This document shows, piece by piece, positions 1-64,000 of a stretch of DNA of 64,000 bases (its first letter is position 1; each line of letters begins with the position of its first letter). Source of the stretch: Flavobacteriales bacterium (GTDB taxonomy: Bacteria; Bacteroidota; Bacteroidia; Flavobacteriales_F; PHOS-HE28); NCBI GenBank assembly GCA_019638085.1, contig JAHBUL010000016.1:19453-83452 (forward strand), given 5' to 3'. The notes beneath the pieces are model-generated. The model did not search any database and was not told the origin of the DNA. It worked only from the letters and a program-made list of their open reading frames with translations. The translations under genes and the position numbers were made by a program.

Positions 1-126
1 TTCACAAGCCACCTTGCTCTGCGGATCGAATGCAAGAAAATGGTCTATGAGCGCATCGCTGATCTGATCGGCGATCTTGTCCGGGTGTCCTTCGCTGACG
101 CTTTCGGATGTGAAGAGGTATGGCAT
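1..126 (-). CDS. metK: S-adenosylmethionine synthetase, first 42 codons (gene runs off the left edge)
   Basis: Reverse-strand translation from the ATG at 126-124 reads [42 protein letters not shown], the canonical MetK N-terminus with GHPDK. It is too short for the ORF track, which lists an out-of-frame 96-aa ORF instead. Confidence 0.9.
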
Positions 127-208
127 GTTCAGATGTTCGGTGTTGATCCCTGCGGAAAAAGAGGTCGCAAAGAAACGGGTTTGTCGCGTATGATCTACTT
201 TTCGTCTG

Positions 209-757
209 ATGTGCAGCATTGGACAGGTCCTTGATGTTCAGATCATAGCTCTGGTAATTGCCTCCACCGTGGGTGTGCACCTCCTTGCCCAAGCGCCCGC
301 GCCGGTGCAGCAGAACAACCGCAACCTCACCGTATTCGCCGAAGCGTGGGGCGAAGGCGTTTACAATTCACTCAATATCGAGAAAATGCTCACCACCCCT
401 TCCATCGTGAGCTACCATCTGCGCATGGGCTTCGGCTTCTGGACACCCAAGTCGGTGAATTTTTATTCGCTTCCGGTGAACGCTGCCATCAGCTTTGGTC
501 ACGACTTGAAGGCCGAACTGAGCGTGGGTGCCACACCTTTCTGGCTGGCCACAAGGGAAGCCCGGGTGTCCAGCACCTTCGCCCCTACCCTCGGGGTCCA
601 TCTGCGCTGGATGGAGCCGAGCAGCGGATTGTTCATCCGCGCCGGAGCGCTGATCGCACCGCTCTATAACCTCAACAAAATTCCCGGAAACAAGGATGCT
701 TGGGAAAAAGGCACCTGGGGATGGAACCCCGGGATCGCCTTGGGCTTTACGTACTGA
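209..757 (+). CDS. hypothetical protein, possible small outer-membrane beta-barrel
   Basis: 182-aa ORF with a hydrophobic N-terminus ([18 protein letters not shown]), a strand-like alternating pattern and an aromatic C-terminus (GIALGFTY). No family recognised and the start is uncertain. Its end overlaps the gldA stop convergently by 11 nt. Confidence 0.4.
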
Positions 758-1667
758 CCGAGCTGGCCGTAAGCTCCTTGAACACCGATTCCAGATCGCG
801 TTCGGCGCGTTGGAGGGTGAGCACCTTCAAGCCCTTGTCCACGGCGAACTGGAACACGGCGGGTCGGACATCGTTCTCCTCGCGGAAGGTGAGTGTCCAG
901 GTATGCCCATCGCCGCGCAGGGCATTCTCCACTCCCGGAAGTGCGAGCAATTCCTCACTGGTAACACGGCCATCGAATTCTACCAGCACGGCTTGCTGCT
1001 GATCGCCGAGGCGGCGGATGTGCTTGGCACTATCATCCGCTACGATATGTCCCCTGTCGATGATGATGACACGGCTGCATATGGCCTCCACCTCCTGCAT
1101 GATGTGGGTGCTCAGCATCACGGTGCGCTCTTCACCAATGTGCTTGATCAAGCCACGGATCTCCTCCAGCTGGTTGGGGTCCAAGCCGCTGGTGGGTTCA
1201 TCCAGGATAAGCACCTTGGGATCATGGATCATGGCTTGTGCCAAGCCCACGCGCTGCCGGTAGCCTTTGCTCAATGCACCGATCTTCTTGTGCTGCTCCC
1301 GCTCCAGGCCTACGGTGCCCACCATTTCCTGCACCCGCTTGGAGATGTTCTTCATCTTGTACATCCCAGCGGTGAATTCCAAATATTCCCGGACATAAAG
1401 GTCCGTGTACAACGGGTTGTGCTCGGGCAAGTAGCCCACGTTGCGCCGCACGTCCATGCTGGCCTCGCGGATGTCGAAGCCGCACACGCTGGCATCGCCG
1501 GAGGTAGGCGGCAGGAAGCAGGTGAGGATCTTCATCATCGTGCTCTTCCCAGCACCGTTGGGGCCGAGGAAGCCGACGACCTCGCTCCCCCCGATCTCGA
1601 ATGAAACATCGTCCAGCGCTTTCTGGGCGCCGAACTGTTTGGTGATGTGGCGGACGGAGATGGACAT
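747..1667 (-). CDS. gldA: gliding-motility-associated ABC transporter ATP-binding subunit GldA
   Basis: 306 aa with Walker A GPNGAGKST, signature LSKGYRQR and Walker B LILDEPTSGLD. The block GYLPEHNPLYTDLYVREYLEF matches my recollection of Flavobacterium GldA. Confidence 0.8.
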   Translation of the reverse strand: MSISVRHITKQFGAQKALDDVSFEIGGSEVVGFLGPNGAGKSTMMKILTCFLPPTSGDASVCGFDIREASMDVRRNVGYLPEHNPLYTDLYVREYLEFTAGMYKMKNISKRVQEMVGTVGLEREQHKKIGALSKGYRQRVGLAQAMIHDPKVLILDEPTSGLDPNQLEEIRGLIKHIGEERTVMLSTHIMQEVEAICSRVIIIDRGHIVADDSAKHIRRLGDQQQAVLVEFDGRVTSEELLALPGVENALRGDGHTWTLTFREENDVRPAVFQFAVDKGLKVLTLQRAERDLESVFKELTASSVST

Positions 1668-1872
1668 GGGCGCGAAATTAGAGCACTGTTGTGAGGGGGA
1701 TCAGAAGATCAAAAAATTAGAAGATCGGATGATCCTTGGCTTCCCGGCTTGCGGGTCAATGGTGAGAATGATGAAAGGATGGACAAGATGGCCCCGGATC
1801 TTTACCGTTCCAACCAATCCTTGCATCCGGTTGTTGACGGTTCGCGGTCGCGCTTGCGACGGCTGACATAAT

Positions 1873-3402
1873 ATGGCGGGCGAACAGGTGAAGGAACATC
1901 CCATGGAAGGTGGCCCAGCGATGGGCATGCGCAGGAATTGGATCCTGGCCGCGCTGATGCTCACCATGGCGCTGGCGGCGATGGACAATACCATCGTGGC
2001 CACGGCCATCCCGCAGATCGTGGGCGACCTGGGCGGCTTTTCGCTCTTCAGCTGGCTCTTCTCCATCTACCTGCTGATCCAGACCGTTACCATTCCCATC
2101 TATGGGAAGCTGGCGGACATCTTCGGGCGCAAGCCGATCCTGATATTGGGTATTTCCATATTCCTGCTGGGATCAGCGGCCTGCGCTGCTGCTTGGAACA
2201 TGCATTCGTTGATCGCCTTCCGCGGCCTTCAGGCCGTGGGGGCCGGCTCGATCATGGCCACAGTGAACACCATCGCCGGCGATATCTACACGATCAAGGA
2301 GCGCGCGAAGATCCAAGGGTGGCTGTCCAGCGTATGGGGCATGTCGGCGATCCTGGGGCCCGCGATCGGAGGGGCTTTGGCGGATTATGCTTCGTGGCGG
2401 TGGATCTTCTTGATCAACATCCCCATCGGGCTGGGTTCCATTGCCCTGATCGCACACTTCCTGCACGAGAACAAGGTGCACAAAAAACATCGGGTGGATT
2501 GGCTGGGCGCAGCGGCCATGCTCATCACGGGCACGGTGATCATGTTCGGCCTCTTGCAAGGCGGACAGGGTTGGCCATGGCTCTCCTTCACCACCTTGGG
2601 ATTCGTTCTCGTTTCCATTTTGTTGGTGGCGGTGACCATGCGGATCGAACGCCGTGCGGAGGAACCCATTCTGCCACGTTGGGTGTGGAGCCGGCGGGTG
2701 CTGGTAGGTGCCAACTTGGCCACCATCGGCATGGGTGCACTCACTATGGGGCCCAATATGTTCCTGCCGGTCTTCGCGCAATCGGTCACGGGGGTGGGTG
2801 CCATCGCGGCTGGCTTCATACTGGCCAGCATGAGCATCACCTGGCCGCTATCCTCAGGGTTGGCGGGGAACCTCTATTTGCGTGTCGGCTTCCGGAACAC
2901 GGCCATCTGTGGGATCAGCGTGGCCATCATCGGTGCCTCCACCTTTTTGTTCCTACCCTTTCCTGGGCCAGTATGGAGCTTGGTGGCCATTCAAATGACA
3001 CTGGGTGCGGGTTTCGGTCTGATCGCCACGCCTCTATTGATCGGCGTGCAGTCCACCGTGGAATGGGGACAACGCGGCGTGGTGACCGGCACCAATATGT
3101 TCTCCCGCTACTTCGGCCAAACCCTTGGTGCGGCCATCTTCGCAGCGATCTTCAACTCGCGCCTCACTGAACAAATGGAGCATGCGCCAGCCGCCTTGCG
3201 TTCGGCCTTGCCCGCTGTGGATAAGGTGATGGAAACCTTGCAGCATCATGGTCCCGGTTCAGCAGTGAGCTTATACCTTCGGGAAGCCTTCTTCGATGCA
3301 ACCCGGAATGTCTACATCGGCATGGTGGCGATCGGCTTGCTCACCCTGTTGATCCTTTTGCTGACTCCTGCGAAATTCACCGATGCAGAGGAACGGAGGT
3401 GA
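1873..3402 (+). CDS. MFS transporter, DHA2 (EmrB/QacA-like, 14-TMS) family
   Basis: 509 aa with motifs MDNTIVATAIPQI, GKLADIFGRKP and WRWIFLINIPIG. Alternative ATG starts lie at 1903 and 1921. Confidence 0.9.
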   Translation: MAGEQVKEHPMEGGPAMGMRRNWILAALMLTMALAAMDNTIVATAIPQIVGDLGGFSLFSWLFSIYLLIQTVTIPIYGKLADIFGRKPILILGISIFLLGSAACAAAWNMHSLIAFRGLQAVGAGSIMATVNTIAGDIYTIKERAKIQGWLSSVWGMSAILGPAIGGALADYASWRWIFLINIPIGLGSIALIAHFLHENKVHKKHRVDWLGAAAMLITGTVIMFGLLQGGQGWPWLSFTTLGFVLVSILLVAVTMRIERRAEEPILPRWVWSRRVLVGANLATIGMGALTMGPNMFLPVFAQSVTGVGAIAAGFILASMSITWPLSSGLAGNLYLRVGFRNTAICGISVAIIGASTFLFLPFPGPVWSLVAIQMTLGAGFGLIATPLLIGVQSTVEWGQRGVVTGTNMFSRYFGQTLGAAIFAAIFNSRLTEQMEHAPAALRSALPAVDKVMETLQHHGPGSAVSLYLREAFFDATRNVYIGMVAIGLLTLLILLLTPAKFTDAEERR

Positions 3403-3469
3403 ATACCGCACCGGCTGATGCTCCGGTAAAGAGCAAAGAACGCTTGGGCTTATTTTTGACCACGATCCA

Positions 3470-3492
3470 CCTTGCCACGCGCTGTGGCAAGG
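3470..3492 (+). terminator. GC-rich hairpin downstream of the MFS gene (possible terminator, no U-tract)
   Basis: CCTTGCCAC-gcgct-GTGGCAAGG, a 9-bp perfect stem with a 5-nt loop, 68 nt after the stop codon. Confidence 0.3.
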
Positions 3493-3616
3493 ACCGCTGT
3501 ACGCTCGGAACATTGGAGCATGCAATTGTCAGTACGACGTGCATAACCCATGAGCGTTCGAGCCATTGTCAATGAAGCATGTCATATCCCTTTAGCTCCA
3601 TTCGAATTGTGCGCGC

Positions 3617-5110
3617 ATGCAGATCGAAATAGCTCTGCTCATTCTATCCGTCCTGTTCTTTCTGAGCATACTGGCTGGTAAAGCAAGTTCCAGATTCGGC
3701 GTTCCCGCCTTGCTGCTGTTCCTGGCCGTGGGAATGCTCTGGGGCAGCGATGGATTGGGAATTCGGTTTGAGGACGTCCACATTGCACAAAGCATCGGGA
3801 CCGTTGCGCTTTGCATCATTCTCTTTTCCGGAGGAATGGACACCCGATTTTCCGAGGTACGCCCGATCATAGCGCAAGGGGTCGTCCTTGCTACGGTTGG
3901 CGTGTTGCTGACGGCGATCATGACCGGCGCGCTTATCTGGTTGATACTGGGCATGACCATGCAATCCGCCGGCATCGGGGTCTTGACCTCTCTCTTACTG
4001 GCCTCCACAATGTCCTCCACCGATTCGGCATCGGTCTTTTCCATTCTCCGTTCCAAGGGCCTTCGGTTGAAGAACAACCTTCGCCCGATGCTGGAGTTGG
4101 AAAGTGGAAGCAATGACCCCATGGCGTATGTGCTGGTGATCACGATGATCGGGCTCATTCAAATGGATGCAGCGCCGAATTATTGGTTGGCCGGCGGGCT
4201 GTTGTTGCTGCAACTCAGTATTGGCCTGGTTGCAGGTTATCTACTGGGCAAACTTGCCGTGATCACGATAAATCGGATCAACATCGGTAACGATTCACTG
4301 TATCCCATCCTGGTCTTCACCTTCTGCATCTTCATCTTCTCGATCACGCATTTCATCAAGGGAAATGGCTTTTTGGCGGTGTATGTGGGCGGACTGGTGA
4401 TCGGGAATTCAAAGTTCGTGCGCAAGCGCTCGTCGCTTAACTTCTTTGATGGACTCGCCTGGATCTCCCAGCTTGTGATGTTCCTGACATTGGGGCTGTT
4501 GGTGAATCCGAAGGAGCTGTTGCCACTGGCCATACCCGGATTGCTGATCAGCCTCTCCATGATATTCATAGCGCGCCCACTCACGGTTTTCCTGTGCTTG
4601 CTTCCATTTCGAAAAATGCCGATCCGGGACAAGGCCTATGTCTCCTGGGTGGGGCTCAGGGGAGCCGTTCCCATCATCTTCGCCATCTTCCCACTTGTTG
4701 CGGATGTGCCTCATGCAAGGCTCATGTTCAACATCGTCTTTTTCTGCACCTTGGTGTCATTGATACTCCAAGGAACCTCACTTGCCGTTGTAGCCCAATG
4801 GCTTCATCTGGATGAAAGGCAGGGCCGATCAAAGGATTCCGGGGAAACGGAGGTTGACCTGCTGACGGATATCAAGTCCATTGCAACCGAAATAGAAGTG
4901 ACAGCGAGCATTCTGGAAAAAGGCAATAAGCTTGTGTACCTCCCCCTGCCCGATGATGCCCTTGCCGTGCTGGTGAAGCGTGGAGGGAAATATTTCGCTC
5001 CAACAGGAACAACCATCCTGAAGGAAAAGGATATCATCCTGTTGATCGCGGACAACCATGCCGACCTGATGGCGACCTATCAGCAATTAGGGGTGTACAA
5101 CCTGAAGTGA
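3617..5110 (+). CDS. K+/H+ antiporter, NhaP2/CvrA-type (CPA1) with C-terminal TrkA-C-like domain
   Basis: 497 aa. The membrane domain carries GVPALLLFLAVGML and LESGSNDP. A soluble C-terminal ~80 aa (EIEVTASILEKGNKLVYLPLP...ILLIADN) resembles TrkA-C. Confidence 0.85.
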   Translation: MQIEIALLILSVLFFLSILAGKASSRFGVPALLLFLAVGMLWGSDGLGIRFEDVHIAQSIGTVALCIILFSGGMDTRFSEVRPIIAQGVVLATVGVLLTAIMTGALIWLILGMTMQSAGIGVLTSLLLASTMSSTDSASVFSILRSKGLRLKNNLRPMLELESGSNDPMAYVLVITMIGLIQMDAAPNYWLAGGLLLLQLSIGLVAGYLLGKLAVITINRINIGNDSLYPILVFTFCIFIFSITHFIKGNGFLAVYVGGLVIGNSKFVRKRSSLNFFDGLAWISQLVMFLTLGLLVNPKELLPLAIPGLLISLSMIFIARPLTVFLCLLPFRKMPIRDKAYVSWVGLRGAVPIIFAIFPLVADVPHARLMFNIVFFCTLVSLILQGTSLAVVAQWLHLDERQGRSKDSGETEVDLLTDIKSIATEIEVTASILEKGNKLVYLPLPDDALAVLVKRGGKYFAPTGTTILKEKDIILLIADNHADLMATYQQLGVYNLK

Positions 5111-5190
5111 AAATGACAGCTGCCTGCGCGGTGCAGTGCTACGCCGGAATGCGACCATGAGCTACTCGCTTTTAAATTCGAGATCTTTAC

Positions 5191-5374
5191 ACCCGGAATA
5201 TGCAGTAGAAAATCTGCTATGGCATGAAATGGCTGCGGTAGCACGCGCTACGCTGGATTTTGCTCCGAACGGTATCGGAGCGGCACCGTAGCTTCGGCTA
5301 CGCCTTCTCGCCAAAACCCTTGCTACCATTGCCATTTTAACCCTCGCTACGACGTCCTACTGCATAATCCGGGT
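5191..5374. other. compound imperfect palindrome (candidate structured RNA or MITE-like element) in the antiporter-rsgA spacer
   Basis: Outer helix: ACCCGGAATATGCAGTAG (5191-5208) pairs with CTACTGCATAATCCGGGT (5357-5374), 17 of 18. Inner helix: GAAATGGCTGCGGTAGCA (5226-5243) pairs with TGCTACCATTGCCATTTT (5321-5338), two 7-bp segments. Apical hairpin: CGTAGC-TTCG-GCTACG (5287-5302). Confidence 0.5.
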
Positions 5375-5414
5375 TGCAGGTCGTTCACAAAACATCGCTC
5401 AAGCGAAAAGCCCC

Positions 5415-6476
5415 ATGTCCACTGGTCTGGTAATGCGTTCCACCGGCAGCCGCTACATCGTACGCGGCGAGGATGGCGTGCTGCATACGTGCATCGCGAA
5501 GGGCAAGCTGCGCATCAAGGGCTACAGCACCACCAACCCGTTGGCCGTCGGTGATCTGGTGGATTTCATACCTGCTGCCGAAGTGATCGGCAATGAACAT
5601 GTAGGTGCCATCACCAAGCTGCATCAGCGACGTAATTACCTGGTGCGCAAGTCCGTGAACCTCTCGCACCACAAGCATGTGATCGCCAGCAACATGGACC
5701 AGTGCCTGATACTGGTGACCTTGGCCAGGCCGCGCACTTCGTTCGGTTTCATCGATCGCGTGCTGGTGACCGCCGAGGCATACAAGATCCCGCCGGTGAT
5801 CATCTTCAATAAGGTGGATGACTACGACGATGACGAGCTGGGCCTGCTCGCGGAATACGAGGACGTCTACCAAACAGTCGGCTACCGCACATTGATCACT
5901 TCCGCGCTGAAGAACAAGGGCATGGACGCGGTGAAGGCGCTCCTGCACGGCAAGGTCTCGTTGTTGGTAGGGCACAGCGGCGTTGGCAAGAGCACATTGG
6001 TGAATGCCATTGATCCGTCGCTGGACCTGCACACGCTGGAGATCAGTGCTTCCACGGACAAGGGGCAGCATACCACTACGGCGGCCCAGATGTTTGAGCT
6101 TCAGTTGTCAGTTGTCAGTTCTCAGTTGTCAGGCGTTCTCCGACCGGCCTCCGACGATCCTTCGCCATCCACTGCAGTCGGCCCTGACAACCGACAACTG
6201 ACAACTGATAACTCTTCCCCCACCTTCATCATTGATACCCCAGGTGTAAAAGGCTTCGGGCTGGTGGACATGACGCAAAAGGAGATCGTGGACCAGTTCC
6301 CGGAATTTTTCGCGCTGCGGGGTGAATGCCGCTTTGGGGACTGCAAGCACATGCAGGAGCCGGGCTGTGCGGTGCTGGAGGGGCTGGACAAGGGCGAAAT
6401 AGCCGCGAGCCGGTACAACAGTTACATCGACATGGTGGAGGGTGTGGATGAGGCCACGTCGTACCGCACGGATTGA
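5415..6476 (+). CDS. rsgA: ribosome small-subunit-dependent GTPase A, carrying a 38-codon insertion
   Basis: 353 aa with circularly permuted G motifs: G4 FNKVD, G1 GHSGVGKST, switch I GQHTTT and G3 IIDTPG. Zinc knuckle CRFGDCKHMQEPGCAV is present. The ORF is intact across the repeat at 6102-6214. Confidence 0.9.
   Translation: MSTGLVMRSTGSRYIVRGEDGVLHTCIAKGKLRIKGYSTTNPLAVGDLVDFIPAAEVIGNEHVGAITKLHQRRNYLVRKSVNLSHHKHVIASNMDQCLILVTLARPRTSFGFIDRVLVTAEAYKIPPVIIFNKVDDYDDDELGLLAEYEDVYQTVGYRTLITSALKNKGMDAVKALLHGKVSLLVGHSGVGKSTLVNAIDPSLDLHTLEISASTDKGQHTTTAAQMFELQLSVVSSQLSGVLRPASDDPSPSTAVGPDNRQLTTDNSSPTFIIDTPGVKGFGLVDMTQKEIVDQFPEFFALRGECRFGDCKHMQEPGCAVLEGLDKGEIAASRYNSYIDMVEGVDEATSYRTD
6102..6214. repeat. 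palindromic dispersed repeat, copy 1 (inside the rsgA coding sequence, in frame)
   Basis: Left arm CAGTTGTCAGTTGTCAGTTCTCAGTTGTCAGG and right arm CCTGACAACCGACAACTGACAACTGATAACTC are near reverse complements. It shares the exact strings GTTGTCAGGCGTTC and AGTCGGCCCTGACAAC with the copy at 63123-63245. Confidence 0.85.
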
Positions 6477-6527
6477 ATGGGGTGACAAGTGGTACAGGGA
6501 TCGGCACGGGGTTATCTTTGAGGAACC

Positions 6528-6686
6528 ATGCTCGATCGGCGCGATCATATCACATCAGACCCAAAGGTCATGCTCTGAAAGCCCTGCTTCCGGGGTAGCC
6601 GCGTTCCTGTCTATCTGATCCTGCAGAAGATCGCGTTGGGTGAACGTATCGAAGATCTTTTGGCAGGTTATACCATTTCGCAATAG
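6528..6686 (+). pseudogene. DUF433-family (antitoxin-like) gene remnant with in-frame TGA and truncated C-terminus
   Basis: Translation MLDRRDHITSDPKVML*KPCFRGSRVPVYLILQKIALGERIEDLLAGYTISQ* follows the DUF433 pattern as I recall it (I.DP.V.GGKP.IRGTR.PV..IL..LA.G..IE.LL..YP). The stop at 6576-6578 replaces a conserved Gly codon. Confidence 0.6.
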
Positions 6687-6845
6687 AATATCATCAGATC
6701 TACTTGCTCTTTTTTCCGCATTACTTCTCCAAAGAGGTTGCCGCGGCCATAGCTACGGGGCAACCTCCTTGTCCCGCACCGTTGCGGGGCGTCCTGCGAA
6801 AAAATAGCGGCGCATCTTTGGACGACCTTCTATTGCGAAGTGGTA

Positions 6846-6890
6846 TTACTTCAACGCCTCCACCCACACCACTTCCGGCGCTGCACGCTT
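6846..6890 (-). repeat. displaced duplicate of the last 14 codons plus stop of the NifU-like gene (direct repeat partner of 8092-8136)
   Basis: Copy at 6846-6890: TTACTTCAACGCCTCCACCCACACCACTTCCGGCGCTGCACGCTT. Copy at 8092-8136: TCACTTCAACGCTTCCACCCGCACCACTTCCGGGGCTACCCGCTT. They match at 39 of 45 positions. The fragment encodes KRAAPEVVWVEALK* against the gene's KRVAPEVVRVEALK*. Confidence 0.8.
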
Positions 6891-8033
6891 TTACGGATAG
6901 TCAAATCCAAATCTGTAATCCGTCAGCTTGTCCAGCTCAAATTCCAGGATCGCGAAATAGGATGGCATGTTGTACCGGCGCAGGAAATCGGATCGTACAT
7001 GGTCCTTGATCGAATAGGATAAAAGTTCGTGACCACGTTCTCCGTAATAGATCGAATAGCATTTACCCAGTTTGGCAATTACATCCGCTTTGGACATTCC
7101 AAGGGTTACGCTGTTCCCGGAACGGAAGTTCACACTGGGCAGCGTGTCCCGGACGTTCGTTGGCCTTGTCCGGCTCAAACGCATCGCAGCATAGTTATCC
7201 GGGCCATCACCATAATAAATGAAGAACGTCATGTACTGTGACCCGTCGCTGGATCTAAAACCAACATGCGGGAAATCCGTGTTGTCCTCTACAAGTCCGT
7301 TGCTCGGAATACTTCCCAAGACCGCGATGGCACTTGAGGCATCCTCAAGGGCAACATTTGCCAAAGCAGTGTCCGGCAACGTCATCCCACAACGGTCCGG
7401 CATCTCGCGCAGCTCCTTCCTCCAGTCCAAGTACGCACAGTCCGCTTCGCCATTCTTGCGTGCATCCAACAGCATGGACCGGAGTGAAACGGCCTGTGAA
7501 AGGAGGCTTGTATCGGACCCGGCGATCATGTCCTCCTCGACCGATGTCCCGTTGACCGCTTCCCAGCAGAGGGGCGCACCATTTTCAAAAAAATAGGCCG
7601 TACTCGTCGTCGTTGTTTTGGCAGGATCAAAGACCTCCGTGTCGTTGTTCTCCTTACGCTCGGCCTCGTCCCAGTAGTAGGGCCGGTTGTATCGTGAATC
7701 AAGCAGTATTGAATAGGCCAATTCATCGTCAGCAAAGTGGAACGATCGGAATCGCTTCCCGGTCTCACCATGCAACCAGCAAAATGCGATCGAGAGTTTT
7801 CCATCAGGCTTGAAATAGCCAACGGCAGCTCCTCCATCAGTAGACCATTCTTCCACACTGATACAGGTAGAGTCCAGTGAACGCGCCTCCACGATCTGTG
7901 TCTCGCGCAAGCGTTCGGTCGCACGTACTTGATCGATCAGTCCCTGTGCCATGGACAAGGAGCATAAAAACAAGGCCGGGATGAGGGCGAAAGCTCTGCC
8001 ATACCTGCGGCGACCTGTTACGAGGAAGGGCAT
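6891..8033 (-). CDS. hypothetical secreted protein (no family recognised)
   Basis: 380-aa ORF with signal-peptide-like MPFLVTGRRRYGRAFALIPALFLCSLSMAQG. It looks more AT-rich than its neighbours by eye and is bracketed by the 45-bp nfu direct repeats. Confidence 0.65.
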   Translation of the reverse strand: MPFLVTGRRRYGRAFALIPALFLCSLSMAQGLIDQVRATERLRETQIVEARSLDSTCISVEEWSTDGGAAVGYFKPDGKLSIAFCWLHGETGKRFRSFHFADDELAYSILLDSRYNRPYYWDEAERKENNDTEVFDPAKTTTTSTAYFFENGAPLCWEAVNGTSVEEDMIAGSDTSLLSQAVSLRSMLLDARKNGEADCAYLDWRKELREMPDRCGMTLPDTALANVALEDASSAIAVLGSIPSNGLVEDNTDFPHVGFRSSDGSQYMTFFIYYGDGPDNYAAMRLSRTRPTNVRDTLPSVNFRSGNSVTLGMSKADVIAKLGKCYSIYYGERGHELLSYSIKDHVRSDFLRRYNMPSYFAILEFELDKLTDYRFGFDYP

Positions 8034-8091
8034 TTCAAGCTCTGCTGGATCAGACTCTGATCAATTCGGAAAGGTCATGCTGAGATCCTCC

Positions 8092-8358
8092 TCACTTCAA
8101 CGCTTCCACCCGCACCACTTCCGGGGCTACCCGCTTGATCGCCTCCTCCACACCGGCCTTCATGGTCATGGCGCTCATGGAGCAGCTGCTGCAGGCACCG
8201 TGCAAACGCACCCGCACCACGCCTTGCTCGCTGATGCTGTCCAAGGTGATGTCCCCATTGTCCGCTTCCAGGAATGGGCGCAGCTCGGTCAGGGCATCGA
8301 TCACACGCCCCTTGATCCGTTCAAGCTCCACGGGATCGATCAATGTTGTACTGCTCAT
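8092..8358 (-). CDS. NifU-family (Nfu-type C-terminal domain) Fe-S cluster protein
   Basis: 88 aa containing LRPFLEADNGDITL and the CxxC motif HGACSSCSMS. It has a 4-nt start/stop overlap with the upstream mrp gene. Confidence 0.85.
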   Translation of the reverse strand: MSSTTLIDPVELERIKGRVIDALTELRPFLEADNGDITLDSISEQGVVRVRLHGACSSCSMSAMTMKAGVEEAIKRVAPEVVRVEALK

Positions 8359-9500
8359 GGTCTCACACTCATTTCGTCGGCCGGGTTGGCCACTTTCTTC
8401 TCCGGAGGTGCCGCATCCAGTTCCGCCAAGATACGCTGCATGGCATCCAACATGGGCGTGAAGGCCTGCCCTGCCGGTGTATCACCTTGAAGCACAGCGG
8501 GGCGGCCCACATCTGCAGCCTCCCGAATGCTTTGCACCAAGGGAACCTCGGCCATGAAAGGCACTTTAAGCTCTTCCGCCAGCGCACGGGCACCGCCTTT
8601 GCCAAAGATGTAATGGCGCTCGTTCTCGGGGATATCCATGAGCTTTCTTCCCGATGCGACTTCCGCTGGAACGAACCAGGACATGTTCTCCACGATACCG
8701 AGCACGGGCACGTTCACACTGGGCATGTTGAAGAGGCCCACGCCTTTGCGCGCATCCACCAAGGCCACGGGCTGTGGCGTGCTTACGATGATGGCACCGC
8801 TCAACGGCACGGCCTGCACAAGTGAGAGGTGGATATCGCCGGTGCCGGGTGGAAGGTCCACGAGCATGATGTCGAGCTCGCCCCAGTCCGCATCCTTGAA
8901 AAGTTGGTCGAGCGCCTTGCTGGCCATGGGCCCGCGCCACGCGATGGCCTGGCCGGGATCGGCGAAGAAGCCGATGCTGAGCATCTGCACGCCATAATTC
9001 TCAACCGGCACGATGAGGTTCTTGCCGTCCACCGCCTTTACGCGAGGGCGCTCCTTGAGCACGTCGAACATCAGCGGCATGCTGGGGCCGTAAATGTCGG
9101 CATCCACCAAGCCCACCTTCAGGCCACGTTGGGCGAGGCCCACTGCGAGGTTTGCAGTGATAGTGCTCTTGCCCACGCCGCCTTTACCGCTGGCCACGGC
9201 CACGATGTGCTTTACGAAGGGCAGCACCTTGCGCAAACCTCCACGCGCCCCGCTGATCGGCCGCACGCTCACGTTCACTTTCACGCCGTCGCCGAAGGCC
9301 TGCTTCACTTGGAAGATCACGGCCTCCTCCATCCGCTTCCGGCTGTGCATGGCGGGATTGCTCACCTCCACGATGATGTTGATCGTGTTCTCGTCGATGA
9401 CGATCTCCTGGACCAGGTCGAGTTCCACGATGTCCTTCTTGAGATCGGGTTCGATCACGCGGCTGAGTGCAGCTTGCAGGGCTTCTTCGGTAATTTCCAT
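8355..9500 (-). CDS. mrp: Mrp/NBP35 (ApbC) family ATP-binding Fe-S cluster carrier
   Basis: 381 aa with a DUF59-like N-terminus (ALSRVIEPDLKKDIVELDLV), deviant Walker A VASGKGGVGKST and DADIYGPS. Confidence 0.9.
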   Translation of the reverse strand: MEITEEALQAALSRVIEPDLKKDIVELDLVQEIVIDENTINIIVEVSNPAMHSRKRMEEAVIFQVKQAFGDGVKVNVSVRPISGARGGLRKVLPFVKHIVAVASGKGGVGKSTITANLAVGLAQRGLKVGLVDADIYGPSMPLMFDVLKERPRVKAVDGKNLIVPVENYGVQMLSIGFFADPGQAIAWRGPMASKALDQLFKDADWGELDIMLVDLPPGTGDIHLSLVQAVPLSGAIIVSTPQPVALVDARKGVGLFNMPSVNVPVLGIVENMSWFVPAEVASGRKLMDIPENERHYIFGKGGARALAEELKVPFMAEVPLVQSIREAADVGRPAVLQGDTPAGQAFTPMLDAMQRILAELDAAPPEKKVANPADEMSVRP

Positions 9501-9547
9501 AGTGGCGCGAAATTACCCCTGAAAAAGATGGCCTGTACTGTCGATCG

Positions 9548-10015
9548 TCAGCCCTGCCCCGCAGCGCTCTGCAAACCCTGATCCCCAGTGCCATCCCGCA
9601 CCGGCTTTCGCTCCAGCAACCACAACATGGCGATGGAGGGGTCCTCGAAGAAGCGGACTGCGTAGGGTGCTTCCTCAGGTGTGTTCGCTACGAAACGATC
9701 CACGGCCTCCGCGTTGCCGGGGTCTTCGCTGCCCACAATGGCGATGCGTTCGATGCCGGCCTGCATCACCTGCGGAGTGAATTCGCGCATGGTCCATTCC
9801 TGGTCCTCGTTGGTGATGTAACCAGCCTTGCGCGCATCGGTAAGCCAGTACCGCAGGTGCTTCCGCTCCACCACCCCGATCACATGCTGCAAGAGTGAAC
9901 GGTACTGTTCGCCCTGGAATATGCCGCTCCATGTGGAACGCACCAAGCGTTGCGCTGGCTGCACCTCCAAGAGGAGATTCTCGCACTGGTGCTCTGTATG
10001 GATCTTGAAGGCCAT
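9548..10015 (-). CDS. hypothetical protein
   Basis: ORF 9548-10048. I place the start at the internal ATG (MAFKIHTEHQ...) at 10015. No family recognised, though a STAS-like fold is possible. Confidence 0.55.
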   Translation of the reverse strand: MAFKIHTEHQCENLLLEVQPAQRLVRSTWSGIFQGEQYRSLLQHVIGVVERKHLRYWLTDARKAGYITNEDQEWTMREFTPQVMQAGIERIAIVGSEDPGNAEAVDRFVANTPEEAPYAVRFFEDPSIAMLWLLERKPVRDGTGDQGLQSAAGQG

Positions 10016-10109
10016 GGCTTGCTTCGGCAGGATGAAGGTACACTTCAATGGACATACTGTTCCAAAACCGCATTAAACTCCCTATTTACAGGTAGAGATG
10101 GCAATCTTC

Positions 10110-10469
10110 TCACAGACCCAATTCCACTGCCGGGTCCCAGAATTTCCTCGCGAAGTCCTGTACTTCATCATTCTTCACCTTCACGCCTTCCTTCTTCAAG
10201 AGCTCCTCCATCCGTATAGGCGTGGAGAAATGGTGCTTGCCTGTCAGCAAACCGTTCCGGTTCACTACACGGTGCGCGGGCACGTCCGGCTTGGATGCGT
10301 TGTTGAGGCAGTAGCCCACCATGCGTGAACTGCGGGCGGCGCCGAGGTAGCGTGCGATGGCACCATAGCTAGTAACCCGGCCACGCGGGATCTGGCGCAC
10401 CACGTCCATCACGTCAGCGAAGAAGTCGCGCTCCTGTACGGCGTCGTTCTGTATGGTGCGTTTCTTCAT
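10110..10469 (-). CDS. MGMT-family DNA-binding protein, alkyltransferase-like (active-site Cys replaced)
   Basis: MKKRT...VVRQIPRGRVTSYGAIARYLG...VPAHRVVNRNG. The PCHR active site reads PAHR, as in ATL proteins. The longer ORF-track start at 10568 would overlap trmB. Confidence 0.8.
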   Translation of the reverse strand: MKKRTIQNDAVQERDFFADVMDVVRQIPRGRVTSYGAIARYLGAARSSRMVGYCLNNASKPDVPAHRVVNRNGLLTGKHHFSTPIRMEELLKKEGVKVKNDEVQDFARKFWDPAVELGL

Positions 10470-10561
10470 TGAAGTGAAACCGCCAAGGCGCAAAGCTCGC
10501 CAACAATGCGCTAAACGTGCTGTTTTCCTAGTTGAGCTTTTCGCGTCTTGGCGGTACAGGA

Positions 10562-11239
10562 TCACCAACCAAAACGCACGTAGTGGATCGTCCTCCCTTC
10601 TTCAAGCCACATGCTCTCATAGAAGGTGCGGATGTTCATCACCGCCTGCTCCTCCGGAGGAATACGCAGGACCAGCTCGCCATAGACATCGGCGCTACAT
10701 TCTTCGATACGTAGCTTGTGCTCCTCGATCTGCTCCAGGGTGTACTCGTAGAGAACGGGGCTGTCGGTCTTGAGGTGGATGATGCCACCGGGTTTCAAGA
10801 TCTCCTTGTAGCGTGCGAGAAAGAGCGGGCTGGTGAGGCGTTTACGTGCTTTCCCGATCTGCGGATCGCTGAAGGTGAGCCAGATCTCATCGACTTCGTG
10901 TGTGCCGAAGCAGCGTAGGATATGGTCCACATGCGTGCGTAGAAAGCCAACGTTGGCCAGTCCCTTTTCATGCGCCGCTTTCGCTCCACGCCAGATCCGC
11001 GCTCCCTTGATGTCCACGCCGATGTAGTTCTTCTCCGGATGAAGCTGGGCCAGGCCGACCGTGTATTCGCCACCGCCGCAGCCCAGTTCCAGTACCAGCG
11101 GTGCGTCCCGCTTGAAGAATTCGCTGTTCCACTTGCCTTTCTGCGGAAGATCTGCCGCTTGCAGTTGTGTGAACGTGGGCTGCACCACGTGGTCGTATGT
11201 AGCGTTCTCGGCGAATCGGGAGAGCTTGTTCTTGCCCAT
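10562..11239 (-). CDS. trmB: tRNA (guanine-N7)-methyltransferase
   Basis: 225 aa from the internal ATG (MGKNKLSRFAEN...). SAM motif LELGCGGGEYTV and DEIWLTFSDPQ are present. The upstream 89 codons of the track ORF are Arg/His-rich and non-homologous. Confidence 0.9.
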   Translation of the reverse strand: MGKNKLSRFAENATYDHVVQPTFTQLQAADLPQKGKWNSEFFKRDAPLVLELGCGGGEYTVGLAQLHPEKNYIGVDIKGARIWRGAKAAHEKGLANVGFLRTHVDHILRCFGTHEVDEIWLTFSDPQIGKARKRLTSPLFLARYKEILKPGGIIHLKTDSPVLYEYTLEQIEEHKLRIEECSADVYGELVLRIPPEEQAVMNIRTFYESMWLEEGRTIHYVRFGW

Positions 11240-11335
11240 GGAGGAAATGGAGTGTGGTTGCGGCCGCGAATGAACGAAGAGTTGGGCGAAGAAGGAGAAG
11301 GTGCGATGGTGAAGCATGTGGGCGAACTTCGCGGC

Positions 11336-12430
11336 ATGTTCAATGGCGCTCGTATACTCGTAGCCCCGCTCGATTGGGGCTTGGGCCATGCGGCGCGTTG
11401 CGTTCCGATCATTCATGCCCTGCTGGCACAGGATGCCGTGCCGGTGATCGGTGCCGATCGCGGGCCGTTGGCCCTGCTGCGTGCAGAGTTCCCGCAGCTG
11501 GAGCATGTGCGCATTCCCGGTATGGAGGTGCGTTATTCGGAAGGCCGATCACAGGCCTGGGCCATGGCCAAGCAGTTGCCTGCGATGCTTCGGCAGGTGA
11601 GGACGGAACACCATTTATTCAATGTCCTTCGGCGCGAATTGCAGCTTGATGCGGTGATCAGTGACCAACGCTTCGGGATCCGCGCAGCTGATCTGCCCAG
11701 CGTGTTGATCACGCACCAGCTCTTTCCATTTTCCCCCTTCGCGCAAGGCGTTGCGCGCCGGATGAACAAGGGCCATATGCTGCGCTTCGACAGGTGTTGG
11801 ATCCCCGATCGGGAAAACGGACCCGGACTTGCCGGGGCGCTGTCCCATGGAAAGGAGCTTCCACGGAACGCACGCTACATCGGCCCGCTCAGCAGGTTCG
11901 ATCGCTCCACGTCGACTACTTCGACGACCAAGTATCGCATAGTGGTCGTGATCAGTGGCCCCGAACCACAGCGCTCCCTCCTCGAGAAACAGGTGATGTC
12001 CCAATTATTTTCCATTGAGGGGCATCACTTGATGCTGACGGGCAAACCCGGTAGCGCCAGTGAACAGCGTGGAGCGGTCCACATGATCGGTCATCTGCCG
12101 ACCCTTGAGCTTCAGGCCGCATTGATGCATGCAGAACTGATCGTGGCGCGGACCGGTTATTCCACCTTGATGGACCTGGATGCATTGGGGCGCGGTGCGC
12201 TTCTGGTCCCCACCCCGGGGCAACCTGAACAGGAATACCTGGGACGACTGCACAAGGAGCTGGGCGTTCACACAACTCAAGAACAACACCGGTTGAACAT
12301 CGCCGGGGCACTCCGCACGCTACCAAGCTCTACACCTCCTGCTCCTGCCGACCCGGGGCCTTCGCCTGCTTTTTACGAACTTGCGCACTTGCTCACCGAA
12401 CATCGCCCCGCTATTCCTTCCCCCGTATGA
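11336..12430 (+). CDS. glycosyltransferase, MurG/GT28-like family protein
   Basis: MFNGARILVAPLDWGLGHAARCVPII..., ISGPEPQRS and ARTGYSTLMDL...VPTPGQPEQEY. Start chosen at 11336, with 11270 and 11306 as alternatives. The stop overlaps the next start (ATGA). Confidence 0.75.
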   Translation: MFNGARILVAPLDWGLGHAARCVPIIHALLAQDAVPVIGADRGPLALLRAEFPQLEHVRIPGMEVRYSEGRSQAWAMAKQLPAMLRQVRTEHHLFNVLRRELQLDAVISDQRFGIRAADLPSVLITHQLFPFSPFAQGVARRMNKGHMLRFDRCWIPDRENGPGLAGALSHGKELPRNARYIGPLSRFDRSTSTTSTTKYRIVVVISGPEPQRSLLEKQVMSQLFSIEGHHLMLTGKPGSASEQRGAVHMIGHLPTLELQAALMHAELIVARTGYSTLMDLDALGRGALLVPTPGQPEQEYLGRLHKELGVHTTQEQHRLNIAGALRTLPSSTPPAPADPGPSPAFYELAHLLTEHRPAIPSPV

Positions 12431-13689
12431 CCATTCGTACCACCGCGCAACTGATCGCGCTCTTCGCCTTCTCGAATCTTTTCGCACAATCCGAACAGAG
12501 CAAGGCCCTGCAAGCCGCGCAACAGGAATACAACCTGATGCAGGAGCAACTGGAGCAAATACGCAGTAAGGTGGAAAAGGCCAAGCTGTCCGTGATGCAG
12601 CATGACCTAGCTGAATGGGGATATCCGGCACTCGGACCCGGCGATGAGGTGATCGTACACCCGGGCCATTCCTTGGTCTGGAACGATACCTACAAGGTGC
12701 CGAAGTGGACCGCCCACATCATCATGCCGGACATCATGGAAGGTAATTTAGCGCGTATCGACACCTTCCTTCCGGACCCGATGATCAAGACCAACACGGC
12801 CCTGATCACCAGCTACTGGTACAGCGGTTACGATCGTGGGCACATGGTACCAAGTGCAGACATGCGCTGGAGCATGGATGCGCTGAAGGCGACATATCTA
12901 TACAGCAACGTTGCGCCGCAAAAGCCGGAATTGAACCGGGGCGCGTGGGCGGACCTGGAAGACTGGATGCGCCGATACGTCCACTATTCCGGCCGTCGTG
13001 TATACGTGGTCACCGCGCCGATCCTTGGAAAGGATATGCCGCTGTTGAACAAGCCGAAAGCGGAAGCCGATGTAAGCGCCCCACCGTACTTCTTCAAGGC
13101 GATGGTTGATATCGACGGACCCGTGAAAAAGGGGATCGCCTTCGTGATGAAGAACGGACTGAACGATCAGGGGATCCTGAGCTATGCCGTTTCCATAGAC
13201 AGCGTGGAGGCACTCTCTGGGCTCGATCTTTTCCCGGCTTTGGACGACACGCTGGAGAACCGGATCGAAGCGATGAACAATGCCCAGGATTGGTACGGTG
13301 AAGGCGATCGCGCCATGGGCGAAGTGGCTCCCTTACCCGCTCCACTACCGGGCGGCCGTTTCAACACGGTACAGGCGAAGTACCACATCGGTAACAAGGC
13401 CACCATTTGCGGCACCGTGGTGAGCACCCGCCGTACCAAGAAGGCCAATGCGCTCTACCTCAACTTCGATCGCATGTATCCCAACCAGGATTTCTATGCC
13501 ACCGTGTGGGATTCGAACAGCCCGAATTTCGCGTACGACCCGGAGACCTATCTGCAAGGTCGAAAGGTCTGTGTAACCGGTATGATCTCCACCTATAGCG
13601 ACATCGCGCGCATCAGCATCAACAACGAGAAGGAGATCACCTTCTGGGAAGATGTGATCCGTGACGAGAAACGGAAAGAACAGGAATAA
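12427..13689 (+). CDS. secreted DNA/RNA non-specific endonuclease with C-terminal OB-fold-like domain
   Basis: 420 aa with signal peptide MTIRTTAQLIALFAFSNLFAQ and a coiled-coil segment. The beta-beta-alpha-Me site is GYDRGHMVPSAD...SNVAPQ. The C-terminal ~100 aa (ATICGTVVSTRR...VCVTGMISTY) look OB-fold-like. Confidence 0.85.
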   Translation: MTIRTTAQLIALFAFSNLFAQSEQSKALQAAQQEYNLMQEQLEQIRSKVEKAKLSVMQHDLAEWGYPALGPGDEVIVHPGHSLVWNDTYKVPKWTAHIIMPDIMEGNLARIDTFLPDPMIKTNTALITSYWYSGYDRGHMVPSADMRWSMDALKATYLYSNVAPQKPELNRGAWADLEDWMRRYVHYSGRRVYVVTAPILGKDMPLLNKPKAEADVSAPPYFFKAMVDIDGPVKKGIAFVMKNGLNDQGILSYAVSIDSVEALSGLDLFPALDDTLENRIEAMNNAQDWYGEGDRAMGEVAPLPAPLPGGRFNTVQAKYHIGNKATICGTVVSTRRTKKANALYLNFDRMYPNQDFYATVWDSNSPNFAYDPETYLQGRKVCVTGMISTYSDIARISINNEKEITFWEDVIRDEKRKEQE

Positions 13690-13778
13690 GTAAGCGGGTC
13701 CCACAACGTTCAGCACCCACGTTTGACACGTCGCGTCCTGGGTTGCACTTGGCTCTTGAATGGTCCGATGGGCCTCCT

Positions 13779-14891
13779 TCAACGCACTTTGGGTAGCGTG
13801 AAGCTGAAAGTGGTTCCCTTGCCCTGCGTGCTCTTTGCCATGATCGTTCCGCCGTGGCTTTCCACGATGTGTTTTGCGATCGCCAGGCCCAGCCCACTTC
13901 CTCCTTCGTTGCGTGCGCGGCTGCTCCCCACCCGATAGAACCGCTCGAACAAACGTGGGAGATGTTCCGGCATGATGCCCGGTCCATCATCGGCCGCTTC
14001 CACCAGCACCTGCTCGCCCGTGTCGAATGCGCGGATCGTACACGTACCGCCTTCGCGCCCGTAATTGATGGCGTTGAGCAAGATGTTGCCAAAGACCTGT
14101 TCCAAGCGGTCCATGTCGGCCATCACCCAGGTCGCTCCATCGATGCCGTTGATCAGGGAGAATCCACGTTCGGCAGCCTTCTTCCGTAAGTCCCCAATGA
14201 CCGTATCCACAGGGATGTTGAGGTCCATTCGATCGATCCGCATGTCCAACACGCCGCTTTCCATGGCGGAGATCAATCCCAGATCTTCCACAATGCGGAT
14301 CATGCGTTCCACGCCCTTGTCCGCACGCTGCAAAAAATCCCGGTTCACCTTGGGGTCTTCCAACCCCCCTTCCAGCAAGGTTAGGATGTAGCCTTGGATG
14401 TTGAAGATCGGTGTGCGCAGCTCGTGGGCCAAGTTCCCGATGAACTCGCGACGGTACCGTTCCCGTTCCCGAAGCTCCTTGATCTCGGGATATTTTCCTT
14501 CGGCCCATGCTGATACCTCGTTGCTCACATCCCCAATGTCATCACCGGCTATATGCGTACCCTTGGAGCGCCCCCTGCGCGCCTCATGCACGGTGCGATG
14601 GAGCAGGTCCACCCGGTCCTGTACGTAGCGTTTCACCACCAGAAAGGTGATCCCCAGCGGGATGAAAAAACTGACGAGCATGACCACGCCGATCGTTCGT
14701 GCGGAAACATCCATGTCATCCGCCTCGGCAAGCAGGTACAACGATAATCCCACGGCGACCGAGGTGAGCACGGCCGTTACCAAGGCGATGCGAAGGGGCG
14801 AGCGGGGTTGCATCGCAGGTAAAGGTAGGTGCCGCCCGCTCCGGAATTTCGCGCTCCTGTACGTGTTCATGTGGTGCGGCGGGCTTAACAC
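13779..14891 (-). CDS. sensor histidine kinase (PhoR-like by context), no adjacent response regulator
   Basis: H-box NLAHELRTP, N box LLNAINYG, and G boxes DDGPGI and GGSGLGLAI. There are two N-terminal TM segments. The start may instead be the ATG at 14813 (MQPRSP...). Confidence 0.85.
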   Translation of the reverse strand: MLSPPHHMNTYRSAKFRSGRHLPLPAMQPRSPLRIALVTAVLTSVAVGLSLYLLAEADDMDVSARTIGVVMLVSFFIPLGITFLVVKRYVQDRVDLLHRTVHEARRGRSKGTHIAGDDIGDVSNEVSAWAEGKYPEIKELRERERYRREFIGNLAHELRTPIFNIQGYILTLLEGGLEDPKVNRDFLQRADKGVERMIRIVEDLGLISAMESGVLDMRIDRMDLNIPVDTVIGDLRKKAAERGFSLINGIDGATWVMADMDRLEQVFGNILLNAINYGREGGTCTIRAFDTGEQVLVEAADDGPGIMPEHLPRLFERFYRVGSSRARNEGGSGLGLAIAKHIVESHGGTIMAKSTQGKGTTFSFTLPKVR

Positions 14892-14937
14892 ATGGGCAAC
14901 ATGGCCCCGTTAGTTTCGGCCTTCCATAGCGACGAAG

Positions 14938-16626
14938 ATGTACGTTGGACTGATCCAATTCCTGATGCTGGCGGGCACGCTGGGCCTCTTCGTATTCGGC
15001 ATGCGGATGATGAGTGAAGGGCTGCAGCAAACGGCCGGCAACCGCATGCGCCGGGTGCTCGAACGGATCACTGCGGGTCGCTCTGGTGGCGTACTCACCG
15101 GAATATCCACCACGGTGATCGTGCAGTACTCCTCGGTGGTATCGGTGATCGTGGTGAGTTTCGTGAACTCGGGCCTGCTCTCCTTGCGGAAGGCCATCCC
15201 GGTGCTCATCGGCGCCAACATCGGCACCACGTTGAAGCTGCTGCTGTTCGCTGCCGTAGGATTTTCCGCACTGGACCTGCCCGCCATCGCGCTGGCGCTC
15301 TTGGCATTGGCGCTTCCGCTGCTGCTGATACGTGGCACCCAAGTGCGTGCAACCAGCGGTATCCTGGTGGGCGCGGCCTTGCTCTTCCTCGCCCTGTGGC
15401 TGATGAAGGAGCATCTGCCCATGCCCCGGCCGGAGACCTTGAGCATCCTGAACAAGTTGGAAGGGATGGGGCTATTCTCCAACCTGCTCTTCGTGGCCGT
15501 TGGGGCCATGCTGGCCATTATCATCCAATCCAGCAGCGTGGCGCTGGTGCTCACCGTGGCCCTCTGCGAAATGGGCACCATCGGCTATGCCACCGGTGCC
15601 GCGTTGGTATTGGGCGAGAACATCGGCACCACGTTCACGGCGAACGTGGCGGCCCTGGCGGGAAATGTCTGGGCCAAGCGAGCGGCGCGGGCGCACCTGC
15701 TCATCAAGCTGATCGGTGTGCTTTGGGCATTGATCCTCCTCAGCCCCTTGCTCCAAGGAATCGGCTTGCTGACGGAACGGATCAATGGTGCAAGTCCTTA
15801 TGCGGACCCCGGCATGGTGAAATGGTCGCTCACCTACCTGCACATCGCATTCAACGTGATCAATGGGCTGGTGCTGCTGCAATTCATCCCCTGGATCGAA
15901 AAAACTGTGATACGCTGGGTGCCCGCGAGGAACGCACCGGATGAAGAGTACCGGTTGGAATACATCGAAGACCCGATGATGGCCGTATCGCCCGAACTCT
16001 CGGTGATGGAGGCCCGGAAGGAAGTGGTGAAGTTCGGCCGGTTGTGCCGACGCATGCTAGGCATGGTGCGGGAACTCTTGATGGAGACCGATCCGCGTGC
16101 GCGTGCCGTATTGCTCCAGCGTATCTCGAAATATGAGTCCACCACCGACCGGATCGAAGTGGAGGTGGGCCGATACCTCACCCGCACAGGCACGGAGGTA
16201 CGCGAAGAAGCGGTGAGCAAACGGATCAGGGCACTGCTCGCCATCATCAGCGACCTGGAGAACGTGGGCGACATCCTCTTCCAGATGAGCAAGACCTTGG
16301 TGCGCAAGAACGATGAAAAGCTGTGGTTCGCCCCGGAGCAACGCCAGGACCTGTTGGAGATGATCGGCTTGGTGGACAAGGCTTTCCTGGTGATGCTTCG
16401 CAACCTCGATGCCGAGGATGATGAAGTCGCCTTGGATGAGGCGATGCTGATGGAGCAGCACATCAACCGCCAACGTGATCACTTACGCAGGGGGCACCTG
16501 AAGAGCGTGGAAAGCGGCGAACAGAACATCCACACCGGGTTGATCTACGCTGACCTGTACAGCAACTGCGAAAAGATCGGGGATCACCTGATCAATGTGA
16601 GCGAAGCGCTCAGCGGTCGGCTCTGA
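14938..16626 (+). CDS. Na/Pi cotransporter family protein with C-terminal PhoU-like domain (paralog 1)
   Basis: 562 aa with FVFGMRMMSEGLQ and duplicated GANIGTT / GENIGTT motifs. The PhoU-like tail contains ISDLENVGDILFQM and CEKIGDHLINVSEA. Confidence 0.9.
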   Translation: MYVGLIQFLMLAGTLGLFVFGMRMMSEGLQQTAGNRMRRVLERITAGRSGGVLTGISTTVIVQYSSVVSVIVVSFVNSGLLSLRKAIPVLIGANIGTTLKLLLFAAVGFSALDLPAIALALLALALPLLLIRGTQVRATSGILVGAALLFLALWLMKEHLPMPRPETLSILNKLEGMGLFSNLLFVAVGAMLAIIIQSSSVALVLTVALCEMGTIGYATGAALVLGENIGTTFTANVAALAGNVWAKRAARAHLLIKLIGVLWALILLSPLLQGIGLLTERINGASPYADPGMVKWSLTYLHIAFNVINGLVLLQFIPWIEKTVIRWVPARNAPDEEYRLEYIEDPMMAVSPELSVMEARKEVVKFGRLCRRMLGMVRELLMETDPRARAVLLQRISKYESTTDRIEVEVGRYLTRTGTEVREEAVSKRIRALLAIISDLENVGDILFQMSKTLVRKNDEKLWFAPEQRQDLLEMIGLVDKAFLVMLRNLDAEDDEVALDEAMLMEQHINRQRDHLRRGHLKSVESGEQNIHTGLIYADLYSNCEKIGDHLINVSEALSGRL

Positions 16627-16649
16627 GGTAATTGAAGTACGGGTCCCGA

Positions 16650-17141
16650 TCACTGAACGATGATCGAACCGGTATACACCGTGTTGCTCTCGTTCAATGC
16701 GCGATCGGCGATGCGCACACTGAAGCGTACCGTGTCACCCGGCACTTGCGGCAGTACTTGCGGGCTGATCTGCACGGTGATATCACCTTCCAGTGCTTTG
16801 TTCTGGCCCGTGGGCGTGATCACCGGAATGCGGTAGTACAGCGGCAAGGTGAAGACCTGAAGCTGCCACTCGCCGTTCACCTTCTTGTAGTAATCAACGA
16901 AAAAGTTGTGGTACCAATGGCTACCCGGGTTGTACGGTGCCAATGTATCGCCTTGGTTCAAGCCGATATCCCCGTCCCCATCGGTGAAGGAGATGGTGAG
17001 TTCCGCCGAATCGGGGCGTTGCTCGTAGGACTTGAATTCGATGTGGGGTTCCTTGGGGAACTCCTCTGTTTTCAGGCAGGCTGAAAAGAGCACTGCTGTA
17101 AGGACCAAGGCTCCTGATACTTTTGTTCCGGTTATCCGCAT
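16650..17141 (-). CDS. hypothetical lipoprotein
   Basis: 163 aa from the internal ATG, with lipobox VLFSAC in MRITGTKVSGALVLTAVLFSACLK. The longer track ORF (to 17657) overlaps the convergent/divergent neighbour and is low-complexity. Confidence 0.65.
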   Translation of the reverse strand: MRITGTKVSGALVLTAVLFSACLKTEEFPKEPHIEFKSYEQRPDSAELTISFTDGDGDIGLNQGDTLAPYNPGSHWYHNFFVDYYKKVNGEWQLQVFTLPLYYRIPVITPTGQNKALEGDITVQISPQVLPQVPGDTVRFSVRIADRALNESNTVYTGSIIVQ

Positions 17142-17159
17142 CGCTGGTACCACAAAAGT

Positions 17160-18173
17160 ATGAACCCCGATCCGTCCGCCTCCATTGTAGCCTCCAACCT
17201 GCAGGAACGGCCGTTCTTGATCAACGATCGGGAAGGGTTCAATACGTTGGCCATGGAGCTGTTCGCACTGCATGCGAAGCACGGCCCGGTGTACCGCGAG
17301 TACGTGCAGGCATTGAAGATCGATCCAGCCAGCATCACTTCCATCGAGCAGATCCCCTTTCTCCCCATCGGCCTTTTCCGGGATCGCCGTGTACTTCTGG
17401 AGGGACTGGAAGCTTCGCTCCTGTTCACCAGCAGTGGTACCACGGGGCGGGTCACCAGCACGCATCACGTTCCTTGGCCGAGCTTGTACGAGCGTTCCTT
17501 CACGGAATCCTTCAGTGCCGAATACGGCCGTCCTTCCCGCTGGCGGATCCTCGCTCTGCTCCCAGCGTATCTGGAGCGGCCGGGAAGCTCGTTGGTGTAT
17601 ATGGCCCAAAAACTGATCGAGCAAAGCGGCGATGCCCGCAGCGGCACTTGGCTGCACGATCTGGATGGCCTAGCCGAATTGCTTCGCGAAGGGGAAGCGG
17701 ACGGTATCCAAACCCTGCTGCTTGGCGTTCCCTTCGCCTTACTGGACCTGGCGGAACAGCACCCCATGCCACTGAAGCACACCGTGATCATGGAGACCGG
17801 TGGCATGAAGGGAAGGCGGCCGGAGATGGTACGTGAAGAACTGCACCGTGTCCTGAAGAAAGCCTTCTCCGTGCAACAGGTCCACAGCGAATACGGCATG
17901 ACGGAACTGCTCTCACAAGCGTGGTCGCAGAGTGGAGGAATTTATCGCTGCCCGCCGTGGATGCGGGTACTGGCGCGGGATGTGAACGACCCCTTCACAC
18001 GAGTAGCCGAAGGACGTACCGGCGGCATCGACGTGATCGATCTGTGCAACATCGCGAGTTGTCCGTTCATCAGCACGCAGGACCTGGGGCGGGTACATGC
18101 GGACGGCAGCTTCGAGGTGCTCGGACGGTTCGACAACAGTGATCTGCGCGGATGCAATTTGTTGGTGGAGTGA
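17160..18173 (+). CDS. LuxE/PaaK-like acyl-protein synthetase family protein
   Basis: 337 aa with FTSSGTTG and METGGMKG motifs. The overall pattern matches Bacteroidota proteins I recall being annotated as acyl transferase / LuxE family. Confidence 0.65.
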   Translation: MNPDPSASIVASNLQERPFLINDREGFNTLAMELFALHAKHGPVYREYVQALKIDPASITSIEQIPFLPIGLFRDRRVLLEGLEASLLFTSSGTTGRVTSTHHVPWPSLYERSFTESFSAEYGRPSRWRILALLPAYLERPGSSLVYMAQKLIEQSGDARSGTWLHDLDGLAELLREGEADGIQTLLLGVPFALLDLAEQHPMPLKHTVIMETGGMKGRRPEMVREELHRVLKKAFSVQQVHSEYGMTELLSQAWSQSGGIYRCPPWMRVLARDVNDPFTRVAEGRTGGIDVIDLCNIASCPFISTQDLGRVHADGSFEVLGRFDNSDLRGCNLLVE

Positions 18174-18267
18174 ACCGCAGTGCTTGAATTGTACCGCTAC
18201 GAGCGCAACGGGCGCAATGGGAATGCAACGTAGCAGAAGGAATCGCTTAGGTATGACCCGGACCTAT

Positions 18268-19548
18268 TCACACCGCCTTCACCAAGAAGTAGTTCTTCTT
18301 TCCGCGCTGCAGCATGATGAACTTGCCGGCGATCAGGTCGTCCGCGTTCACCGTGCGGTCCTCGCCTACTTTCACTTTGTTCACGCTGATGCTCCCCTCT
18401 TTCAAGGCGCGTTTGGCTTCTCCCTTTGAAGCCAGAAAGCCCGTGACATCGCTCAACAGATCGATGATGCCCATGCCGGCCTGGATCGTTGTGTGTGCCA
18501 CTTCCGCTTGCGGCACGCCGTCGAATACATCCAGCCACTGCTTCTCGCTGAGCGTACCCAAGCCTTCCGCGGCATTTCCGAACAGGATCGTACTGGCTTG
18601 TATGGCAGCCTCCAGTTCGGCGGCACCGTGTACCAAGGTGGTGATGTGACCAGCGACCGCCTTTTGCAGCCTCCGTTCGTGCGGGGCCGTTGCATGATCG
18701 GCCACCAACGCCTCCACTTCAGTCTGTGTCCACGGTGTGAAGATGGCCGCGAAACGTGCTGCATCCACATCGGTGGCATTCAACCAGAACTGGTAGAACT
18801 TATACGGTGATGTACGCTCCGCATCCAGCCACACGTTGCCGCTTTCGCTTTTGCCGAATTTGCTTCCATCGGCCTTGGTGAGCAGCGGTGTGGTGATCGC
18901 ATAGGCCTCGTTGCCGCCCATGCGCCGGATCAATTCCGTGCCGGTGGTGATGTTGCCCCATTGATCGCTGCCGCCCATCTGCACCGTGCAGTTCTCGTGC
19001 TGGTTCAACCACCAATAATCGTAGCCCTGCACCAGTTGGTAGCTGAACTCCGTGAATGACAACCCGGTTTCCAAGCGGCTCTTCACGCTGTCTTTCGCCA
19101 TCATGTAATTCACCGTGATGTGCTTGCCCACGTCGCGGATGAAGCGCAGGAAGCCCATGTCCTTGAACCAGTCGTAGTTGTTCACCAAGCGCGCCGGATT
19201 GGGGCCGCTGTTGAAATCCAGGAAGCGCTCCAACTGCTTTTGAACGCAGGCCTGGTTGTGGCGCAGCGCATCTTCGTCGAGCAGGTTGCGTTCGCTCTTC
19301 TTCCCGCTGGGATCGCCCACCATGCCCGTGGCCCCGCCCACCAGGGCTACCGGCTTGTGACCGCAGCGCTGGAAGTGGACCAGGATCATGATCTGAACCA
19401 GATTGCCCACATGGAGCGAATCAGCGGTGGGATCGAAGCCGATATAGCCGCTGGCAGGGCCTTTCAGCAAATGCTCTTCAGCGCCGGGCGTACTGTCCTG
19501 CAACAAGCCGCGCCAGCGGAGTTCCTGTACAAAGTTGGTTACTGCCAT
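18268..19548 (-). CDS. tyrS: tyrosine--tRNA ligase
   Basis: 426 aa from the internal ATG ([16 protein letters not shown]...). It has a HIGH-type motif (SLHVGNL), a KMSKS-type motif (KFGKS) and a C-terminal S4-like domain. The upstream 137 track codons are Arg-rich junk. Confidence 0.95.
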
Positions 19549-19676
19549 TTTTTTACCGCCAAGGGCGCAAAGGATGCAAAGGTCCGATAAATCGGACGCA
19601 AAGAAATGCAAGCGCTCCGGACCGGCGACCTCAAGCAGCAGGTCGATAACTTGCGGCCGCGCCAATTCGCGCTTAG

Positions 19677-20678
19677 ATGGATCTGGTAACAGGAGGAACG
19701 GGGATCGTGGGCGCGCATGTGCTGGACGCGTTGCTGACCCAAGGAAGAACCGTGCATGCCTTGCTGCGGGAGGGCAGTGACGCATCCATCGTGAAGCGGA
19801 TCCTGCAACACTATCACCCCGACGGTGCCGAGCGCTTTCAACGCATCCACTGGGTGGCAGGTGATCTGTTCGACGAAGATGTGTTGCGCGAAGCAATGCA
19901 GGGAGCAGTGCACGTGTACCATTGCGCCGCCTTGGTATCCTTCGACCCGCGCGATGCACATGCCCTGCACCACATCAACGTGGAAGGGACCGCCAATGTG
20001 GTGGATGCTGCGCTGGAGGCTGGTGTGCAGCGCGTTTGCCATGTGAGTTCCACGGCCTCCATCGGCGGCGGAATGGATGGCGGAACGGGTGATGAGACAA
20101 AGCCCTTTGTGCTGGACAGACGCTCCTCGGGCTATGCGATCAGCAAGGCGGATGCCGAGCTGGAGGTACACCGCGGCATCGCCGAAGGACTGGATGCGGT
20201 GATGGTGAACCCGTGCGTGGTGATCGGCCCCGGGCAGCACGGTCGCAGTAGCATGACGATGATCGATCGCGTGCGGAAGGGTTCGCGCTTTTTTCCGGGA
20301 GGTACCAATGCGATCGTGGATGCGCGTGATGTGGCCACAGCGATGGTGCGCTTGATCACCGAAGGGAGATCCGGTGAACGCTATCTCCTGATCGGGGAGC
20401 ACATCAGCTACCAGCGGCTCTTCACCTTGATCACGCAAAGCAATGGAAAGTCTGCTCCTTCCATGAAGCTGCCAGCGTGGGCGTTGGAATTGGGCTGGCG
20501 CGCAGAAGTGGCACGAACGCTCTTTGGCGGACGCCCGCTGGTGACACGCAACACGGCGCGGACGGCCTCGCGGATCCGTCACTACGATGGCTCGAAAGCG
20601 GAGCATTTGCTGGGGATGCGCTTCCGCTCTGCGGAAGAGGCCATCGCGAACGTGGCTGCTTTCCTTGAGCGGGGATGA
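19677..20678 (+). CDS. NAD-dependent epimerase/dehydratase (SDR) family protein
   Basis: 333 aa with Rossmann motif [12 protein letters not shown] and catalytic YAISK (YxxxK). Confidence 0.85.
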
Positions 20679-20692
20679 GGTATGCTTCCATC

Positions 20693-20740
20693 AAAAAAAC
20701 CGCCGATTGCACAGATGGGATGACTGATCTCCATCGGAGG
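20693..20740 (-). terminator. intrinsic-terminator-like hairpin plus T7 tract on the minus strand
   Basis: Minus strand reads CCTCCGATGGAGAT...ATCTGTGCAATCGGCGG followed by TTTTTTT. The plus-strand A7 run is at 20693-20699. The outer stem CCGCCGAT/ATCGGAGG pairs at 7 of 8 and the inner stem AGAT/ATCT is perfect. Confidence 0.45.
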
Positions 20741-21066
20741 AAAGGCATGCGCGTTTGCCACACGCACCGATACATATCGGAGGCACACGCTCGGCTCGGT
20801 GCCTGAGGCCTTGGGTCCTGAGGTAGTCGAATGGTCGAAGGCCCGAGTGTGTTCGTGTATAGGGCCTCCGGCCCGACTCGAGTTGTGGAGCCTACGGAAT
20901 TAGTCGGGCCGGATGCCCTGGGATGCCGCCCACTCGGAAAAACCCGAGCGGGTGCCTTCGGAGGGATGCGCGACCTATCGGTCTCCCATCCCTCGTGGCA
21001 AGATTGCTTCATGCGACCCGCCCGCTCTCGCGTGCGTGCCGCATTCGCAATGACATTGAAGGGTGC
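20741..21066 (-). other. structured non-coding region between convergent genes (long 3' UTR or unclassified RNA)
   Basis: No credible ORF in any frame. Several perfect stems are present, for example CCGGCCCGACT / AGTCGGGCCGG (around 20868-20913), GAGGGATG / CATCCCTC (around 20961-20994) and AGGCAC / GTGCCT (around 20782-20805). Confidence 0.35.
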
Positions 21067-21408
21067 TCACTTGAGCGTGGTGCTGTCCGCTCGCTGCTGC
21101 AGCTGGTTCAGGACATTTTCGTAGATCTTCTTCAAGGCCTCCGGCTGCTTCAGATAGGCATCGTACGTGGCCCGGAAATCGGCCTCGGTGACACCTTGCT
21201 CCTCGAACAGTTCCTTGTAGTAGGATGCAGCCGGGCTTTCAGCGCGGTTGTCCACCCGGATCTCGTGCCCCAGGCGGGCTTGGATCAACAGGCTTCCGGC
21301 AAGGACCTGCTCGAACTTCTCGGGGCTCAAGGGCGCTTCCGGCACTTCCTCCTTTTCCCCGCAACCGAGGGCAAGGACCAGCAGCAGGAGAAGCGCAGCA
21401 TTCCTCAT
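21067..21408 (-). CDS. DUF4296-like lipoprotein
   Basis: 113 aa with lipobox LALGC in MRNAALLLLLVLALGCGE. Both the sequence pattern and its position downstream of dihydroorotase match Bacteroidota DUF4296 genes as I recall them. Confidence 0.7.
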   Translation of the reverse strand: MRNAALLLLLVLALGCGEKEEVPEAPLSPEKFEQVLAGSLLIQARLGHEIRVDNRAESPAASYYKELFEEQGVTEADFRATYDAYLKQPEALKKIYENVLNQLQQRADSTTLK

Positions 21409-22742
21409 CGATCGAAGATCGCTCGCATTCCGCGGACGGACCCATCCACTTTTCCATCCTTATGTACCAGCTGACCGTTCAACCACGTACGCAGGACGCG
21501 GGAACGGAAACGCTGGCCCTCGAAGGGCGACCAGCCGCATTTGTACAAGAGGTTATCCTTGGTCACGGTCCAAGGTGCATCGAGGTCCACCAACACGAGA
21601 TCGGCATGCTGGCCCTCGCGGATGAATCCGCGGTCCTTCACTTGGAACAAGCGGGCCGGCGCGTGGCACATCTTCTCCACCACTTCCTCCAGGCTGAACA
21701 CGCCTTGATGCATCAGCTCAAGCATGGCGGGTAGCGCATGTTGCACCAAGGGACCACCGCTGGGGCATTGCGCATAACGATGCTCCTTCTCTTCGGTCGT
21801 GTGCGGCGCATGGTCGGTGGCCACCACATCAATGCGGCCGTACTTCACCGCTTGGCGAATGGCATCGCGGTCCTCCAAGGACTTCACTGCGGGGTTCCAT
21901 TTGATCAATGCGCCCTTCTTCTTGTAATCGGCATCGGTGAACCAGAGGTGGTGCACGCAGGCCTCGGCCGTGATGCGCTTGTTCGCCAACGGTCCCGGTG
22001 TGAACAGCTCCAGTTCGCGTGCGGTGCTGATGTGGAGCACATGCAAGCGAGTGCCGTGTTTCTTCGCCAAGGCCACTGCATTGCTTGAGGATAGCCAGCA
22101 AGCCTCCGCGCTCCGGATAAACGGGTGCTGCTCCATCGGAATATCGTCTCCAAAACGGGCCACGGCCTCGGCCATGTTCCGCCGGATGCTCGGCTCATCC
22201 TCGGCGTGTATGGCAAGGATCAGGTGGGCCTCCTTGAACAGGCGATCCAGTGTTTCGGGGTTGTCCACGAGCATGTTGCCGGTGCTGCTTCCCAGAAAGG
22301 CCTTCAAGCCGCAAACGGTGCGCGGATCGGTCCGGAGGACTTCATCCACATTGGTATTGCTGGCGCCCATGTAGAAGGAGTAGTTCGCCACGCTGGAGGC
22401 GGCGCCCATGGCGTACTTCTGCTCCAGCAGCGCTTGCGTCAGCGTTTGCGGAATGGTGTTGGGCATCTCCATGAAGGTGGTGATGCCACCGGCCACCGCC
22501 GCTGCGGAACCGTGCGCGATGTCCTCCTTGTAGGTAAGCCCCGGCTCGCGGAAATGGACCTGATCATCGATGGCGCCGGGCAGCAAATGCTTGCCCTTCG
22601 CATCGAACTCCTTCACCCCTTTCGCATTGCCGATCCCTTCCGTGGCCACACGCTCGATAAAGCCATCGCGAACCAACACGTCCGCTGGTATTACCCGGCC
22701 TTCATTCACCACTTGGACATCACGGAGCAGCCAGCTGTTCAT
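21405..22742 (-). CDS. pyrC: dihydroorotase
   Basis: 445 aa with IDDQVHFREPGLTYKEDI, a GGITTFMEMPNT block and VATDHAPH. It has 4-nt overlaps with both neighbours. Confidence 0.9.
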   Translation of the reverse strand: MNSWLLRDVQVVNEGRVIPADVLVRDGFIERVATEGIGNAKGVKEFDAKGKHLLPGAIDDQVHFREPGLTYKEDIAHGSAAAVAGGITTFMEMPNTIPQTLTQALLEQKYAMGAASSVANYSFYMGASNTNVDEVLRTDPRTVCGLKAFLGSSTGNMLVDNPETLDRLFKEAHLILAIHAEDEPSIRRNMAEAVARFGDDIPMEQHPFIRSAEACWLSSSNAVALAKKHGTRLHVLHISTARELELFTPGPLANKRITAEACVHHLWFTDADYKKKGALIKWNPAVKSLEDRDAIRQAVKYGRIDVVATDHAPHTTEEKEHRYAQCPSGGPLVQHALPAMLELMHQGVFSLEEVVEKMCHAPARLFQVKDRGFIREGQHADLVLVDLDAPWTVTKDNLLYKCGWSPFEGQRFRSRVLRTWLNGQLVHKDGKVDGSVRGMRAIFDR

Positions 22743-23479
22743 GGTCCGATCGCAGTTTTTGCGCCTCGCTTGATCGTGGTGCGCATCATCAGCACGCCGA
22801 GGAAGGCTTCATGAAAGATATTGGCGCTCATCTTGCTCTTTCCCTTCACCCGGTCCTTGAACGTGATGGGCACCTCCTTGATGCGGAACCCCGCCATCTT
22901 CACGCGGTACTTCATCTCGATCTGGAAGGCATAGCCGATGAAGCGGATCTGGTCCAGTGGAAGCGCCCGTAACGTGTTCGCACGGTAGCAGACGAAGCCT
23001 GCCGTGGTGTCGCGCACGTTCATCCACAGCACGAGGCGTACGTATGCTGAAGCGCACCAGCTCAACAGCACACGGTTCCAAGCCCAGTCGCTCACTTTTC
23101 CGCCCTTCACATACCGCGAGCCCACGCTCATGTCCGCTCCACCTTCCGCACAGGCGGCGTAAAGCCGAAGCAGGTCGTTGGGGTCGTGGCTGAAATCGGC
23201 ATCCATCTCGAAGATGTAACCGTAGTCCCGTTCCAGCGCCCATTTGAACCCGGCGATGTAGGCCGTGCCCAAGCCGAGCTTGCCTTTGCGTTCCAAGAGG
23301 TGAACGCGCTTCGATTCCTTTAGCTGAACGTCCCGTACGATGTCCGCTGTACCGTCCGGTGATCCATCATCCACTACCAGTACATGGAACTCCGGTTGCA
23401 ACCCGAGCACATGTGCGATAATGTCGCGGATGTTCTCCTTCTCGTTGTAAGTAGGAATGATGACCAAGCGTTCGCTCAT
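22739..23479 (-). CDS. polyprenol-phosphate mannosyltransferase-like GT2 glycosyltransferase
   Basis: MSERLVIIPTYNEKENI, VVDDGSPDGT and FEMDADFSHDP. The ORF-track start at 23500 is possible, but homologues as I recall begin at the MS...IIPTYNE position. Confidence 0.85.
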   Translation of the reverse strand: MSERLVIIPTYNEKENIRDIIAHVLGLQPEFHVLVVDDGSPDGTADIVRDVQLKESKRVHLLERKGKLGLGTAYIAGFKWALERDYGYIFEMDADFSHDPNDLLRLYAACAEGGADMSVGSRYVKGGKVSDWAWNRVLLSWCASAYVRLVLWMNVRDTTAGFVCYRANTLRALPLDQIRFIGYAFQIEMKYRVKMAGFRIKEVPITFKDRVKGKSKMSANIFHEAFLGVLMMRTTIKRGAKTAIGP

Positions 23480-23530
23480 GTGCTTTTTGGATGGGCGCAA
23501 AGGTCGCGGAAAATAGCCGGATGGGCTACC

Positions 23531-26500
23531 TCAGCGAACGAGCGTTACATGGCCGATGTGCTCGAAGCGCGTGTTCGCTACCATGTCCTGTCCCGTAAGC
23601 TTCCACACATAGACTCCGATCGGTGCGGGATTTCCGTTGCTGAAATTCCCGTCCCATTTCGCGTTCATATCCTCGGTGTTGTACACCTCCTTCCCCCACC
23701 GATCCACGATGATGAAATGGTAATCGTTCGGGTCGAGTCCCATGACCACCGGTGCGAATTCATCGTTGATGCCATCCCCATCCGGGGTGAAGGCGTTGGC
23801 CGTGAACACGGAAGCACTGGCGGGTACCAACAGGTCCTCACAGATCGTGTCCGAACAAGTGGGTGAGGCATAGGCGATCAGGCAAATGGGGTAGATCTCT
23901 TCCACGTTGTACGGGAAGGTGAATTGCGGATTCGCCAGTGTGGATGTACCCATACCCCCAAAGTCCCAGAGGTATGCACTAGCGCCTGTACTCCCGTTGG
24001 CGAAAGCGGCAGTAGGACTGGTCGTACTTGTGATCCGGCCTACGATGCTGAAGGCTGCAACGGGCCTTTCCACCACACGCACAAGTTGATCCACCTCGGT
24101 GGTAACCGCACATCCATTCCCTGGATCAGCGGTGAAGTGTACCACGTAGTTCCCGGGCTGGTCATAGGTGATCGTGATGGGACCACAATCGGTGGTATCC
24201 ATTCCATTACCGAAGTTCCAGTAGCATGTTCCATCTCCGGCATAGCCGCTGGTGAACGTGACCTGCACGGGCACACATCCCTCGCTCATCTCGAAGTTTG
24301 GTGCGACATCCGGAATGGGCGTCACAGTGACCTCCACGCTGGCGATATCCTGCTGGCACGGCGCTGGTGCGGTCACGGTATAGATGTAGGAACCACTGAT
24401 CGCCGCAGTCGGATCAAGAATACCATCGGCGCTGATCCCTGCGGGACCGGACCATGTTCCTCCAACATCCGGTGTGCCGCTGAGCAAGTTGAAAAGCTGG
24501 AAGGACTCAGCATTCGCGCAGACGGTGGTGTCGCCATCAATGCCGGCGTAGGCCGCTGGGGAAACGCTGATGTCCACGGTGGCCACCGCTTGTGCGCAAC
24601 TGGCCACAGCAGGCATTAGATAGCTGTATGCTCCTGGGATGGAGCTGCTCGGGTCGAATGTCGCCGAAGTGGCATTGCCATCCGGATCTGTCCAAGAACC
24701 TCCAGCATCCGGCTCGCCACCCAGTAAATTCAACATGTTCACGGGTGGGTTGATGCTGCACAAGGCCGCCGTGGTATCATTTCCTGCGTCCGGAGCCTGT
24801 ACTACTACCACGACCACCTCGGCAGAGGCCGATGGACAAGGCGAGGCGCCTTGGACGGTGTAGATATAGGTTCCTGATGAATTCGTGCTCGGATCGAGAA
24901 TGCCGTTGAAGGGATCATTGTTGGGCGGCATGGTCCAGGTTCCTCCGGCATCCGGAGCACCGCCAAGCTCGCCGAACAGCGCCACCGGAGCGCCGTCGCT
25001 GCATACGCTCAGTGCACCGTTCGTTCCGGCATCCACAGCATGATTGATGGAGAGGCTCACTACCGCTGATGCATCCGGGCAGGAAGCATTGCCTGTAACG
25101 GTATAGGTATATGGCCCCTCCTCGGCGGTTGCCGGGTTGATGGATGCTGAAGTAGCGAGCCCATCCGGACCGATCCAGGTGCCGCCTTGCTGCGGATTCC
25201 CTGAGAGTAGGCCATGCAAGTTCACCACCGGGCCTGCATCACAGAGTGCCACCGCATTGTCCTGGCCTGCATTAGGTCCGGGAAGGACGATCATTTGTAC
25301 CGTGGCGGAAACATCCGCACAAACACCGCCGATGAATTGGTAAGTGTACACGCCTTGCGTGGAAGTTGCAGGATCGAAAATTCCGGTCGAAGTACCTCCG
25401 GGTCCTGTCCAGGTACCACCTTGATCGGGGTTTCCGCCGAGGAGCGTGAACAGGTTGACAGGGGCATCTCCCGTGCATACTGTATCGAGCGCATTGATGC
25501 CGGGGTCTTGCGGGGCTTCGATCACCACCTCAACTTCAGCGGTGGCATCCACACAAGGAGGTGTGGCACTCAGCGTATATGTGTAAATACCTGCGGTATT
25601 CACTACCGGATCGAACTGGTCGTTCGTGATCGTGCTGGGACCGCTCCACGTTCCGCCGGCATCGGGGCTACCGCCCAACTGCGTGAAGAGGTTGATCGCG
25701 GAGCCATCCTCACAGACCGTCACCGACCCATCGGTGCCCGCGTTCGGGCTGCCCGTCTCAGTGACCGTTACCGTGGCGCTTGCGCTGCCGCAAGGTGCCG
25801 TGCCTGTCACCGTATAGGTGTAATCACCGGGGGCCATCGTCGCGGGATCGTACTGATCGCCCGTCACCGGGCTTGGACCGCTCCAGCTGCCGCCGGTGTC
25901 CGGGGTGCCGAGCGCCGCCAGCAGGCTCACCGCTGCACCTTGGTCGCAGACCGTGAGGTCACCATCCGTGCCGGCGTCAGGGGTGGGGACTTCGATGACC
26001 GTGACCGTCGCCTGATCACCAATACATGGAGGAGCGCCTGGTAGCGAATAGATGAAAGCGCCCGGCGGCGTAACACCAGGAACATAAGATCCACTGAATC
26101 CTCCCGACCATGTGCCGCCAGGCTGGGCTCCGTCCAACATGGTGAACAGGTTCACTGCACTACTGCTCGAGCACAGGGTAATGGTGGTATCACGCCCGGC
26201 ATTCGGTGCGGTGACCTCCACCACGGTTACCACTGCCTGATCACTAGCACAAGGAGCAATCCCGTTGACCGTGTAGATATAGGGTCCTTCAGGATCAACA
26301 GTTGGTTCGTAAGTGCCATCGAATAAAATGCCACTCGGTCCAGTCCAAGCTCCACCACCTTGGGCGCCGGTCAACACGAAGAACAGGTTCGTTGTGCTAT
26401 TGGAGGAGCACAGGGTGAAGATCGTATCCAACCCAGCATTGGGAGAAACCACTTCGTTCACCGTCACCGTGGCCGTCGCATTCCCGCAGGGTGCCACACC

Positions 26501-29116
26501 GGTAACCGTGTATACGTACGCTCCGGGCAACATCGACGAGGGGTCGTACTGACCGCCTGCAACAGCGCTCGGACCGGACCATGAGCCTCCTGCATCCGGC
26601 GTGCCACCAAGGGAATCGATCAAGTTGACCGCAGCACCGTTCGAGCAGATGTCGATCGCGCGGCTCGTTCCAGCGTTCACCGGAGCCTGCTCGGTCACCG
26701 TGACCGTGGCCGTGGCATTCCCGCAAGGCGAGGTGCCGACAACCGTGTACACATACGCGCCTGGCAACATCGTCACGGGATCGTACTGACCACCCGCAAC
26801 GGCACTGGGACCGGACCATGTGCCTCCTGCATCCGGCGTACCACCTAAGGAATCGATCAGGTTGACCGCAACACCGTTCGCGCAGATGTCGATCGCACGG
26901 CTCGTACCGGCGTTGGCAGGGGCCACTTCCGCAACAGTTACAGTGGCGGTGGCACTTGCACAAGGCGCCACTCCCACAACCGTGTACACATATGCGCCAG
27001 GGAGCATCGATGCAGGATCGTACATATTGCCCACCACCGCGCTCGGGCCACTCCATGTGCCACCGGCAGCAGGAGTGCCGCCAAGAGAATCACGTAGATT
27101 GATCGCTACACCGTTGGAACAAATATTGATCGCGCGACTCGTTCCTGCATTCGCTGGGGTCTGTTCCGCTACGGTCACTGTGGCCGTCGCGTTCGCGCAA
27201 GGAGCCGTACCCGTAACCGTGAAGACATATGGTCCGGGGTTCATCGAAGCGGGATCGTACATACCGCCCACTACCGCGCTGGGACCGCTCCAAGTGCCAA
27301 CGGCAGCAGGTGTGCCACCTAGGGAATCACGCAAGTTGATCGCAATTCCATTCGCACAGATACTAATTGAGGTACTGGTCCCTGCATTGGGTGCAGCTAC
27401 TTCCGTAACGGTAACGGTGGCGCTGGCCGAGGCACACCCCCCACTACCGGGCACGGTATAAACAAATACGCCTGGAGCTTGTGTGGCCGGATCGTAGTTG
27501 GCACCAACCGCTGCACCCGTGGATTGTCGGGTCCATGCACCTGTGGCATCCGGCGTGCCGCCCAAGCCTGTGATCAGCGGAACTGGAGCAGAGTTGCTGC
27601 ATACGTTCAGCGTGCCGTCCGAGCCCGCATTCGGGGTTCCCGTTGTAAAGCTCACGGTAACCGTGGCGCTCACATTGGTGCAGGCGTTGCCCACGGTGTA
27701 CGTGTATACACCCGCTACATCAGTGGCAGGATCGAATTGGGGGCCATGGAGGGAATTGTCAGGTGCGGTCCAATAACCCACCGGGTTCGGCGTTCCGCCC
27801 AAGGCATCGATCAGGTCGAACGTGGTGGCAGTGGGGCACACTTGCACGTTGGCATTGGTCCCTGCATCAGGGGTGCCGGTGATCGGGGTCACTGAAGTAA
27901 TGTTCACTGCAACGGTGGTGGTGTTCACAATGGGACAGGCCCCGTCGGTCACCTGAAGCAGCAGGTTCACCGGTGAGTTGTTCACATTGCCCGTCCAGCA
28001 GATCGTGGCGGTAAGGGGGTTCGTACCGGTGATGTTCACTGTGGAACCCGGCAATAGAGTTGCAGCTTGGGTGGTCAACGACAATACTTCCGCTGCATCC
28101 GGGTCTTCAAAGACGATGCTGAAACAGAAGGGTGAACCACTGCATACTTCAATGGCATTGTTGCCAATGATCAAGCTTCCCCCGGCAGCCGGGTCGCCTG
28201 GACCCGCAGGACCCGTGAGTTGGACAGGCCCTTGGGCATTGGGCGGCTGACTGGAGCAGGCGATCGCGATCATCATGATGTCACGCATCACCGAGCCAAT
28301 GAAGACGCCGTTCGCATCATACTGGTCGATCTGCACCACAAAAACGTATTTTCCGATCACGCCGGGAGTGAACTGCAATTGACCGGTAACCGGATCGAGG
28401 ACAGCACCCGGCGCAGGAACACCACTCGTGAAGGGCGGTTTGTAATTGATCGGCGTGGAGCTGTCCGCAAACCCCCTGGCGGTGATCAGTGAATAGGTCA
28501 TCGGCTGGCCATTGGGATCGGTCACGCCGAAATTGTAATTGACCTGTTGACCGACGCAGATGTAGGGCACGGAGTTCTCCGTGAAATCGGGTGAATCGCT
28601 ACAAGGCTCTATGTCGTTTCGCAGTTCAGCTTCCAAATAAGTGCCCGAGGCACCCACCAGATTCACTGTGGTCGCCCGGCAACAGGATACCCAAGAGAGC
28701 AGCCAGCCTCCCGCGCAAGGCGGCATGTTCACCACCGTTTGGAAACTGTACAGGTTCACGCCTTGCAGCCCGCCCCCATTGCACGTACTGTTCGCGATCT
28801 GTGCGGCACAGATCTGGCTCACCTCCACCGGGGGAGGAGCAGGTATCTCTACACTGAACGTACCGCAAGCACTTGCATAATTCAGTGTTTGGGGTAGGGC
28901 AGGTGTTCCTGTGCAATCATAGAACAGGTCCAAGGTCACCAAGTAATTGTTGCCTCCTTGGCACTCATAGGTAATGTCGCCACCCAACACGTGCGCGGCA
29001 TGCACCTGGAACCCCAGTACCAGGGCAAACAACGCCACGATCATACGCCACGGGCGAAGACTGAGGAAAAGGGAGAGAAAGCCGGGGTGAGCCACAGTTA
29101 AACGTGTTCGATACAA
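23531..29116 (-). CDS. 1861-aa cell-surface adhesin-like protein with T9SS type-B (gliding-motility-associated) C-terminal domain
   Basis: Signal region followed by a Cys-rich N-module (HVLGGDITYECQGGNNYLVTLDLFYDCTG). I count 15 tandem ~79-aa repeats starting xNAGxDxxxxxC, then PKD-like segments (YWNFGNGMDT). The C-terminus FTPDGDGINDEF...IVDRWGKEVY...GVYVWKL is typical of type-B sorting domains. Confidence 0.9.
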   Translation of the reverse strand: MYRTRLTVAHPGFLSLFLSLRPWRMIVALFALVLGFQVHAAHVLGGDITYECQGGNNYLVTLDLFYDCTGTPALPQTLNYASACGTFSVEIPAPPPVEVSQICAAQIANSTCNGGGLQGVNLYSFQTVVNMPPCAGGWLLSWVSCCRATTVNLVGASGTYLEAELRNDIEPCSDSPDFTENSVPYICVGQQVNYNFGVTDPNGQPMTYSLITARGFADSSTPINYKPPFTSGVPAPGAVLDPVTGQLQFTPGVIGKYVFVVQIDQYDANGVFIGSVMRDIMMIAIACSSQPPNAQGPVQLTGPAGPGDPAAGGSLIIGNNAIEVCSGSPFCFSIVFEDPDAAEVLSLTTQAATLLPGSTVNITGTNPLTATICWTGNVNNSPVNLLLQVTDGACPIVNTTTVAVNITSVTPITGTPDAGTNANVQVCPTATTFDLIDALGGTPNPVGYWTAPDNSLHGPQFDPATDVAGVYTYTVGNACTNVSATVTVSFTTGTPNAGSDGTLNVCSNSAPVPLITGLGGTPDATGAWTRQSTGAAVGANYDPATQAPGVFVYTVPGSGGCASASATVTVTEVAAPNAGTSTSISICANGIAINLRDSLGGTPAAVGTWSGPSAVVGGMYDPASMNPGPYVFTVTGTAPCANATATVTVAEQTPANAGTSRAINICSNGVAINLRDSLGGTPAAGGTWSGPSAVVGNMYDPASMLPGAYVYTVVGVAPCASATATVTVAEVAPANAGTSRAIDICANGVAVNLIDSLGGTPDAGGTWSGPSAVAGGQYDPVTMLPGAYVYTVVGTSPCGNATATVTVTEQAPVNAGTSRAIDICSNGAAVNLIDSLGGTPDAGGSWSGPSAVAGGQYDPSSMLPGAYVYTVTGVAPCGNATATVTVNEVVSPNAGLDTIFTLCSSNSTTNLFFVLTGAQGGGAWTGPSGILFDGTYEPTVDPEGPYIYTVNGIAPCASDQAVVTVVEVTAPNAGRDTTITLCSSSSAVNLFTMLDGAQPGGTWSGGFSGSYVPGVTPPGAFIYSLPGAPPCIGDQATVTVIEVPTPDAGTDGDLTVCDQGAAVSLLAALGTPDTGGSWSGPSPVTGDQYDPATMAPGDYTYTVTGTAPCGSASATVTVTETGSPNAGTDGSVTVCEDGSAINLFTQLGGSPDAGGTWSGPSTITNDQFDPVVNTAGIYTYTLSATPPCVDATAEVEVVIEAPQDPGINALDTVCTGDAPVNLFTLLGGNPDQGGTWTGPGGTSTGIFDPATSTQGVYTYQFIGGVCADVSATVQMIVLPGPNAGQDNAVALCDAGPVVNLHGLLSGNPQQGGTWIGPDGLATSASINPATAEEGPYTYTVTGNASCPDASAVVSLSINHAVDAGTNGALSVCSDGAPVALFGELGGAPDAGGTWTMPPNNDPFNGILDPSTNSSGTYIYTVQGASPCPSASAEVVVVVVQAPDAGNDTTAALCSINPPVNMLNLLGGEPDAGGSWTDPDGNATSATFDPSSSIPGAYSYLMPAVASCAQAVATVDISVSPAAYAGIDGDTTVCANAESFQLFNLLSGTPDVGGTWSGPAGISADGILDPTAAISGSYIYTVTAPAPCQQDIASVEVTVTPIPDVAPNFEMSEGCVPVQVTFTSGYAGDGTCYWNFGNGMDTTDCGPITITYDQPGNYVVHFTADPGNGCAVTTEVDQLVRVVERPVAAFSIVGRITSTTSPTAAFANGSTGASAYLWDFGGMGTSTLANPQFTFPYNVEEIYPICLIAYASPTCSDTICEDLLVPASASVFTANAFTPDGDGINDEFAPVVMGLDPNDYHFIIVDRWGKEVYNTEDMNAKWDGNFSNGNPAPIGVYVWKLTGQDMVANTRFEHIGHVTLVR
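24320..27874 (-). repeat. tandem array of 15 x ~237-bp coding repeats inside the 1861-aa adhesin gene
   Basis: Boundaries were derived from residue counts (aa ~415-1599). The period shows in the protein, and also in antisense ORFs that repeat at 237-nt offsets (26601 versus 26820 tracks). Confidence 0.8.
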
Positions 29117-29335
29117 CCCTCAAAACTAAGGTATTGTAGTTTAGTTCGGGTATTCAATTTGCATGACGCGAAACGAGAATGATCCGGCGCATGTAACATG
29201 CAATATTTTGGTGGTGGTGGCATGAGCGTGCATTCTCCACATGTTTTTCCTGTGCTTTCCTTGTGTTCCGCCCCGGACACTACTTTTGGCACCCTTTGTC
29301 CGGATATCCCGGAAAAGTCCCAACGAACCAGGCTG

Positions 29336-31936
29336 ATGCGAAGACCCTACCCCTTCATCCATTCCATCCTTCGCATCCCATTCGTCAAAGTGGCCGTTTT
29401 ATTTGCCTTCGCCGGGGCGCAGGTGGCCCAGGCCCAAGTTGATACCTCAGGAACTTTACGGAACGATAGTTCCTTATTCATCGTCACGCCGGATACTTCC
29501 GCCAGGGAACAGGACATCCGTGCTGGCTCGTTCACCGTAGGCGCGAGCGATCTGGATGCCGAGATCGCCGGGCAGGACGTCTCGGGCATCCTGCGCTCCT
29601 CTCGCGACGTGTTCAATGCCACAGCAGGGTACAATTTTGGTGCGGCCCGTTTCCGGGTAAGGGGCCTCGGGGGCGAATACAGCCCGATCAGCGTCAATGG
29701 TATTGTGATGAACGACCTGGAGAGCGGCTACGCCTCGTGGTCCCTCTGGGGGGGATTGAACGATGTGACGCGCTGGTCCGAAAACCGCACCGGGGTAAGT
29801 GCTTCGCGATACAACTTCGGGAACATCGGCGGCTGGTCCAACATCGACCTGCGCGCTTCCCAACTGCGGAAAGGAACGCGGCTCTCCTATGCCATGACCA
29901 ACAGGACCTATCGCAATCGTGCCATGGGCACCTACAACACGGGCATGATGGCCAATGGATGGGCCTTCAGCATGAGCGGCTCCCTGCGCTGGTCCGACGA
30001 GGGTTATGTGCCCGGCACCTTCTACAATGCCGGCGCCTATTTTCTTTCGGCGGAGAAAAAGATCAATGAAAAGCATAGCATCGGGTTTGTGGGCTTCGGT
30101 GCACCCATCGTTTCCGGCCGCCAAGGACTGGCCGTGGCGGAAGCACAGTCACTCACCGATGACCATTACTACAACCCGAACTGGGGGTACCAGGACGGGA
30201 AGAAACGCAATGCGAACGTGAGCAACGACCATAAACCCGTGCTCATCCTCTCCCACTATTTCAAACCCGACGAACGTACGCAGTGGAACACCAGCCTGCT
30301 GTACACCTTCGGAAGGGATGGCTACACTGCGCTCAACTGGTACGATGCACCGGACCCCCGTCCCGACTACTATCGCTATCTACCGAGCTACTATGACGTC
30401 ACCAACCCCGACATAGCCGCAGACCTAACCAATGCATGGGAGAACGACCCGAGTTCCAGCCAGATCAATTGGGGCCAACTCTACTTCGCCAATGGTAAGA
30501 ACCTGTATACCGTGCGTAATGCGGAAGGCATTCAGGGCAACGACGTCACGGGCATGCGCAGTAAGTACATTGTGGAGGACCGCCGCGCAGACCCGACGCG
30601 TATTGCCCTGAACAGTGTATGGAGCCGGGAGCTGAAGGATGAACTGAAGCTCACCGTAGGTGCCAGCTACAACAGCCAGAAGACGCACTACTTCAAGGTG
30701 ATCGAGGACCTGCTGGGCGGTGATTTCTGGGTGGACCTGGACCAGTTCGCCGCTCGCGACAGCGACGACCCCAATGCTGCACAGAACAACCTGAACACGC
30801 CCAACCACGTGGTGCGCGTGGGGGATGAGTTCGGCTATGACTATGACATCAAGACCAATGTTGCGAACGTATTCGGACAAGTGGAAAAGAAGTGGCGGAA
30901 GCTGGAGGGCTACGCCGGCGTGACCCTTTCCAGTACCACCTTCTGGCGGGATGGCCACTACCAAAAGGCGCTTTTCCCGGAGACATCCTACGGGGAAAGT
31001 GAGAAGCAATCCTTCGTTACGGGCGGCGTGAAGGCTGGTGCGGTGTACAAGATCTCGGGCCGCGAGTACATCACCGCCAATGCAGCCTTCATGAGCAACG
31101 CACCCACGGCCCGGGCAGCTTATCTCAGCCCGCGTACCCGCGATGCAGTAGTGGATGGACTCACCACCGAGAAGGCCTTCAGCGGCGATATCGGATACGA
31201 AGTGCGGATGCCCCGCGTAAAGGGCCGCGCCACCTTGTACTATGCCAGCACCACCGATGGCATTTGGTCGCGCAGCTTCTACCACGATGTGTACCGCACC
31301 TTCGTGAACTACTCCATGACCGGCGTGGCCCGGCTGAACATGGGCCTGGAACTGGGCGCCGAGGTGAAGCTTTCGCCCACTTGGCAACTCACCGCCGTGT
31401 ATGCCGAAGGACAATCGCTCTATAACTCCCGCCCCTCTGCGACCATTACCCGCGATAACAGCGATACCGCCTTGGCCGTGGGCCGCACCGTGTACTGGGA
31501 GAACTACCGCGTAGGAGGTATGCCGCAGCGCGCCGCATCATTGGGCCTGCGGTACAACGCTCCCAAGTTCTGGTCACTCGGGGCCAATGTGAACTACTTC
31601 GGCAACATCTACCTGGACCCCAACCCCGACCGCCGCACGGCGGAAGCCTTGGGTAATCTGGTGGTGGAAGATCCCCAATGGGACGCCCTGCTGGAGCAGA
31701 CCAAGCTGGATAACGGCATCACCATGGATCTCTTCTTCACCAAGAGCTGGCGCCTGAAGAAGAAATACCGCATCGGCTTCAACCTTTCCGTGAGCAACGT
31801 GTTGAACAATACCGACCTGGTCACCGGTGGCTATGAACAATTGCGCTACGTACCCATGGAGATCGACAAATTCCCGCCCAAGCTCAGCTACATGTACGGC
31901 CGCACCTACTTCGCCATGGTCACCCTCAGCTTCTGA
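29336..31936 (+). CDS. TonB-dependent receptor (non-SusC type)
   Basis: Start at the internal ATG, giving signal peptide MRRPYPFIHSILRIPFVKVAVLFAFAGAQVAQA. Plug-like FRVRGLGGEYSPISVNGIVMND, a long beta-barrel, and the C-terminal sequence YFAMVTLSF ending in Phe. Confidence 0.85.
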   Translation: MRRPYPFIHSILRIPFVKVAVLFAFAGAQVAQAQVDTSGTLRNDSSLFIVTPDTSAREQDIRAGSFTVGASDLDAEIAGQDVSGILRSSRDVFNATAGYNFGAARFRVRGLGGEYSPISVNGIVMNDLESGYASWSLWGGLNDVTRWSENRTGVSASRYNFGNIGGWSNIDLRASQLRKGTRLSYAMTNRTYRNRAMGTYNTGMMANGWAFSMSGSLRWSDEGYVPGTFYNAGAYFLSAEKKINEKHSIGFVGFGAPIVSGRQGLAVAEAQSLTDDHYYNPNWGYQDGKKRNANVSNDHKPVLILSHYFKPDERTQWNTSLLYTFGRDGYTALNWYDAPDPRPDYYRYLPSYYDVTNPDIAADLTNAWENDPSSSQINWGQLYFANGKNLYTVRNAEGIQGNDVTGMRSKYIVEDRRADPTRIALNSVWSRELKDELKLTVGASYNSQKTHYFKVIEDLLGGDFWVDLDQFAARDSDDPNAAQNNLNTPNHVVRVGDEFGYDYDIKTNVANVFGQVEKKWRKLEGYAGVTLSSTTFWRDGHYQKALFPETSYGESEKQSFVTGGVKAGAVYKISGREYITANAAFMSNAPTARAAYLSPRTRDAVVDGLTTEKAFSGDIGYEVRMPRVKGRATLYYASTTDGIWSRSFYHDVYRTFVNYSMTGVARLNMGLELGAEVKLSPTWQLTAVYAEGQSLYNSRPSATITRDNSDTALAVGRTVYWENYRVGGMPQRAASLGLRYNAPKFWSLGANVNYFGNIYLDPNPDRRTAEALGNLVVEDPQWDALLEQTKLDNGITMDLFFTKSWRLKKKYRIGFNLSVSNVLNNTDLVTGGYEQLRYVPMEIDKFPPKLSYMYGRTYFAMVTLSF

Positions 31937-31946
31937 TAACAAGAAC

Positions 31947-33236
31947 ATGCAACGCATCACCTTTACCCAACGCATCGCCTTGCTGGCCGTGCCCTTTCTC
32001 CTGGCCACGGCCATCGGCTGTAAGAAGGAATTCGATACGCCACCCGAACGCAGCTTGCCCGAAGGTAGCGTGATCACCATCGCGCAGCTCAAGGCGATGT
32101 ACCAAGGAACCCCCGTACATTTTTCGGACACTGCCGGAGCCGTTAACAGCGTATATGCGGTTGTGACCGCCGATGAGCAGAACGGCAACTTGTACAAGAA
32201 CATCTATGTGCAGGACCACACCGGTGCCATAGCCATGCGGCTGCTCTTCTCCGGTGGCCTCTATCAAGGGGACTCCATCCGGATCTACCTGCCCGGAACC
32301 GTGCTGAGCCCATACAACGGTTTGATGCAACTGGATAGCGTGGACGTGGACAACAACGTGGTGAAGCAGGCGACGGGAGTTGTCATCGCTCCAACCGTCA
32401 CTACGATACAGGCCCTTACCTCGCAAGCGGGACTCGGCGGCAACCTCCAGAGCAAGCTGGTCACCGTCAGCGGTGTACAATTTGTGGACAGCACCGGCAA
32501 TCTCACCTATGCCGACCCGGTGAACCAGATCACCATAAACCGCCAGATCGAGGACTGTAACGGTAACACCGCCGACGTGCGCACTAGCGGCTACTCCAAT
32601 TTTGCCGGCCAGCACCTACCCACCGGTAAGGGCACCTTCACTGGCATCGTCAGCTGGTTCGGAAGCGCTCCACAGCTCTACATTCGCGATATCAACGAGG
32701 TGCAGATGACCGGACCACGTTGTGGCTCCGCAGCGAGCTGTACCCCGATAGCCACCTTGTCAGAAGACTTTTCTTCCGTCAGCAACAATCAATCGATCAA
32801 TTTGGATTGCTGGACCAACACGTTCACACAAGGGAGCGTGGCGTGGCGCGGCAAGGTGAGCGGCTCGGATTTCAGCGCAGAAGCCCGCATCTCGATCGGG
32901 CAGGCGAGCACCATGTGGTTGGTCACACCACAGATCACCTATTCCTCTTCCCTGAACCTTTCCTTCACCTCAGCCAAAGTGAACTGGGTGCATGATGGGC
33001 TTACCGTATGGGTTAGCCCCGATTTCAGTGGTGATGTAACCACCGCAACGTGGACTCAGGTAACCGGTGCAAGCATTGCCGGCCAGAACGATGCGGACAA
33101 CGCATGGATTCCCTCGGGTAACATATCGTTGTCCACTGTTCCCGGGATTACCGATACCTTCGTTGTCGCCTTCAAGTACCAAGGTGATGCGGCCAATTCC
33201 ACCACCTACCGTATTGACGATGTACAGGTGAACTAG
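31947..33236 (+). CDS. surface lipoprotein: tandem OB-fold-like modules (DUF5689-like) plus choice-of-anchor-J-like C-terminal domain
   Basis: Lipobox LATAIGC in MQRITFTQRIALLAVPFLLATAIGCKK. Modules include VYAVVTADEQNGNLYKNIYVQDHTGAI and TFTGIVSWFGSAPQLYIRD. The C-terminal ~150 aa end in YRIDDVQVN. It starts 11 nt after the receptor stop. Confidence 0.7.
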   Translation: MQRITFTQRIALLAVPFLLATAIGCKKEFDTPPERSLPEGSVITIAQLKAMYQGTPVHFSDTAGAVNSVYAVVTADEQNGNLYKNIYVQDHTGAIAMRLLFSGGLYQGDSIRIYLPGTVLSPYNGLMQLDSVDVDNNVVKQATGVVIAPTVTTIQALTSQAGLGGNLQSKLVTVSGVQFVDSTGNLTYADPVNQITINRQIEDCNGNTADVRTSGYSNFAGQHLPTGKGTFTGIVSWFGSAPQLYIRDINEVQMTGPRCGSAASCTPIATLSEDFSSVSNNQSINLDCWTNTFTQGSVAWRGKVSGSDFSAEARISIGQASTMWLVTPQITYSSSLNLSFTSAKVNWVHDGLTVWVSPDFSGDVTTATWTQVTGASIAGQNDADNAWIPSGNISLSTVPGITDTFVVAFKYQGDAANSTTYRIDDVQVN

Positions 33237-33269
33237 AATCCTTCTTTTGACCCCGAAACCCAAACTACC

Positions 33270-34631
33270 ATGAGAACAGCAGTACTCCTTTCAACCCTCG
33301 CGATCGCCGGCCTGGCCAGCGCTCAGGTCTTCCAAAGCGGTTTTGAAGACTGGACCAACAACTTGCCCAATGACTGGGTAGGTGCCAAAACGAATCTTCC
33401 GCTCACCGGGATCACCCAGGTTACCGACAATGTTCACGGGGGCAGTTCCGCCGTCGGCCTAGAGAACACCGCCAGTGGACATAAGCGCTTTACCACGCAG
33501 TCCATTGCAGTGACCAACGGGCAGAATTTTGAGGTATCCTTTTGGGTGCGTGGCACCGGAGAAGTGCGCGTGGGCCTATTTGACGGCCGTCCGGGTGGCA
33601 GCTCAGGATATGCCGGTTACACACCCTACACCGTTGTGTCCTCACCCAACGATTGGATCCAGGTTACCCAGAGCATCGCAGCCGCCTACGATACCACGGA
33701 CGCTGAGTTCATTCTTTCCGTGCGCAATACGGTAGCTCCTACCAACCTCGTTGTGGATGATGTGAACATTACCGAGGCAGGCCCTCTTACCCCGGTCAGC
33801 ATCTATGATATTCAATACACCACGGACCCGAGTGGGGATTCGCCGATGAACGGTCAGACCGTGTTGACCGGAGGTATCGTTTCCGCCGTGCTCCCTGCTG
33901 CGAACGACGGCTATTTCATTCAAAGCGGCATCGGACCATGGACGGGGATCTATGTATACGACACGGACAACTCCCCCGCTATCGGTGATAGCATCACGCT
34001 CATGGCATCCGTGGTGGAATACTTCGGTGGCACGCAGCTTTCAAGTATTTCCGCATATACCGTAGTCTCCAGTGGCAATGCGTTGGTATCCTTCGACGTG
34101 GCTACGGGTGATGTTTCGCTTGAGCCATTGGAAAGTGTGCTGATACGCGTTGTGAACGCCACCTGCACCGAGGAACCCGGCGGTGCCAACTTCGGGAAGT
34201 ACAAAGTGAATGATGGCACCGGTGACGCCGTGATCGGCAAAGTGATCTACACCACCACCCCCGACCCCGTGCTTGGTAATACGTACAACATCACCGGGGT
34301 GAACTACTATTCCTTCTCGGAGTACAACATTCAGCCCCGCATGGCCAGCGATGTTGAGTTTGGCTCCGGTATCACCGGTGCAGGTATCCTTGCCACTGTA
34401 AGCGTTGGTCCAAATCCCGCCACTAACCTGATCAATGTAAACCTCGGTAATGCCGCAGGAAGCAATGTGAACTATACCCTCACCGATCTGCAAGGTCGCA
34501 CGGTACAGGCCGGTCAGATCAGCGACAGCCGCGCCCAGCTGAGCGTGAACGACATGCCAACCGGCCTCTACCACCTCACCCTCCGCAGCAACGAACTGGT
34601 GAAGACCTTCGCTGTGCAGGTGGTCCGATAG
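33270..34631 (+). CDS. secreted protein: CBM-like N-domain, nuclease-associated OB-fold-like module, T9SS type-A C-terminal sorting domain
   Basis: Signal peptide MRTAVLLSTLAIAGLASAQ. IYDIQYTTDPSGDSPMNGQTVLTGGIVSAV...DGYFIQS resembles the N-terminal module of ExeM/NucH-type nucleases. C-terminal domain: VGPNPATNLINVNL...LTDLQGRTV...GLYHLTLRS. Confidence 0.75.
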   Translation: MRTAVLLSTLAIAGLASAQVFQSGFEDWTNNLPNDWVGAKTNLPLTGITQVTDNVHGGSSAVGLENTASGHKRFTTQSIAVTNGQNFEVSFWVRGTGEVRVGLFDGRPGGSSGYAGYTPYTVVSSPNDWIQVTQSIAAAYDTTDAEFILSVRNTVAPTNLVVDDVNITEAGPLTPVSIYDIQYTTDPSGDSPMNGQTVLTGGIVSAVLPAANDGYFIQSGIGPWTGIYVYDTDNSPAIGDSITLMASVVEYFGGTQLSSISAYTVVSSGNALVSFDVATGDVSLEPLESVLIRVVNATCTEEPGGANFGKYKVNDGTGDAVIGKVIYTTTPDPVLGNTYNITGVNYYSFSEYNIQPRMASDVEFGSGITGAGILATVSVGPNPATNLINVNLGNAAGSNVNYTLTDLQGRTVQAGQISDSRAQLSVNDMPTGLYHLTLRSNELVKTFAVQVVR

Positions 34632-34650
34632 ATCGTTCCTACCTTTTGAG

Positions 34651-34684
34651 AAAGGGCCGCTTCGCAACTGCGAGGCGGCCCTTT
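34651..34684 (+). terminator. strong GC-rich hairpin after the three-gene operon
   Basis: AAAGGGCCGCTTCGCA-ac-TGCGAGGCGGCCCTTT is a 16-bp stem with one mismatch, 20 nt after the stop and followed by CGCTTT. Confidence 0.55.
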
Positions 34685-34806
34685 CGCTTTGGGCACTGGA
34701 GGCTTGGGACCCTTCAGCAAAGCTTGGGCTTCCCGGAAATGAACAATGGCGGCATCGGCCTTGTTGCCCCATATATCCACAACCACAAGGAACACAGAAC
34801 ACCAGA

Positions 34807-35622
34807 TTGATAATGAGCAACACCGAACTGGCGATCACGAGAGTCAAGGAACTTATACTCACGTATGGCCCGAAGGTCATCGGTGCCATTGTAGTACTGA
34901 TCGTGGGCCTATGGGTGATCCGCTTATTGGTGTCATCCATGGCGCGCCTGATGCGAAAACGCGAGGTGGACCCGAGCTTGGTCCCCTTTGTCCGCGGGCT
35001 GGTCGGGGCGATCTTGAAGCTGGGTCTGATCATCAGTGTGATCCAAATGATCGGTGTGGAGACCACGAGCTTCATCGCGGTGCTCGGGGCCATGGGCCTG
35101 GCGATCGGCATGGCATTGAGCGGCACCTTGCAGAATTTCGCCGGCGGGGTGATGATCCTGCTCTTCAAGCCCTACAAGGTGGGTGACTTCATCGATGCGC
35201 AAGGCCACACCGGGACCGTTCACAGCATCCAGATCTTCAATACGGTGCTGAAGACACCGGACAACAAGACGGTGATCCTGCCCAACGCACCGATCAGCAC
35301 CGGGGCCATCGTCAACTTCAGTACGGAACCACAACGGCGGGTGGACATGAGCTTCGGTATCGGCTACGATGATGACATCGACGCGGCCAAGCGGACGCTC
35401 CAGGAATTGATCGATGCCGATGAGCGCATCCTGAAGGACCCGGCACCGCTGATCGTGGTGGGCGAATTGGCGGACAGTTCGGTGAACTTTACCGTGCGTG
35501 TGTGGGCCAAGGCTGGAGATTATTGGGGCATCTACTTCAACATGCACGAGCAGGTGAAGAAGACCTTCGATGCGAAAGGCATCAGCATTCCCTTCCCGCA
35601 GGTGCAAATGCACTCGACTTGA
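34807..35622 (+). CDS. small-conductance mechanosensitive channel (MscS family)
   Basis: 271 aa with three TM segments, then the pore-lining GLAIGMALSGTLQNFAGGVMILLFKPYKVGDFI followed by a beta domain. Confidence 0.9.
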   Translation: MIMSNTELAITRVKELILTYGPKVIGAIVVLIVGLWVIRLLVSSMARLMRKREVDPSLVPFVRGLVGAILKLGLIISVIQMIGVETTSFIAVLGAMGLAIGMALSGTLQNFAGGVMILLFKPYKVGDFIDAQGHTGTVHSIQIFNTVLKTPDNKTVILPNAPISTGAIVNFSTEPQRRVDMSFGIGYDDDIDAAKRTLQELIDADERILKDPAPLIVVGELADSSVNFTVRVWAKAGDYWGIYFNMHEQVKKTFDAKGISIPFPQVQMHST

Positions 35623-35724
35623 TCGATTGGTCGGTGTCCTTTGGTACGACAGGACGGCTATTCACCGCAGATACTCCTTGGCCTAACTCCCGCGCCAAGG
35701 TTGTCAGATAAGGTTGCGTGGAAC

Positions 35725-36600
35725 TCAGCGCTTCCGCGCCACGATGGCAATGGCGCTCATGGAGTCCTCATAGCGTCGGAAGACCTTACGCATCTCCAGG
35801 ATGCGCTTGCGGGCCTTGGGGTGGGTGAGGATGTTGAAGACGATCTTCAACGTGCGGTAGAAGCCCTCGTCGTCGATGATGCGCGCAGGTTCCAAGAGGA
35901 GCATCGGATTGGTCATCACGCTTTCCACAACGAAGCCTTCCGCCTCCAGCAGAGCGGTCCACTCAGCCTGCGTGAGCGGTCGGGCGTTCACCTTGATGGT
36001 GGTGGCGAGGTCGTGCTGGATCTGCTTCTTGCCCGCTTCGGGCAGCGTGTCCGGCGTAAGGGCGATCTCGTGGATGCCGTACAAACCTCCGGGGCGCAGC
36101 AGGCGATACGCCTCCCGCACGATCTCCGCCTTGCGGTGGTCCGCTTGCATGGTGAGCATGGCCTCTCCATAGACCTTGTCCGCCGACGTGCGTTCCAAGG
36201 GGCAGCAACAGGCATTGCCGATCACGATCTCCCGCGAGGGACCATGGATCTTTTTCCGGAGGATACCGGCCGCTTCTTCATTCAGCTCGACACCGGTGTA
36301 TGTCCTTGGATTTCTTTGCAAGGCGATCCCTGCGGTGAAACCTAGGCCGGGCGCGAACTCCACGAGGTCGTCCTGCGGTGAGATGGCCAGCTTGTCCATC
36401 AGCTGGAGGGTGAGTTCCTTGCCTCCGGGGCGGAGCACTTTCTTGCCCATTTTGGCCAAAAGCCAGTGGCCTTGTTCGGCGTTCAGGGTTTGGTTGGCCG
36501 TGGAGCGGTGGGGCGTAACCACCTTGGGTCCGGAGGCGTGCACCTGCTCCAGAACTTCCTGTTCTTGCATCATTTCCTTATTTGGAACAATTCCAAACAA
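35725..36600 (-). CDS. class I SAM-dependent methyltransferase
   Basis: 291 aa with motif I LVEFAPGLGFTAG and a post-I/II region LLRPGGLYGIHEI. Confidence 0.75.
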   Translation of the reverse strand: MFGIVPNKEMMQEQEVLEQVHASGPKVVTPHRSTANQTLNAEQGHWLLAKMGKKVLRPGGKELTLQLMDKLAISPQDDLVEFAPGLGFTAGIALQRNPRTYTGVELNEEAAGILRKKIHGPSREIVIGNACCCPLERTSADKVYGEAMLTMQADHRKAEIVREAYRLLRPGGLYGIHEIALTPDTLPEAGKKQIQHDLATTIKVNARPLTQAEWTALLEAEGFVVESVMTNPMLLLEPARIIDDEGFYRTLKIVFNILTHPKARKRILEMRKVFRRYEDSMSAIAIVARKR

Positions 36601-36701
36601 GGGTAGCGCCTCTCCGGATTGGCGAGGATGACGATCGTCAGTTTAGGTGAAAAATGGATGCGCCCCGGCAAGCCGAGGCGCATCCCCCCTCTACCCAACC
36701 C

Positions 36702-38894
36702 TTATTTCGAAAGTACCTTGAACTCCGTGCGGCGATTGGCCTGATGCTGTTCCTCGGTACACTTGTTGCATTCGCAGGTCTCCACTGGCTTGGACTCTCC
36801 ATAGCCTTTCGCTGTGAGGCGATCCTTGGCGATGCCCTGCTTGATCAAATAGTCCACTGCACTCTTGGCCCGCTTATCCGAGAGTCGCATGTTGTAATCA
36901 TCATTACCTCGGCAGTCCGTATGTGAGCTCAGCTCGATCTTCACCGAGGGGTTATCGTTCAGGGTTTGTACGAGCTTATCCAGCTCAAGTGCTGCATCCG
37001 GGCGGATGTTCCACTTGGCCAGATCGTAGTAGATGTTGTCCAAGCGCACCACTTGGTCCACCTGCAACGGATAGAGGTTGAAGTCGGTATGGATCACCGT
37101 ATTGGTCTTCCCTTTGGTGGATATCCGCGCGCTTTGCTTGAAGAAGCCTTCGCGATCCACTACGAGGCGGTAGTCGCCTTCAGCCTGAAGCGCGAACAGG
37201 TAGTGCCCGTCCGGACCGGTGAGCATTTCCTCCATCAGGCTACCATCCGCTGCCATCAATTGCACCTTGGCGCTATCGAGCGGAACTTTCGTCTCACCGT
37301 GCCTTACGATGCCTTCCGCCCCGTAGTCGTACTTCTCCATCTGCACCACTACGTTCTCGAGGTCGTCCTTCTCGCTGTCCACCGTGGTTGTGCCTTGTCG
37401 GTAGCCATTGCGACTGGCCGTAATGACGTACTTCTCACTGTAGGGCAATTCGATGGCGAATCGACCCCCTTCAAGCATTTCCACTTTGGCGCCATCGATG
37501 AAATTCCCGTTCGCGTCGCGGATATCCAGCAACGCGCCCTCCACAGCGGCTTGTGAGAGTTTGTCCACCACGATGCCACGGATGTGGATACGGGGAGGAT
37601 GAACCGTGCATCCGTAGATATCATCACCTCCTACACCGCCCGGTCGGTCACTGACGAAGAAGCCGGTGCTATCATCGGCCAGTAGGATCAAGCCATGGTC
37701 GTTGTGAACGGTGTTCATGGGATACCCCAGGTTGAACACGCGGCCAGGACCTGCGGCAGTAAGGCGCACGGAGAAGATATCATAGCCGCCAAGCCCGGGA
37801 TGCCCTGTACTGCTGAAGTAGAGTGTGCTGTCGGCCGTGATGAACGGATACATTTCACTACCCGGTGTGTTCACCTTGCTGCCAAGGTTCTTGGGTTCAC
37901 CCCATTCCCCTTGCAGATCGTCGCAATACCAGATGTCGGTACCGCCCATTCCGCCGGGCTTGTCACTCACGAAATACAAGCGCTTGCCATCGGGTGAGAC
38001 CCCGGGCTGGCCCATGTTGTACTCCGGGTCGTTGTGTAGGAAAGGCACCAAGGGTCCCCATTCGGGTTGCCCGAATTCACCCTTCGTGATGTCGGAATAA
38101 TAGATGCCCAACTTCACCTCTCCATTGGTTGCCTTGAGCAACCTGCCGTAATAGAGGTTGTCGCGGGTGAGGTAAAGGCGCTGTCGGGTTGAATCGAACG
38201 AGGCGCTACCATCGTGATAGCGGCTGTTCACGTCCTTACGCATCACCATGGGGTCACTGGCGGTCTCGCCTTTCAGCAAAGCGGAATACAGGTTCAGGAA
38301 AGGTTCGCGGTCCCACTTGTACGTGCTCTTCCCCCCTACTCCTTCGCCCCGTGCACTGCTGAAGAGGAGCAGGTCGTTCATCACTGCCGGGGCGAGGTCG
38401 GCCTGCGGTGAATTGATGGGCAACTTCCTGACCACATCCTTGGTGCTATCGCGCTCGAGCTTTTCGAAGAAGTCGCCGTTCTTCACGTAGGCCTTCACCC
38501 AATCGTCGTCCGGTGCTTTCTCTGAATAGGTCGTGTACCAGGTCAGTGCCTCCTCATACTTGCCTTGTGCGCGCAACTGATTGGCATAGGCGAGCATGTC
38601 GTCCGGTGCCGGATCACCCAGTTCCATCAGCCTCTTGTAGGTGTTCGCGGCCTTCTCATTCTCGCCGAGTTTCTTGTAGGCGAAGGCCAGCTGCCTGTAA
38701 TCCGCGGGCACGGCCTTCTTTCCTGCTATGATATCCTCATACACCTTGGCCATGTTCTGGTAGTCGAACACTGCGGCATAGCGCTCCGCCATGCGATGTT
38801 TCAAGGATTGCGCCTGCACGGCCGGTGCTGCCAGCAACAGCAAGGCCATTGCGAGGATGAAGTGCCGGGGGCGCATGGGTATGGATCGCTGCAT
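36702..38894 (-). CDS. OmpA-family protein (TPR-like + TolB-like beta-propeller repeats + OmpA C-terminal domain)
   Basis: 730 aa with propeller-like repeats GGTDIWY, GGYDIFS and GGDDIYG. The OmpA domain reads VKIELSSHTDCRGNDDYNMRLSDKRAKSAVDYL. It lies 5 nt downstream of the PorP/SprF gene. Confidence 0.9.
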   Translation of the reverse strand: MQRSIPMRPRHFILAMALLLLAAPAVQAQSLKHRMAERYAAVFDYQNMAKVYEDIIAGKKAVPADYRQLAFAYKKLGENEKAANTYKRLMELGDPAPDDMLAYANQLRAQGKYEEALTWYTTYSEKAPDDDWVKAYVKNGDFFEKLERDSTKDVVRKLPINSPQADLAPAVMNDLLLFSSARGEGVGGKSTYKWDREPFLNLYSALLKGETASDPMVMRKDVNSRYHDGSASFDSTRQRLYLTRDNLYYGRLLKATNGEVKLGIYYSDITKGEFGQPEWGPLVPFLHNDPEYNMGQPGVSPDGKRLYFVSDKPGGMGGTDIWYCDDLQGEWGEPKNLGSKVNTPGSEMYPFITADSTLYFSSTGHPGLGGYDIFSVRLTAAGPGRVFNLGYPMNTVHNDHGLILLADDSTGFFVSDRPGGVGGDDIYGCTVHPPRIHIRGIVVDKLSQAAVEGALLDIRDANGNFIDGAKVEMLEGGRFAIELPYSEKYVITASRNGYRQGTTTVDSEKDDLENVVVQMEKYDYGAEGIVRHGETKVPLDSAKVQLMAADGSLMEEMLTGPDGHYLFALQAEGDYRLVVDREGFFKQSARISTKGKTNTVIHTDFNLYPLQVDQVVRLDNIYYDLAKWNIRPDAALELDKLVQTLNDNPSVKIELSSHTDCRGNDDYNMRLSDKRAKSAVDYLIKQGIAKDRLTAKGYGESKPVETCECNKCTEEQHQANRRTEFKVLSK

Positions 38895-38899
38895 CTGGA

Positions 38900-39883
38900 T
38901 CAGAAATAACGGGGTGAGCGGATCCCTTTCGGTGCGTTACCGAAGTCGAGACCGAGCATGAATTCATGCGAACCACCGCTGTAGTTACGTATGGCCGATA
39001 TGGGATAGTCATAGGCATAACCCACGGAAAGACCATCCGTAAGGTTGTATTGCACCAAGGCGCCAACGGCATCGGTGTAGCGGTACATGGCACCGAGCCA
39101 TAACTTCTCATACAGGAGGAAGTTCGCACTGAGGTCGAAGCTCATGGGCGCGCCTTGCACGGCCTTTACCATGAAGGTGGGCTTGAACTTGGTGTACATG
39201 CCCAGATCGAAGACATATCCGCCCGTGAGGAAGTAGTGTGCGCGCTGGCCCGGCTCGCTGACCAACTGGAGCGAGTCCACATCGAAGAAGTCCGTGCGCA
39301 GGATCTTGGGCGAACTCAGTCCGAGGTAGAACCTATCGCTGTACCACATGACCCCAAAGCCGAATTGGGGATCGGTCTTGGTGCTCACGTCCTGTTGGAA
39401 TACCTGATCGTTCGCCTCCAAGGGATTGAGTGCGGCGAAATCCCCTTGGAAGAGATTCAGTCCGCCCTTCAGTCCGAAGGCCAGCTTTTGGTTGTTCCCG
39501 AGGAAGATCCGATAGGCGAGGTCCACGTTCAATCCGTATTGCGTAACAGGTCCGTGTTCATCGCGCATCACCGTTCCGCCCAAGCCCAAGCTCTGCAATA
39601 CCAGCGGGCTGTGGACCGTGAGGGTCTGCGTGGTAGGTGCACCCTCAAAGCCCACCCATTGGTGCCTGCTGAGGGCCTTCATACTCACCCGGTCAGCGCT
39701 TCCCGCGTAGGCAGGGTTCAGTGCCAGTAGATTGAACATGTACTGGGTGTACTGCGGGTCCTGCTGGGCCTGTGCCTGCTTGGTGAGCAGGATCGGACAG
39801 GCCATCAGTAGCGCGAGCAACGCCATATTCCAACGGGAGGCTTGTGATGCCATCTGCGTGGTGTTTTTCGTGGTTGCTTTCAT
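38900..39883 (-). CDS. PorP/SprF-family type IX secretion system membrane protein
   Basis: 327 aa. The hallmark N-terminus QQDPQYTQYMFNLLALNPAYAG and HQWVGFEGAPTT are present. It is beta-barrel-like and ends in RSPRYF. It lies 2 nt downstream of the giant type-B cargo gene. Confidence 0.9.
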   Translation of the reverse strand: MKATTKNTTQMASQASRWNMALLALLMACPILLTKQAQAQQDPQYTQYMFNLLALNPAYAGSADRVSMKALSRHQWVGFEGAPTTQTLTVHSPLVLQSLGLGGTVMRDEHGPVTQYGLNVDLAYRIFLGNNQKLAFGLKGGLNLFQGDFAALNPLEANDQVFQQDVSTKTDPQFGFGVMWYSDRFYLGLSSPKILRTDFFDVDSLQLVSEPGQRAHYFLTGGYVFDLGMYTKFKPTFMVKAVQGAPMSFDLSANFLLYEKLWLGAMYRYTDAVGALVQYNLTDGLSVGYAYDYPISAIRNYSGGSHEFMLGLDFGNAPKGIRSPRYF

Positions 39884-39885
39884 GA

Positions 39886-42800
39886 TCAGCGGCGCAGGTA
39901 GATGTAACCCGTGATGACCTCTTTGTCATTGCCCGGATCGAGGATGAAATAGTACGTGCTTTCCGGAAGGTCGGTGCCCATGTTGGCCTTGCCTTCGCTG
40001 GTGCCATCCCATGTATTCCGGTAGGGATTGCGTTCGTAGACCTTCGAGCCCCAGCGGTTGAACACCTGGAACTTGTTCTCCGGATAGTAGTCCAAGCCTT
40101 GGATGACGTAAGTGTCGTTCACACCGTCGCCGTTCGGCGAGTAGGCGTCCGGCACCACCAGTATGCTGCAATCGCGCAGGGTGATCAGCACCGTATCGGC
40201 CGAGCTTCCGCAGGCACCATTGTCCAGCACCCAGCGGAAGATGTTGGTGCCCGGCTGTAGACCTGTGATCTCGGCATCCGCCTCTTCCGGATGAGCAATG
40301 TCACCATGACCTTCGATCAGTTCCCAGTGGCCCGATGCCGTGCTGGTTGCCGGAACGGCCGCCATGGTGGTGAAGGTGGTGTCCTGGCAGATCGCTTGGT
40401 CCGGTCCACCTGTCGCCAAGGCCGCATTGATGTCGAACACCGATACGATCATCTCGTCGCTGGTGGTTCCGCACACGCCATTGTCAATGGTCCAGATGAG
40501 CGTGGTGCTGCCGAAACCGACGCCGGTTACCGTGGTGTTGGGGCTTGTCGGATCGGTGATGGTACCGCTGCCATCAATGTTCCAGGATCCGGTTGCTGGG
40601 AATACGGCCTGATTAGCGAACATGTCCACGTCCACTTCACCGGGCTCGCAGAGCTGCTGGTCCGGTCCGGCATCCGCCGCTGCTTGGGTATTGTCGTACA
40701 CGGTGATCACCACGTTATCGGTCATGGGTCCCGAGCCGCAGGGTCCATTGCTGATGGTCCATGTGAGCTCGATCTGTCCCGGCATGAGCCCGGTGAGCGT
40801 GGTCTGTGGGTCCGTAGGGTCTACCAAGGTGCCCGCACCGCTAACGATGGTCCACATGCCCGTGGCGGGCAAGGCGACACCAGTGGCGGCCAGTGGTGTG
40901 CTGTCCACAGGTTCGCAGAGGTTCTGATCAGGGCCTGCATTCGCCGTGGTGATGCTGCCGTCATACAGGGTGATCACCACTTGGTCCACGAGCGTTCCAC
41001 ATGGGCCGTTATCGATGGTCCATGCATATACGTTGGTGCCTGCACCAATGCCTGTAACTTCCGTGGCCGGGTCGGTATCGTTCGTGAACGTGCCGCTTCC
41101 GCTGACCACGGTCCATTGGCCCGTGCTGGGATAGGTGGCCATGCTGGCTGCCAAGGTCGTGGAGGAAGCTGGACTACAGAGGTCCTGATCGTCGCCTGCA
41201 TCCGGGTCCGGCATCGCGTCATCGAACACGCGGATCAAAACCGTATCCGATGTTAGGCTACACGGACCGTTGTCGATCGTCCACACGAAGTAGTTGTCCC
41301 CCACGGAAAGGCCGCTTACCGTGGTCTGTGGATCGGATGCATCAGTGAACGTGGCGCTTCCAGCTATCTGCGTCCATGTGCCGATCGCCGGGTTCACGAC
41401 TGCATTGCCTGTCAGCGTGACGGTGGAGTCGATCCCGCATACATCCTGATCCGCACCCGCATCAGCCGGTGGAGCATTCTGGTCGTAGAGATACACGGCA
41501 ACCGTATCCACCGTGGGAGGACCGAAACCGCAGTTGCCATTGTACACCGTCCAGGTGAAGACATTGATGCCGATACCCAGCCCGGTGATCGCCGTGGCAT
41601 TGTAGGTGGTATCGGCGATGGTACCTGACCCGCTCACCAAATGCCATGTTCCGGCTGCCGGGAAGAGCGGTTCCACGGCGGCCATCACCGTGCTGTCCTC
41701 GGGCGTGCAATTGGCGATATCAGGTCCGGCATTGGCCACCGGTCCGAAGGGGTCGTACACGGTAATAACGAGTGTATCGGTCATCAAACCGTTGTTGGGG
41801 CAAGGGCCGTTGTCCAAGGTCCAGAGCAAGGTGGTGATGCCGAGTTCCAGATCATTGATCGTGGTCCCGGGATCCGTAGGGTCCACCAACGTACCGGGGC
41901 CGTTGAGTATGCTCCATGACCCGGTGGCCGGTGGCTGCGGAGTGGAGGCTTGCAACTGTGCCGAGTTGAACGGTAGGCAGAGCTCGAAGTCGTCCCCTGC
42001 ATATGCCGCTGCGGTGCTATCGCTGTAGATGATCACCGTTACGGTATCCGAGGTAATGGCATTCGGGCAAGGCCCGTTGCTCGTGGTCCACACAAAGGTG
42101 TTCGGGCCGATGGCCATGCCCACCACTTTGCTGTTGGGGTCGTTCACATTCTCGAAAAGTCCGGCTCCATCGAACAAGCTCCATGTACCGCTCGCCGGGA
42201 ATGTCGGCGTATTGCCTTGCAGGTAGGTGCTGTCCTGCGGAGTGCAATAGGCCTGGTCCGGTCCGGCGTTCGCGGGTGGGTTCTGGTCATCGAAGATGAA
42301 GATGCTCACATTATCGCTGGTGAAACCGCACACACCGTTGTCGAAGGACCAGGTGAGGATGTTCTCGCCCACGGTCAATCCGGTCACTGTGGTGTTCGGA
42401 TCATTCATATCCGCGAAGAAGCCCGTGCCTTGTGTTAACGACCACTCGCCGATGGCCGGTAACGTGGCCGTGTTGGCCGCCATGATCGCGCTCTCATCCG
42501 GCGTGCAGAAGCTTTGGTCCGGCCCTGCGGCTGCAGGTGGTGCGTTCAGGTCGAAGAGGAAGATGCTCACTTGGTCCGAAGTGATCCCCGCACCGCATGG
42601 TCCATTGTCCACACGCCACTCGAAGACGTTCTCACCCACTCCCAGACCGATCACTTCGGTGTTCGGAGCACTGGGGTCGATCAAAGTGCCTTGGCCGCTG
42701 ACCAATACCCATGCCCCTACGGCTGGATAGGTGATGGAGCTGCCCGCCATGGTGGCACTGGTGATCGGCGTACATATCTGCTGGTCCGGGCCTGCATTGG

Positions 42801-45800
42801 CGTCAGGGTTCTCATCGCTGTACACGAAGATGCTCATCTGGTCCGTGGTCGGCACTCCGCAAGGACCATTCTCAACGGTCCACTGGAACACGTTCTCCCC
42901 CACGGCAAGTCCGCTCACGGAGCTTGTTGGGGATCCGGGGTCGGCAAGGATGCCTGATCCATCCACGAGCACCCAGATACCGGTGGCAGGACCGATCAGT
43001 GTGCTGCCTGCCATGGTGGTAGTGGTATTCGGTGTGCAGAGGTTCTGGTCCGGACCTGCGTTGGCCACAGGGTTGGTCACATCGTATAGCGTAATGGTGA
43101 CCTCATCGAAGCTGTTACTGTTCTCGCACGGACCATTGGATACGGTCCAGCGCAGGATGTTCACCCCGATCGCCAGCCCGGTGATCGTGGTGGAGGGAGC
43201 GTTCGGATCATCGAACACTCCTGCGCCTTGCTGCACGGTCCAAGTGCCTACCGCAGGTGAGGTCACACTGCTGCCGGTGAGATTCGCGCTCGTACCGGGT
43301 GAGCACAGCTCCTGATCGGGGCCTGCATTCGCCACGGGATTGTCCCGGTCGAACACCTCGATCATCATGGTGTCACTGGTGGTGCCGTTGGCACAAGGAC
43401 CATTGTACACGGTCCATGCGAATACATTCGTTCCTACCTCCAGATCGATGATGGTGGTGTTCGGTGAATTCGGATTGCTGATGATGCCGGTTCCGCTCAC
43501 CAAGGTCCAAGTGCCAACGGCCGGGAAGGTCACCGCACTGCCGGCCATGGTCACCATGCTCTCGGGCGTACAGAGTTCCTGGTCCGGGCCGGCGTTCGCA
43601 TCGAGGTTCTCATCGCTGAAGAGGAAGATGGTGACCTCATCATTGCTGCTGCTGCACAGGCCATTGGCCACGGTCCAGCGGAATACGTTAGCACCTACCG
43701 CCAGGTTGGTGACGGCAGTCATTGGCGAGTTCGCATCTGCGAATTGGCCCGCACCGCTTACCACCACCCAAGTACCCACGGCCGGGAAGGTGATCGCGCT
43801 ACCTGACAAGTTGGTGCTGGTGGTTGGCAAGCAGAGCTCCTGGTCCGGGCCTGCATCCGCATTCGGCGTAGTGGAATCGAAGAGGAAGATGCTTACCGTG
43901 TCCGTAGTGATGCCATTGCCGCAGGGTCCGTTATCAACGGTCCACACGAAGATGTTCTCACCCACGCCCAAGCTGGTAACAGTGGTAGCAGGGTTGTTGG
44001 CATCGGTGATCGTTCCGGCACCTTGGATCCGGGTCCACACACCTGTGGCAGGGAATATCGGTGTGTTACCGGCGAGCGTGGTGCTCTCATCCGGTGTGCA
44101 GAGCGATTGGTCCGGACCGGCGTTCGCATCGGCATTGTCCTGATCGAAGACGAAGATGCTCATGCGGTCCGTGGTCAACGGGTCCGCGCAAGGACCATTT
44201 ATTACGGTCCATTCAAATACGTTCTCTCCAACGGCCAGGTTGCTCACTCCCGAGGTGGGCGAGTTGATATCAGCAATGACACCGCTTCCACTCACCAAGG
44301 TCCATGTGCCTTGGGCCGGGAATGTTACGCTGCTGCCTGCAAATACCGTGGAGGTGTTCGGTGTGCAGAGTTCCTGGTCGGGTCCCGCGTTCGCTATCGG
44401 GTTGTGCTCATCGTAGACGAAGATCGATACGACATCATTGGGAGGGTTCACAGGGCATGCTCCGTTGCTCACGGACCAGCGGAATTGATTCTCGCCCACG
44501 GGCAGGTTGGTTATGGTCGTGTTCGGATCGTTCACATCGGCGATGTCGCCGCCACCGTTCACAAGCGTCCACGTTCCCAGTGCCGGTGCAGGTGCGGGGC
44601 TGGCCGCCATGGTCGCCGTGGTGTTAGGCGTACAAAGGCTTTGATCCGGACCGGCATCGGAGCCGCTCACGGTGCTGTCGAACAGTGTGATGGTCACCTC
44701 GTCCGTAGTGATGCCAGCGCCACAAGGGCCATTGTCCACCGTCCAGCGGAAAACGTTCGGCCCAACGGCCAGGCCGGTGAGCTGGCTGGTGGGAGAGCTC
44801 GGATCCGCGATGGTCCCTGTACCGCTCACAAGCGTCCAAGTTCCAGTGGCCGGATAGATCAGGCTGCTGCCTGCCAGCGTGGTGGAATCCTCAGGACTGC
44901 AGAGCTCCTGGTCCGGACCGGCGTTAGCATCCGCATTGCTATCATCGTACAACTTGATGTTCACTTGATCTGAGCTGCTGCCGCATGAGCCGTTGTTGAT
45001 GGTCCATGTAAGCAGGTTGTCCCCTACTTGCAATCCGCTGGCTGTGGCGGTGGCTGCGTGTATATCGGAGAAGGTGACCCCTGCCGGACCTGTCCAAGTG
45101 CCTTGTGCTGGAGCAACAGCAAGGTTGCCTGCCAACGTAACCGAGGTGGTCGGGGTGCAAATGGCTTGGTCCGGGCCTGCGTTGGCCGCCTGTGCCGTAC
45201 CACTGAAAATGCTGATGGTGACCTCATCGAACGAGGTACCATTCGCGCATGGACCGTTGTACACCGTCCAGCGGAATACATTGTTGCCCAAGGCCAGTCC
45301 ATTCACCTGCGAGGTGGGACTTCCCGGGTTCACGATGTTGCCCGTACCACTGATCAAGGTCCACGTCCCTGTCGCTGGCGGAATGAGTGCGCTTCCGCTC
45401 AATGTGGTGGCGGTGATCGGTGTGCAGAGTTCTTGGTCCGCTCCAGCGTTGGCCACCAGATTCGCGTCATCATACACCGTGATGCTTACTGGATCGGTGC
45501 TGGTACCGCAGGCACCGTTGTCCAGGGACCACACAAGTATGTTCACACCAAGGGAAAGGCCCGATACACCGGTAGTGGGTGAAGTGGCGTTCGCGAAGAT
45601 CGCAGTGCCTTGTTGCACGCTCCACGAGCCGGTGGCCGGTGCTACAGCTGCGTTAGCAGCCATCACAGTGGTGGCGTTATTGTCACAGAGTTCCTGATCC
45701 GGACCGGCATCGGCCTGCTGAGCGTTGCCATTGAACACCGAGATGGTGACCTGGTCCGAGCTGGGTGCTGCACAGGGTCCGTTCTCAACGCTCCACTCAA

Positions 45801-48800
45801 AGACATTCGCTCCAAGGGAAAGGCCGGAGACCACGGTGCCGGGGTCGTTGGCGTTGGCGAAGGTCCCGGAACCGCTTACGAGCGTCCACTGCCCGGTACC
45901 CGGCGCGATCAATGCACTGCCGGCCAAGGTGGTGCTGGTGATGGGGGTGCACAGGCTCTGGTCCGGACCCGCATTCGCCGTTAGCATGGCCGCATCGAAT
46001 ACGGAGATGGTGACCTGTGCAGAATTGGACGGGAATGCGCATGGGCCGTTCATTACGGTCCACTGGAATACGTTCACACCGTAGCCCATGTCCGTGATGG
46101 TGGTGGAGGGGCTGTTCGGTGAAGTGATCGTACCGCTTCCGCTGATCACGGTCCATTGTCCGGTGGCTGGCGCGACCGGAGTGGTACCGGTCACTGTAAC
46201 GATGTTCGCCGATGTGGGCACGCAAATGCTCTCGTCGGCACTCACCGTGATCGCAGGGTGTGCACTTTCATACACGGTGATCGCGACCTCATCGAAAGTG
46301 TTGCCGTTCGCGCAAGGCCCGTTGGATACCGACCAGCGGAACACGTTCACCCCAACCGGGATGTTGTTCACTGCGGTGTTAGGGCTATTGGGCGTCACGA
46401 TGGTACCGCCACCGCTCACCAAGGTCCATGTGCCGGATGCTGGTAGTATGATGTTGCTTCCGGAGAGCACCGTGGAATTGGCATCCGAGCAAAGCTCCTG
46501 GTCCGGACCGGCATTGGCCACCGGGTTGCTGCTATTGAAGACGCGAATGCGCACATCATCGGTGGTGGTGGGGTTCGCGCAAGCGCCGTTGAGCACCGTC
46601 CAGCGGAAGATATTGTCCCCCACGGCCAGACCGGTGATCTGCGTGGTAGGGCTATTTGGCGATACGATCGTTCCCGATCCGCTGATCAATGTCCAGGTGC
46701 CCGTGGCCGGTGCGATCACCGCACTACCCGCCAGGTTTGTGGAGGTGGTCGGTGTGCAGAGTTCTTGGTCCGGGCCGGCATTGGCAATGGCATTGGCCGA
46801 ATTGTAAACGGTGATGGACACCTCATCCTGCGTGATCGGATTGGAGCAAGGTCCATTGTTGAGCGTCCAGCGGAAGGTGTTCACCCCCACGCCCAATCCG
46901 GAGACGGAGGTGGTGGGGTTGCTCGCATCAGCAAAAATTCCGCTACCCGATGTAACGGTCCATAGACCCGTGGCCGGGAACACGGGAGCATTACCAGCCA
47001 GTGAAGTGGCAGTGGTCGGTGTGCAAAGCTGCTGATCCGGACCCGCATTGGCCGCAGGGGCATTGGAATCGTAAATGAAGATGGAGACCACGTCATTCGG
47101 TGGGTTCACCGGGCAGGGTCCATTGCTGATGGCCCACCGGAATACGTTCTCCCCTACCGTGAGACCGGTGATGGTGGTGGTGGCGCTATTGATGTTGGTG
47201 ATGGTTCCGGTTCCGGAAACCAACGACCAAGTTCCTTGTGCGGGGGCGGATGGTGCATTGGCCGCCATGGTTGCAGTGGTGGTTGGCAAACAATAGGACT
47301 GATCCGGACCTGCATTGGACCCACTTACCGTTTGATCAAAGGCAGTAATGGTCACTTGATCACTGGTGATACCGTTGGCGCAGGGTCCGTTGCTCACCGT
47401 CCACTGGAATACGTTGGCCCCAATACCCAGACCGGTTACGGTGGTAGTGGGGCTATTGGCTGTGGTAATGGTACCGGAACCGCTCACCAAGGTCCATTGG
47501 CCCGTGGCCGGGAATGTCGGGGTGCTACCAGCCAAGGTGGCATCGCTCGGCGTGCATACCTCTTGGTCCGCTCCGGCATTCGCATTCGGGCTGGCACTGG
47601 AGTACACGGTAACGGTTACATCATCAGATGTGGAACCGGGTGTGCAGGGGCCATTACTGATGGTCCAACGGAAGACGTGTACGCCCACCGTGAGGCCGGT
47701 CACGCTTGTGTTCCGAACGTTCGGGTTCACGATGGTGCCTCCTCCGCTCACTTGGCTCCACACACCAGTGGCAGGTGCCGATGCCGCATTACCGTTCAAT
47801 GTTACCGAACTGGTTGGCGAACAAATGGTGATGTCCGAGCCCGCGTTCGCTGCAGGCTGGGCGCTATCGAAGATGGTGATCACCACCTCGTCCTGGGTGG
47901 GTGTACCGCAAGGACCGTTGTTAATGGTCCACCGCAAGCGGTTGACCCCAATACCAAGTCCGGTAACCGTGGTACTGGACGAGTTAGGGCTGGTGATCGT
48001 GCCTGTACCATTCACAAAAGTCCAAGTGCCTACAGCTGGCGAAACTGCCGTATTGCCAGCGAGCGTTGCCGTATTCGTGGGTAGGCAAAACTCCTGATCA
48101 GGTCCTGCATTGGCCGCAGGCTGCGCAGCGTTATAGCTTGTCACGGTCACTTGATCGGTGCGTACACCACACGTCAGGTAGTTGACGCTCCACTGGAACA
48201 CGTTGGCTCCTTGGGAGAGTCCCGTTACCGTGGTATTCCGGGAATGGTTGTTCGTGAAAGTGCCGCTCCCGCTTATCACGGTCCACGTTCCTTGCACACT
48301 GGGGTACGGGAGCACCGCATTCATGGTGGCCGAGGTGCCGCAAACGGAGAAGTCCGCACCCGCATCCGCATCGGTGGCTGGCGGTGTAACTTGGATGGAG
48401 AAGCCGTAATCGTTGGATGCTTTCAGCGGACAGCCATCATCTTCCACGTGAACGGTGAAAGTGTTGTTTCCAATGTTCGCCACCGTAGGTGTCCAAGTGA
48501 ATGTTCCCGAGGGGAAAGGTGATCCAGAGGTGGTGAACGTGGCTCCAGGAATACCACTGTTCCAGGTCATGGTCACTGTCTGCCCCGCATTGGCATCATT
48601 GGAGTTCACCGTGAAGGATACCGGTGTCCCCGCGCACACTTGCATGGAATAGACCGCAGTGCCATTGATACCGGTAACGGTGGGGGATGCATTGCCGGTG
48701 CAGGCACGGATCACGAATTGCACGTCCCGCGTCACCGTCCCGACAAGAACACCGTTCCGGTATTCCTTGACCTGATAGGTGACCACCGCCACTTGCAGCA

Positions 48801-49626
48801 CACTTGGCGTCACGGTCATGGTGCCCGTTTGGGGATCGAGCACCACGGCGTTGGCCCCGCCGCTGTTCCGGATGGGTTGCTGGGCGGAATAGTTCGCGTT
48901 ATAGGGAATGTTCGCCCCGTTGGCGGTGCGGGCACCGATCAGCGCATAGACCAGGGAATCACCGTCCGCATCCACCGCACCGGGATTGTAGCTGATGGGC
49001 TCGCCCAGGCAATAGAACGCCGTGGGTGAATTGGTGAAGGTCGGGGAGCTGTTGCAGAGCCCGGTCGTATTGTTCAAGAGGGCATCCAGGTACAATTCGC
49101 GGTTACCGGGATTATTCAAGGAGGTGATCGCATTGTTCCGGCAGCAGAGCGACCAGGAGAAGTTCCAGTCCGTGCCTCCGCAGGCGGCGTAGGCGCTGAG
49201 ATCCACGATCTTTGTATAGGTATAACGCTCCACGCCGTAGGTACCACTGGCACTTACGCACCGGTCCACCTCCGAGGGGCAGATCGGAGTGATGACCTGC
49301 ACAACGGGAGCCGAATTGAAGCATTGCGTGAAATTCGCACCACAAGCGCTTGAGGCCACGTTGAACCGCAGACCGTTGTTGCAATTGGTGGGCGCCGCCA
49401 CCCCGTTGCAATCCCTGTAGAAGTTCAGGGTCACCAAGTAGCGGTTGTTCCCCAAACAAGTATAACTGAGCTCCCCTCCCATCGCGTGGGTAGCATGGGC
49501 CTCGCCTTGCCACAGCAGCAAGGAAGCGGCAACCATGGCCAGTTTATACAGGAAGGACCGGACCTGGCGCAAGCCGCGGTTGCCGTGTTGGTCCCTTGTG
49601 TCACGTGCGCGTATCTGTTCAACCAT
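39886..49626 (-). CDS. 3246-aa giant adhesin-like protein with T9SS type-B C-terminal domain
   Basis: N-module HAMGGELSYTCLGNNRYLVTLNFYRDCNG followed by 31 tandem ~88-aa repeats (ANAGPDQxLC...G.W....G.G.......P.T.V.GL..G.N.F.W....G.C....D.V.I.V). C-terminus: YSPNGDGVNDTYVIQGL...VFNRWGSKVY...YYFIL. Confidence 0.92.
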   Translation of the reverse strand: MVEQIRARDTRDQHGNRGLRQVRSFLYKLAMVAASLLLWQGEAHATHAMGGELSYTCLGNNRYLVTLNFYRDCNGVAAPTNCNNGLRFNVASSACGANFTQCFNSAPVVQVITPICPSEVDRCVSASGTYGVERYTYTKIVDLSAYAACGGTDWNFSWSLCCRNNAITSLNNPGNRELYLDALLNNTTGLCNSSPTFTNSPTAFYCLGEPISYNPGAVDADGDSLVYALIGARTANGANIPYNANYSAQQPIRNSGGANAVVLDPQTGTMTVTPSVLQVAVVTYQVKEYRNGVLVGTVTRDVQFVIRACTGNASPTVTGINGTAVYSMQVCAGTPVSFTVNSNDANAGQTVTMTWNSGIPGATFTTSGSPFPSGTFTWTPTVANIGNNTFTVHVEDDGCPLKASNDYGFSIQVTPPATDADAGADFSVCGTSATMNAVLPYPSVQGTWTVISGSGTFTNNHSRNTTVTGLSQGANVFQWSVNYLTCGVRTDQVTVTSYNAAQPAANAGPDQEFCLPTNTATLAGNTAVSPAVGTWTFVNGTGTITSPNSSSTTVTGLGIGVNRLRWTINNGPCGTPTQDEVVITIFDSAQPAANAGSDITICSPTSSVTLNGNAASAPATGVWSQVSGGGTIVNPNVRNTSVTGLTVGVHVFRWTISNGPCTPGSTSDDVTVTVYSSASPNANAGADQEVCTPSDATLAGSTPTFPATGQWTLVSGSGTITTANSPTTTVTGLGIGANVFQWTVSNGPCANGITSDQVTITAFDQTVSGSNAGPDQSYCLPTTTATMAANAPSAPAQGTWSLVSGTGTITNINSATTTITGLTVGENVFRWAISNGPCPVNPPNDVVSIFIYDSNAPAANAGPDQQLCTPTTATSLAGNAPVFPATGLWTVTSGSGIFADASNPTTSVSGLGVGVNTFRWTLNNGPCSNPITQDEVSITVYNSANAIANAGPDQELCTPTTSTNLAGSAVIAPATGTWTLISGSGTIVSPNSPTTQITGLAVGDNIFRWTVLNGACANPTTTDDVRIRVFNSSNPVANAGPDQELCSDANSTVLSGSNIILPASGTWTLVSGGGTIVTPNSPNTAVNNIPVGVNVFRWSVSNGPCANGNTFDEVAITVYESAHPAITVSADESICVPTSANIVTVTGTTPVAPATGQWTVISGSGTITSPNSPSTTITDMGYGVNVFQWTVMNGPCAFPSNSAQVTISVFDAAMLTANAGPDQSLCTPITSTTLAGSALIAPGTGQWTLVSGSGTFANANDPGTVVSGLSLGANVFEWSVENGPCAAPSSDQVTISVFNGNAQQADAGPDQELCDNNATTVMAANAAVAPATGSWSVQQGTAIFANATSPTTGVSGLSLGVNILVWSLDNGACGTSTDPVSITVYDDANLVANAGADQELCTPITATTLSGSALIPPATGTWTLISGTGNIVNPGSPTSQVNGLALGNNVFRWTVYNGPCANGTSFDEVTISIFSGTAQAANAGPDQAICTPTTSVTLAGNLAVAPAQGTWTGPAGVTFSDIHAATATASGLQVGDNLLTWTINNGSCGSSSDQVNIKLYDDSNADANAGPDQELCSPEDSTTLAGSSLIYPATGTWTLVSGTGTIADPSSPTSQLTGLAVGPNVFRWTVDNGPCGAGITTDEVTITLFDSTVSGSDAGPDQSLCTPNTTATMAASPAPAPALGTWTLVNGGGDIADVNDPNTTITNLPVGENQFRWSVSNGACPVNPPNDVVSIFVYDEHNPIANAGPDQELCTPNTSTVFAGSSVTFPAQGTWTLVSGSGVIADINSPTSGVSNLAVGENVFEWTVINGPCADPLTTDRMSIFVFDQDNADANAGPDQSLCTPDESTTLAGNTPIFPATGVWTRIQGAGTITDANNPATTVTSLGVGENIFVWTVDNGPCGNGITTDTVSIFLFDSTTPNADAGPDQELCLPTTSTNLSGSAITFPAVGTWVVVSGAGQFADANSPMTAVTNLAVGANVFRWTVANGLCSSSNDEVTIFLFSDENLDANAGPDQELCTPESMVTMAGSAVTFPAVGTWTLVSGTGIISNPNSPNTTIIDLEVGTNVFAWTVYNGPCANGTTSDTMMIEVFDRDNPVANAGPDQELCSPGTSANLTGSSVTSPAVGTWTVQQGAGVFDDPNAPSTTITGLAIGVNILRWTVSNGPCENSNSFDEVTITLYDVTNPVANAGPDQNLCTPNTTTTMAGSTLIGPATGIWVLVDGSGILADPGSPTSSVSGLAVGENVFQWTVENGPCGVPTTDQMSIFVYSDENPDANAGPDQQICTPITSATMAGSSITYPAVGAWVLVSGQGTLIDPSAPNTEVIGLGVGENVFEWRVDNGPCGAGITSDQVSIFLFDLNAPPAAAGPDQSFCTPDESAIMAANTATLPAIGEWSLTQGTGFFADMNDPNTTVTGLTVGENILTWSFDNGVCGFTSDNVSIFIFDDQNPPANAGPDQAYCTPQDSTYLQGNTPTFPASGTWSLFDGAGLFENVNDPNSKVVGMAIGPNTFVWTTSNGPCPNAITSDTVTVIIYSDSTAAAYAGDDFELCLPFNSAQLQASTPQPPATGSWSILNGPGTLVDPTDPGTTINDLELGITTLLWTLDNGPCPNNGLMTDTLVITVYDPFGPVANAGPDIANCTPEDSTVMAAVEPLFPAAGTWHLVSGSGTIADTTYNATAITGLGIGINVFTWTVYNGNCGFGPPTVDTVAVYLYDQNAPPADAGADQDVCGIDSTVTLTGNAVVNPAIGTWTQIAGSATFTDASDPQTTVSGLSVGDNYFVWTIDNGPCSLTSDTVLIRVFDDAMPDPDAGDDQDLCSPASSTTLAASMATYPSTGQWTVVSGSGTFTNDTDPATEVTGIGAGTNVYAWTIDNGPCGTLVDQVVITLYDGSITTANAGPDQNLCEPVDSTPLAATGVALPATGMWTIVSGAGTLVDPTDPQTTLTGLMPGQIELTWTISNGPCGSGPMTDNVVITVYDNTQAAADAGPDQQLCEPGEVDVDMFANQAVFPATGSWNIDGSGTITDPTSPNTTVTGVGFGSTTLIWTIDNGVCGTTSDEMIVSVFDINAALATGGPDQAICQDTTFTTMAAVPATSTASGHWELIEGHGDIAHPEEADAEITGLQPGTNIFRWVLDNGACGSSADTVLITLRDCSILVVPDAYSPNGDGVNDTYVIQGLDYYPENKFQVFNRWGSKVYERNPYRNTWDGTSEGKANMGTDLPESTYYFILDPGNDKEVITGYIYLRR
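40171..48372 (-). repeat. tandem array of 31 x ~264-bp coding repeats inside the giant adhesin gene
   Basis: Boundaries come from residue counts (aa ~419 to 3152). I counted 31 occurrences of the AG(P/A/D/S)D...C repeat-start motif. Confidence 0.8.
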
Positions 49627-49913
49627 GTAACTGCGATATATCGGAAACCACTTCCCGCTCTTGAAATGTCAGAGCGAATGTCCTCTTTCGTCCCGATGCG
49701 ATCTCTCCGGCACCGGCATTGCATTCCGAGGGTCGTTCGCTAACAGGCCAAACATAGGGGCACGGGTAAGCGCCAACCGCCGCCATGGGCTTGCACTTGT
49801 CAACAGAGGCGTGTTGGCCTGAACCCCGAATCCGTACTGAAAAGGCGGTTTAGGAATTGGATAAGCCAAGAACTTATGTCCGTGGTTCCAATGCGTGAAA
49901 AATCCGGTCTCCC

Positions 49914-50258
49914 TTATCGGTTAGGCACTGCCGAACGTAGTACTGCCTGCCAGTTCTCATAGTGTGTAGTACCCAGCACGCCCTTGATCTCTTCCATGCG
50001 TGCAGCACCCAATTTTACAAGCTGCTGGACCTTGTCCTGTTCCTCCATGTCGGGCGTGCTCCACACTTCATCCCGTTCCGTAGCATAATCCTCCTCGATC
50101 ACGTTGATCCGTCGTATCTGATCCTTATCCAAATGCCAGACCTGCATAAGGCTGTCCGGAAGAACTTCCCAACCGGGTATGTTCTGGACCGCCTGTGACC
50201 GTACGGTCAGCGGGAGCAATAGGAAAAAGAGGAAGAGGAGACCCAAGCCGCGCTGCAT
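49914..50258 (-). CDS. small secreted hypothetical protein
   Basis: 114 aa from the internal ATG, with signal peptide MQRGLGLLFLFFLLLPLTVRSQA. No family recognised. Confidence 0.55.
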   Translation of the reverse strand: MQRGLGLLFLFFLLLPLTVRSQAVQNIPGWEVLPDSLMQVWHLDKDQIRRINVIEEDYATERDEVWSTPDMEEQDKVQQLVKLGAARMEEIKGVLGTTHYENWQAVLRSAVPNR

Positions 50259-50408
50259 GGCACCAAGATAAGTGATGCTTGAAAACCACGGAGGCCGTGT
50301 TGAAAAACGAGGGCGCAAAGGACCTTAAAAGGCACAGCCCTCGGATCCCTTCCCCCAAGCAGCGGTTCCACCACGAACGGTGTCATACGCCTGAACAACC
50401 CACTCCCG

Positions 50409-51341
50409 ATGAAACCGTCCATGATCCAACATCTTCTGCTGGTGCCACTTCTCATGCTGGCCAGCAGCGGGATCGCACAAATTGAGCAACAGTTCAACTT
50501 CGACGATGGATCGATCGGCGATGTGCATATCGACACCACGGACGGACATGGTGGCCTTTGGCAGATCGGCACGCCGCAAAAACAGATGTTCACCTCGCCC
50601 TACAGCTCTCCGAACGTGATCGTAACGGATACCCAACACAGTTACCCGCCGAATGACACATCGCGTTTCACGATCGTCCACATCGCAGAAGGAGGATGGA
50701 TGAGCGCATGTTGCGCAATTTCCCTGACAGGCTACTACCAAGTGGATGCGGACAGCTTGAATGACTTTGGCACCATGGAGTTCTCGTACGCACCCCTCAG
50801 CGCGTGGATCGATGTTATTCATGATCCGATCTTTGCGCCGATGGTCGATTGGGGATCGAGCATCCCTACCCTCACCGGCACCAGCAATGGATGGCGCTAT
50901 TTCGGCTTGAATTTGGGTCAAGTCGCATATTACATTCAGAGTTCGCTGGGACATCAAGTTCAATGGGGTGACACTATCCAATGGAGGTTCTCCTTTTTCA
51001 GCGATAGCATGGACAACGACCGGGACGGCCTCATGTTCGATGATCTGAACTTCGTGGACTACGCTGAATCCATCTTGGAATATCCAGCCAACACATTCCA
51101 TTCCACTGTAGCGCCCATGCCTGTGGCCAATGAGCTGAACTTAATCTATGAAACCGCAGGACTGGACAAGCTCGATCTGACCATCCGTGATGCACGCGGC
51201 ACTATGGTCCGTCGGGAAGCCATCCGCGCCGAACACGGAAGCCGCATCGATGTACATGACCTAGCGGCAGGACTTTACATGTATTCCATCCATGCCAATA
51301 ACGGCCACGACCGCAGTACAGGGCGATTCGTGAAAGAGTAA
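50409..51341 (+). CDS. hypothetical protein with T9SS type-A C-terminal sorting domain
   Basis: 310 aa with signal peptide MKPSMIQHLLLVPLLMLASSGIAQ. C-terminal domain: VAPMPVANELNLIY...LTIRDARGTMV...AGLYMYSIH. Confidence 0.75.
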   Translation: MKPSMIQHLLLVPLLMLASSGIAQIEQQFNFDDGSIGDVHIDTTDGHGGLWQIGTPQKQMFTSPYSSPNVIVTDTQHSYPPNDTSRFTIVHIAEGGWMSACCAISLTGYYQVDADSLNDFGTMEFSYAPLSAWIDVIHDPIFAPMVDWGSSIPTLTGTSNGWRYFGLNLGQVAYYIQSSLGHQVQWGDTIQWRFSFFSDSMDNDRDGLMFDDLNFVDYAESILEYPANTFHSTVAPMPVANELNLIYETAGLDKLDLTIRDARGTMVRREAIRAEHGSRIDVHDLAAGLYMYSIHANNGHDRSTGRFVKE

Positions 51342-51388
51342 TAGTAGAGGTCCCCTACGCCCGAAAGCCATACATCCGGGATCAGATC

Positions 51389-52660
51389 CTACAAACCCGC
51401 AAGCACCGCCCCGGGATCCTTGCCACCCAACACCATTTTGGCAGGGTCTTCAAGCATCTCCTTCACCTTGTACAGGAAGCTCACGCTTTCCTTGCCGTCC
51501 ACAATGCGGTGGTCGTAGCTCAACGCCACGTACATCACCGGGCGGATCACCACTTGGCCATCCACGGCGATGGGACGATCCACAATGTTGTGCATTCCCA
51601 GAATGGCGCTCTGCGGCGGATTGATGATGGGTGTGCTGAGCATACTACCGAACACACCACCGTTGGTGATGGTGAAGGTGCCGCCGGTCATTTCCGCTAT
51701 GGTCAATTTCGCATCGCGCGCCTTGGTCGCAAGTTCCCGGATCGTGCCCTCGATCTCGGCCAAGCTCATCTGCTCGGCATTGCGGATCACCGGCACCATC
51801 AGGCCCCTGGGCGAACTGACCGCAATGCCGATATCGGCGTAATCGAAGTTGACGATGTTCTCCCCGTCCAACTGCGCGTTCACATTGGGGAATAAACGAA
51901 GGGCTTCCGTAACGGCCTTGGTGAAGAAGGACATGAAGCCGAGGCTAACACCATGCTTCTCCTTGAACTTGTCCTTGTATTTATTCCGGACGGCCATCAC
52001 CGCGCTCATGTCCACCTCATTGAAGGTGGTGAGCATCGCCGTTTCATTTTTCACGCTCACCAAGCGGTCCCCGATCGTTTTGCGCAGGGTGCTCATCTTG
52101 GTAGTGGTGCTTTCACGTGTGCCACCCCATCCGTTCATCAATGTGGGCGCAGTGATCCCTCCTGCGATATAGGCTTCCACATCGCCACGCGTAATGCGGC
52201 CGTTGGGACCGGTGCCTTTCACCTTATCGCTAGAGATGCCTTTCTCGGCCATTACAGCCTTTGCCACCGGGGTGGCATGGGCAGCACCAACAGGTTCTGC
52301 TGTTTTGGGGCTTTCCTTCTTCTCCTTTTTCTCCTCCTTCACTTCCTTGCCCTTTTCCCCTTGCCCGTCCTTCGCACCCTTTTCCTCTTTTACTTGCTTC
52401 TTCTCCTCCTTCTGAGGCTTCACGCTCGTATCGATCTTCGCTACCACATCACCCACGTTCACGGTCTCATCGGCCTTGGCCAGCAGGCTGATCCTGCCCC
52501 CTTCCTCGGCACTTAGCTCCAGGGTGGCCTTGTCGCTGTCGATCTCGGCGATCACTTGGTCTTTCTTCACCACGTCGCCATCCGCTACCAGCCATTGTGC
52601 AATGCGCACTTCGCTGATGCTTTCACCGGGACTGGGAACTTTTATTTCAATGTTGGCCAT
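51389..52660 (-). CDS. sucB: 2-oxoglutarate dehydrogenase E2, dihydrolipoyllysine-residue succinyltransferase
   Basis: 423 aa from the internal ATG ([15 protein letters not shown]...). It has the lipoyl motif [11 protein letters not shown], a Lys/Glu-rich linker and the catalytic SYDHRIVDG. Confidence 0.95.
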
Positions 52661-52757
52661 GAGGATTCGGATATAGGGAGGAAGATCCACCACGGAGACG
52701 CAGAGGTCTACTGGTGGCAGGGGGGCGATGATCGGTGATCTACAAAACTGTTCAACA

Positions 52758-55574
52758 TCAGGCGCGGACTTTTGACTTTGCCTTCTTCGCTGCTGCGGCG
52801 GAAGGACGGTCGGCAAAGGCTTCTTCCAGGATCCGTTTTTGCTGTATGGCGCTGCGAACAGCGCTGCCGGTGGCAGGTGCGCCACTGGCTCTACGTGTCA
52901 CGAATTTCAATGCATCAACCGATGGCGCTCCCTTCACTTTGTGCAGGTGCTTGAACATGTATGGCCATGCGCCCATGTTCTCCGGCTCCTCCTGCACCCA
53001 TCGCACTTCCTCCGTGTTCGCATAGCGCGTGAAAACAGCCGCAAGCTGTGGCTCCGGCAAGGGGTGCAGTTGTTCGATGCGGATGATCGCCACATCGTCA
53101 GCAACCAGTTCCTCCTTGCGTTCCAACAGTTCATAGTAGAGCTTTCCCGAACAGAGGATCAATGTCTTCACGGACCTGGGATCCGCAATGGGATCGTCGA
53201 TCACTTCTTGGAAAGCACCCTTGGTGAACTCGCCCACGGCACTTACGCACCTGGGGTGGCGCAACAGGCTTTTCGGAGTGAACACCACCAAGGGTTTGCG
53301 GAATTTCCACGCGAGTTGACGACGCAGCAGGTGGAAATAATTCGCGGGCGTGGTGGGGTTGGCCATGATCATGTTGGCATCCGCGCACTGTTGTAGGAAA
53401 CGTTCCATGCGCGCACTGCTGTGTTCCGCGCCTTGGCCTTCGTATCCGTGCGGCAACAGCATCACCAGCCCGTTCATGACGTTCCACTTCTCCTCCGCTG
53501 CACTGAGGTATTGGTCGATGACGATCTGTGCACCGTTCACGAAGTCCCCGAACTGCGCTTCCCACAGCGTAAGGCTCTCGGGTGTGGCGAGTGCATAGCC
53601 ATATTCGTAACCCAATACCGCATACTCGTTCAGCGGCGAGTTGTAGATCTGCACCAGGGCCTGATCTTCCTGCAAATGTTTCAGAGGGATATATTCTTCC
53701 TCGCTGTCCTCCACTTTGATCACGGCGTGGCGATGGCTGAAGGTGCCACGTTCCACGTCCTGACCGGTGAGGCGCACGGCATGGCCTTCGCAGAGCAGCG
53801 TTCCGTAGGCAAGTAGCTCGCCCATGCCCCAGTCGAGCCGGTCCTCCTCCACCATTTTGGCGCGATCGTTCAGGATACGCTCCATCTTGTTGAAGAATTT
53901 CTTCCCTTCGGGCACCTCAACGAGCTTAGCTGCGATGTCCAATAGGAGCTTCCTTTTCACGCCGGTTGCCGGTGAGCTTTCCAGGTCCGCATCGTTCGCA
54001 CGGACGTAACCCATCCAGCGATCTGCGAGGAAGGAAGTGATCACCGCCTTGGGCAGCTCCTTGGATTCCGTAAGGCGCTCCTGCAACATATTGTTGAAGT
54101 TGGCCTTCATCTCTTCCGCCAAACTGGCCTCGATGGCACCGCTTGCTTGCAGCTTTTCGCTGTAGATGGCGCGCGGATCCTTGTGCGTGGCGATGGCCTT
54201 GTAAAGGATCGGTTGGGTGAACTTCGGTTCATCGCCTTCATTGTGGCCGTGCCGACGATAGCCGAGCAGGTCGATGAACACATCGGTTTGAAAGCGCTGC
54301 CGGAAATCCAGCGCGAGCTTCATCACATGGCACACGGCTTCCGCATCGTCACCGTTCACATGGAATATGGGGCATTGCGTCACTTTTGCCACATCGGTGC
54401 AATAGGTGCTGGTGCGCCCATCGATGTAGTTCGTTGTGAAGCCCACCTGGTTATTCACCACAACGTGCAAGGTGCCACCGGTGCTGTAAGGTTTGAGCCC
54501 CGCCATCTGCGCCAGTTCATAGACCACGCCTTGGCCCGCGATCGCCGCATCACCATGGATGATCACGGGACAAAGTTTGTCGGGCTTTAGGTCGTGGTCC
54601 TTCTCGATCAATGCACGCGAGATCCCCTGCATTACCGGACCCACGCTCTCCAAGTGGCTGGGGTTGGGGCAAAGGATCAGGTTGACACCCTTGCCCTTGT
54701 TGGTAACCACACAGCTATTGAAACCCATGTGGTATTTCACGTCGCCCTCCACGAAGCTGTCCGCATAGTCGCGGCCTTCGAAATCGGCGAAAATGGAATC
54801 GTATGTCTTGTTGAAGGTGTTGGCCAGAACATTCAATCGACCGCGGTGGGCCATGCCGATCACCACGTCCTTAATGCCGTGTGCCTCCGCACCGTGCTCG
54901 ATGATGGTATCCAACGCGGGGATCAGCGTTTCGCCACCTTCCAGGCTAAAGCGCTTTTGACCGATGAATTTCTTGCCGAGGAAACGCTCGAACACCACGG
55001 CCTGGTCCAACTTCCGAAGGATCTCCTTCTTCTCCGCCAGATCAAAGTTCGGCGTGTTCCGGTCCTTCTCCATCCGCTCCTGTAGCCACTGCACGCGGTC
55101 CACCTTGCGGATCTGCTTGTACTCCACGCCGATGCTCTGGCAATAGGTGGTCTTCAGATGGTCGACGATCACGGCCAAGGTGGCCTTGCCTATGCCCAGT
55201 TCCGAGCCTGCCTCGAATACGGTGTCCAGATCGCTGTCCGAAAGCCCGAAGATGGCCAGGTCCAGCGGGGGATTGTACTTCCTACGCTCCCGCACCGGGT
55301 TCGTACGTGTGAACAAGTGGCCGCGCTCGCGGTAGCCATTGATCAAGGCGATCACCTTGAATTCCTTCGCGAGGTTCTCGTGGCTCGGGCCAAGGTCGCC
55401 TACTGCGGCGGGTGTCTGGCCCGGAAGCTCGGGATAGCGGGTGCGTGCCAGATCAAAGCCCTGGAAAAAGCGGGCCCAGTCAGGGGAAACAGAGGTGGCG
55501 TCCTCGCGGTACTGCTGGTACATGCCATCCAGCGCCGCAGGATCGATATTGCTGAGGAAAGTGTTCTTGTCCAT
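52758..55574 (-). CDS. sucA: 2-oxoglutarate dehydrogenase E1 component
   Basis: Start at [22 protein letters not shown]. Motifs [27 protein letters not shown] and [15 protein letters not shown] are present. Confidence 0.95.
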
Positions 55575-55754
55575 GGCCGGAAAAGGGAACCGGGCCACAA
55601 AGGTAGCCACGGTTTTCCGCACTATTACGGCTGAGTGTGGCCGGTTGTTCGACCCATCTGCAGAGTTGCTGATGTTCGATCAGCGGATGAGCGTGGTCAG
55701 TGGATCAGCGCAGGTCGATACGGGAGGGGGCAACAGCGAAGTAACCCGTTGCTT

Positions 55755-57604
55755 TTACCGCGCTATGACAAGCTTTCCCGAGTAGACCTTCCCCTCACAA
55801 TTGACACGGACGGTATAGAACCCATTTCCGAGTTCGGGATGCAAGTGGAGTTTGGAATCCGAACCCACTACATCCTCGGAATGCACCTGCGCCCCCATGG
55901 CGTTCAGAATGGACACGGAATACGGGCCGGGCACGGGGCCACGGAATTGCAGCGTGATCCGATCCGAAGCCGGATTGGGCTGAATGGAAAACCCGAACGA
56001 TGCCACCTCTGCCTCACCAACGTCCAAGGGGCCTTCGATCAACTCCCAAACAAGGAGCCGCCCGTTGCCATTCACCGACGGATAGTTCATCGTGTCGGTG
56101 TAGGAACCGCCACTGCCCGCTGCTGAAAAGGTGAGGTCACCGACCACGCCTTGTGCGTATGACGCATCCGTCAGTTCATACCTGTTCACATGGAAATCGC
56201 CCGACCCCCACGGTAGGTTCGAGACGTGCAGCTCCACATCATTGGTCCCGGCGCCGGGATCAGGTGCCGGAAATACGACCACGATCCGGTCCTGGGCATC
56301 ATTCATTCCGGCCAAAGCGTACATGCCTGCGTTGACCGTCAACTGCAGGCGGTTCGGTGCATCATTCATCCTGTTCATGTTGTAGAACACATAAGCGCTT
56401 GGCTTCGGTACGATCGGGCCCACCCTGTACATGCCCAGATAGGTGTACTTGTCCTCCGAAGTTTCCTGATCGAAAAGCGCGACCTCGAAGGACATCGAAA
56501 CGTTCCTGTTCAGCATGTCAATGATGTGCTCCACTTTGTTCAGTCCGTAATCCAATGCCCCCCACGTGTCCGAGTTCTGGTCAATGCGGCCCCATTCACC
56601 ATTTATGAGTTCCGCATTCGGGACATAGGTGCTCCTCCAGCCTTCCACCAGCGCAACTTTCGCACTGTCATAACCACCCTTGAACTGCGTATCGGAGTAC
56701 GGGTGAAAAGAGAGGAAGTCAAACTTGGTCGCGTTGGCTTGTACTTCTTGGAGAAACCGGATGGGGATCAGGTTTCCGATGGAGTAAAGGGCAAAGCTGC
56801 AGCCGCCCAACTTTACATGGTCAGCCAAGACCGCATCCGCGGAGACTTCCGTTGCAATGGCGGCATACGCATCATACAACTCGTACTCATCCCCTTTCCA
56901 AAAGAACTTCACCATGATGGGGTTCAACCATTGCTGATCCGGCTCATTCCAGTGCTCGAAATACGTGACACCGTAGGTATCGTAGCAGTGCTTGATCAAG
57001 TGGTACATCACCCTGCCATACACCGCATTGTTCGCAGGTGGTGAGTTCCGGATGCCATTGTCGTAGGCGAGGAAATACAGGAGGCCCATGGCACCCTGAT
57101 ATTCCGGGGTGGTATCCGAGCTCAGGGTGAACGGCATATAGTCCATGGTAATAAAGGGTTGTGCACCGATTGACTGGACCAGCGTGATCATGGAATCAAT
57201 GAACGCGAAGTCATAATTGCCCGGGTCATCGGCATCGCTCATTGAATTCCCCCCGCGATAGAATTCGTAAGGCAAGTTCTTGAGCACATCCGTATCCGTG
57301 GAATAATAATCCGTGTCCGGCGGATTGTCCGCCCTGCCAATAGATACCCGGATGTAGCGTGGTCGCAATTGATCCATCTCCGTTGTGAAAGCCGGGTCCG
57401 CTACGATCGAGGTATGTGGACCCTGTATGCTCGGGTTTCCGCCGTAGCCAAACATGAGGTGGTTCTCATAATGATCCCGCCAAATGGGAGGCATTGTTCC
57501 ACAGCAGAAGCAGCATCCACATTCACCTGGATGGTTGTTTGCGCATGTAGCGCCGCCATGGACAAGAACATTCCTAGCGCCACCAATTCCATCCGGTTGA
57601 TCAT
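55755..57604 (-). pseudogene. clan GH-A-like glycoside hydrolase with T9SS type-A CTD, split by a 1-nt frameshift near 57499-57501 (or a sequencing error)
   Basis: The signal peptide MINRMELVALGMFLSMAALHAQTTIQVNVDAASAV lies in ORF 57401-57631. The catalytic body continues as GTMPPIWRDHYENH... in the frame of ORF 55755-57704. FEHWNEPD matches the clan GH-A acid/base motif. C-terminal domain: IQPNPASDRITLQF...GFYTVRV. Confidence 0.7.
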
Positions 57605-57655
57605 CCTCCTTTTCCTTCCACGCATGGTCATGCTTGGTTAGGTGATCGATCCAAT

Positions 57656-58030
57656 TCAGTACAGGTCGGCAAAGCGGATCCGGCTGAGCACTTTCTGTAA
57701 GCAACGTAATACGATGGTCGCGGCCAATCCGTTCAGCCCATCGGCAGCCGTGGCGGCTCTTAACTGGTGCTCCGTAAGATCCACGCGGTTCACCACCAGA
57801 CCGAAGGCATGCGGGCCTTCCCGTTCCCGCTCGGTGATGATCGCCAACACCTGTGTACGCAACTCTTCAAAAGCAGCTTCACCAACTTTGGGCAATACGA
57901 GATCTTCTTCCCGTAGGTCCTTACGCAACTGGGCCACGGTCGCATGCAGCACCACGGCCTCATCGAGCCGTTTGCGAAGGCCCTTCATCCCATCGCCATC
58001 GCCACCCGTTATCGACAGTCCCTCGTGCAT
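57656..58030 (-). CDS. conserved hypothetical protein
   Basis: ORF 57656-58060 with candidate starts at 58030 (MHEG) or 57988 (MKGL). The segment FGLVVNRVDLTEHQL resembles a small Bacteroidota family I recall (LLYRIDV.E..L). Function unknown. Confidence 0.5.
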   Translation of the reverse strand: MHEGLSITGGDGDGMKGLRKRLDEAVVLHATVAQLRKDLREEDLVLPKVGEAAFEELRTQVLAIITEREREGPHAFGLVVNRVDLTEHQLRAATAADGLNGLAATIVLRCLQKVLSRIRFADLY

Positions 58031-58156
58031 CCTTGTTCGTGGTACTGCAAAGGTGCGCAACCCTTGGCACTATTTTCGCCGATGCTTGAGCACCGTTCTG
58101 TTGATCCAGCGGATCGACAGAACAAAACCCCACACTCATCCATTGCAGAATATACC

Positions 58157-59029
58157 ATGCGCAACTTCCTCTTTCTGGCCGCCTTTGCCGTTTCATCCGT
58201 CGCTACCGCCCAATATGGCACCTTCGATAGAAAGGCCGTCGATGCCGCGAAAAGCTCTACGACCATCGTATTGCGTGATGCCACGGACAGCCCGTACAAC
58301 CGTGATCTGATGAACGCGGTGAAAGCCCACTGGAAGTTCACAGGCGGCACGGACTTCGGCACCATCACAGACCTGGCCACCATGCCGGTGGATCCCGCGA
58401 GCATCTACCTGATGAAGATCCGCAAAAGCGATAAGGAAAAACACGATGCCACCTTCCTCGCGTTGGTGCAAGGGTGGAAGATGAAGAAAGGCGAATCCCT
58501 GACCGTGGAGAACAATGCCGTGACCAACCTGCCGCCCGCACAGGAATTGGCCTCCATCATGATCGATGCAGAGCTGATGGACAATGGCGGGAGCGCCATG
58601 CTGAACACCTACGTGATGAACTTGCAGGACTACCTGAAGCAGGTGGAGACCGGGAAGATCACGGATAAGGCCACTGCGGATCGCCTCTATGCATCACGCA
58701 ACCGTTATGTGAAGGAAATGGAGTTGCTAGTAGCCAAGGACCAATTGGACAAAAGCCTCGCAGACCTCGATGCCATCAAGGAGACATATAAACACGAAGT
58801 TCAGTTGACGGACTATTCCAAGCTGATGGAAGCTGCTGCCCAGGCCAAGCCGAACGTAGCCCTTGCCGATGTGGTGATCACCGGCGAATACAAGACCAAG
58901 TGGTGTTTCCGTCGTGTATTCAATGCCAGCACCGGTGAGCTGATGTACCAACGTGACGAGGCCGCGCTCTACGACAAGAAGATGGGCTTCATCAAGGAGG
59001 ACTTCCGGGTGCTGGAGCAATCGCGGTAA
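58157..59029 (+). CDS. hypothetical secreted protein
   Basis: 290 aa from the internal ATG, with signal peptide MRNFLFLAAFAVSSVATAQ. No family recognised. Confidence 0.6.
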   Translation: MRNFLFLAAFAVSSVATAQYGTFDRKAVDAAKSSTTIVLRDATDSPYNRDLMNAVKAHWKFTGGTDFGTITDLATMPVDPASIYLMKIRKSDKEKHDATFLALVQGWKMKKGESLTVENNAVTNLPPAQELASIMIDAELMDNGGSAMLNTYVMNLQDYLKQVETGKITDKATADRLYASRNRYVKEMELLVAKDQLDKSLADLDAIKETYKHEVQLTDYSKLMEAAAQAKPNVALADVVITGEYKTKWCFRRVFNASTGELMYQRDEAALYDKKMGFIKEDFRVLEQSR

Positions 59030-59460
59030 GTAAGGGTTCACCACCCTTCGCCTCAGCGTTCGCCATCCTTCAACACCCAACCGCATCGGCGCCTATATCG
59101 TGGACGAAACGGGCAGGATCCGGCCACCTTCACGCCAACACCCCATAGGGCAACCCGCACCTTGACGCTACTGACCTACTTGGCCAATGGCTCTCTCGTG
59201 CTGCAGTTCGTCCATGGCCATGGTGTGAGCTCGCGCTCCTTCCGGCTGCTGCGCTAGTCAAGGTGCGGTCTCGTAGCGACAGGAGCATACAACAAGCCCC
59301 CGGGGACGAATCCGGATTCCCGCACATGCAGACACGAACTGCGGCCATGGACCTGCTTCACAGCCGCCATGCAGTGGTGTGGTAGCCATGCTTCCACTGC
59401 TGTTCGGCCCCGGCAAGCGGCCCGGCCCTACTTTCGCCGCGCCACACCACAACACTACGG

Positions 59461-61152
59461 ATGCAATTCGGGATCTTTGAGTTTTTACGACTGGTTGGAG
59501 CGTTGGGGTTCTTCATCTACGGCATGAAGGTGATGAGCGAAGGCATCCAGAAGGCCGCCGGTGGTAGCCTTCGCCGGATCATTCGTGCCATGACCAAGAA
59601 CCGCTATTTCGGCGTGGTCACGGGGTTCCTGGTAACTGCATTGGTGCAAAGCTCCTCGGCCACGACGGTAATGACGGTGAGCTTCGTCAACGCTGGCCTG
59701 CTCAGCCTTACGGAATCCGTCGGCGTTTTGATGGGCGCCAATGTCGGCACCACCATCACCGCTTGGCTCATCTCACTACTGGGCTTCAAGGTGAAGGTGG
59801 CCACGTTCTCCCTGCCGGTGATCGCCATTGCCCTACCCCTGCTCTTTGCGAGGCCGAAGAAATGGAGGTCGTGGGGTGAATTCCTCATTGGTTTCGCGCT
59901 CTTGTTCATGGGTCTGGATGCCCTGAAGGACGCCGTACCTGACTTGCGGCAAAACCCCGAGGTACTGTCATTCCTGGCCACCTATGCAGACATGGGTTTG
60001 CTCAGCACGTGGCTGTTCATTCTGGTAGGTACGGTGCTTACCGTGGTAGTGCAGTCCAGCAGCGCCGCCATGGCCCTCACCATCACCATGTGCTACCAGG
60101 GCTGGATACCCTTCGATGTGGCGGCACCCATGGTGCTGGGCGAGAACATCGGCACCACCATCACCGCGCAAATGGCCGCGCTGGTAGGCAATGTGCATGC
60201 CAAGCGAGCTGCCACCATCCACACCATTTTCAACGTATTGGGCGTGGCTTGGATGATCCTGGCCATGCCGCTTTTCCTGAAGGCCATCGCAGCGCTCATG
60301 GTGATCGAAGGCCTTGGTGATCCCTTCACCACGGCAACTTCCATCCCGTTCGGTCTCGCCTATTTCCACACCGCATTCAATCTGGCCAATGTGCTCTTGC
60401 TCATCTGGTTCGTGCCCATACTTGTGCGCATCGCCGAGCGCATCGTGAAGCCGCACGGAGAAGAAGATGAGGATTTCCGATTGGAATACATCGCCACCGG
60501 CCTCATGGGCACACCGGAACTCTCCACGCTTGAGGCGCGCAAGGAACTGGCCAAATTCGGGGAAATAACCGCCCGTATGAGCGGTTTCATTGAGCAACTG
60601 CTGAACGCCGACGACCCCAAGAGGCAGCGAAAAATGCTCAAAAAAGTTCGCAAATACGAGGAGATCACCGACCGCTTGGAAGTGGAGATCGCCGCCTATT
60701 TGGCCAAGGTGAGCCAAGGCGACCTGAGCGAGGGACTCTCCCAGCGCATCAGGGGTATGCTCTCCATTACGAACGACCTGGAACGCATCGGCGATATCTT
60801 CTACCAAATGTCACTCGCAATCGAACGGAAGAACGAGGAGCAGCATTGGTTCTCCCCGTCGCAGCGTCAAAACCTGATGGAACTGTTCAGCTTGGTGGAC
60901 GAGGCCTTCGTAGTGATGAACGACAATCTGGTCATCGATAGCCCTTCCGGTGCCGAACTCGCCAAGGCCATGCGAGCGGAAGAAGCCATCAACCACAAAC
61001 GCGATGAGTTGCGCAGCGCCCATCTGGCAAGCATCGAGCGAGGCGATTACAATGTACGCGGCGGCATGGTGTACAACGACCTCTTCTCAAGTGCCGAGCG
61101 CGTGGGCGACCACATCATCAACGTGAGCGAAGCACTGGTGGATCGGGACTGA
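59461..61152 (+). CDS. Na/Pi cotransporter family protein with PhoU-like domain (paralog 2)
   Basis: 563 aa, colinear with the 14938-16626 product. Shared motifs: FIYGMKVMSEGIQ, GANVGTT / GENIGTT, ITNDLERIGDIFYQM and AERVGDHIINVSEA. Confidence 0.9.
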   Translation: MQFGIFEFLRLVGALGFFIYGMKVMSEGIQKAAGGSLRRIIRAMTKNRYFGVVTGFLVTALVQSSSATTVMTVSFVNAGLLSLTESVGVLMGANVGTTITAWLISLLGFKVKVATFSLPVIAIALPLLFARPKKWRSWGEFLIGFALLFMGLDALKDAVPDLRQNPEVLSFLATYADMGLLSTWLFILVGTVLTVVVQSSSAAMALTITMCYQGWIPFDVAAPMVLGENIGTTITAQMAALVGNVHAKRAATIHTIFNVLGVAWMILAMPLFLKAIAALMVIEGLGDPFTTATSIPFGLAYFHTAFNLANVLLLIWFVPILVRIAERIVKPHGEEDEDFRLEYIATGLMGTPELSTLEARKELAKFGEITARMSGFIEQLLNADDPKRQRKMLKKVRKYEEITDRLEVEIAAYLAKVSQGDLSEGLSQRIRGMLSITNDLERIGDIFYQMSLAIERKNEEQHWFSPSQRQNLMELFSLVDEAFVVMNDNLVIDSPSGAELAKAMRAEEAINHKRDELRSAHLASIERGDYNVRGGMVYNDLFSSAERVGDHIINVSEALVDRD

Positions 61153-61275
61153 CGCGCCGAAAGAATCGTTGTAAGCAGATCCTGCATGTCGATCGATCAT
61201 GGATCGATGACCTTTGCGGAGCTATCCACGCTCCGGCCACCTTCAACCGGAACGATCCATTACCTCACGGCGATC

Positions 61276-62178
61276 ATGTCCACCATCCTCATTACCGGCG
61301 GCAGCGGCCTCATTGGTGGCCATCTTACCAAGCTCTTGCTGAAAGAAGGTTATACCGTGCGGCACCTCAGCCGTACCGTTAGGGTCAATGTTGCCGTGCC
61401 CACGTTCAAATGGGACATCAGCAAGGGTTTTGTGGACCCACTTGCGCTGGATAGCGTGGACCACATCGTACACCTTAGCGGTGCCGGCATTGCGGATGGA
61501 TCGTGGACGAAGGAGCGTATGCAAGTGCTCTATTCCAGCCGGGTGGATGCAGCTGAATTGTTGCGAAACGAAGTGGAGCGATCCGGCATTTGGCCCAAGA
61601 GCTTTATCAGCGCAAGCGGCATCAATTACTACGGTGCATTAACCTCGGATCACCTGTTCACGGAAAGCGATCCGCCAGCCAACGATACCATCGGCAAATT
61701 GACGCAGGCCTGGGAAGAGGCGGCGGATGCATGGGCACCGCATTGTCGGGTGGTGAAGCTGCGCACATCCGTAGTGCTCGCACAAGAGGGTGGCGCATTA
61801 CCGAAGCTTGCGAAGCCTGCACGATGGGGGCTTTCCGCGCCCTTGGGAACAGGCACGCAATGGATGCCCTGGGTCCACGTTGAAGACCTTGCACAGGTCT
61901 ATCTTCATGCCATCCGGCATACCGTGTTGGAAGGTGCATATAACATCGTGGCGCCGGAAGACGTGCAGAACCAGGAATTCATGCGGCAACTGGCTGAGGT
62001 ATTACACAAGCCCTTTTTCGTCCCGCATGTTCCGGCATTCGCCATCCGCGCCATACTTGGGGAAATGAGCGGCTTGATACTCGAAGGTTCGCGTGCTTCC
62101 AATGCGAAACTGACCGCAACCGGCTTCGAATTCCGGCATCCGAAGTTGAGGGAAGCGTTGAGCGGGCTACTTCAATAG
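61276..62178 (+). CDS. TIGR01777/YfcH-like epimerase family protein (SDR fold plus DUF1731-like C-terminus)
   Basis: MSTILITGGSGLIGGHL Rossmann start, from the internal ATG at 61276. The C-terminal FEFRHPKLREAL is typical of the family. Confidence 0.8.
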   Translation: MSTILITGGSGLIGGHLTKLLLKEGYTVRHLSRTVRVNVAVPTFKWDISKGFVDPLALDSVDHIVHLSGAGIADGSWTKERMQVLYSSRVDAAELLRNEVERSGIWPKSFISASGINYYGALTSDHLFTESDPPANDTIGKLTQAWEEAADAWAPHCRVVKLRTSVVLAQEGGALPKLAKPARWGLSAPLGTGTQWMPWVHVEDLAQVYLHAIRHTVLEGAYNIVAPEDVQNQEFMRQLAEVLHKPFFVPHVPAFAIRAILGEMSGLILEGSRASNAKLTATGFEFRHPKLREALSGLLQ

Positions 62179-63116
62179 TTCCGCACCATCAACTGTGCCG
62201 AAAGCGCCCGCAGCGGCTGTTTCCGATCCTCCGGGACCTCGATCGCATCCAGCGCTTCCATGGCCTTCGTCTCCTCAGCTTGTATGGCGCGTTCAGCTTC
62301 ATCCCGTACTCCTAGCTCCTCCAGGGTCCGTAACATTTGCGCTACATCACGCTGATCCGGTGTCTTCGCCAATTCCTTCTGCAGTTCACTTCGTCCACTT
62401 GACGCACTCTGCTCCAAGCCACGGATCAACAGGATCGTCTTCTTTCCCGCGAGAAGGTCGCCGCCTTGTTGTTTGCCTGTCCTGATGGGATCACCGAAAG
62501 CATCGAGCAGGTCATCGCGCAATTGAAAAGCGAGACCGATGTGCTCCCCGAACGCACCGATGTGCTCGCTGTCGGCTGTAGATGCTCCGGCAATTGCAGC
62601 TCCCACCCGCAGCGAACAAGCCAAGAGCACGGCGGTCTTCAAGCGGATCATGTCCATGTACTCATCAGCGCCGACATCATTACGCTCCTCGAACTCCATG
62701 TCGAGCTGCTGACCTTCGCACACTTCCAGCGCATATCGGCTGAAGATCGCCGCCACGTCCGGTCTCTTCGCCATCAACTGATATGACTTCACCATCATGG
62801 CGTCGCCGCTGAGGATGGCGGTGTTCACGTTCCACTTTTCATGCACGGTAGGCTGGCCACGGCGCAAGGGTGCCGCGTCCATGATGTCGTCATGCATCAG
62901 AGTGAAGTTGTGGAAGAGTTCGATGCCCAAGGCTGCGTCGAGTGCATCTTCTGTGCGGCCACCGAAGAGCTCGCAACCCATCAACACCAATGCCGGCCGA
63001 ACACGCTTGGCAGGCAAGGCCATGAGGTAGGCCATCGGTGCATAGAGACCACCTTGGGGTAATGCGCTCACCCAGGCTTCCAAGTGCTTGTCGATCAAGG
63101 TGCGGTGGTGGGGCAT
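62172..63116 (-). CDS. polyprenyl diphosphate synthase family protein
   Basis: 314 aa with first Asp-rich motif LMHDDIMD...RRG and second motif FQLRDDLLD. Confidence 0.9.
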   Translation of the reverse strand: MPHHRTLIDKHLEAWVSALPQGGLYAPMAYLMALPAKRVRPALVLMGCELFGGRTEDALDAALGIELFHNFTLMHDDIMDAAPLRRGQPTVHEKWNVNTAILSGDAMMVKSYQLMAKRPDVAAIFSRYALEVCEGQQLDMEFEERNDVGADEYMDMIRLKTAVLLACSLRVGAAIAGASTADSEHIGAFGEHIGLAFQLRDDLLDAFGDPIRTGKQQGGDLLAGKKTILLIRGLEQSASSGRSELQKELAKTPDQRDVAQMLRTLEELGVRDEAERAIQAEETKAMEALDAIEVPEDRKQPLRALSAQLMVRNY

Positions 63117-63122
63117 GCGGGT

Positions 63123-63245
63123 CAGTTGTCCGTTTTTAGTTGTTAGTTGTCAGGCGTTCCACGACCGTCCTCTGTTATTGCAGTACATCCGGCCTTTCGT
63201 CGCCACTCAATGAAGTCGGCCCTGACAACGGACAACGGACAACTG
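63123..63245. repeat. palindromic dispersed repeat, copy 2 (fills the rfbA to polyprenyl-synthase spacer)
   Basis: Arms CAGTTGTCCGTTTTTAGTTGTTAGTTGTCAGG and CCTGACAACGGACAACGGACAACTG. The inner ends GTTGTCAGGCGTTC and AGTCGGCCCTGACAAC are identical to copy 1 at 6102-6214. Confidence 0.85.
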
Positions 63246-63248
63246 GGT

Positions 63249-64000
63249 TCACGACACCAATTTCATCAAGTACTCGCCGTAACCGCTCTTCAACAAGGGT
63301 GTTGCCAACGCCTTCAATTGCGTCGCATCGATCCAGCCCTTTTTGTAGGCTACCTCCTCGATGCAGCCAATTCGTAGCCCTTGGCGCTCCTCGATCACCT
63401 GCACGAACTGCCCGGCCTGCATCAACGAAACAAAGGTGCCGGTATCGAGCCATGCAGTACCGCGATCGAGGATCTCCACCTTCAGCTTACCACGCTTCAG
63501 GTATTCCTTGTTCACGTCCGTGATCTCGTACTCGCCGCGCGCACTGGGCTTCAACGCAGCCGCCACCTCCACCACGCTGTTGTCGTAGAAATACAGGCCC
63601 GGAACAGCGAAGTTGCTGCGCGGCTTTTCCGGTTTCTCCTCGATGCTGATCGCGATGTTGTCCTTATCGAACTCCACTACGCCATAGCGTTCCGGATCGC
63701 TGACGTGGTAAGCGAAGACAAGGCCGCCGTCCAGTACGGTGTTGGCGCCCAGCTTGCGCCCCAAACCAGCGCCATAGAAGATGTTGTCGCCAAGTATCAA
63801 CGCCACGGGATCGTTACCGATGAACTCGCGACCGATGACGAAGGCTTGCGCCAGGCCGTTGGGCACCACTTGTTCCGCGTAGCTGAAATCACAGCCGAGG
63901 CTTTTCCCATCACCGAGCAGTTTCCTGAAGTTCGGCAGATCATATGGGGTGCTGATGATGAGCACTTCGCGAATGCCCGCCGCGAGCAAGGTGCTCAACG
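63249..64000 (-). CDS. rfbA: glucose-1-phosphate thymidylyltransferase, C-terminal ~250 codons (N-terminus beyond the right edge)
   Basis: [31 protein letters not shown]...[13 protein letters not shown]...LGDNIFYG...YGVVEFD...[10 protein letters not shown] is the typical RmlA sequence. The track 'M' here is a TTG inside the gene. Confidence 0.92.

What the first reader, a model, noticed from the sequence alone, without database searches (positions are those of the whole stretch)
6102..6214. Palindromic octamer-armed repeat inserted in-frame inside the GTPase gene rsgA
The rsgA ORF is intact but carries 38 extra codons (QLSVVSSQLSGVLRPASDDPSPSTAVGPDNRQLTTDNS). They lie between switch I (GQHTTTAAQMFEL) and the G3 motif (IIDTPG). 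E. coli RsgA, as I recall it, has only a short turn there (LYHFPHGGDVIDSPG). At the DNA level the block is a ~113-bp hairpin. The left arm CAGTTGTCAGTTGTCAGTTCTCAGTTGTCAGG pairs with the right arm CCTGACAACCGACAACTGACAACTGATAACTC, and both arms are built from tandem CAGTTGTC octamers. A second copy in non-coding DNA (63123-63245) shares exact inner ends. That argues for a dispersed selfish or structural repeat that landed in a CDS in a stop-free way, in a length divisible by three, rather than a lineage-specific protein domain. This resembles the Rickettsia palindromic elements that insert in-frame into ORFs. I know of no equivalent description for Bacteroidota.
Basis: partly seen in the sequence, partly recalled or inferred. 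Interest (0 to 1): 0.78.

Follow-up and report, generated by a model that had tools for sequence, protein, structure and literature searches.

The report
Heptamer-armed DNA palindrome inside rsgA
A 113-bp DNA hairpin whose arms are inverted runs of a 7-base repeat sits in-frame in a surface loop of the ribosome-assembly GTPase RsgA of a Flavobacteriales bacterium; it is a repeat element kept by DNA-level processes, not a protein domain, and the same gene site carries such repeats in many related lineages.

Summary
Window 6102-6214 is a strong hairpin (-54 kcal/mol, z=-7.6) inside an intact rsgA. The arm unit is a heptamer (GTTGTCN), not an octamer. A second copy (63121-63245) shares the core ends.

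It is not a protein domain. The loop is predicted disordered, at the beta12/beta13 turn. Substitutions are spread evenly over codon positions. Many orthologues have only a 3-10 aa loop.

New findings:
1. The 49-nt core is inverted in place relative to the nearest orthologues, while the arms stayed collinear.
2. The same rsgA site carries hairpins or arrays of at least five related heptamer types across Flavobacteriales, more than 100-fold enriched over flanking DNA.
3. The arms diverge four times more slowly than synonymous sites, with no RNA-sense or covariation signal.
4. Copy 2 was built on an older solo array.
5. Similar in-frame hairpins occur in Hsp70, Mfd and a glycosyltransferase of other Bacteroidota.

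Best reading: a heptamer-array palindrome of the TAACTGA-repeat class, tolerated in a permissive loop and shaped by slippage and arm-to-arm template switching. It works like Rickettsia palindromic elements but is not a member of that family. I rate it a new variant of a known kind. Why this site recurs, and why the arms are so conserved, is unresolved.

The parts
5415..6476 (+). rsgA (ribosome small-subunit biogenesis GTPase), the host gene. It is intact at 353 aa; the end coordinate includes the stop codon.
   Evidence: ORF list. Pfam RsgA_GTPase E=4.9e-49 and RsgA_N. E. coli RsgA chains in 30S complexes match at E about 1e-47.
6102..6133 (+). Left arm: four tandem heptamers (CAGTTGT x4, the third being CAGTTCT) plus CAGG. 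Translated as QLSVVSSQLSG.
   Evidence: Tandem Repeats Finder period 7, 4.6 copies. Inverted-repeat arm. 30-31 of 32 nt identical to the left arms of L001, L002 and L037.
6134..6182 (+). 49-nt core (the hairpin loop region). It is inverted in place relative to the orthologous elements of the nearest relatives.
   Evidence: Forward identity to L001/L002/L037 is 14-17 of 49; reverse-complement identity is 34-39 of 49. The core is stop-free in both orientations, as are 53% of shuffled cores.
6183..6214 (+). Right arm: CC plus four NGACAAC-type units (TGACAAC, CGACAAC, TGACAAC, TGATAAC) plus TC. Translated as PDNRQLTTDNS.
   Evidence: Tandem Repeats Finder period 7, 4.3 copies. Inverted-repeat arm. 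27-30 of 32 nt identical to orthologous right arms.
6192..6192 (+). Stop-avoiding base: C instead of the usual T at the first position of the one unit that falls at codon phase 0. TGACAAC would read TGA in frame here.
   Evidence: Units at phase 0 never start with T, against 12 of 19 at other phases and 26 of 34 in intergenic arrays. Its pairing partner, window 6124, is mismatched in all four orthologous elements (columns 23/91).
63121..63245 (.). Copy 2: an intergenic hairpin of the same family. On the + strand the arms are 63123-63154 and 63221-63245 and the core is 63155-63220. The two flanking genes are on the minus strand. It ends 4-6 nt upstream of the ATG of the polyprenyl synthetase gene.
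   Evidence: Orthologous spacers in relatives hold only a solo (GTTGTCN)x4 array (L107, L108) or a single unit (L109).
62172..63116 (-). Polyprenyl synthetase gene, immediately downstream of copy 2 in the direction of transcription.
   Evidence: ORF list. Precomputed Pfam PF00348 on orthologues.
63249..63998 (-). 3' part of a nucleotidyl-transferase (RfbA-like) gene. Its stop codon lies 3 nt from copy 2.
   Evidence: ORF list. Pfam NTP_transferase E=1e-46.

Best explanation
What it is:
- The feature is a 113-bp DNA palindrome. Its arms are inverted tandem arrays of the heptamer GTTGTCN (the complement reads NGACAAC; the unit CAACTGA is one base from the described TAACTGA repeat). The arms flank a 49-nt core.
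- It belongs to a dispersed class of heptamer-array repeats, both solo arrays and hairpins, found in this Flavobacteriales lineage and in other Bacteroidota.
- It lies in-frame at the tip of the beta12/beta13 hairpin of the RsgA GTPase domain. It is read through by the ribosome as a disordered loop of about 38 aa.
- It has been inherited vertically throughout the window's clade.

How it most likely works (inferred):
- It has no role in RsgA function. It persists because the loop tolerates it.
- DNA-level processes keep renewing it. Replication slippage within the heptamer arrays adds and removes units.
- Template switching or recombination between the two inverted arms keeps them alike. This also flipped the core in the window's lineage.
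- Recombination anchored on heptamer arrays copies cores and arms between loci, as at copy 2.
- Selection acts only on the reading frame: the net length stays a multiple of three and there is no in-frame TGA.

Shown here: anatomy, orthology, the inversion, stop avoidance, absence of protein-level constraint, and slow divergence of the arms.
Inferred: slippage, template switching and conversion between loci as the mechanisms.
For: Anatomy and significance:
-.

Location:
- The insert lies between strands 225-229 and 270-274; pLDDT is below 50 for residues 234-266.
- It replaces E. coli residues 258-263. That is the beta12/beta13 turn as described in PMC5499641.

Not a protein domain:
- Orthologue loops range from 3 to about 60 aa.
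- 37-40% of substitutions in the element fall at third codon positions, against 67% in the host gene (Fisher p about 4e-4).
- The core flip recodes about 16 aa.

Vertical inheritance:
- All sampled members of the window's clade carry an insert at the same nucleotide position.
- The flipped core is 69-80% identical to the orthologous cores.

Inversion confined to the core:
- The arms are 30-31/32 and 27-30/32 identical in the forward sense. The core matches 34-39/49 only as its reverse complement.

DNA-level rather than RNA-level palindromy:
- G-U pairs number 30 on the sense strand and 42 on the antisense strand, and the antisense strand folds as well or better.
- There are no compensatory pairs.

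Arm maintenance and rapid renewal:
- Per-site divergence is 0.10 in the arms, 0.29 in the core and 0.39 at host third positions.
- L061 has perfect arms while its near-identical sisters L064 and L066 are decayed.
- Some orthologues show 7-aa-periodic peptide expansions (21 nt, three units), for example P0037.

Reading-frame selection:
-.

Dispersed family with matching unit type within a genome:
-.

Transfer between loci:
- Copy 2 has an rsgA-like core, while relatives have only a solo array at that spacer.

No linked enzyme:
- None found in the window.

From established knowledge (cited in PMC4679880):
- Heptamers are the commonest class of long simple-sequence repeats in bacteria.
- Repeats are hotspots for misalignment mutations.
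Against: - Arms that diverge four times more slowly than synonymous sites, over distances where fourfold sites are 50-67% identical, could equally reflect selection on the sequence.
- The GTTGTCN unit is shared with Hymenobacter, a Thermoanaerobaculia genome, Nostocales, a Desulfobacterales genome and many viral contigs. That hints at a sequence-specific trans-acting factor rather than passive slippage.
- The same rsgA nucleotide position carries at least five unit types, with insert-free sister lineages in between. More than 100-fold enrichment at one site is not explained by loop tolerance alone.
- Only the 5'-(GTTGTCN)n...(NGACAAC)n-3' arrangement is seen. A purely random process does not predict this.
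- Slippage and template switching were not observed directly.
- There is no whole-genome census for the source organism.
Confidence: 0.58

Rival explanations
1. It is a non-autonomous mobile element (MITE- or REPIN-like). A trans-acting, sequence-specific enzyme encoded elsewhere in the genome, or carried by phages, moves it. The enzyme prefers existing heptamer arrays and the rsgA site as targets. The rsgA hotspot would then reflect repeated targeted insertion.
For: - The two window copies share a core.
- The hairpin at the copy 2 locus is specific to the window's lineage, while relatives have only a solo array there.
- The unit type in rsgA matches other arrays in the same genome.
- L035 and L039 keep a CAGTTGTCA remnant 5' of a different unit type, which looks like nesting or replacement.
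- Insert-bearing and insert-free sister lineages are interleaved.
- L061 has perfect arms next to decayed sisters.
- GTTGTCN arrays are abundant in viral contigs.
Against: - No target-site duplication was evident at the junctions I read; I did not test this systematically.
- Cores differ between copies in other genomes.
- An exact core-end pattern gives only 1-3 copies per genome.
- None of the 38 window ORFs I scanned against Pfam matched a transposase, recombinase or HUH enzyme.
- GAGTGGC-type inserts from four clades are collinear from the same start nucleotide, which favours descent.
- The window-clade core co-diverges roughly with the host gene.
Confidence: 0.22
2. It is a functional cis element. 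It could be a recoding intragenic inverton, with programmed flipping of the core giving two RsgA loop variants. Or it could be a protein- or RNA-binding heptamer array or hairpin that modulates expression of rsgA and of the genes next to the intergenic copies.
For: - The arms are conserved well beyond synonymous sites.
- The core is inverted between close relatives and is open in both orientations.
- Short recoding intragenic inversions, for example 57 bp, are documented in Bacteroides (PMC10028968).
- Intergenic copies sit a few nucleotides upstream of start codons in housekeeping operons: copy 2, rpmA in three Hymenobacter species and L108.
- This placement echoes the translational-regulation proposal for TAACTGA repeats (PMC4679880).
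- The host loop belongs to a hairpin that moves during GTPase activation (PMC5499641).
Against: - Many lineages have lost the insert, or keep only a decayed, unstructured remnant.
- There is no excess of G-U pairs on the sense strand and no covariation.
- 53% of shuffled cores are open in both orientations.
- The only near-identical relative, P0001, has the same orientation. Two further assemblies of the strain show copy 2 in the same orientation.
- None of the 38 window ORFs I scanned matched an invertase.
- A 49-nt invertible segment is short for recombinase-mediated inversion (my own knowledge).
Confidence: 0.13
3. It is a lineage-specific protein loop kept for a protein-level role in RsgA, and the DNA palindromy is incidental.
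For: - The insert has stayed in-frame for a long time in the window's clade.
- It sits in a hairpin that moves on 30S binding.
Against: - Substitutions are evenly spread over codon positions.
- The core inversion replaced about 16 residues with unrelated ones.
- The loop is predicted disordered.
- Peptide sequences in other lineages are unrelated except through the shared DNA repeat.
- A near-identical DNA element occurs in non-coding DNA.
Confidence: 0.03

Closest known systems
Rickettsia palindromic elements (RPE; Ogata et al. 2000, as summarised in PMC10969869)
   Same: - Palindromic repeats of about 100-150 bp.
- Inserted in-frame into housekeeping genes, adding a peptide segment while the host protein stays intact.
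- Other copies are intergenic.
- Regarded as selfish DNA tolerated at permissive sites.
   Different: - RPE families have a conserved full-length consensus that encodes a conserved peptide. Here only the heptamer arms are shared, and the cores are mostly unrelated.
- The arms here are tandem 7-nt arrays.
- The host is Flavobacteriales rather than Rickettsia.
- One gene site is occupied across a deep clade, with turnover of the unit type.
- Sequence relatedness to RPEs was not tested.
TAACTGA and related heptamer direct repeats; heptamer long simple-sequence repeats (MacGregor 2015, PMC4679880; Mrazek 2007 as cited there); cyanobacterial STRR heptamers (my own knowledge)
   Same: - A 7-nt unit one base different (CAACTGA against TAACTGA).
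- Tandem arrays, mostly intergenic and often just upstream of start codons.
- Found in Bacteroidetes, Cyanobacteria and a few others.
- The forward orientation gives stop codons in all three frames. The reverse orientation gives an LSV..Q-type peptide.
   Different: - Those arrays are direct repeats reported as not forming secondary structure, with only one inverted case noted.
- Here two arrays lie in inverted orientation around a core and form a long hairpin.
- The element sits in the middle of a conserved enzyme domain.
REP / BIME / REPIN elements with RAYT transposases (my own knowledge; PMC6006769 was listed but I did not read it)
   Same: - Short species-specific repeats arranged as inverted pairs that form hairpins.
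- Dispersed, long-lived at orthologous loci, and matched in type within a genome.
   Different: - REPs are extragenic and are not tandem heptamer arrays.
- No RAYT-like gene was found in the window. The rest of the genome could not be examined.
Recoding intragenic invertons of Bacteroides (Chanin et al., PMC10028968)
   Same: - Inverted repeats flank a short segment that lies entirely within a gene.
- Inversion recodes the peptide without breaking the frame.
- The host phylum is Bacteroidota.
   Different: - Those are reversible within clonal populations and presumed to be invertase-mediated.
- Here the two orientations are seen only as a fixed difference between species. No invertase is linked.
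Quasi-palindrome template-switch mutation and small hairpin-loop inversions (known from E. coli genetics and chloroplast DNA; my own knowledge)
   Same: - An enzyme-independent, replication-based mechanism that makes imperfect inverted repeats more perfect and can flip the loop between two stem arms.
- It fits the collinear arms, the flipped core and the regenerated perfect arms.
   Different: - It has been described for non-coding spacers or mutational hotspots, not for an element maintained in-frame in a conserved gene.
- It is not demonstrated here.

Membership tests
RsgA/YjeQ GTPase (host gene) | RsgA_N (OB) domain, circularly permuted GTPase domain and C-terminal zinc-finger region | tested here: met
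   Pfam RsgA_GTPase E=4.9e-49 and RsgA_N E=1.5e-7. Alignment to E. coli RsgA runs over residues 4-228 and 272-346. GHSGVGKS, HTTT, DTPG and CRFGDCKHMQEPGC are visible in the translation.
Rickettsia palindromic elements | Palindromic repeat of about 100-150 bp inserted in-frame in ORFs with the host gene intact | tested here: met
   A 113-bp hairpin lies in an intact rsgA. Further in-frame cases occur in Hsp70, Mfd and a PMT_2 protein.
Rickettsia palindromic elements | Family-wide conserved full-length consensus encoding a conserved peptide | tested here: not met
   Only the heptamer arms are shared. Cores differ between copies, apart from the two window copies.
Rickettsia palindromic elements | Sequence homology to a described RPE family | not tested
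   I had no RPE sequences to compare, and the host is in a different phylum.
MITE | Terminal inverted repeats | tested here: met
   31-nt arms, 90% complementary.
MITE | Target-site duplication flanking the element | tested here: inconclusive
   No direct repeat was evident at the rsgA junction, at copy 2 or at the orthologue junctions I read. I did not run a systematic test.
MITE | A cognate autonomous element or transposase with matching ends | tested here: not met
   None of the 38 window ORFs I scanned against Pfam matched a transposase, recombinase or HUH enzyme. The rest of the genome was not available.
Heptamer simple-sequence repeats (TAACTGA class) | Tandem direct repeats of a 7-nt unit | tested here: met
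   Tandem Repeats Finder period 7 at 6101-6132, 6184-6213, 63124-63150 and 63224-63243.
Heptamer simple-sequence repeats (TAACTGA class) | Unit sequence TAACTGA | tested here: not met
   The unit is CAACTGA (GTTGTCA) with a variable seventh base. Only occasional TAACT-containing units occur.
Heptamer simple-sequence repeats (TAACTGA class) | Mostly intergenic, close to start codons | tested here: met
   True for copy 2, which ends 4-6 nt from an ATG, and for its orthologous solo arrays. Not true for the rsgA copy.
REP/REPIN | Extragenic location and an associated RAYT transposase | tested here: not met
   The rsgA copy is intragenic, and the window has no RAYT-like gene. A genome-wide search was not possible.
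Intragenic inverton | Inverted repeats flanking a segment wholly inside a gene, with both orientations existing | tested here: met
   The core is flipped between the window and L001/L002/L037 while the arms are collinear.
Intragenic inverton | Both orientations coexisting and switching within one population, mediated by an invertase | not testable with these tools
   No reads were available. P0001 (99% identical) has the same orientation as the window. The window has no invertase.
Structured RNA family (Rfam) | Match to a curated covariance model at or above its gathering score | tested here: not met
   Only sub-threshold matches to generic miRNA-hairpin models (36.5 bits against a gathering score of 63).

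The most novel reading that the evidence does not exclude
- GTTGTCN-type heptamer arrays are the recognition sites of a conserved, sequence-specific trans-acting system. This could be a nucleic-acid-binding protein or a recombinase, possibly spread by phages.
- That system propagates and homogenises the arrays across phyla.
- The rsgA beta12/beta13 loop is a preferred docking site for it.
- Flipping of the core is a programmed recoding event, not an accident of replication.
Probability: 0.12. Interest if true: 0.85.

Novelty: new variant of a known kind. Interest (0 to 1): 0.62.

Why it matters
- In-frame palindromic repeats in housekeeping genes are best known from Rickettsia. This finding shows an analogous but differently built phenomenon in free-living Bacteroidota, with arms made of tandem heptamers. 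It affects at least four conserved genes.
- It links that phenomenon to the poorly understood TAACTGA-type heptamer repeats. Their function and their patchy distribution across phyla are open questions.
- The rsgA site gives a natural time series of one such element: gain or loss, unit turnover, decay into an ordinary protein loop, and a core inversion that recodes 16 residues. That makes the mutational mechanisms directly testable.
- Practically, these arrays get mis-called as small 'hypothetical proteins', and they inflate or break gene models.

Tried and rejected
- **Rfam scan of 5000-7200.** It gave only sub-threshold miRNA-hairpin models.
- **Profile of insert peptides against the 5.8-billion-protein set.** The word-index step returned only 33-70 aa spurious ORFs, not host proteins. 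That was useful only for showing such hairpins in Nostocales and other phyla.
- **Exhaustive representative search with the 40-aa peptide.** It gave one chance hit, P0156, a repeat protein.
- **The look-up of encoding contigs for the exact RsgA.** The protein is not on record. The source genome is apparently absent from the GTDB representatives, so I could not count copies genome-wide.
- **Apparent in-ORF arrays in the flanks** (L044 1479, L050 1645, L081 601, L085 909, L104, L002 3458). The 'ORFs' are antisense or upstream read-through, and the arrays are intergenic.
- **Correlation of insert divergence with host divergence.** It was weak and not significant, so it does not discriminate descent from re-insertion.
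- **Covariation test on four orthologous elements.** No compensatory pairs.
- **Bidirectional openness of the core as evidence of design.** Rejected, because 53% of shuffles are open both ways.
- **PHROGs check of an array-rich viral contig.** One weak structural-domain hit only, so I could not confirm phage identity independently.
- **Assembly artefact.** Rejected. The insert recurs in many independent assemblies.
- **Target-site duplications.** None evident at the junctions I read.
Full report
**1. Observation**

The rsgA ORF (5415-6476, +) is intact at 353 aa. It has RsgA_GTPase (E=4.9e-49) and RsgA_N domains.

Positions 6102-6214 form an inverted repeat. The arms are 31 nt, 90% complementary, and 49 nt apart. 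The fold is -54 kcal/mol against -28.7 +/- 3.3 for shuffles, z=-7.6.

The arm period is 7, not 8. Tandem Repeats Finder reports period 7 with 4.6 and 4.3 copies, and GTTGTCA starts at 6104, 6111 and 6125. The hairpin proper is 113 nt, so only the net insertion is a multiple of three.

Alignment to E. coli RsgA breaks at query residue 228 and resumes at 272, where E. coli has residues 258-263. The excess is about 37-38 aa.

Copy 2 (63121-63245) shares the exact inner ends. Its core aligns to the rsgA core in the same orientation with a 17-nt indel. It fills the 132-nt spacer between an RfbA-like gene and a polyprenyl synthetase gene, both on the minus strand. It ends 4-6 nt from the ATG. The window has no further copies.

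**2. It is not a protein domain**

The 120 closest RsgA proteins are all from Flavobacteriales or Bacteroidetes metagenome-assembled genomes, at 61-99% identity. Their length varies at exactly this site, from a 3-aa loop to about 60 aa.

An AlphaFold model places the insert between two strands (225-229 and 270-274). Residues 230-269 have no secondary structure, and pLDDT is below 50 for 234-266. In E. coli numbering this is the beta12/beta13 hairpin turn. That hairpin moves with the OB domain when the 30S subunit activates the GTPase pocket (PMC5499641).

I compared the window element with its three 113-nt orthologues. Substitutions in the element are spread evenly over codon positions: 37-40% fall at third positions, against 67% in the host gene (Fisher p about 4e-4).

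Per-site divergence was:

| Region | Divergence per site |
|---|---|
| Arms | 0.10 |
| Core | 0.29 |
| Host gene third positions | 0.39 |

Fourfold-degenerate sites are 50-67% identical between these genomes.

**3. The core is inverted in place**

L001 and L002 carry RsgA proteins 87% and 84% identical to the window's. They carry an element of the same length at the same site.

| Segment | Forward identity to the window | Reverse-complement identity |
|---|---|---|
| Left arm | 30-31 of 32 | 26-28 of 32 |
| Right arm | 27-30 of 32 | 26-28 of 32 |
| Core | 14-17 of 49 | 34-39 of 49 |

These figures are and also cover L037.

So only the 49-nt core flipped. The orientation seen in L001, L002 and L037 is the majority among orthologues. 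The window and P0001 (99% identical) are the derived state.

Flipping the core keeps the frame open, whereas flipping the whole element would create an in-frame TGA. Openness in both orientations is not remarkable, because 53% of shuffled cores have it.

**4. Reading-frame selection**

Perfect (TGACAAC)n has a TGA in every frame. In all in-frame copies, the unit whose first base falls at codon phase 0 is altered to CGACAAC, GAACAAC, AAACAAC or CAACAAC. T is kept in 12 of 19 units at other phases and in 26 of 34 intergenic units.

In the window the altered base is C6192. Its pairing partner is mismatched in all four orthologous elements.

**5. The rsgA site across lineages**

From 70 orthologous loci, I extracted the DNA between the conserved anchors HTTT...M-x-x-x and x-F-x-IDTPG. 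Hairpins with different but related heptamer units occupy the same position:

| Unit type | Loci |
|---|---|
| GTTGTCA | window, L001, L002, L037, L038/L097 |
| GTAGTTC / CTACGAA | L039, L041, L089 |
| GAGTGGC / GCCACTC | L044, L058, L061, L081, L085, L050, L066 |
| GAGCCAC / GCTCGAA | L042/L043 |

- L035/L036 and L040 have one-armed GTGAGTC arrays.
- Several other inserts are decayed and unstructured.
- About 30 orthologues have only 9-33 nt at the site.
- All inserts begin right after the conserved Glu-Leu codons and end before Pro-Thr-Phe.

On a neighbour-joining tree built without the insert, every member of the window's clade has an insert. The GAGTGGC type appears in at least four clades, each with an insert-free sister. 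Those GAGTGGC inserts are collinear from the same start nucleotide. Their column identity is 73%, against 42-69% at fourfold sites. That favours common descent with repeated loss.

However, L061 has four perfect units per arm, while its near-identical sisters L064 and L066 are decayed or shortened. Renewal and loss can therefore be fast.

Across 526 kb of these loci, 17-18 of 40 period-7 arrays lie at the rsgA site, which is under 1% of the DNA. The unit type in rsgA usually matches other arrays in the same locus.

L035 and L039 keep a CAGTTGTCA remnant 5' of a different unit type. This suggests replacement or nesting in place.

**6. Palindromy is a DNA-level property**

G-U pairs are not enriched on the sense strand (30 sense, 42 antisense). 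The antisense strand folds as well or better. The four orthologous elements show 89.5% of cells paired, 22 of 31 pairs invariant, and no compensatory changes. Rfam has no matching family.

**7. A dispersed family, and transfer between loci**

A scan of GTDB species-representative genomes for the core end plus two units gave 32 hits, against roughly 17 expected by chance. True hairpins were found in:

- three Hymenobacter species, at an orthologous site about 16 nt upstream of rpmA;
- other Hymenobacter loci;
- Flavobacteriales metagenome-assembled genomes, including two more in the L002 genome;
- a Thermoanaerobaculia genome.

Further in-frame cases are an Hsp70 in a Hymenobacter genome (L010), Mfd (L040, unit CAAGCCN) and a PMT_2 glycosyltransferase (L025).

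At the locus orthologous to copy 2, relatives at 82-86% protein identity have only a solo (GTTGTCN)x4 array followed by GGACGC and the ATG. One at 80% has a single unit. Two other assemblies of the same strain have the full hairpin, one identical and one with a single SNP.

So the hairpin form with its rsgA-like core was added onto an older solo array. This implies copying between loci. The alternative, two deletions in the relatives, is less parsimonious.

None of the 38 window ORFs I scanned against Pfam matched a transposase, recombinase or HUH enzyme.

**8. Mechanism**

I favour a self-renewing DNA palindrome tolerated in a permissive loop:

- Heptamer slippage changes the number of units. 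Peptide expansions with a 7-aa period (21 nt), such as in P0037, fit this.
- Template switching or recombination between the inverted arms keeps them alike and can flip the loop.
- Recombination anchored on the arrays moves cores between loci.
- Selection polices only the frame and stop codons.

These mechanisms are established for repeats in general. That rests on my own knowledge and on reviews cited in PMC4679880. They are inferred here, not shown.

Three observations are not explained by this reading:
- the strength of the rsgA hotspot;
- the four-fold slower divergence of the arms;
- the sharing of the GTTGTCN unit across phyla and with many viral contigs.

On the last point, at least 120 IMG/VR stretches matched. 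They hold 136 arrays in 1.0 Mb, 25 in hairpin arrangement against 3 in the reverse arrangement. These observations keep two rivals alive: a trans-acting mobility system, and a functional cis element.

**9. Comparison with known systems**

- It works like Rickettsia palindromic elements, which are in-frame palindromic repeats in housekeeping genes (PMC10969869). It lacks their conserved full-length consensus.
- Its arms belong to the class of TAACTGA-type heptamer repeats described in Beggiatoaceae, Cyanobacteria and five Bacteroidetes (PMC4679880). Those are direct, mostly intergenic arrays reported as unstructured.
- The core flip resembles the recoding intragenic invertons of Bacteroides (PMC10028968). 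I could not test whether it is reversible.
- I found no description of heptamer-armed hairpins in-frame in conserved genes of Bacteroidota in the searches I ran.

**Verdict**

It is a real feature and a new variant of a known kind. Interest is moderate to high.

Noticed in passing
IMG/VR loci L110-L229 (for example L143, L120, L160 and L177 from UViG_3300043379_000009): Three-unit GTTGTCN arrays are very common in viral contigs. They hold 136 arrays in 1.0 Mb, 25 in hairpin arrangement, with a median GC of 62%. Some sit just upstream of start codons. A PHROGs check of one array-rich contig gave only a weak structural-domain hit.
   Followed up: partly
L008 about 4966-5077, L020 about 6658-6769, L031 about 6699-6810: Three Hymenobacter species carry an orthologous GTTGTCN-armed hairpin about 16 nt upstream of rpmA (ribosomal protein L27, starting MAHKKG...).
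   Followed up: partly
L010 618-2696; L040 5876-7480; L025 (reverse strand, whole contig): Other conserved genes carry in-frame heptamer hairpins. One is an Hsp70 (DAGL-[VIGSQLSVASEKKGPALTTDNQQLITK]-LDAVLLVGG). One is Mfd, between its UvrB-interaction and CarD/TRCF domains, with unit CAAGCCN. One is a PMT_2 glycosyltransferase that appears to hold two adjacent elements.
   Followed up: partly
L044 about 1440-1500, L050 about 1600-1670, L081 about 560-631, L085 about 870-939: GAGTGGC-type hairpins lie at an orthologous intergenic site, directly after the stop codon of a gene ending ...VKKAFKL*, in four genomes.
   Followed up: partly
All hairpin loci (window, L001-L002, L008-L031, L035-L097, viral loci): All unit types read NAG plus four bases on the left-arm strand (CAGTTGT, GAGTGGC, GAGCCAC, GAGTCGT, TAGTTGT, AAGCCNC). 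The arrangement is almost always 5'-(unit)n...(complement)n-3': 13 loci against 1 for GTTGTC, and 25 against 3 in viral loci.
   Followed up: partly
P0121-P0155 (for example P0122 Dolichospermum, P0150 Nostoc PCC 7120 asr4108, P0126 Desulfobacterales HSG2): Annotated 'hypothetical proteins' of 33-70 aa are translations of GTTGTCN arrays or hairpins (QLSVV...TTDN). They are probably spurious gene calls.
   Followed up: partly
L002 3458-3520 and 7400-7437; L108 17281-17302; L107 1210-1245; L044 696-811; L047 921-1056: Solo tandem heptamer arrays of various units (GGAGTCG, GTTAGTT/GTTGTCA, GGGTACC, GAGTGGC/GAGTGAC, up to 136 nt) lie in operon spacers next to housekeeping genes such as rplU-rpmA, sucA-sucB and pyrH-frr.
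   Followed up: no
window 6512-6670: A small DUF433-like reading frame just downstream of rsgA is interrupted by an in-frame TGA (MLDRRDHITSDPKVML*KPCFRGSRVPVYLILQKIALGERIEDLLAGYTISQ*). I recognised the DUF433 likeness by eye and did not test it. Homologous DNA lies downstream of rsgA in L039 (78%) and L038/L097 (72%). It is absent from the 83-93-nt spacers of L001 and L002.
   Followed up: partly
window 6667-6695 / 6821-6849 and 5191-5208 / 5357-5374: Two further inverted repeats flank rsgA: one of 29 nt (83% complementary, 125 nt apart) and one of 18 nt (94%, 148 nt apart). They are unrelated to the heptamer family and remain unexplained.
   Followed up: no
window 26463-27361: A 237-nt tandem repeat (3.8 copies, 75% matches) lies inside the 1861-aa ORF that ends in a CHU_C type IX secretion domain.
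   Followed up: no
window 18271-19959 (-): The tyrosyl-tRNA synthetase ORF is 563 aa, and its catalytic domain starts only at residue 168. This is either an N-terminal extension or an over-extended start.
   Followed up: no

Follow-up and report, generated by a model that had tools for sequence, protein, structure and literature searches.

The three genes at positions 29336-34631 of the window, which is the whole 64,000-nt stretch of DNA analysed, probably encode an apparatus that captures and imports extracellular nucleic acid. This apparatus would be a T9SS-served Flavobacteriales variant of the type known from the Ddb system and from Riemerella. A probability of roughly three in four is assigned to this reading. 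Its basis is gene structure, domain content, homology, synteny and nuclease linkage. The transporter/DUF5689 pair formed by the first two gene products (P0001 and P0002) is already known for DNA roles, and the third product (P0003, hereafter P3) represents a secreted partner resembling the nuclease of the system minus its catalytic domain. A sequence-only reading of the window had proposed nucleic-acid capture and hand-off to a TonB-dependent transporter; the OB assignments, the conservation of the trio and the nuclease neighbours described below support this proposal, and none of the results named in that reading as refuting it emerged.

Operon boundaries, conservation and nuclease neighbours

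The three co-directional ORFs (+ strand) lie only 10 and 33 nt apart. This close spacing, together with the promoter motif conserved upstream and the strong hairpin at the end, marks them as a single operon. The TAnnTTTG consensus is established for Bacteroidota promoters. A putative promoter of this type (29261-29288, + strand) includes TTG at 29261-29263 and the -7 element TACTTTTG at 29281-29288, which is located 48 nt upstream of the start codon of gene 1. TAnnTTTG is kept 44-64 nt upstream of the gene 1 start in 12 of 16 orthologous loci examined, inside the aligned block CTACnTTTGgCaCCCTT, while the surrounding upstream DNA is otherwise unconserved. An alternative start of gene 1 is possible at 29198; since the conserved -7 motif falls within that extension, the start at 29336 is favoured. 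The operon-closing hairpin (34650-34685, + strand), a probable terminator, has a 16-bp G+C-rich stem and a 4-nt loop (dG -37.3 kcal/mol, z = -7.55; 0 of 200 shuffles equally stable). It is missing from the consensus terminator scan because its T-tract is weak or not clean. The tight same-strand spacing and the strong hairpin noticed in the sequence-only reading were all found again. Immediately next to the trio are genes for an unrelated T9SS adhesin and for an MscS channel.

The trio is strictly conserved as a unit: its order is kept in 77 of 80 species-representative loci, and the remaining three are interrupted by a contig end, P3 not being detected in one of these. All 13 genomes of the genus to which the window belongs (its own and 12 others) carry it. 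Among 401 Bacteroidia genomes, P3 adjoins a DUF5689 gene in the case of 27 of 33 full-length P3 genes.

Of 83 orthologous loci, 37 (45%) have an EEP nuclease gene (Exo_endo_phos_3) adjoining the trio; among these 37 loci there is then a DUF5689-PLD nuclease in 7 and a T9SS Endonuclease_1 in 3. The canonical relative (locus L088) has the order EEP nuclease, CarbopepD_reg-Plug transporter, 2xDUF5689 lipoprotein and a nuclease composed of DUF5689, 2xPLDc_2 and a T9SS domain. In the window's genome, neither the operon nor the genes immediately beside it include a nuclease. An SPI-type EEP nuclease and a T9SS DUF5689-PLD nuclease are encoded together on contig C17 of this genome, and a secreted Endonuclease_NS is encoded at 12427-13689, 15.6 kb upstream of the trio. 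None of the annotated flanks contained a SusD, glycoside hydrolase or lyase gene beside the trio.

The transporter/DUF5689 pair and its relatives

Gene 1 (29336-31936, + strand) encodes P0001 (866 aa), a predicted, divergent non-SusC TonB-dependent transporter recognised by a weak Plug match and by its homologues. The Plug match (Pfam, residues 67-166) reaches 22.5 bits, with a cut-off of 23.9, and neither TonB_dep_Rec nor another barrel is matched in Pfam. NCBIfam gives zero matches and therefore no SusC/RagA match. Over ~800 aa, P0001 shares 35-43% identity (E 0 to 2e-158) with transporters from five other Bacteroidia families whose genes stand immediately before those of DUF5689 lipoproteins. 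The matched transporters include those of nuclease-bearing DUF5689 loci, and one of them, also from such a locus, belongs to a Flavobacterium sp. The homologues combine CarbopepD_reg with Plug, their Plug matches are equally weak, and they are named TonB-dependent receptor or carboxypeptidase-like regulatory domain protein by NCBI. According to the N-terminal alignment, the CarboxypepD_reg domain present in the relatives is absent from P0001. The best PDB match of the P0001 family profile is the transporter OprC, at an E value of 0.037 only. By homology, P0001 is probably an outer-membrane transporter of the DdbC/RA0C_RS04915 type, the link to both proteins being transitive.

Gene 2 (31947-33236, + strand) begins 10 nt downstream of the transporter gene and encodes P0002 (429 aa), a predicted surface lipoprotein. 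On the same strand, it comprises a lipobox AIGC with Cys25 (32019-32021), a DUF5689 tandem-barrel module at residues 42-252 (32070-32702) and a choice-of-anchor-J/DUF5017 jelly roll at residues 271-428 (32757-33230). DUF5689 (PF18942) is matched at 2.3e-45 (Pfam, 155.6 bits, cut-off 28.6), DUF5017 at 1.9e-8 (Pfam) and choice_anch_J at 54 bits (NCBIfam, cut-off 30). These matches bear out the two OB-like modules and the choice-of-anchor-J domain that had been read from the sequence; the peptides quoted as evidence are located at P0002 residues 69-95 and 230-248 and, for gene 3, at P0003 residues 178-219. The N-terminus CKKE(F/Y)DxPP is conserved throughout the P0002 family. P0002 can be assigned by homology, again through a transitive link, to the lipoproteins of the DdbD/RA0C_RS04920 type.

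The sequence-only reading was aware of no functional characterisation of the trio. This is out of date for the pair, which has been characterised genetically in Riemerella anatipestifer (PMC8459023) and Bacteroides thetaiotaomicron (PMC12478041). In R. anatipestifer, RA0C_RS04915/RA0C_RS04920 are essential for natural transformation (Huang et al. 2021; PMC8459023). RA0C_RS04920 consists of DUF5689 and DUF5017/choice-of-anchor J, and homologues of the two proteins are widespread and adjacent in Flavobacteriaceae (PMC8459023). The window's pair has the same layout of an adjacent, co-transcribed outer-membrane barrel and DUF5689 plus DUF5017/choice-of-anchor-J protein, and both hosts belong to Flavobacteriales. 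Identity to a Flavobacterium sp. pair with the same NCBI annotations is 35% for P0001 and 27% for P0002; the annotation and pairing in that Flavobacterium are those given for RA0C_RS04915/20 homologues in Flavobacterium (PMC8459023). Unlike P0001, RA0C_RS04915 possesses a carboxypeptidase-regulatory-like N-domain. P0002 aligns with the Riemerella-derived lipo_M949_1556 (NF052645) over its full length (residues 17-428, model positions 15-456 of 457), but the score of 161.9 bits is far below the cut-off of 475. A P3-type gene is not described in Riemerella.

DdbC and DdbD of B. thetaiotaomicron are encoded in ddbABCDEF, a locus needed for exogenous DNA use (Sharan et al., PNAS 2025; PMC12478041). 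DdbD is a DUF5689 protein proposed to be a DNA-binding lid with p202/HIN-like double OB barrels (PMC12478041). For P0002 the p202/HIN similarity was not reproduced, the AF2 model having pLDDT <50 in the DUF5689 region. In both loci, the gene of a TonB-dependent transporter (DdbC) directly precedes that of a DUF5689 surface lipoprotein (DdbD), and an extra non-catalytic surface protein is encoded as well (DdbE in the SusE/F position; P3 here), in a PUL-like layout without SusD. The ddb system works with secreted and periplasmic nucleases, whereas the nucleases here are encoded outside the operon, on another contig; nuclease linkage is nevertheless a feature of the 37 orthologous loci mentioned above. 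As the accessory protein, P3 is a T9SS cargo (type A sorting domain) instead of an SPII lipoprotein, and unites a CBM-like jelly roll with a nuclease-type tandem-OB module. Further differences are the transporter without N-terminal CarboxypepD_reg and the host, an uncultured environmental Flavobacteriales bacterium with ~58% G+C as opposed to gut Bacteroidales.

A transporter, a lipoprotein lid and extra surface binders encoded in one operon are also typical of SusC/SusD/SusE-F PULs. The trio differs from these in having no SusC/RagA match, no SusD and no glycoside hydrolases, and in OB barrels common with nucleases. Assignment to a SusC/RagA plus SusD PUL was rejected, as P0001 has no NCBIfam match and gene 2 encodes DUF5689, not SusD; the earlier view of a non-SusC transporter without SusD agrees with this result.

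The secreted protein P3

Gene 3 (33270-34631, + strand) encodes P3 (453 aa), a T9SS type A cargo protein whose domains were assigned with Pfam, NCBIfam, AF2, Foldseek and hhalign. A signal peptide (residues 1-18) precedes a CBM4/16/22-like jelly roll (residues 19-172, 33324-33785), a tandem OB-barrel core (residues 175-366, 33792-34367) and a sorting domain (residues 378-451, 34401-34622), all on the + strand. The C-terminal type A sorting domain matches TIGR04183 at 32.3 bits (cut-off 23), which places P3 among T9SS type A cargo, and PF18962 at 40.2 bits (cut-off 27, residues 380-447); its PDB matches include 5jvk and 8glj. The AF2 model (pLDDT 86.4) has two five-stranded barrels at 197-267 and 291-355. 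Neither a catalytic domain (EEP, PLD or other) nor LTD was found in P3 with Pfam and NCBIfam. The match to ExeM/NucH NF033681 amounts to 32.2 bits (cut-off 300) and covers only model positions 2-119 of 546. The sequence-only description of gene 3 as T9SS cargo with ExeM/NucH N-terminal likeness and no catalytic domain is in line with these matches. P3 as an ExeM/NucH nuclease was rejected, as only the model N-terminus is matched and there is no Exo_endo_phos Pfam match.

Profile comparisons indicate that the P3 core is homologous to the substrate-binding N-terminal modules of OB-bearing secreted nucleases. With hhalign, it matches the DUF5689 module of a locus-encoded T9SS PLD nuclease over both barrels (98.5%, E 1.6e-15). 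This nuclease occupies the third position in other DUF5689 loci and carries the module at its N-terminus. The core is 42% identical over 62 aa to the PLD nuclease of its own genome, and the P3 profile and PF18942 match the same segments of ~740-aa nuclease ORFs in many genomes. In the PDB, the P3 family profile matches OB3 of the streptococcal nuclease SpnA (9sf8/9sf9, E ~1e-6); OB2 and OB3 of SpnA are needed for DNA binding and cleavage (PMC13601614). Similarity between P0002 and P3 is weak (hhalign E ~5e-4, probability ~30%). P3 thus has a tandem-OB core in common with ExeM/NucH, S. pyogenes SpnA and T9SS DUF5689-PLD nucleases, but lacks EEP, PLD and LTD, has a CBM-like jelly roll instead and is not a nuclease. 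The OB modules suggested for both soluble proteins are accordingly of DUF5689 and ExeM/NucH type, with the caveat of the CBM4/16/22-like jelly roll of P3. P3 and its particular operon architecture are an undescribed part of the system.

Two properties of the proteins run counter to DNA binding. P3 (pI 4.2, first barrel without Lys or Arg) and P0002 (DUF5689 module with pI 4.9) are both acidic, which is odd for polyanion binders; this acidity is family-wide and extends to nuclease-linked loci. In addition, the jelly roll of P3 could bind glycan: its CBM_4_9 match (PF02018, Pfam) exceeds the cut-off (27.1 vs 25.9 bits), its best domain-level Foldseek matches are CBM16, CBM22 and CBM4 (TM ~0.6-0.7 on target, E ~1e-6), Trp, Arg and His are conserved in it, and relatives are named 'carbohydrate binding domain-containing protein' by NCBI. 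All this would suit an importer of glycan or another non-nucleic-acid polymer, e.g., matrix or algal/plant glycan, in which the jelly rolls of P3 and P0002 bind, the OB-like barrels are scaffolds and oligosaccharides are imported. Such a function is very improbable, given annotated flanks devoid of glycoside hydrolase, lyase and SusD, nucleases as the recurrent neighbours of the trio, a tandem-OB core common to PLD, EEP and SpnA nucleases, and genetic DNA phenotypes of homologous transporter/DUF5689 pairs (PMC8459023, PMC12478041).

Route and fate of the substrate

In the preferred reading of DNA capture and import, P3 would be exported by T9SS, displayed on the cell surface or released near it, and could bind extracellular DNA via its tandem-OB core, as secreted nucleases hold their substrate. 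P0002, by homology to DdbD/RA0C_RS04920, could act as a lid on the transporter in SusD-on-SusC fashion and receive DNA or its fragments via the DUF5689 double barrel. Translocation of the substrate to the periplasm would be performed by P0001 with TonB energy, as its homologues suggest. Cutting could be realized by nucleases encoded elsewhere: the SPI-type EEP and the T9SS DUF5689-PLD nuclease of contig C17 and possibly the Endonuclease_NS. Imported DNA could then serve as a source of P, N and nucleobases, as transforming DNA via ComEC/DprA, or as both.

Alternatively, the main role of the trio could be to admit DNA across the outer membrane for natural transformation, as in Riemerella, with long DNA imported intact and nutrition secondary. 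The essential role of the homologous pair in R. anatipestifer (PMC8459023) points in this direction, as does the operon without a nuclease, unlike ddb, in which the non-catalytic P3, a predicted binder, would keep DNA length. The genome has ComEC and DprA, but both occur almost universally (in 10 to 11 of 14 control genomes) and so do not discriminate. Nucleases adjoining the trio in 45% of orthologous loci argue against a predominant role in transformation, which is possible though somewhat doubtful; it overlaps with the DNA-import reading, and the two could hold together.

The trio could also handle a different phosphodiester polyanion or a phosphorylated nutrient (RNA, teichoic-acid-like polymers, glycerophosphodiesters), mainly for P scavenging and not in a DNA-specific manner. 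The linked Exo_endo_phos_3 EEP family spans phosphatases, phosphodiesterases and nucleases, a two-component system and a GDPD glycerophosphodiesterase flank the trio at one orthologous locus, and the window contains two Na/Pi-PhoU transporters (14938-16626 and 59461-61152) and a histidine kinase near a nuclease. However, no more than 1 to 2 of 83 loci have GDPD and a response regulator beside the trio, both the PLD-type and the Endonuclease_1 partners belong to nuclease families, the characterised homologues act on DNA, and comparison of orthologous upstream regions revealed no conserved Pho-type operator upstream of the trio. P scavenging of this broader kind is thus unlikely. DNA import had been said to fit the secreted nuclease and the Pi transporters of the window; both are indeed present, but their relation to the trio is same-window proximity (13-25 kb) and not operon linkage.

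Layout and conservation of the operon

The genes for the TonB-dependent transporter P0001 (29336-31936, 866 aa), the DUF5689 lipoprotein P0002 (31947-33236, 429 aa) and the third protein, P3 (P0003; 33270-34631, 453 aa), are co-directional, are separated by gaps of 10 nt (P0001/P0002) and 33 nt (P0002/P3), and probably constitute a single operon in the 3.99-Mb genome (99% complete, about 58% G+C) of an uncultured Flavobacteriales bacterium. The unit is closed by a hairpin at 34650-34685 (16-bp stem, dG -37.3 kcal/mol, z -7.55). On its left lies the minus-strand gene (23531-29116) for an unrelated type IX secretion system (T9SS) adhesin, on its right an MscS channel gene (34807-35622).

The open reading frame of the first gene has an alternative upstream start at 29198. 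Because the Bacteroidota -7 promoter motif TACTTTTG (29281-29288) falls within this extension, translation probably begins at 29336. Of 16 orthologous loci examined, 12 keep the motif 44-64 nt ahead of the start codon, surrounded by unconserved DNA. A conserved operator or Pho box was sought upstream of the trio and none was found, the promoter block alone being conserved. Scanning for sigma-70 promoters gives no useful information in Bacteroidota.

Relatives of P0002 in species-representative genomes number 440. Among the 80 loci listed, all of the trio clade, the order transporter, DUF5689 lipoprotein, P3 is kept in 77 (in one with a 2-kb insertion before P3), and the remaining three are truncated at a contig end; in one of these, L059, no P3 was detected downstream. 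Across the listed loci, identity is 48-92% for P0001, 41-86% for P0002 and 33-78% for P3; three further divergent metagenomic loci have the same arrangement. All 13 genomes of the window's genus, its own counted, carry the trio. Among 401 Bacteroidia genomes, DUF5689 was found in 147 (93 of 199 genera), and 27 of the 33 full-length P3 genes adjoin a DUF5689 gene. The window's own genome has neither a second DUF5689 lipoprotein nor a transporter paralogue.

Duplications are observed elsewhere. One genome of the same genus has two consecutive P3 genes, and several other families have two consecutive DUF5689 lipoprotein genes; tandem duplications within the system are located at G390:C3:319028-321865 and in G153, G268, G032, G196, G286 and G392. 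In further families a single lipoprotein carries two DUF5689 copies (e.g., L088:5626-7035).

The transporter/DUF5689 core and its probable published counterparts

Riemerella anatipestifer loses natural transformation when RA0C_RS04915 or its neighbour RA0C_RS04920 is removed by markerless deletion (Huang et al. 2021, PMC8459023). RA0C_RS04915 encodes a barrel of the outer membrane that bears the annotation carboxypeptidase-regulatory-like domain protein, and RA0C_RS04920 comprises DUF5689 and DUF5017/choice-of-anchor J domains; the latter was proposed to bind DNA and the former to be its passage (PMC8459023). Bacteroides thetaiotaomicron needs ddbABCDEF to deplete exogenous DNA and to make uracil and xanthine from it (Sharan et al., PNAS 2025, PMC12478041). 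Three products of this locus are nucleases; the others are DdbC, a TonB-dependent transporter (WP_008762511.1), DdbD, a DUF5689 protein (WP_048698952.1), and DdbE, a non-catalytic lipoprotein (WP_146072611.1). DdbC and DdbD are homologous to the Riemerella pair, their complex is predicted by AlphaFold3, and DdbD resembles the p202 HIN domain (double-OB, dsDNA-binding) (PMC12478041).

The transporter/DUF5689 core of the trio probably belongs to an already known kind of system. The sequence-only reading had proposed surface capture of extracellular DNA and its hand-off to the transporter, a mechanism that is essentially the published one; its remark that it knew of no functional characterization of the trio is outdated, the transporter/DUF5689 pair having been studied in both organisms (PMC8459023, PMC12478041). 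Literature searches yielded no description of the P3 family, of its putative derivation from a nuclease binding module, of its predicted delivery by T9SS or of a transporter subtype devoid of the N-terminal domain.

The tie of the trio to the Ddb and RA0C systems is transitive, running through relatives in other Bacteroidia. Over some 800 residues, P0001 shares 35-43% identity (E 0 to 2e-158) with transporters from five other Bacteroidia families whose genes lie directly 5' of a DUF5689 lipoprotein gene; these transporters have CarbopepD_reg and a weak Plug match. Relatives of P0001 and P0002 in a Flavobacterium sp., tied to a named organism by exact cluster look-ups, have the annotation and pairing that Huang et al. 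give for the Flavobacterium homologues of RA0C_RS04915/20. In the canonical relative L088 the gene order is a divergently oriented EEP nuclease (Exo_endo_phos_3), the transporter, a lipoprotein with two DUF5689 copies and a protein combining DUF5689, two PLDc_2 domains and a T9SS sorting domain.

In the best-supported reading, whose functional steps are all drawn from homology and gene neighbourhood, P3 would be exported by T9SS and would bind extracellular DNA, P0002 would form a lid on the transporter, P0001 would import DNA or its fragments, and unlinked nucleases would cut the DNA. The imported DNA could be used as a nutrient or for transformation via ComEC/DprA; both proteins are encoded in the same genome and, being near-universal, are non-discriminating.

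The weak Plug and barrel signals of P0001 count against this scheme. The Plug match is sub-threshold (22.5 bits, cut-off 23.9), NCBIfam contains no match (SusC/RagA or other), and P0001 and its closest relatives are devoid of the N-terminal regulatory-like domain represented by CarbopepD_reg in other transporters. The transporter-family profile retrieved nothing from the PDB at E <= 0.01, OprC being the sole match (E 0.037). The family is very distant from solved TonB-dependent transporters, in keeping with the published view that DdbCD form a family of distinctive structure.

P0002 contains the lipobox AIGC, DUF5689 at residues 42-252 (2e-45) and a choice-of-anchor-J/DUF5017 domain at residues 271-428. 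Its AF2 model, built from a 10-sequence alignment, has pLDDT <50 across the DUF5689 region, too low to reproduce the published p202/HIN similarity. R112, K140, R199, R212, Y216 and R247 of P0002 are invariant. The lipoprotein-family profile had no meaningful match in the PDB, and a homologue search limited to one region gave close relatives only.

Proposed origin of P3 and location of the nucleases

P3 combines a signal peptide with a CBM_4_9-like domain (27.1 bits) and a T9SS sorting domain of type A. Of the 546 positions of the ExeM/NucH model, only the N-terminal stretch 2-119 matches it, and domain searches detected no catalytic domain in it. The earlier domain calls for all three proteins are borne out by these Pfam/NCBIfam-type matches. 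The AF2 model of P3 (pLDDT 86.4) comprises a jelly roll (residues 19-172), two five-stranded barrels (197-267 and 291-355) and the sorting domain. In Foldseek the jelly roll matched CBM16/22/4 modules, and a glycan could be the ligand of this predicted CBM-like domain, a point against DNA capture. Since the jelly roll dominated the full-length Foldseek search, the OB core was assigned from sequence profiles and secondary structure. A single-sequence search of the P3 core against the PDB gave Tudor matches only, judged to be chance.

The family profile of P3 aligns across both barrels (residues 191-368) with the N-terminal DUF5689-type module of the third-position PLD nuclease of L088 (hhalign probability 98.5%, E 1.6e-15). 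It also matches OB3 of the Streptococcus pyogenes nuclease SpnA (PDB 9sf8/9sf9, E about 1e-6), an enzyme that can neither bind nor cleave DNA without OB2 and OB3 (PMC13601614). With the T9SS DUF5689-PLD nuclease of its own genome P3 shares 42% identity over 62 residues, and the P3 profile and PF18942 fall on the same segments of nuclease ORFs of about 740 aa in the survey of 401 Bacteroidia genomes. Taken together, these matches point to P3 being the module with which the secreted nuclease of the system binds its substrate, with the catalytic domains absent, a CBM-like jelly roll fused and the operon position shared. The similarity of P3 to P0002 is weak (E about 5e-4, probability about 30%) and in register (OB1 to OB1, jelly roll to jelly roll), which suggests a permuted domain order.

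The trio operon in the window contains no nuclease gene, and this also counts against the proposed scheme. In 37 of 83 loci the trio has an Exo_endo_phos_3 gene as its direct neighbour, either behind P3 in convergent orientation or ahead of the transporter in divergent orientation; a DUF5689-PLD nuclease follows in seven of these 37 and a T9SS Endonuclease_1 in three. In the window's own clade the nuclease genes have moved. Another contig of the same genome (C17:20000-36000, locus L087, 5981-9305) carries a divergent pair encoding an Exo_endo_phos_3 enzyme, whose likely true start yields an SPI signal (MTIFSRLLFLFASAFLIHGASAQ), and a 792-aa T9SS protein with DUF5689 and two PLDc_2 domains. As this EEP/DUF5689-PLD pair flanks the transporter/DUF5689 genes in other families and lies here on C17, the own-genome system appears to be split over two loci.

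The acidity of P0002 and P3 (P3 pI 4.2; zero Lys/Arg and seven Tyr in its first barrel) was weighed as a case against DNA binding and set aside, because it is family-wide, nuclease-linked loci included. The fuller proposal, tentatively put at a probability of about 0.3, is that P3 could be a T9SS-displayed non-catalytic DNA receptor descended from the secreted PLD nuclease of its own locus, the catalytic domains having been lost and the jelly roll gained. With the transporter/DUF5689 gate it would make up the general route by which long extracellular DNA crosses the outer membrane of the abundant, uncultured Flavobacteriales found in wastewater and lakes.

Related proteins occur in other contexts. 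In L093 (G179:C45, 4801-9492) a P3 homologue (471 aa, 34% identity) has no detectable DUF5689 lipoprotein or transporter nearby, and about 1.1 kb 5' of its gene the same strand encodes a T9SS nuclease with two PLDc_2 domains and no DUF5689 module. The two may represent a 'disassembled' nuclease whose binding part and catalytic part have come to lie on different proteins. P3 without DUF5689 is also found in G308, G323, G375 and G007. The third gene of L097 (G218, a Breznakibacter-like genome; 7570-9600) encodes a lipoprotein of 676 aa in which an N-terminal DUF5689 module is combined with a C-terminal domain 25% identical to the N-terminal jelly roll of P3 (E 1.5e-7). It shares its modules with P3 but is lipid-anchored and has the reversed domain order; it may be a DdbE-like counterpart.

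Significance, phosphorus and other T9SS genes

To our knowledge, outer-membrane DNA uptake through a TonB-dependent transporter and without a type IV pilus has been recognised only recently and in two organisms. A distinct form of this machine is conserved in many uncultured Flavobacteriales of activated sludge, lakes and soils, its distinctive feature being a putatively T9SS-delivered, catalytically dead, nuclease-derived binding protein. P3 would be a clean example of an enzyme's substrate-binding module turned into a binding protein. Dissolved DNA is a large pool of P and N. If P3 catches DNA, it would provide a handle on the consumption of dissolved DNA by these abundant heterotrophs and on their natural transformability, hence on gene flow in wastewater communities. 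Under the DNA-receptor reading, the DNA taken in could be food or transforming DNA, including resistance genes.

A phosphate/nuclease cluster occupies 12427-16626 of the window. It begins with a secreted Endonuclease_NS (12427-13689; 420 aa, SPI signal, C-terminal OB-like extension of about 130 aa), after which come an oppositely oriented histidine kinase gene (13779-14891) and the gene for an Na/Pi cotransporter fused to PhoU (14938-16626); a further Na/Pi-PhoU gene is located at 59461-61152. This nuclease and these transporters, which the sequence-only reading linked to the trio, fit a phosphorus theme, but their genes are 13-25 kb distant from it and do not recur beside it in other loci; Endonuclease_NS adjoins the trio in 0 of 83 loci. 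In L003, a divergent trio locus on a JGI metagenome contig, a HisKA/response-regulator pair lies upstream (1612-3665), and a GDPD glycerophosphodiesterase gene (9946-10977) overlaps the 3' end of the P3-like gene (657 aa; JGI name 'predicted extracellular nuclease'). This context may reflect regulation tied to phosphate, though for that lineage alone.

Two giant T9SS cargo proteins of 1861 and 3246 aa with type B (CHU_C) sorting domains are encoded at 23531-29116 and within 36702-49626, the larger with at least eight K319L-like PKD repeats. Located 3' of the latter on the same strand are a PorP/SprF gene (38900-39883) and a gene for an OmpA/PD40/TPR/CarboxypepD_reg protein (36702-38894); this arrangement is usual for a type B cargo with a dedicated PorP partner.
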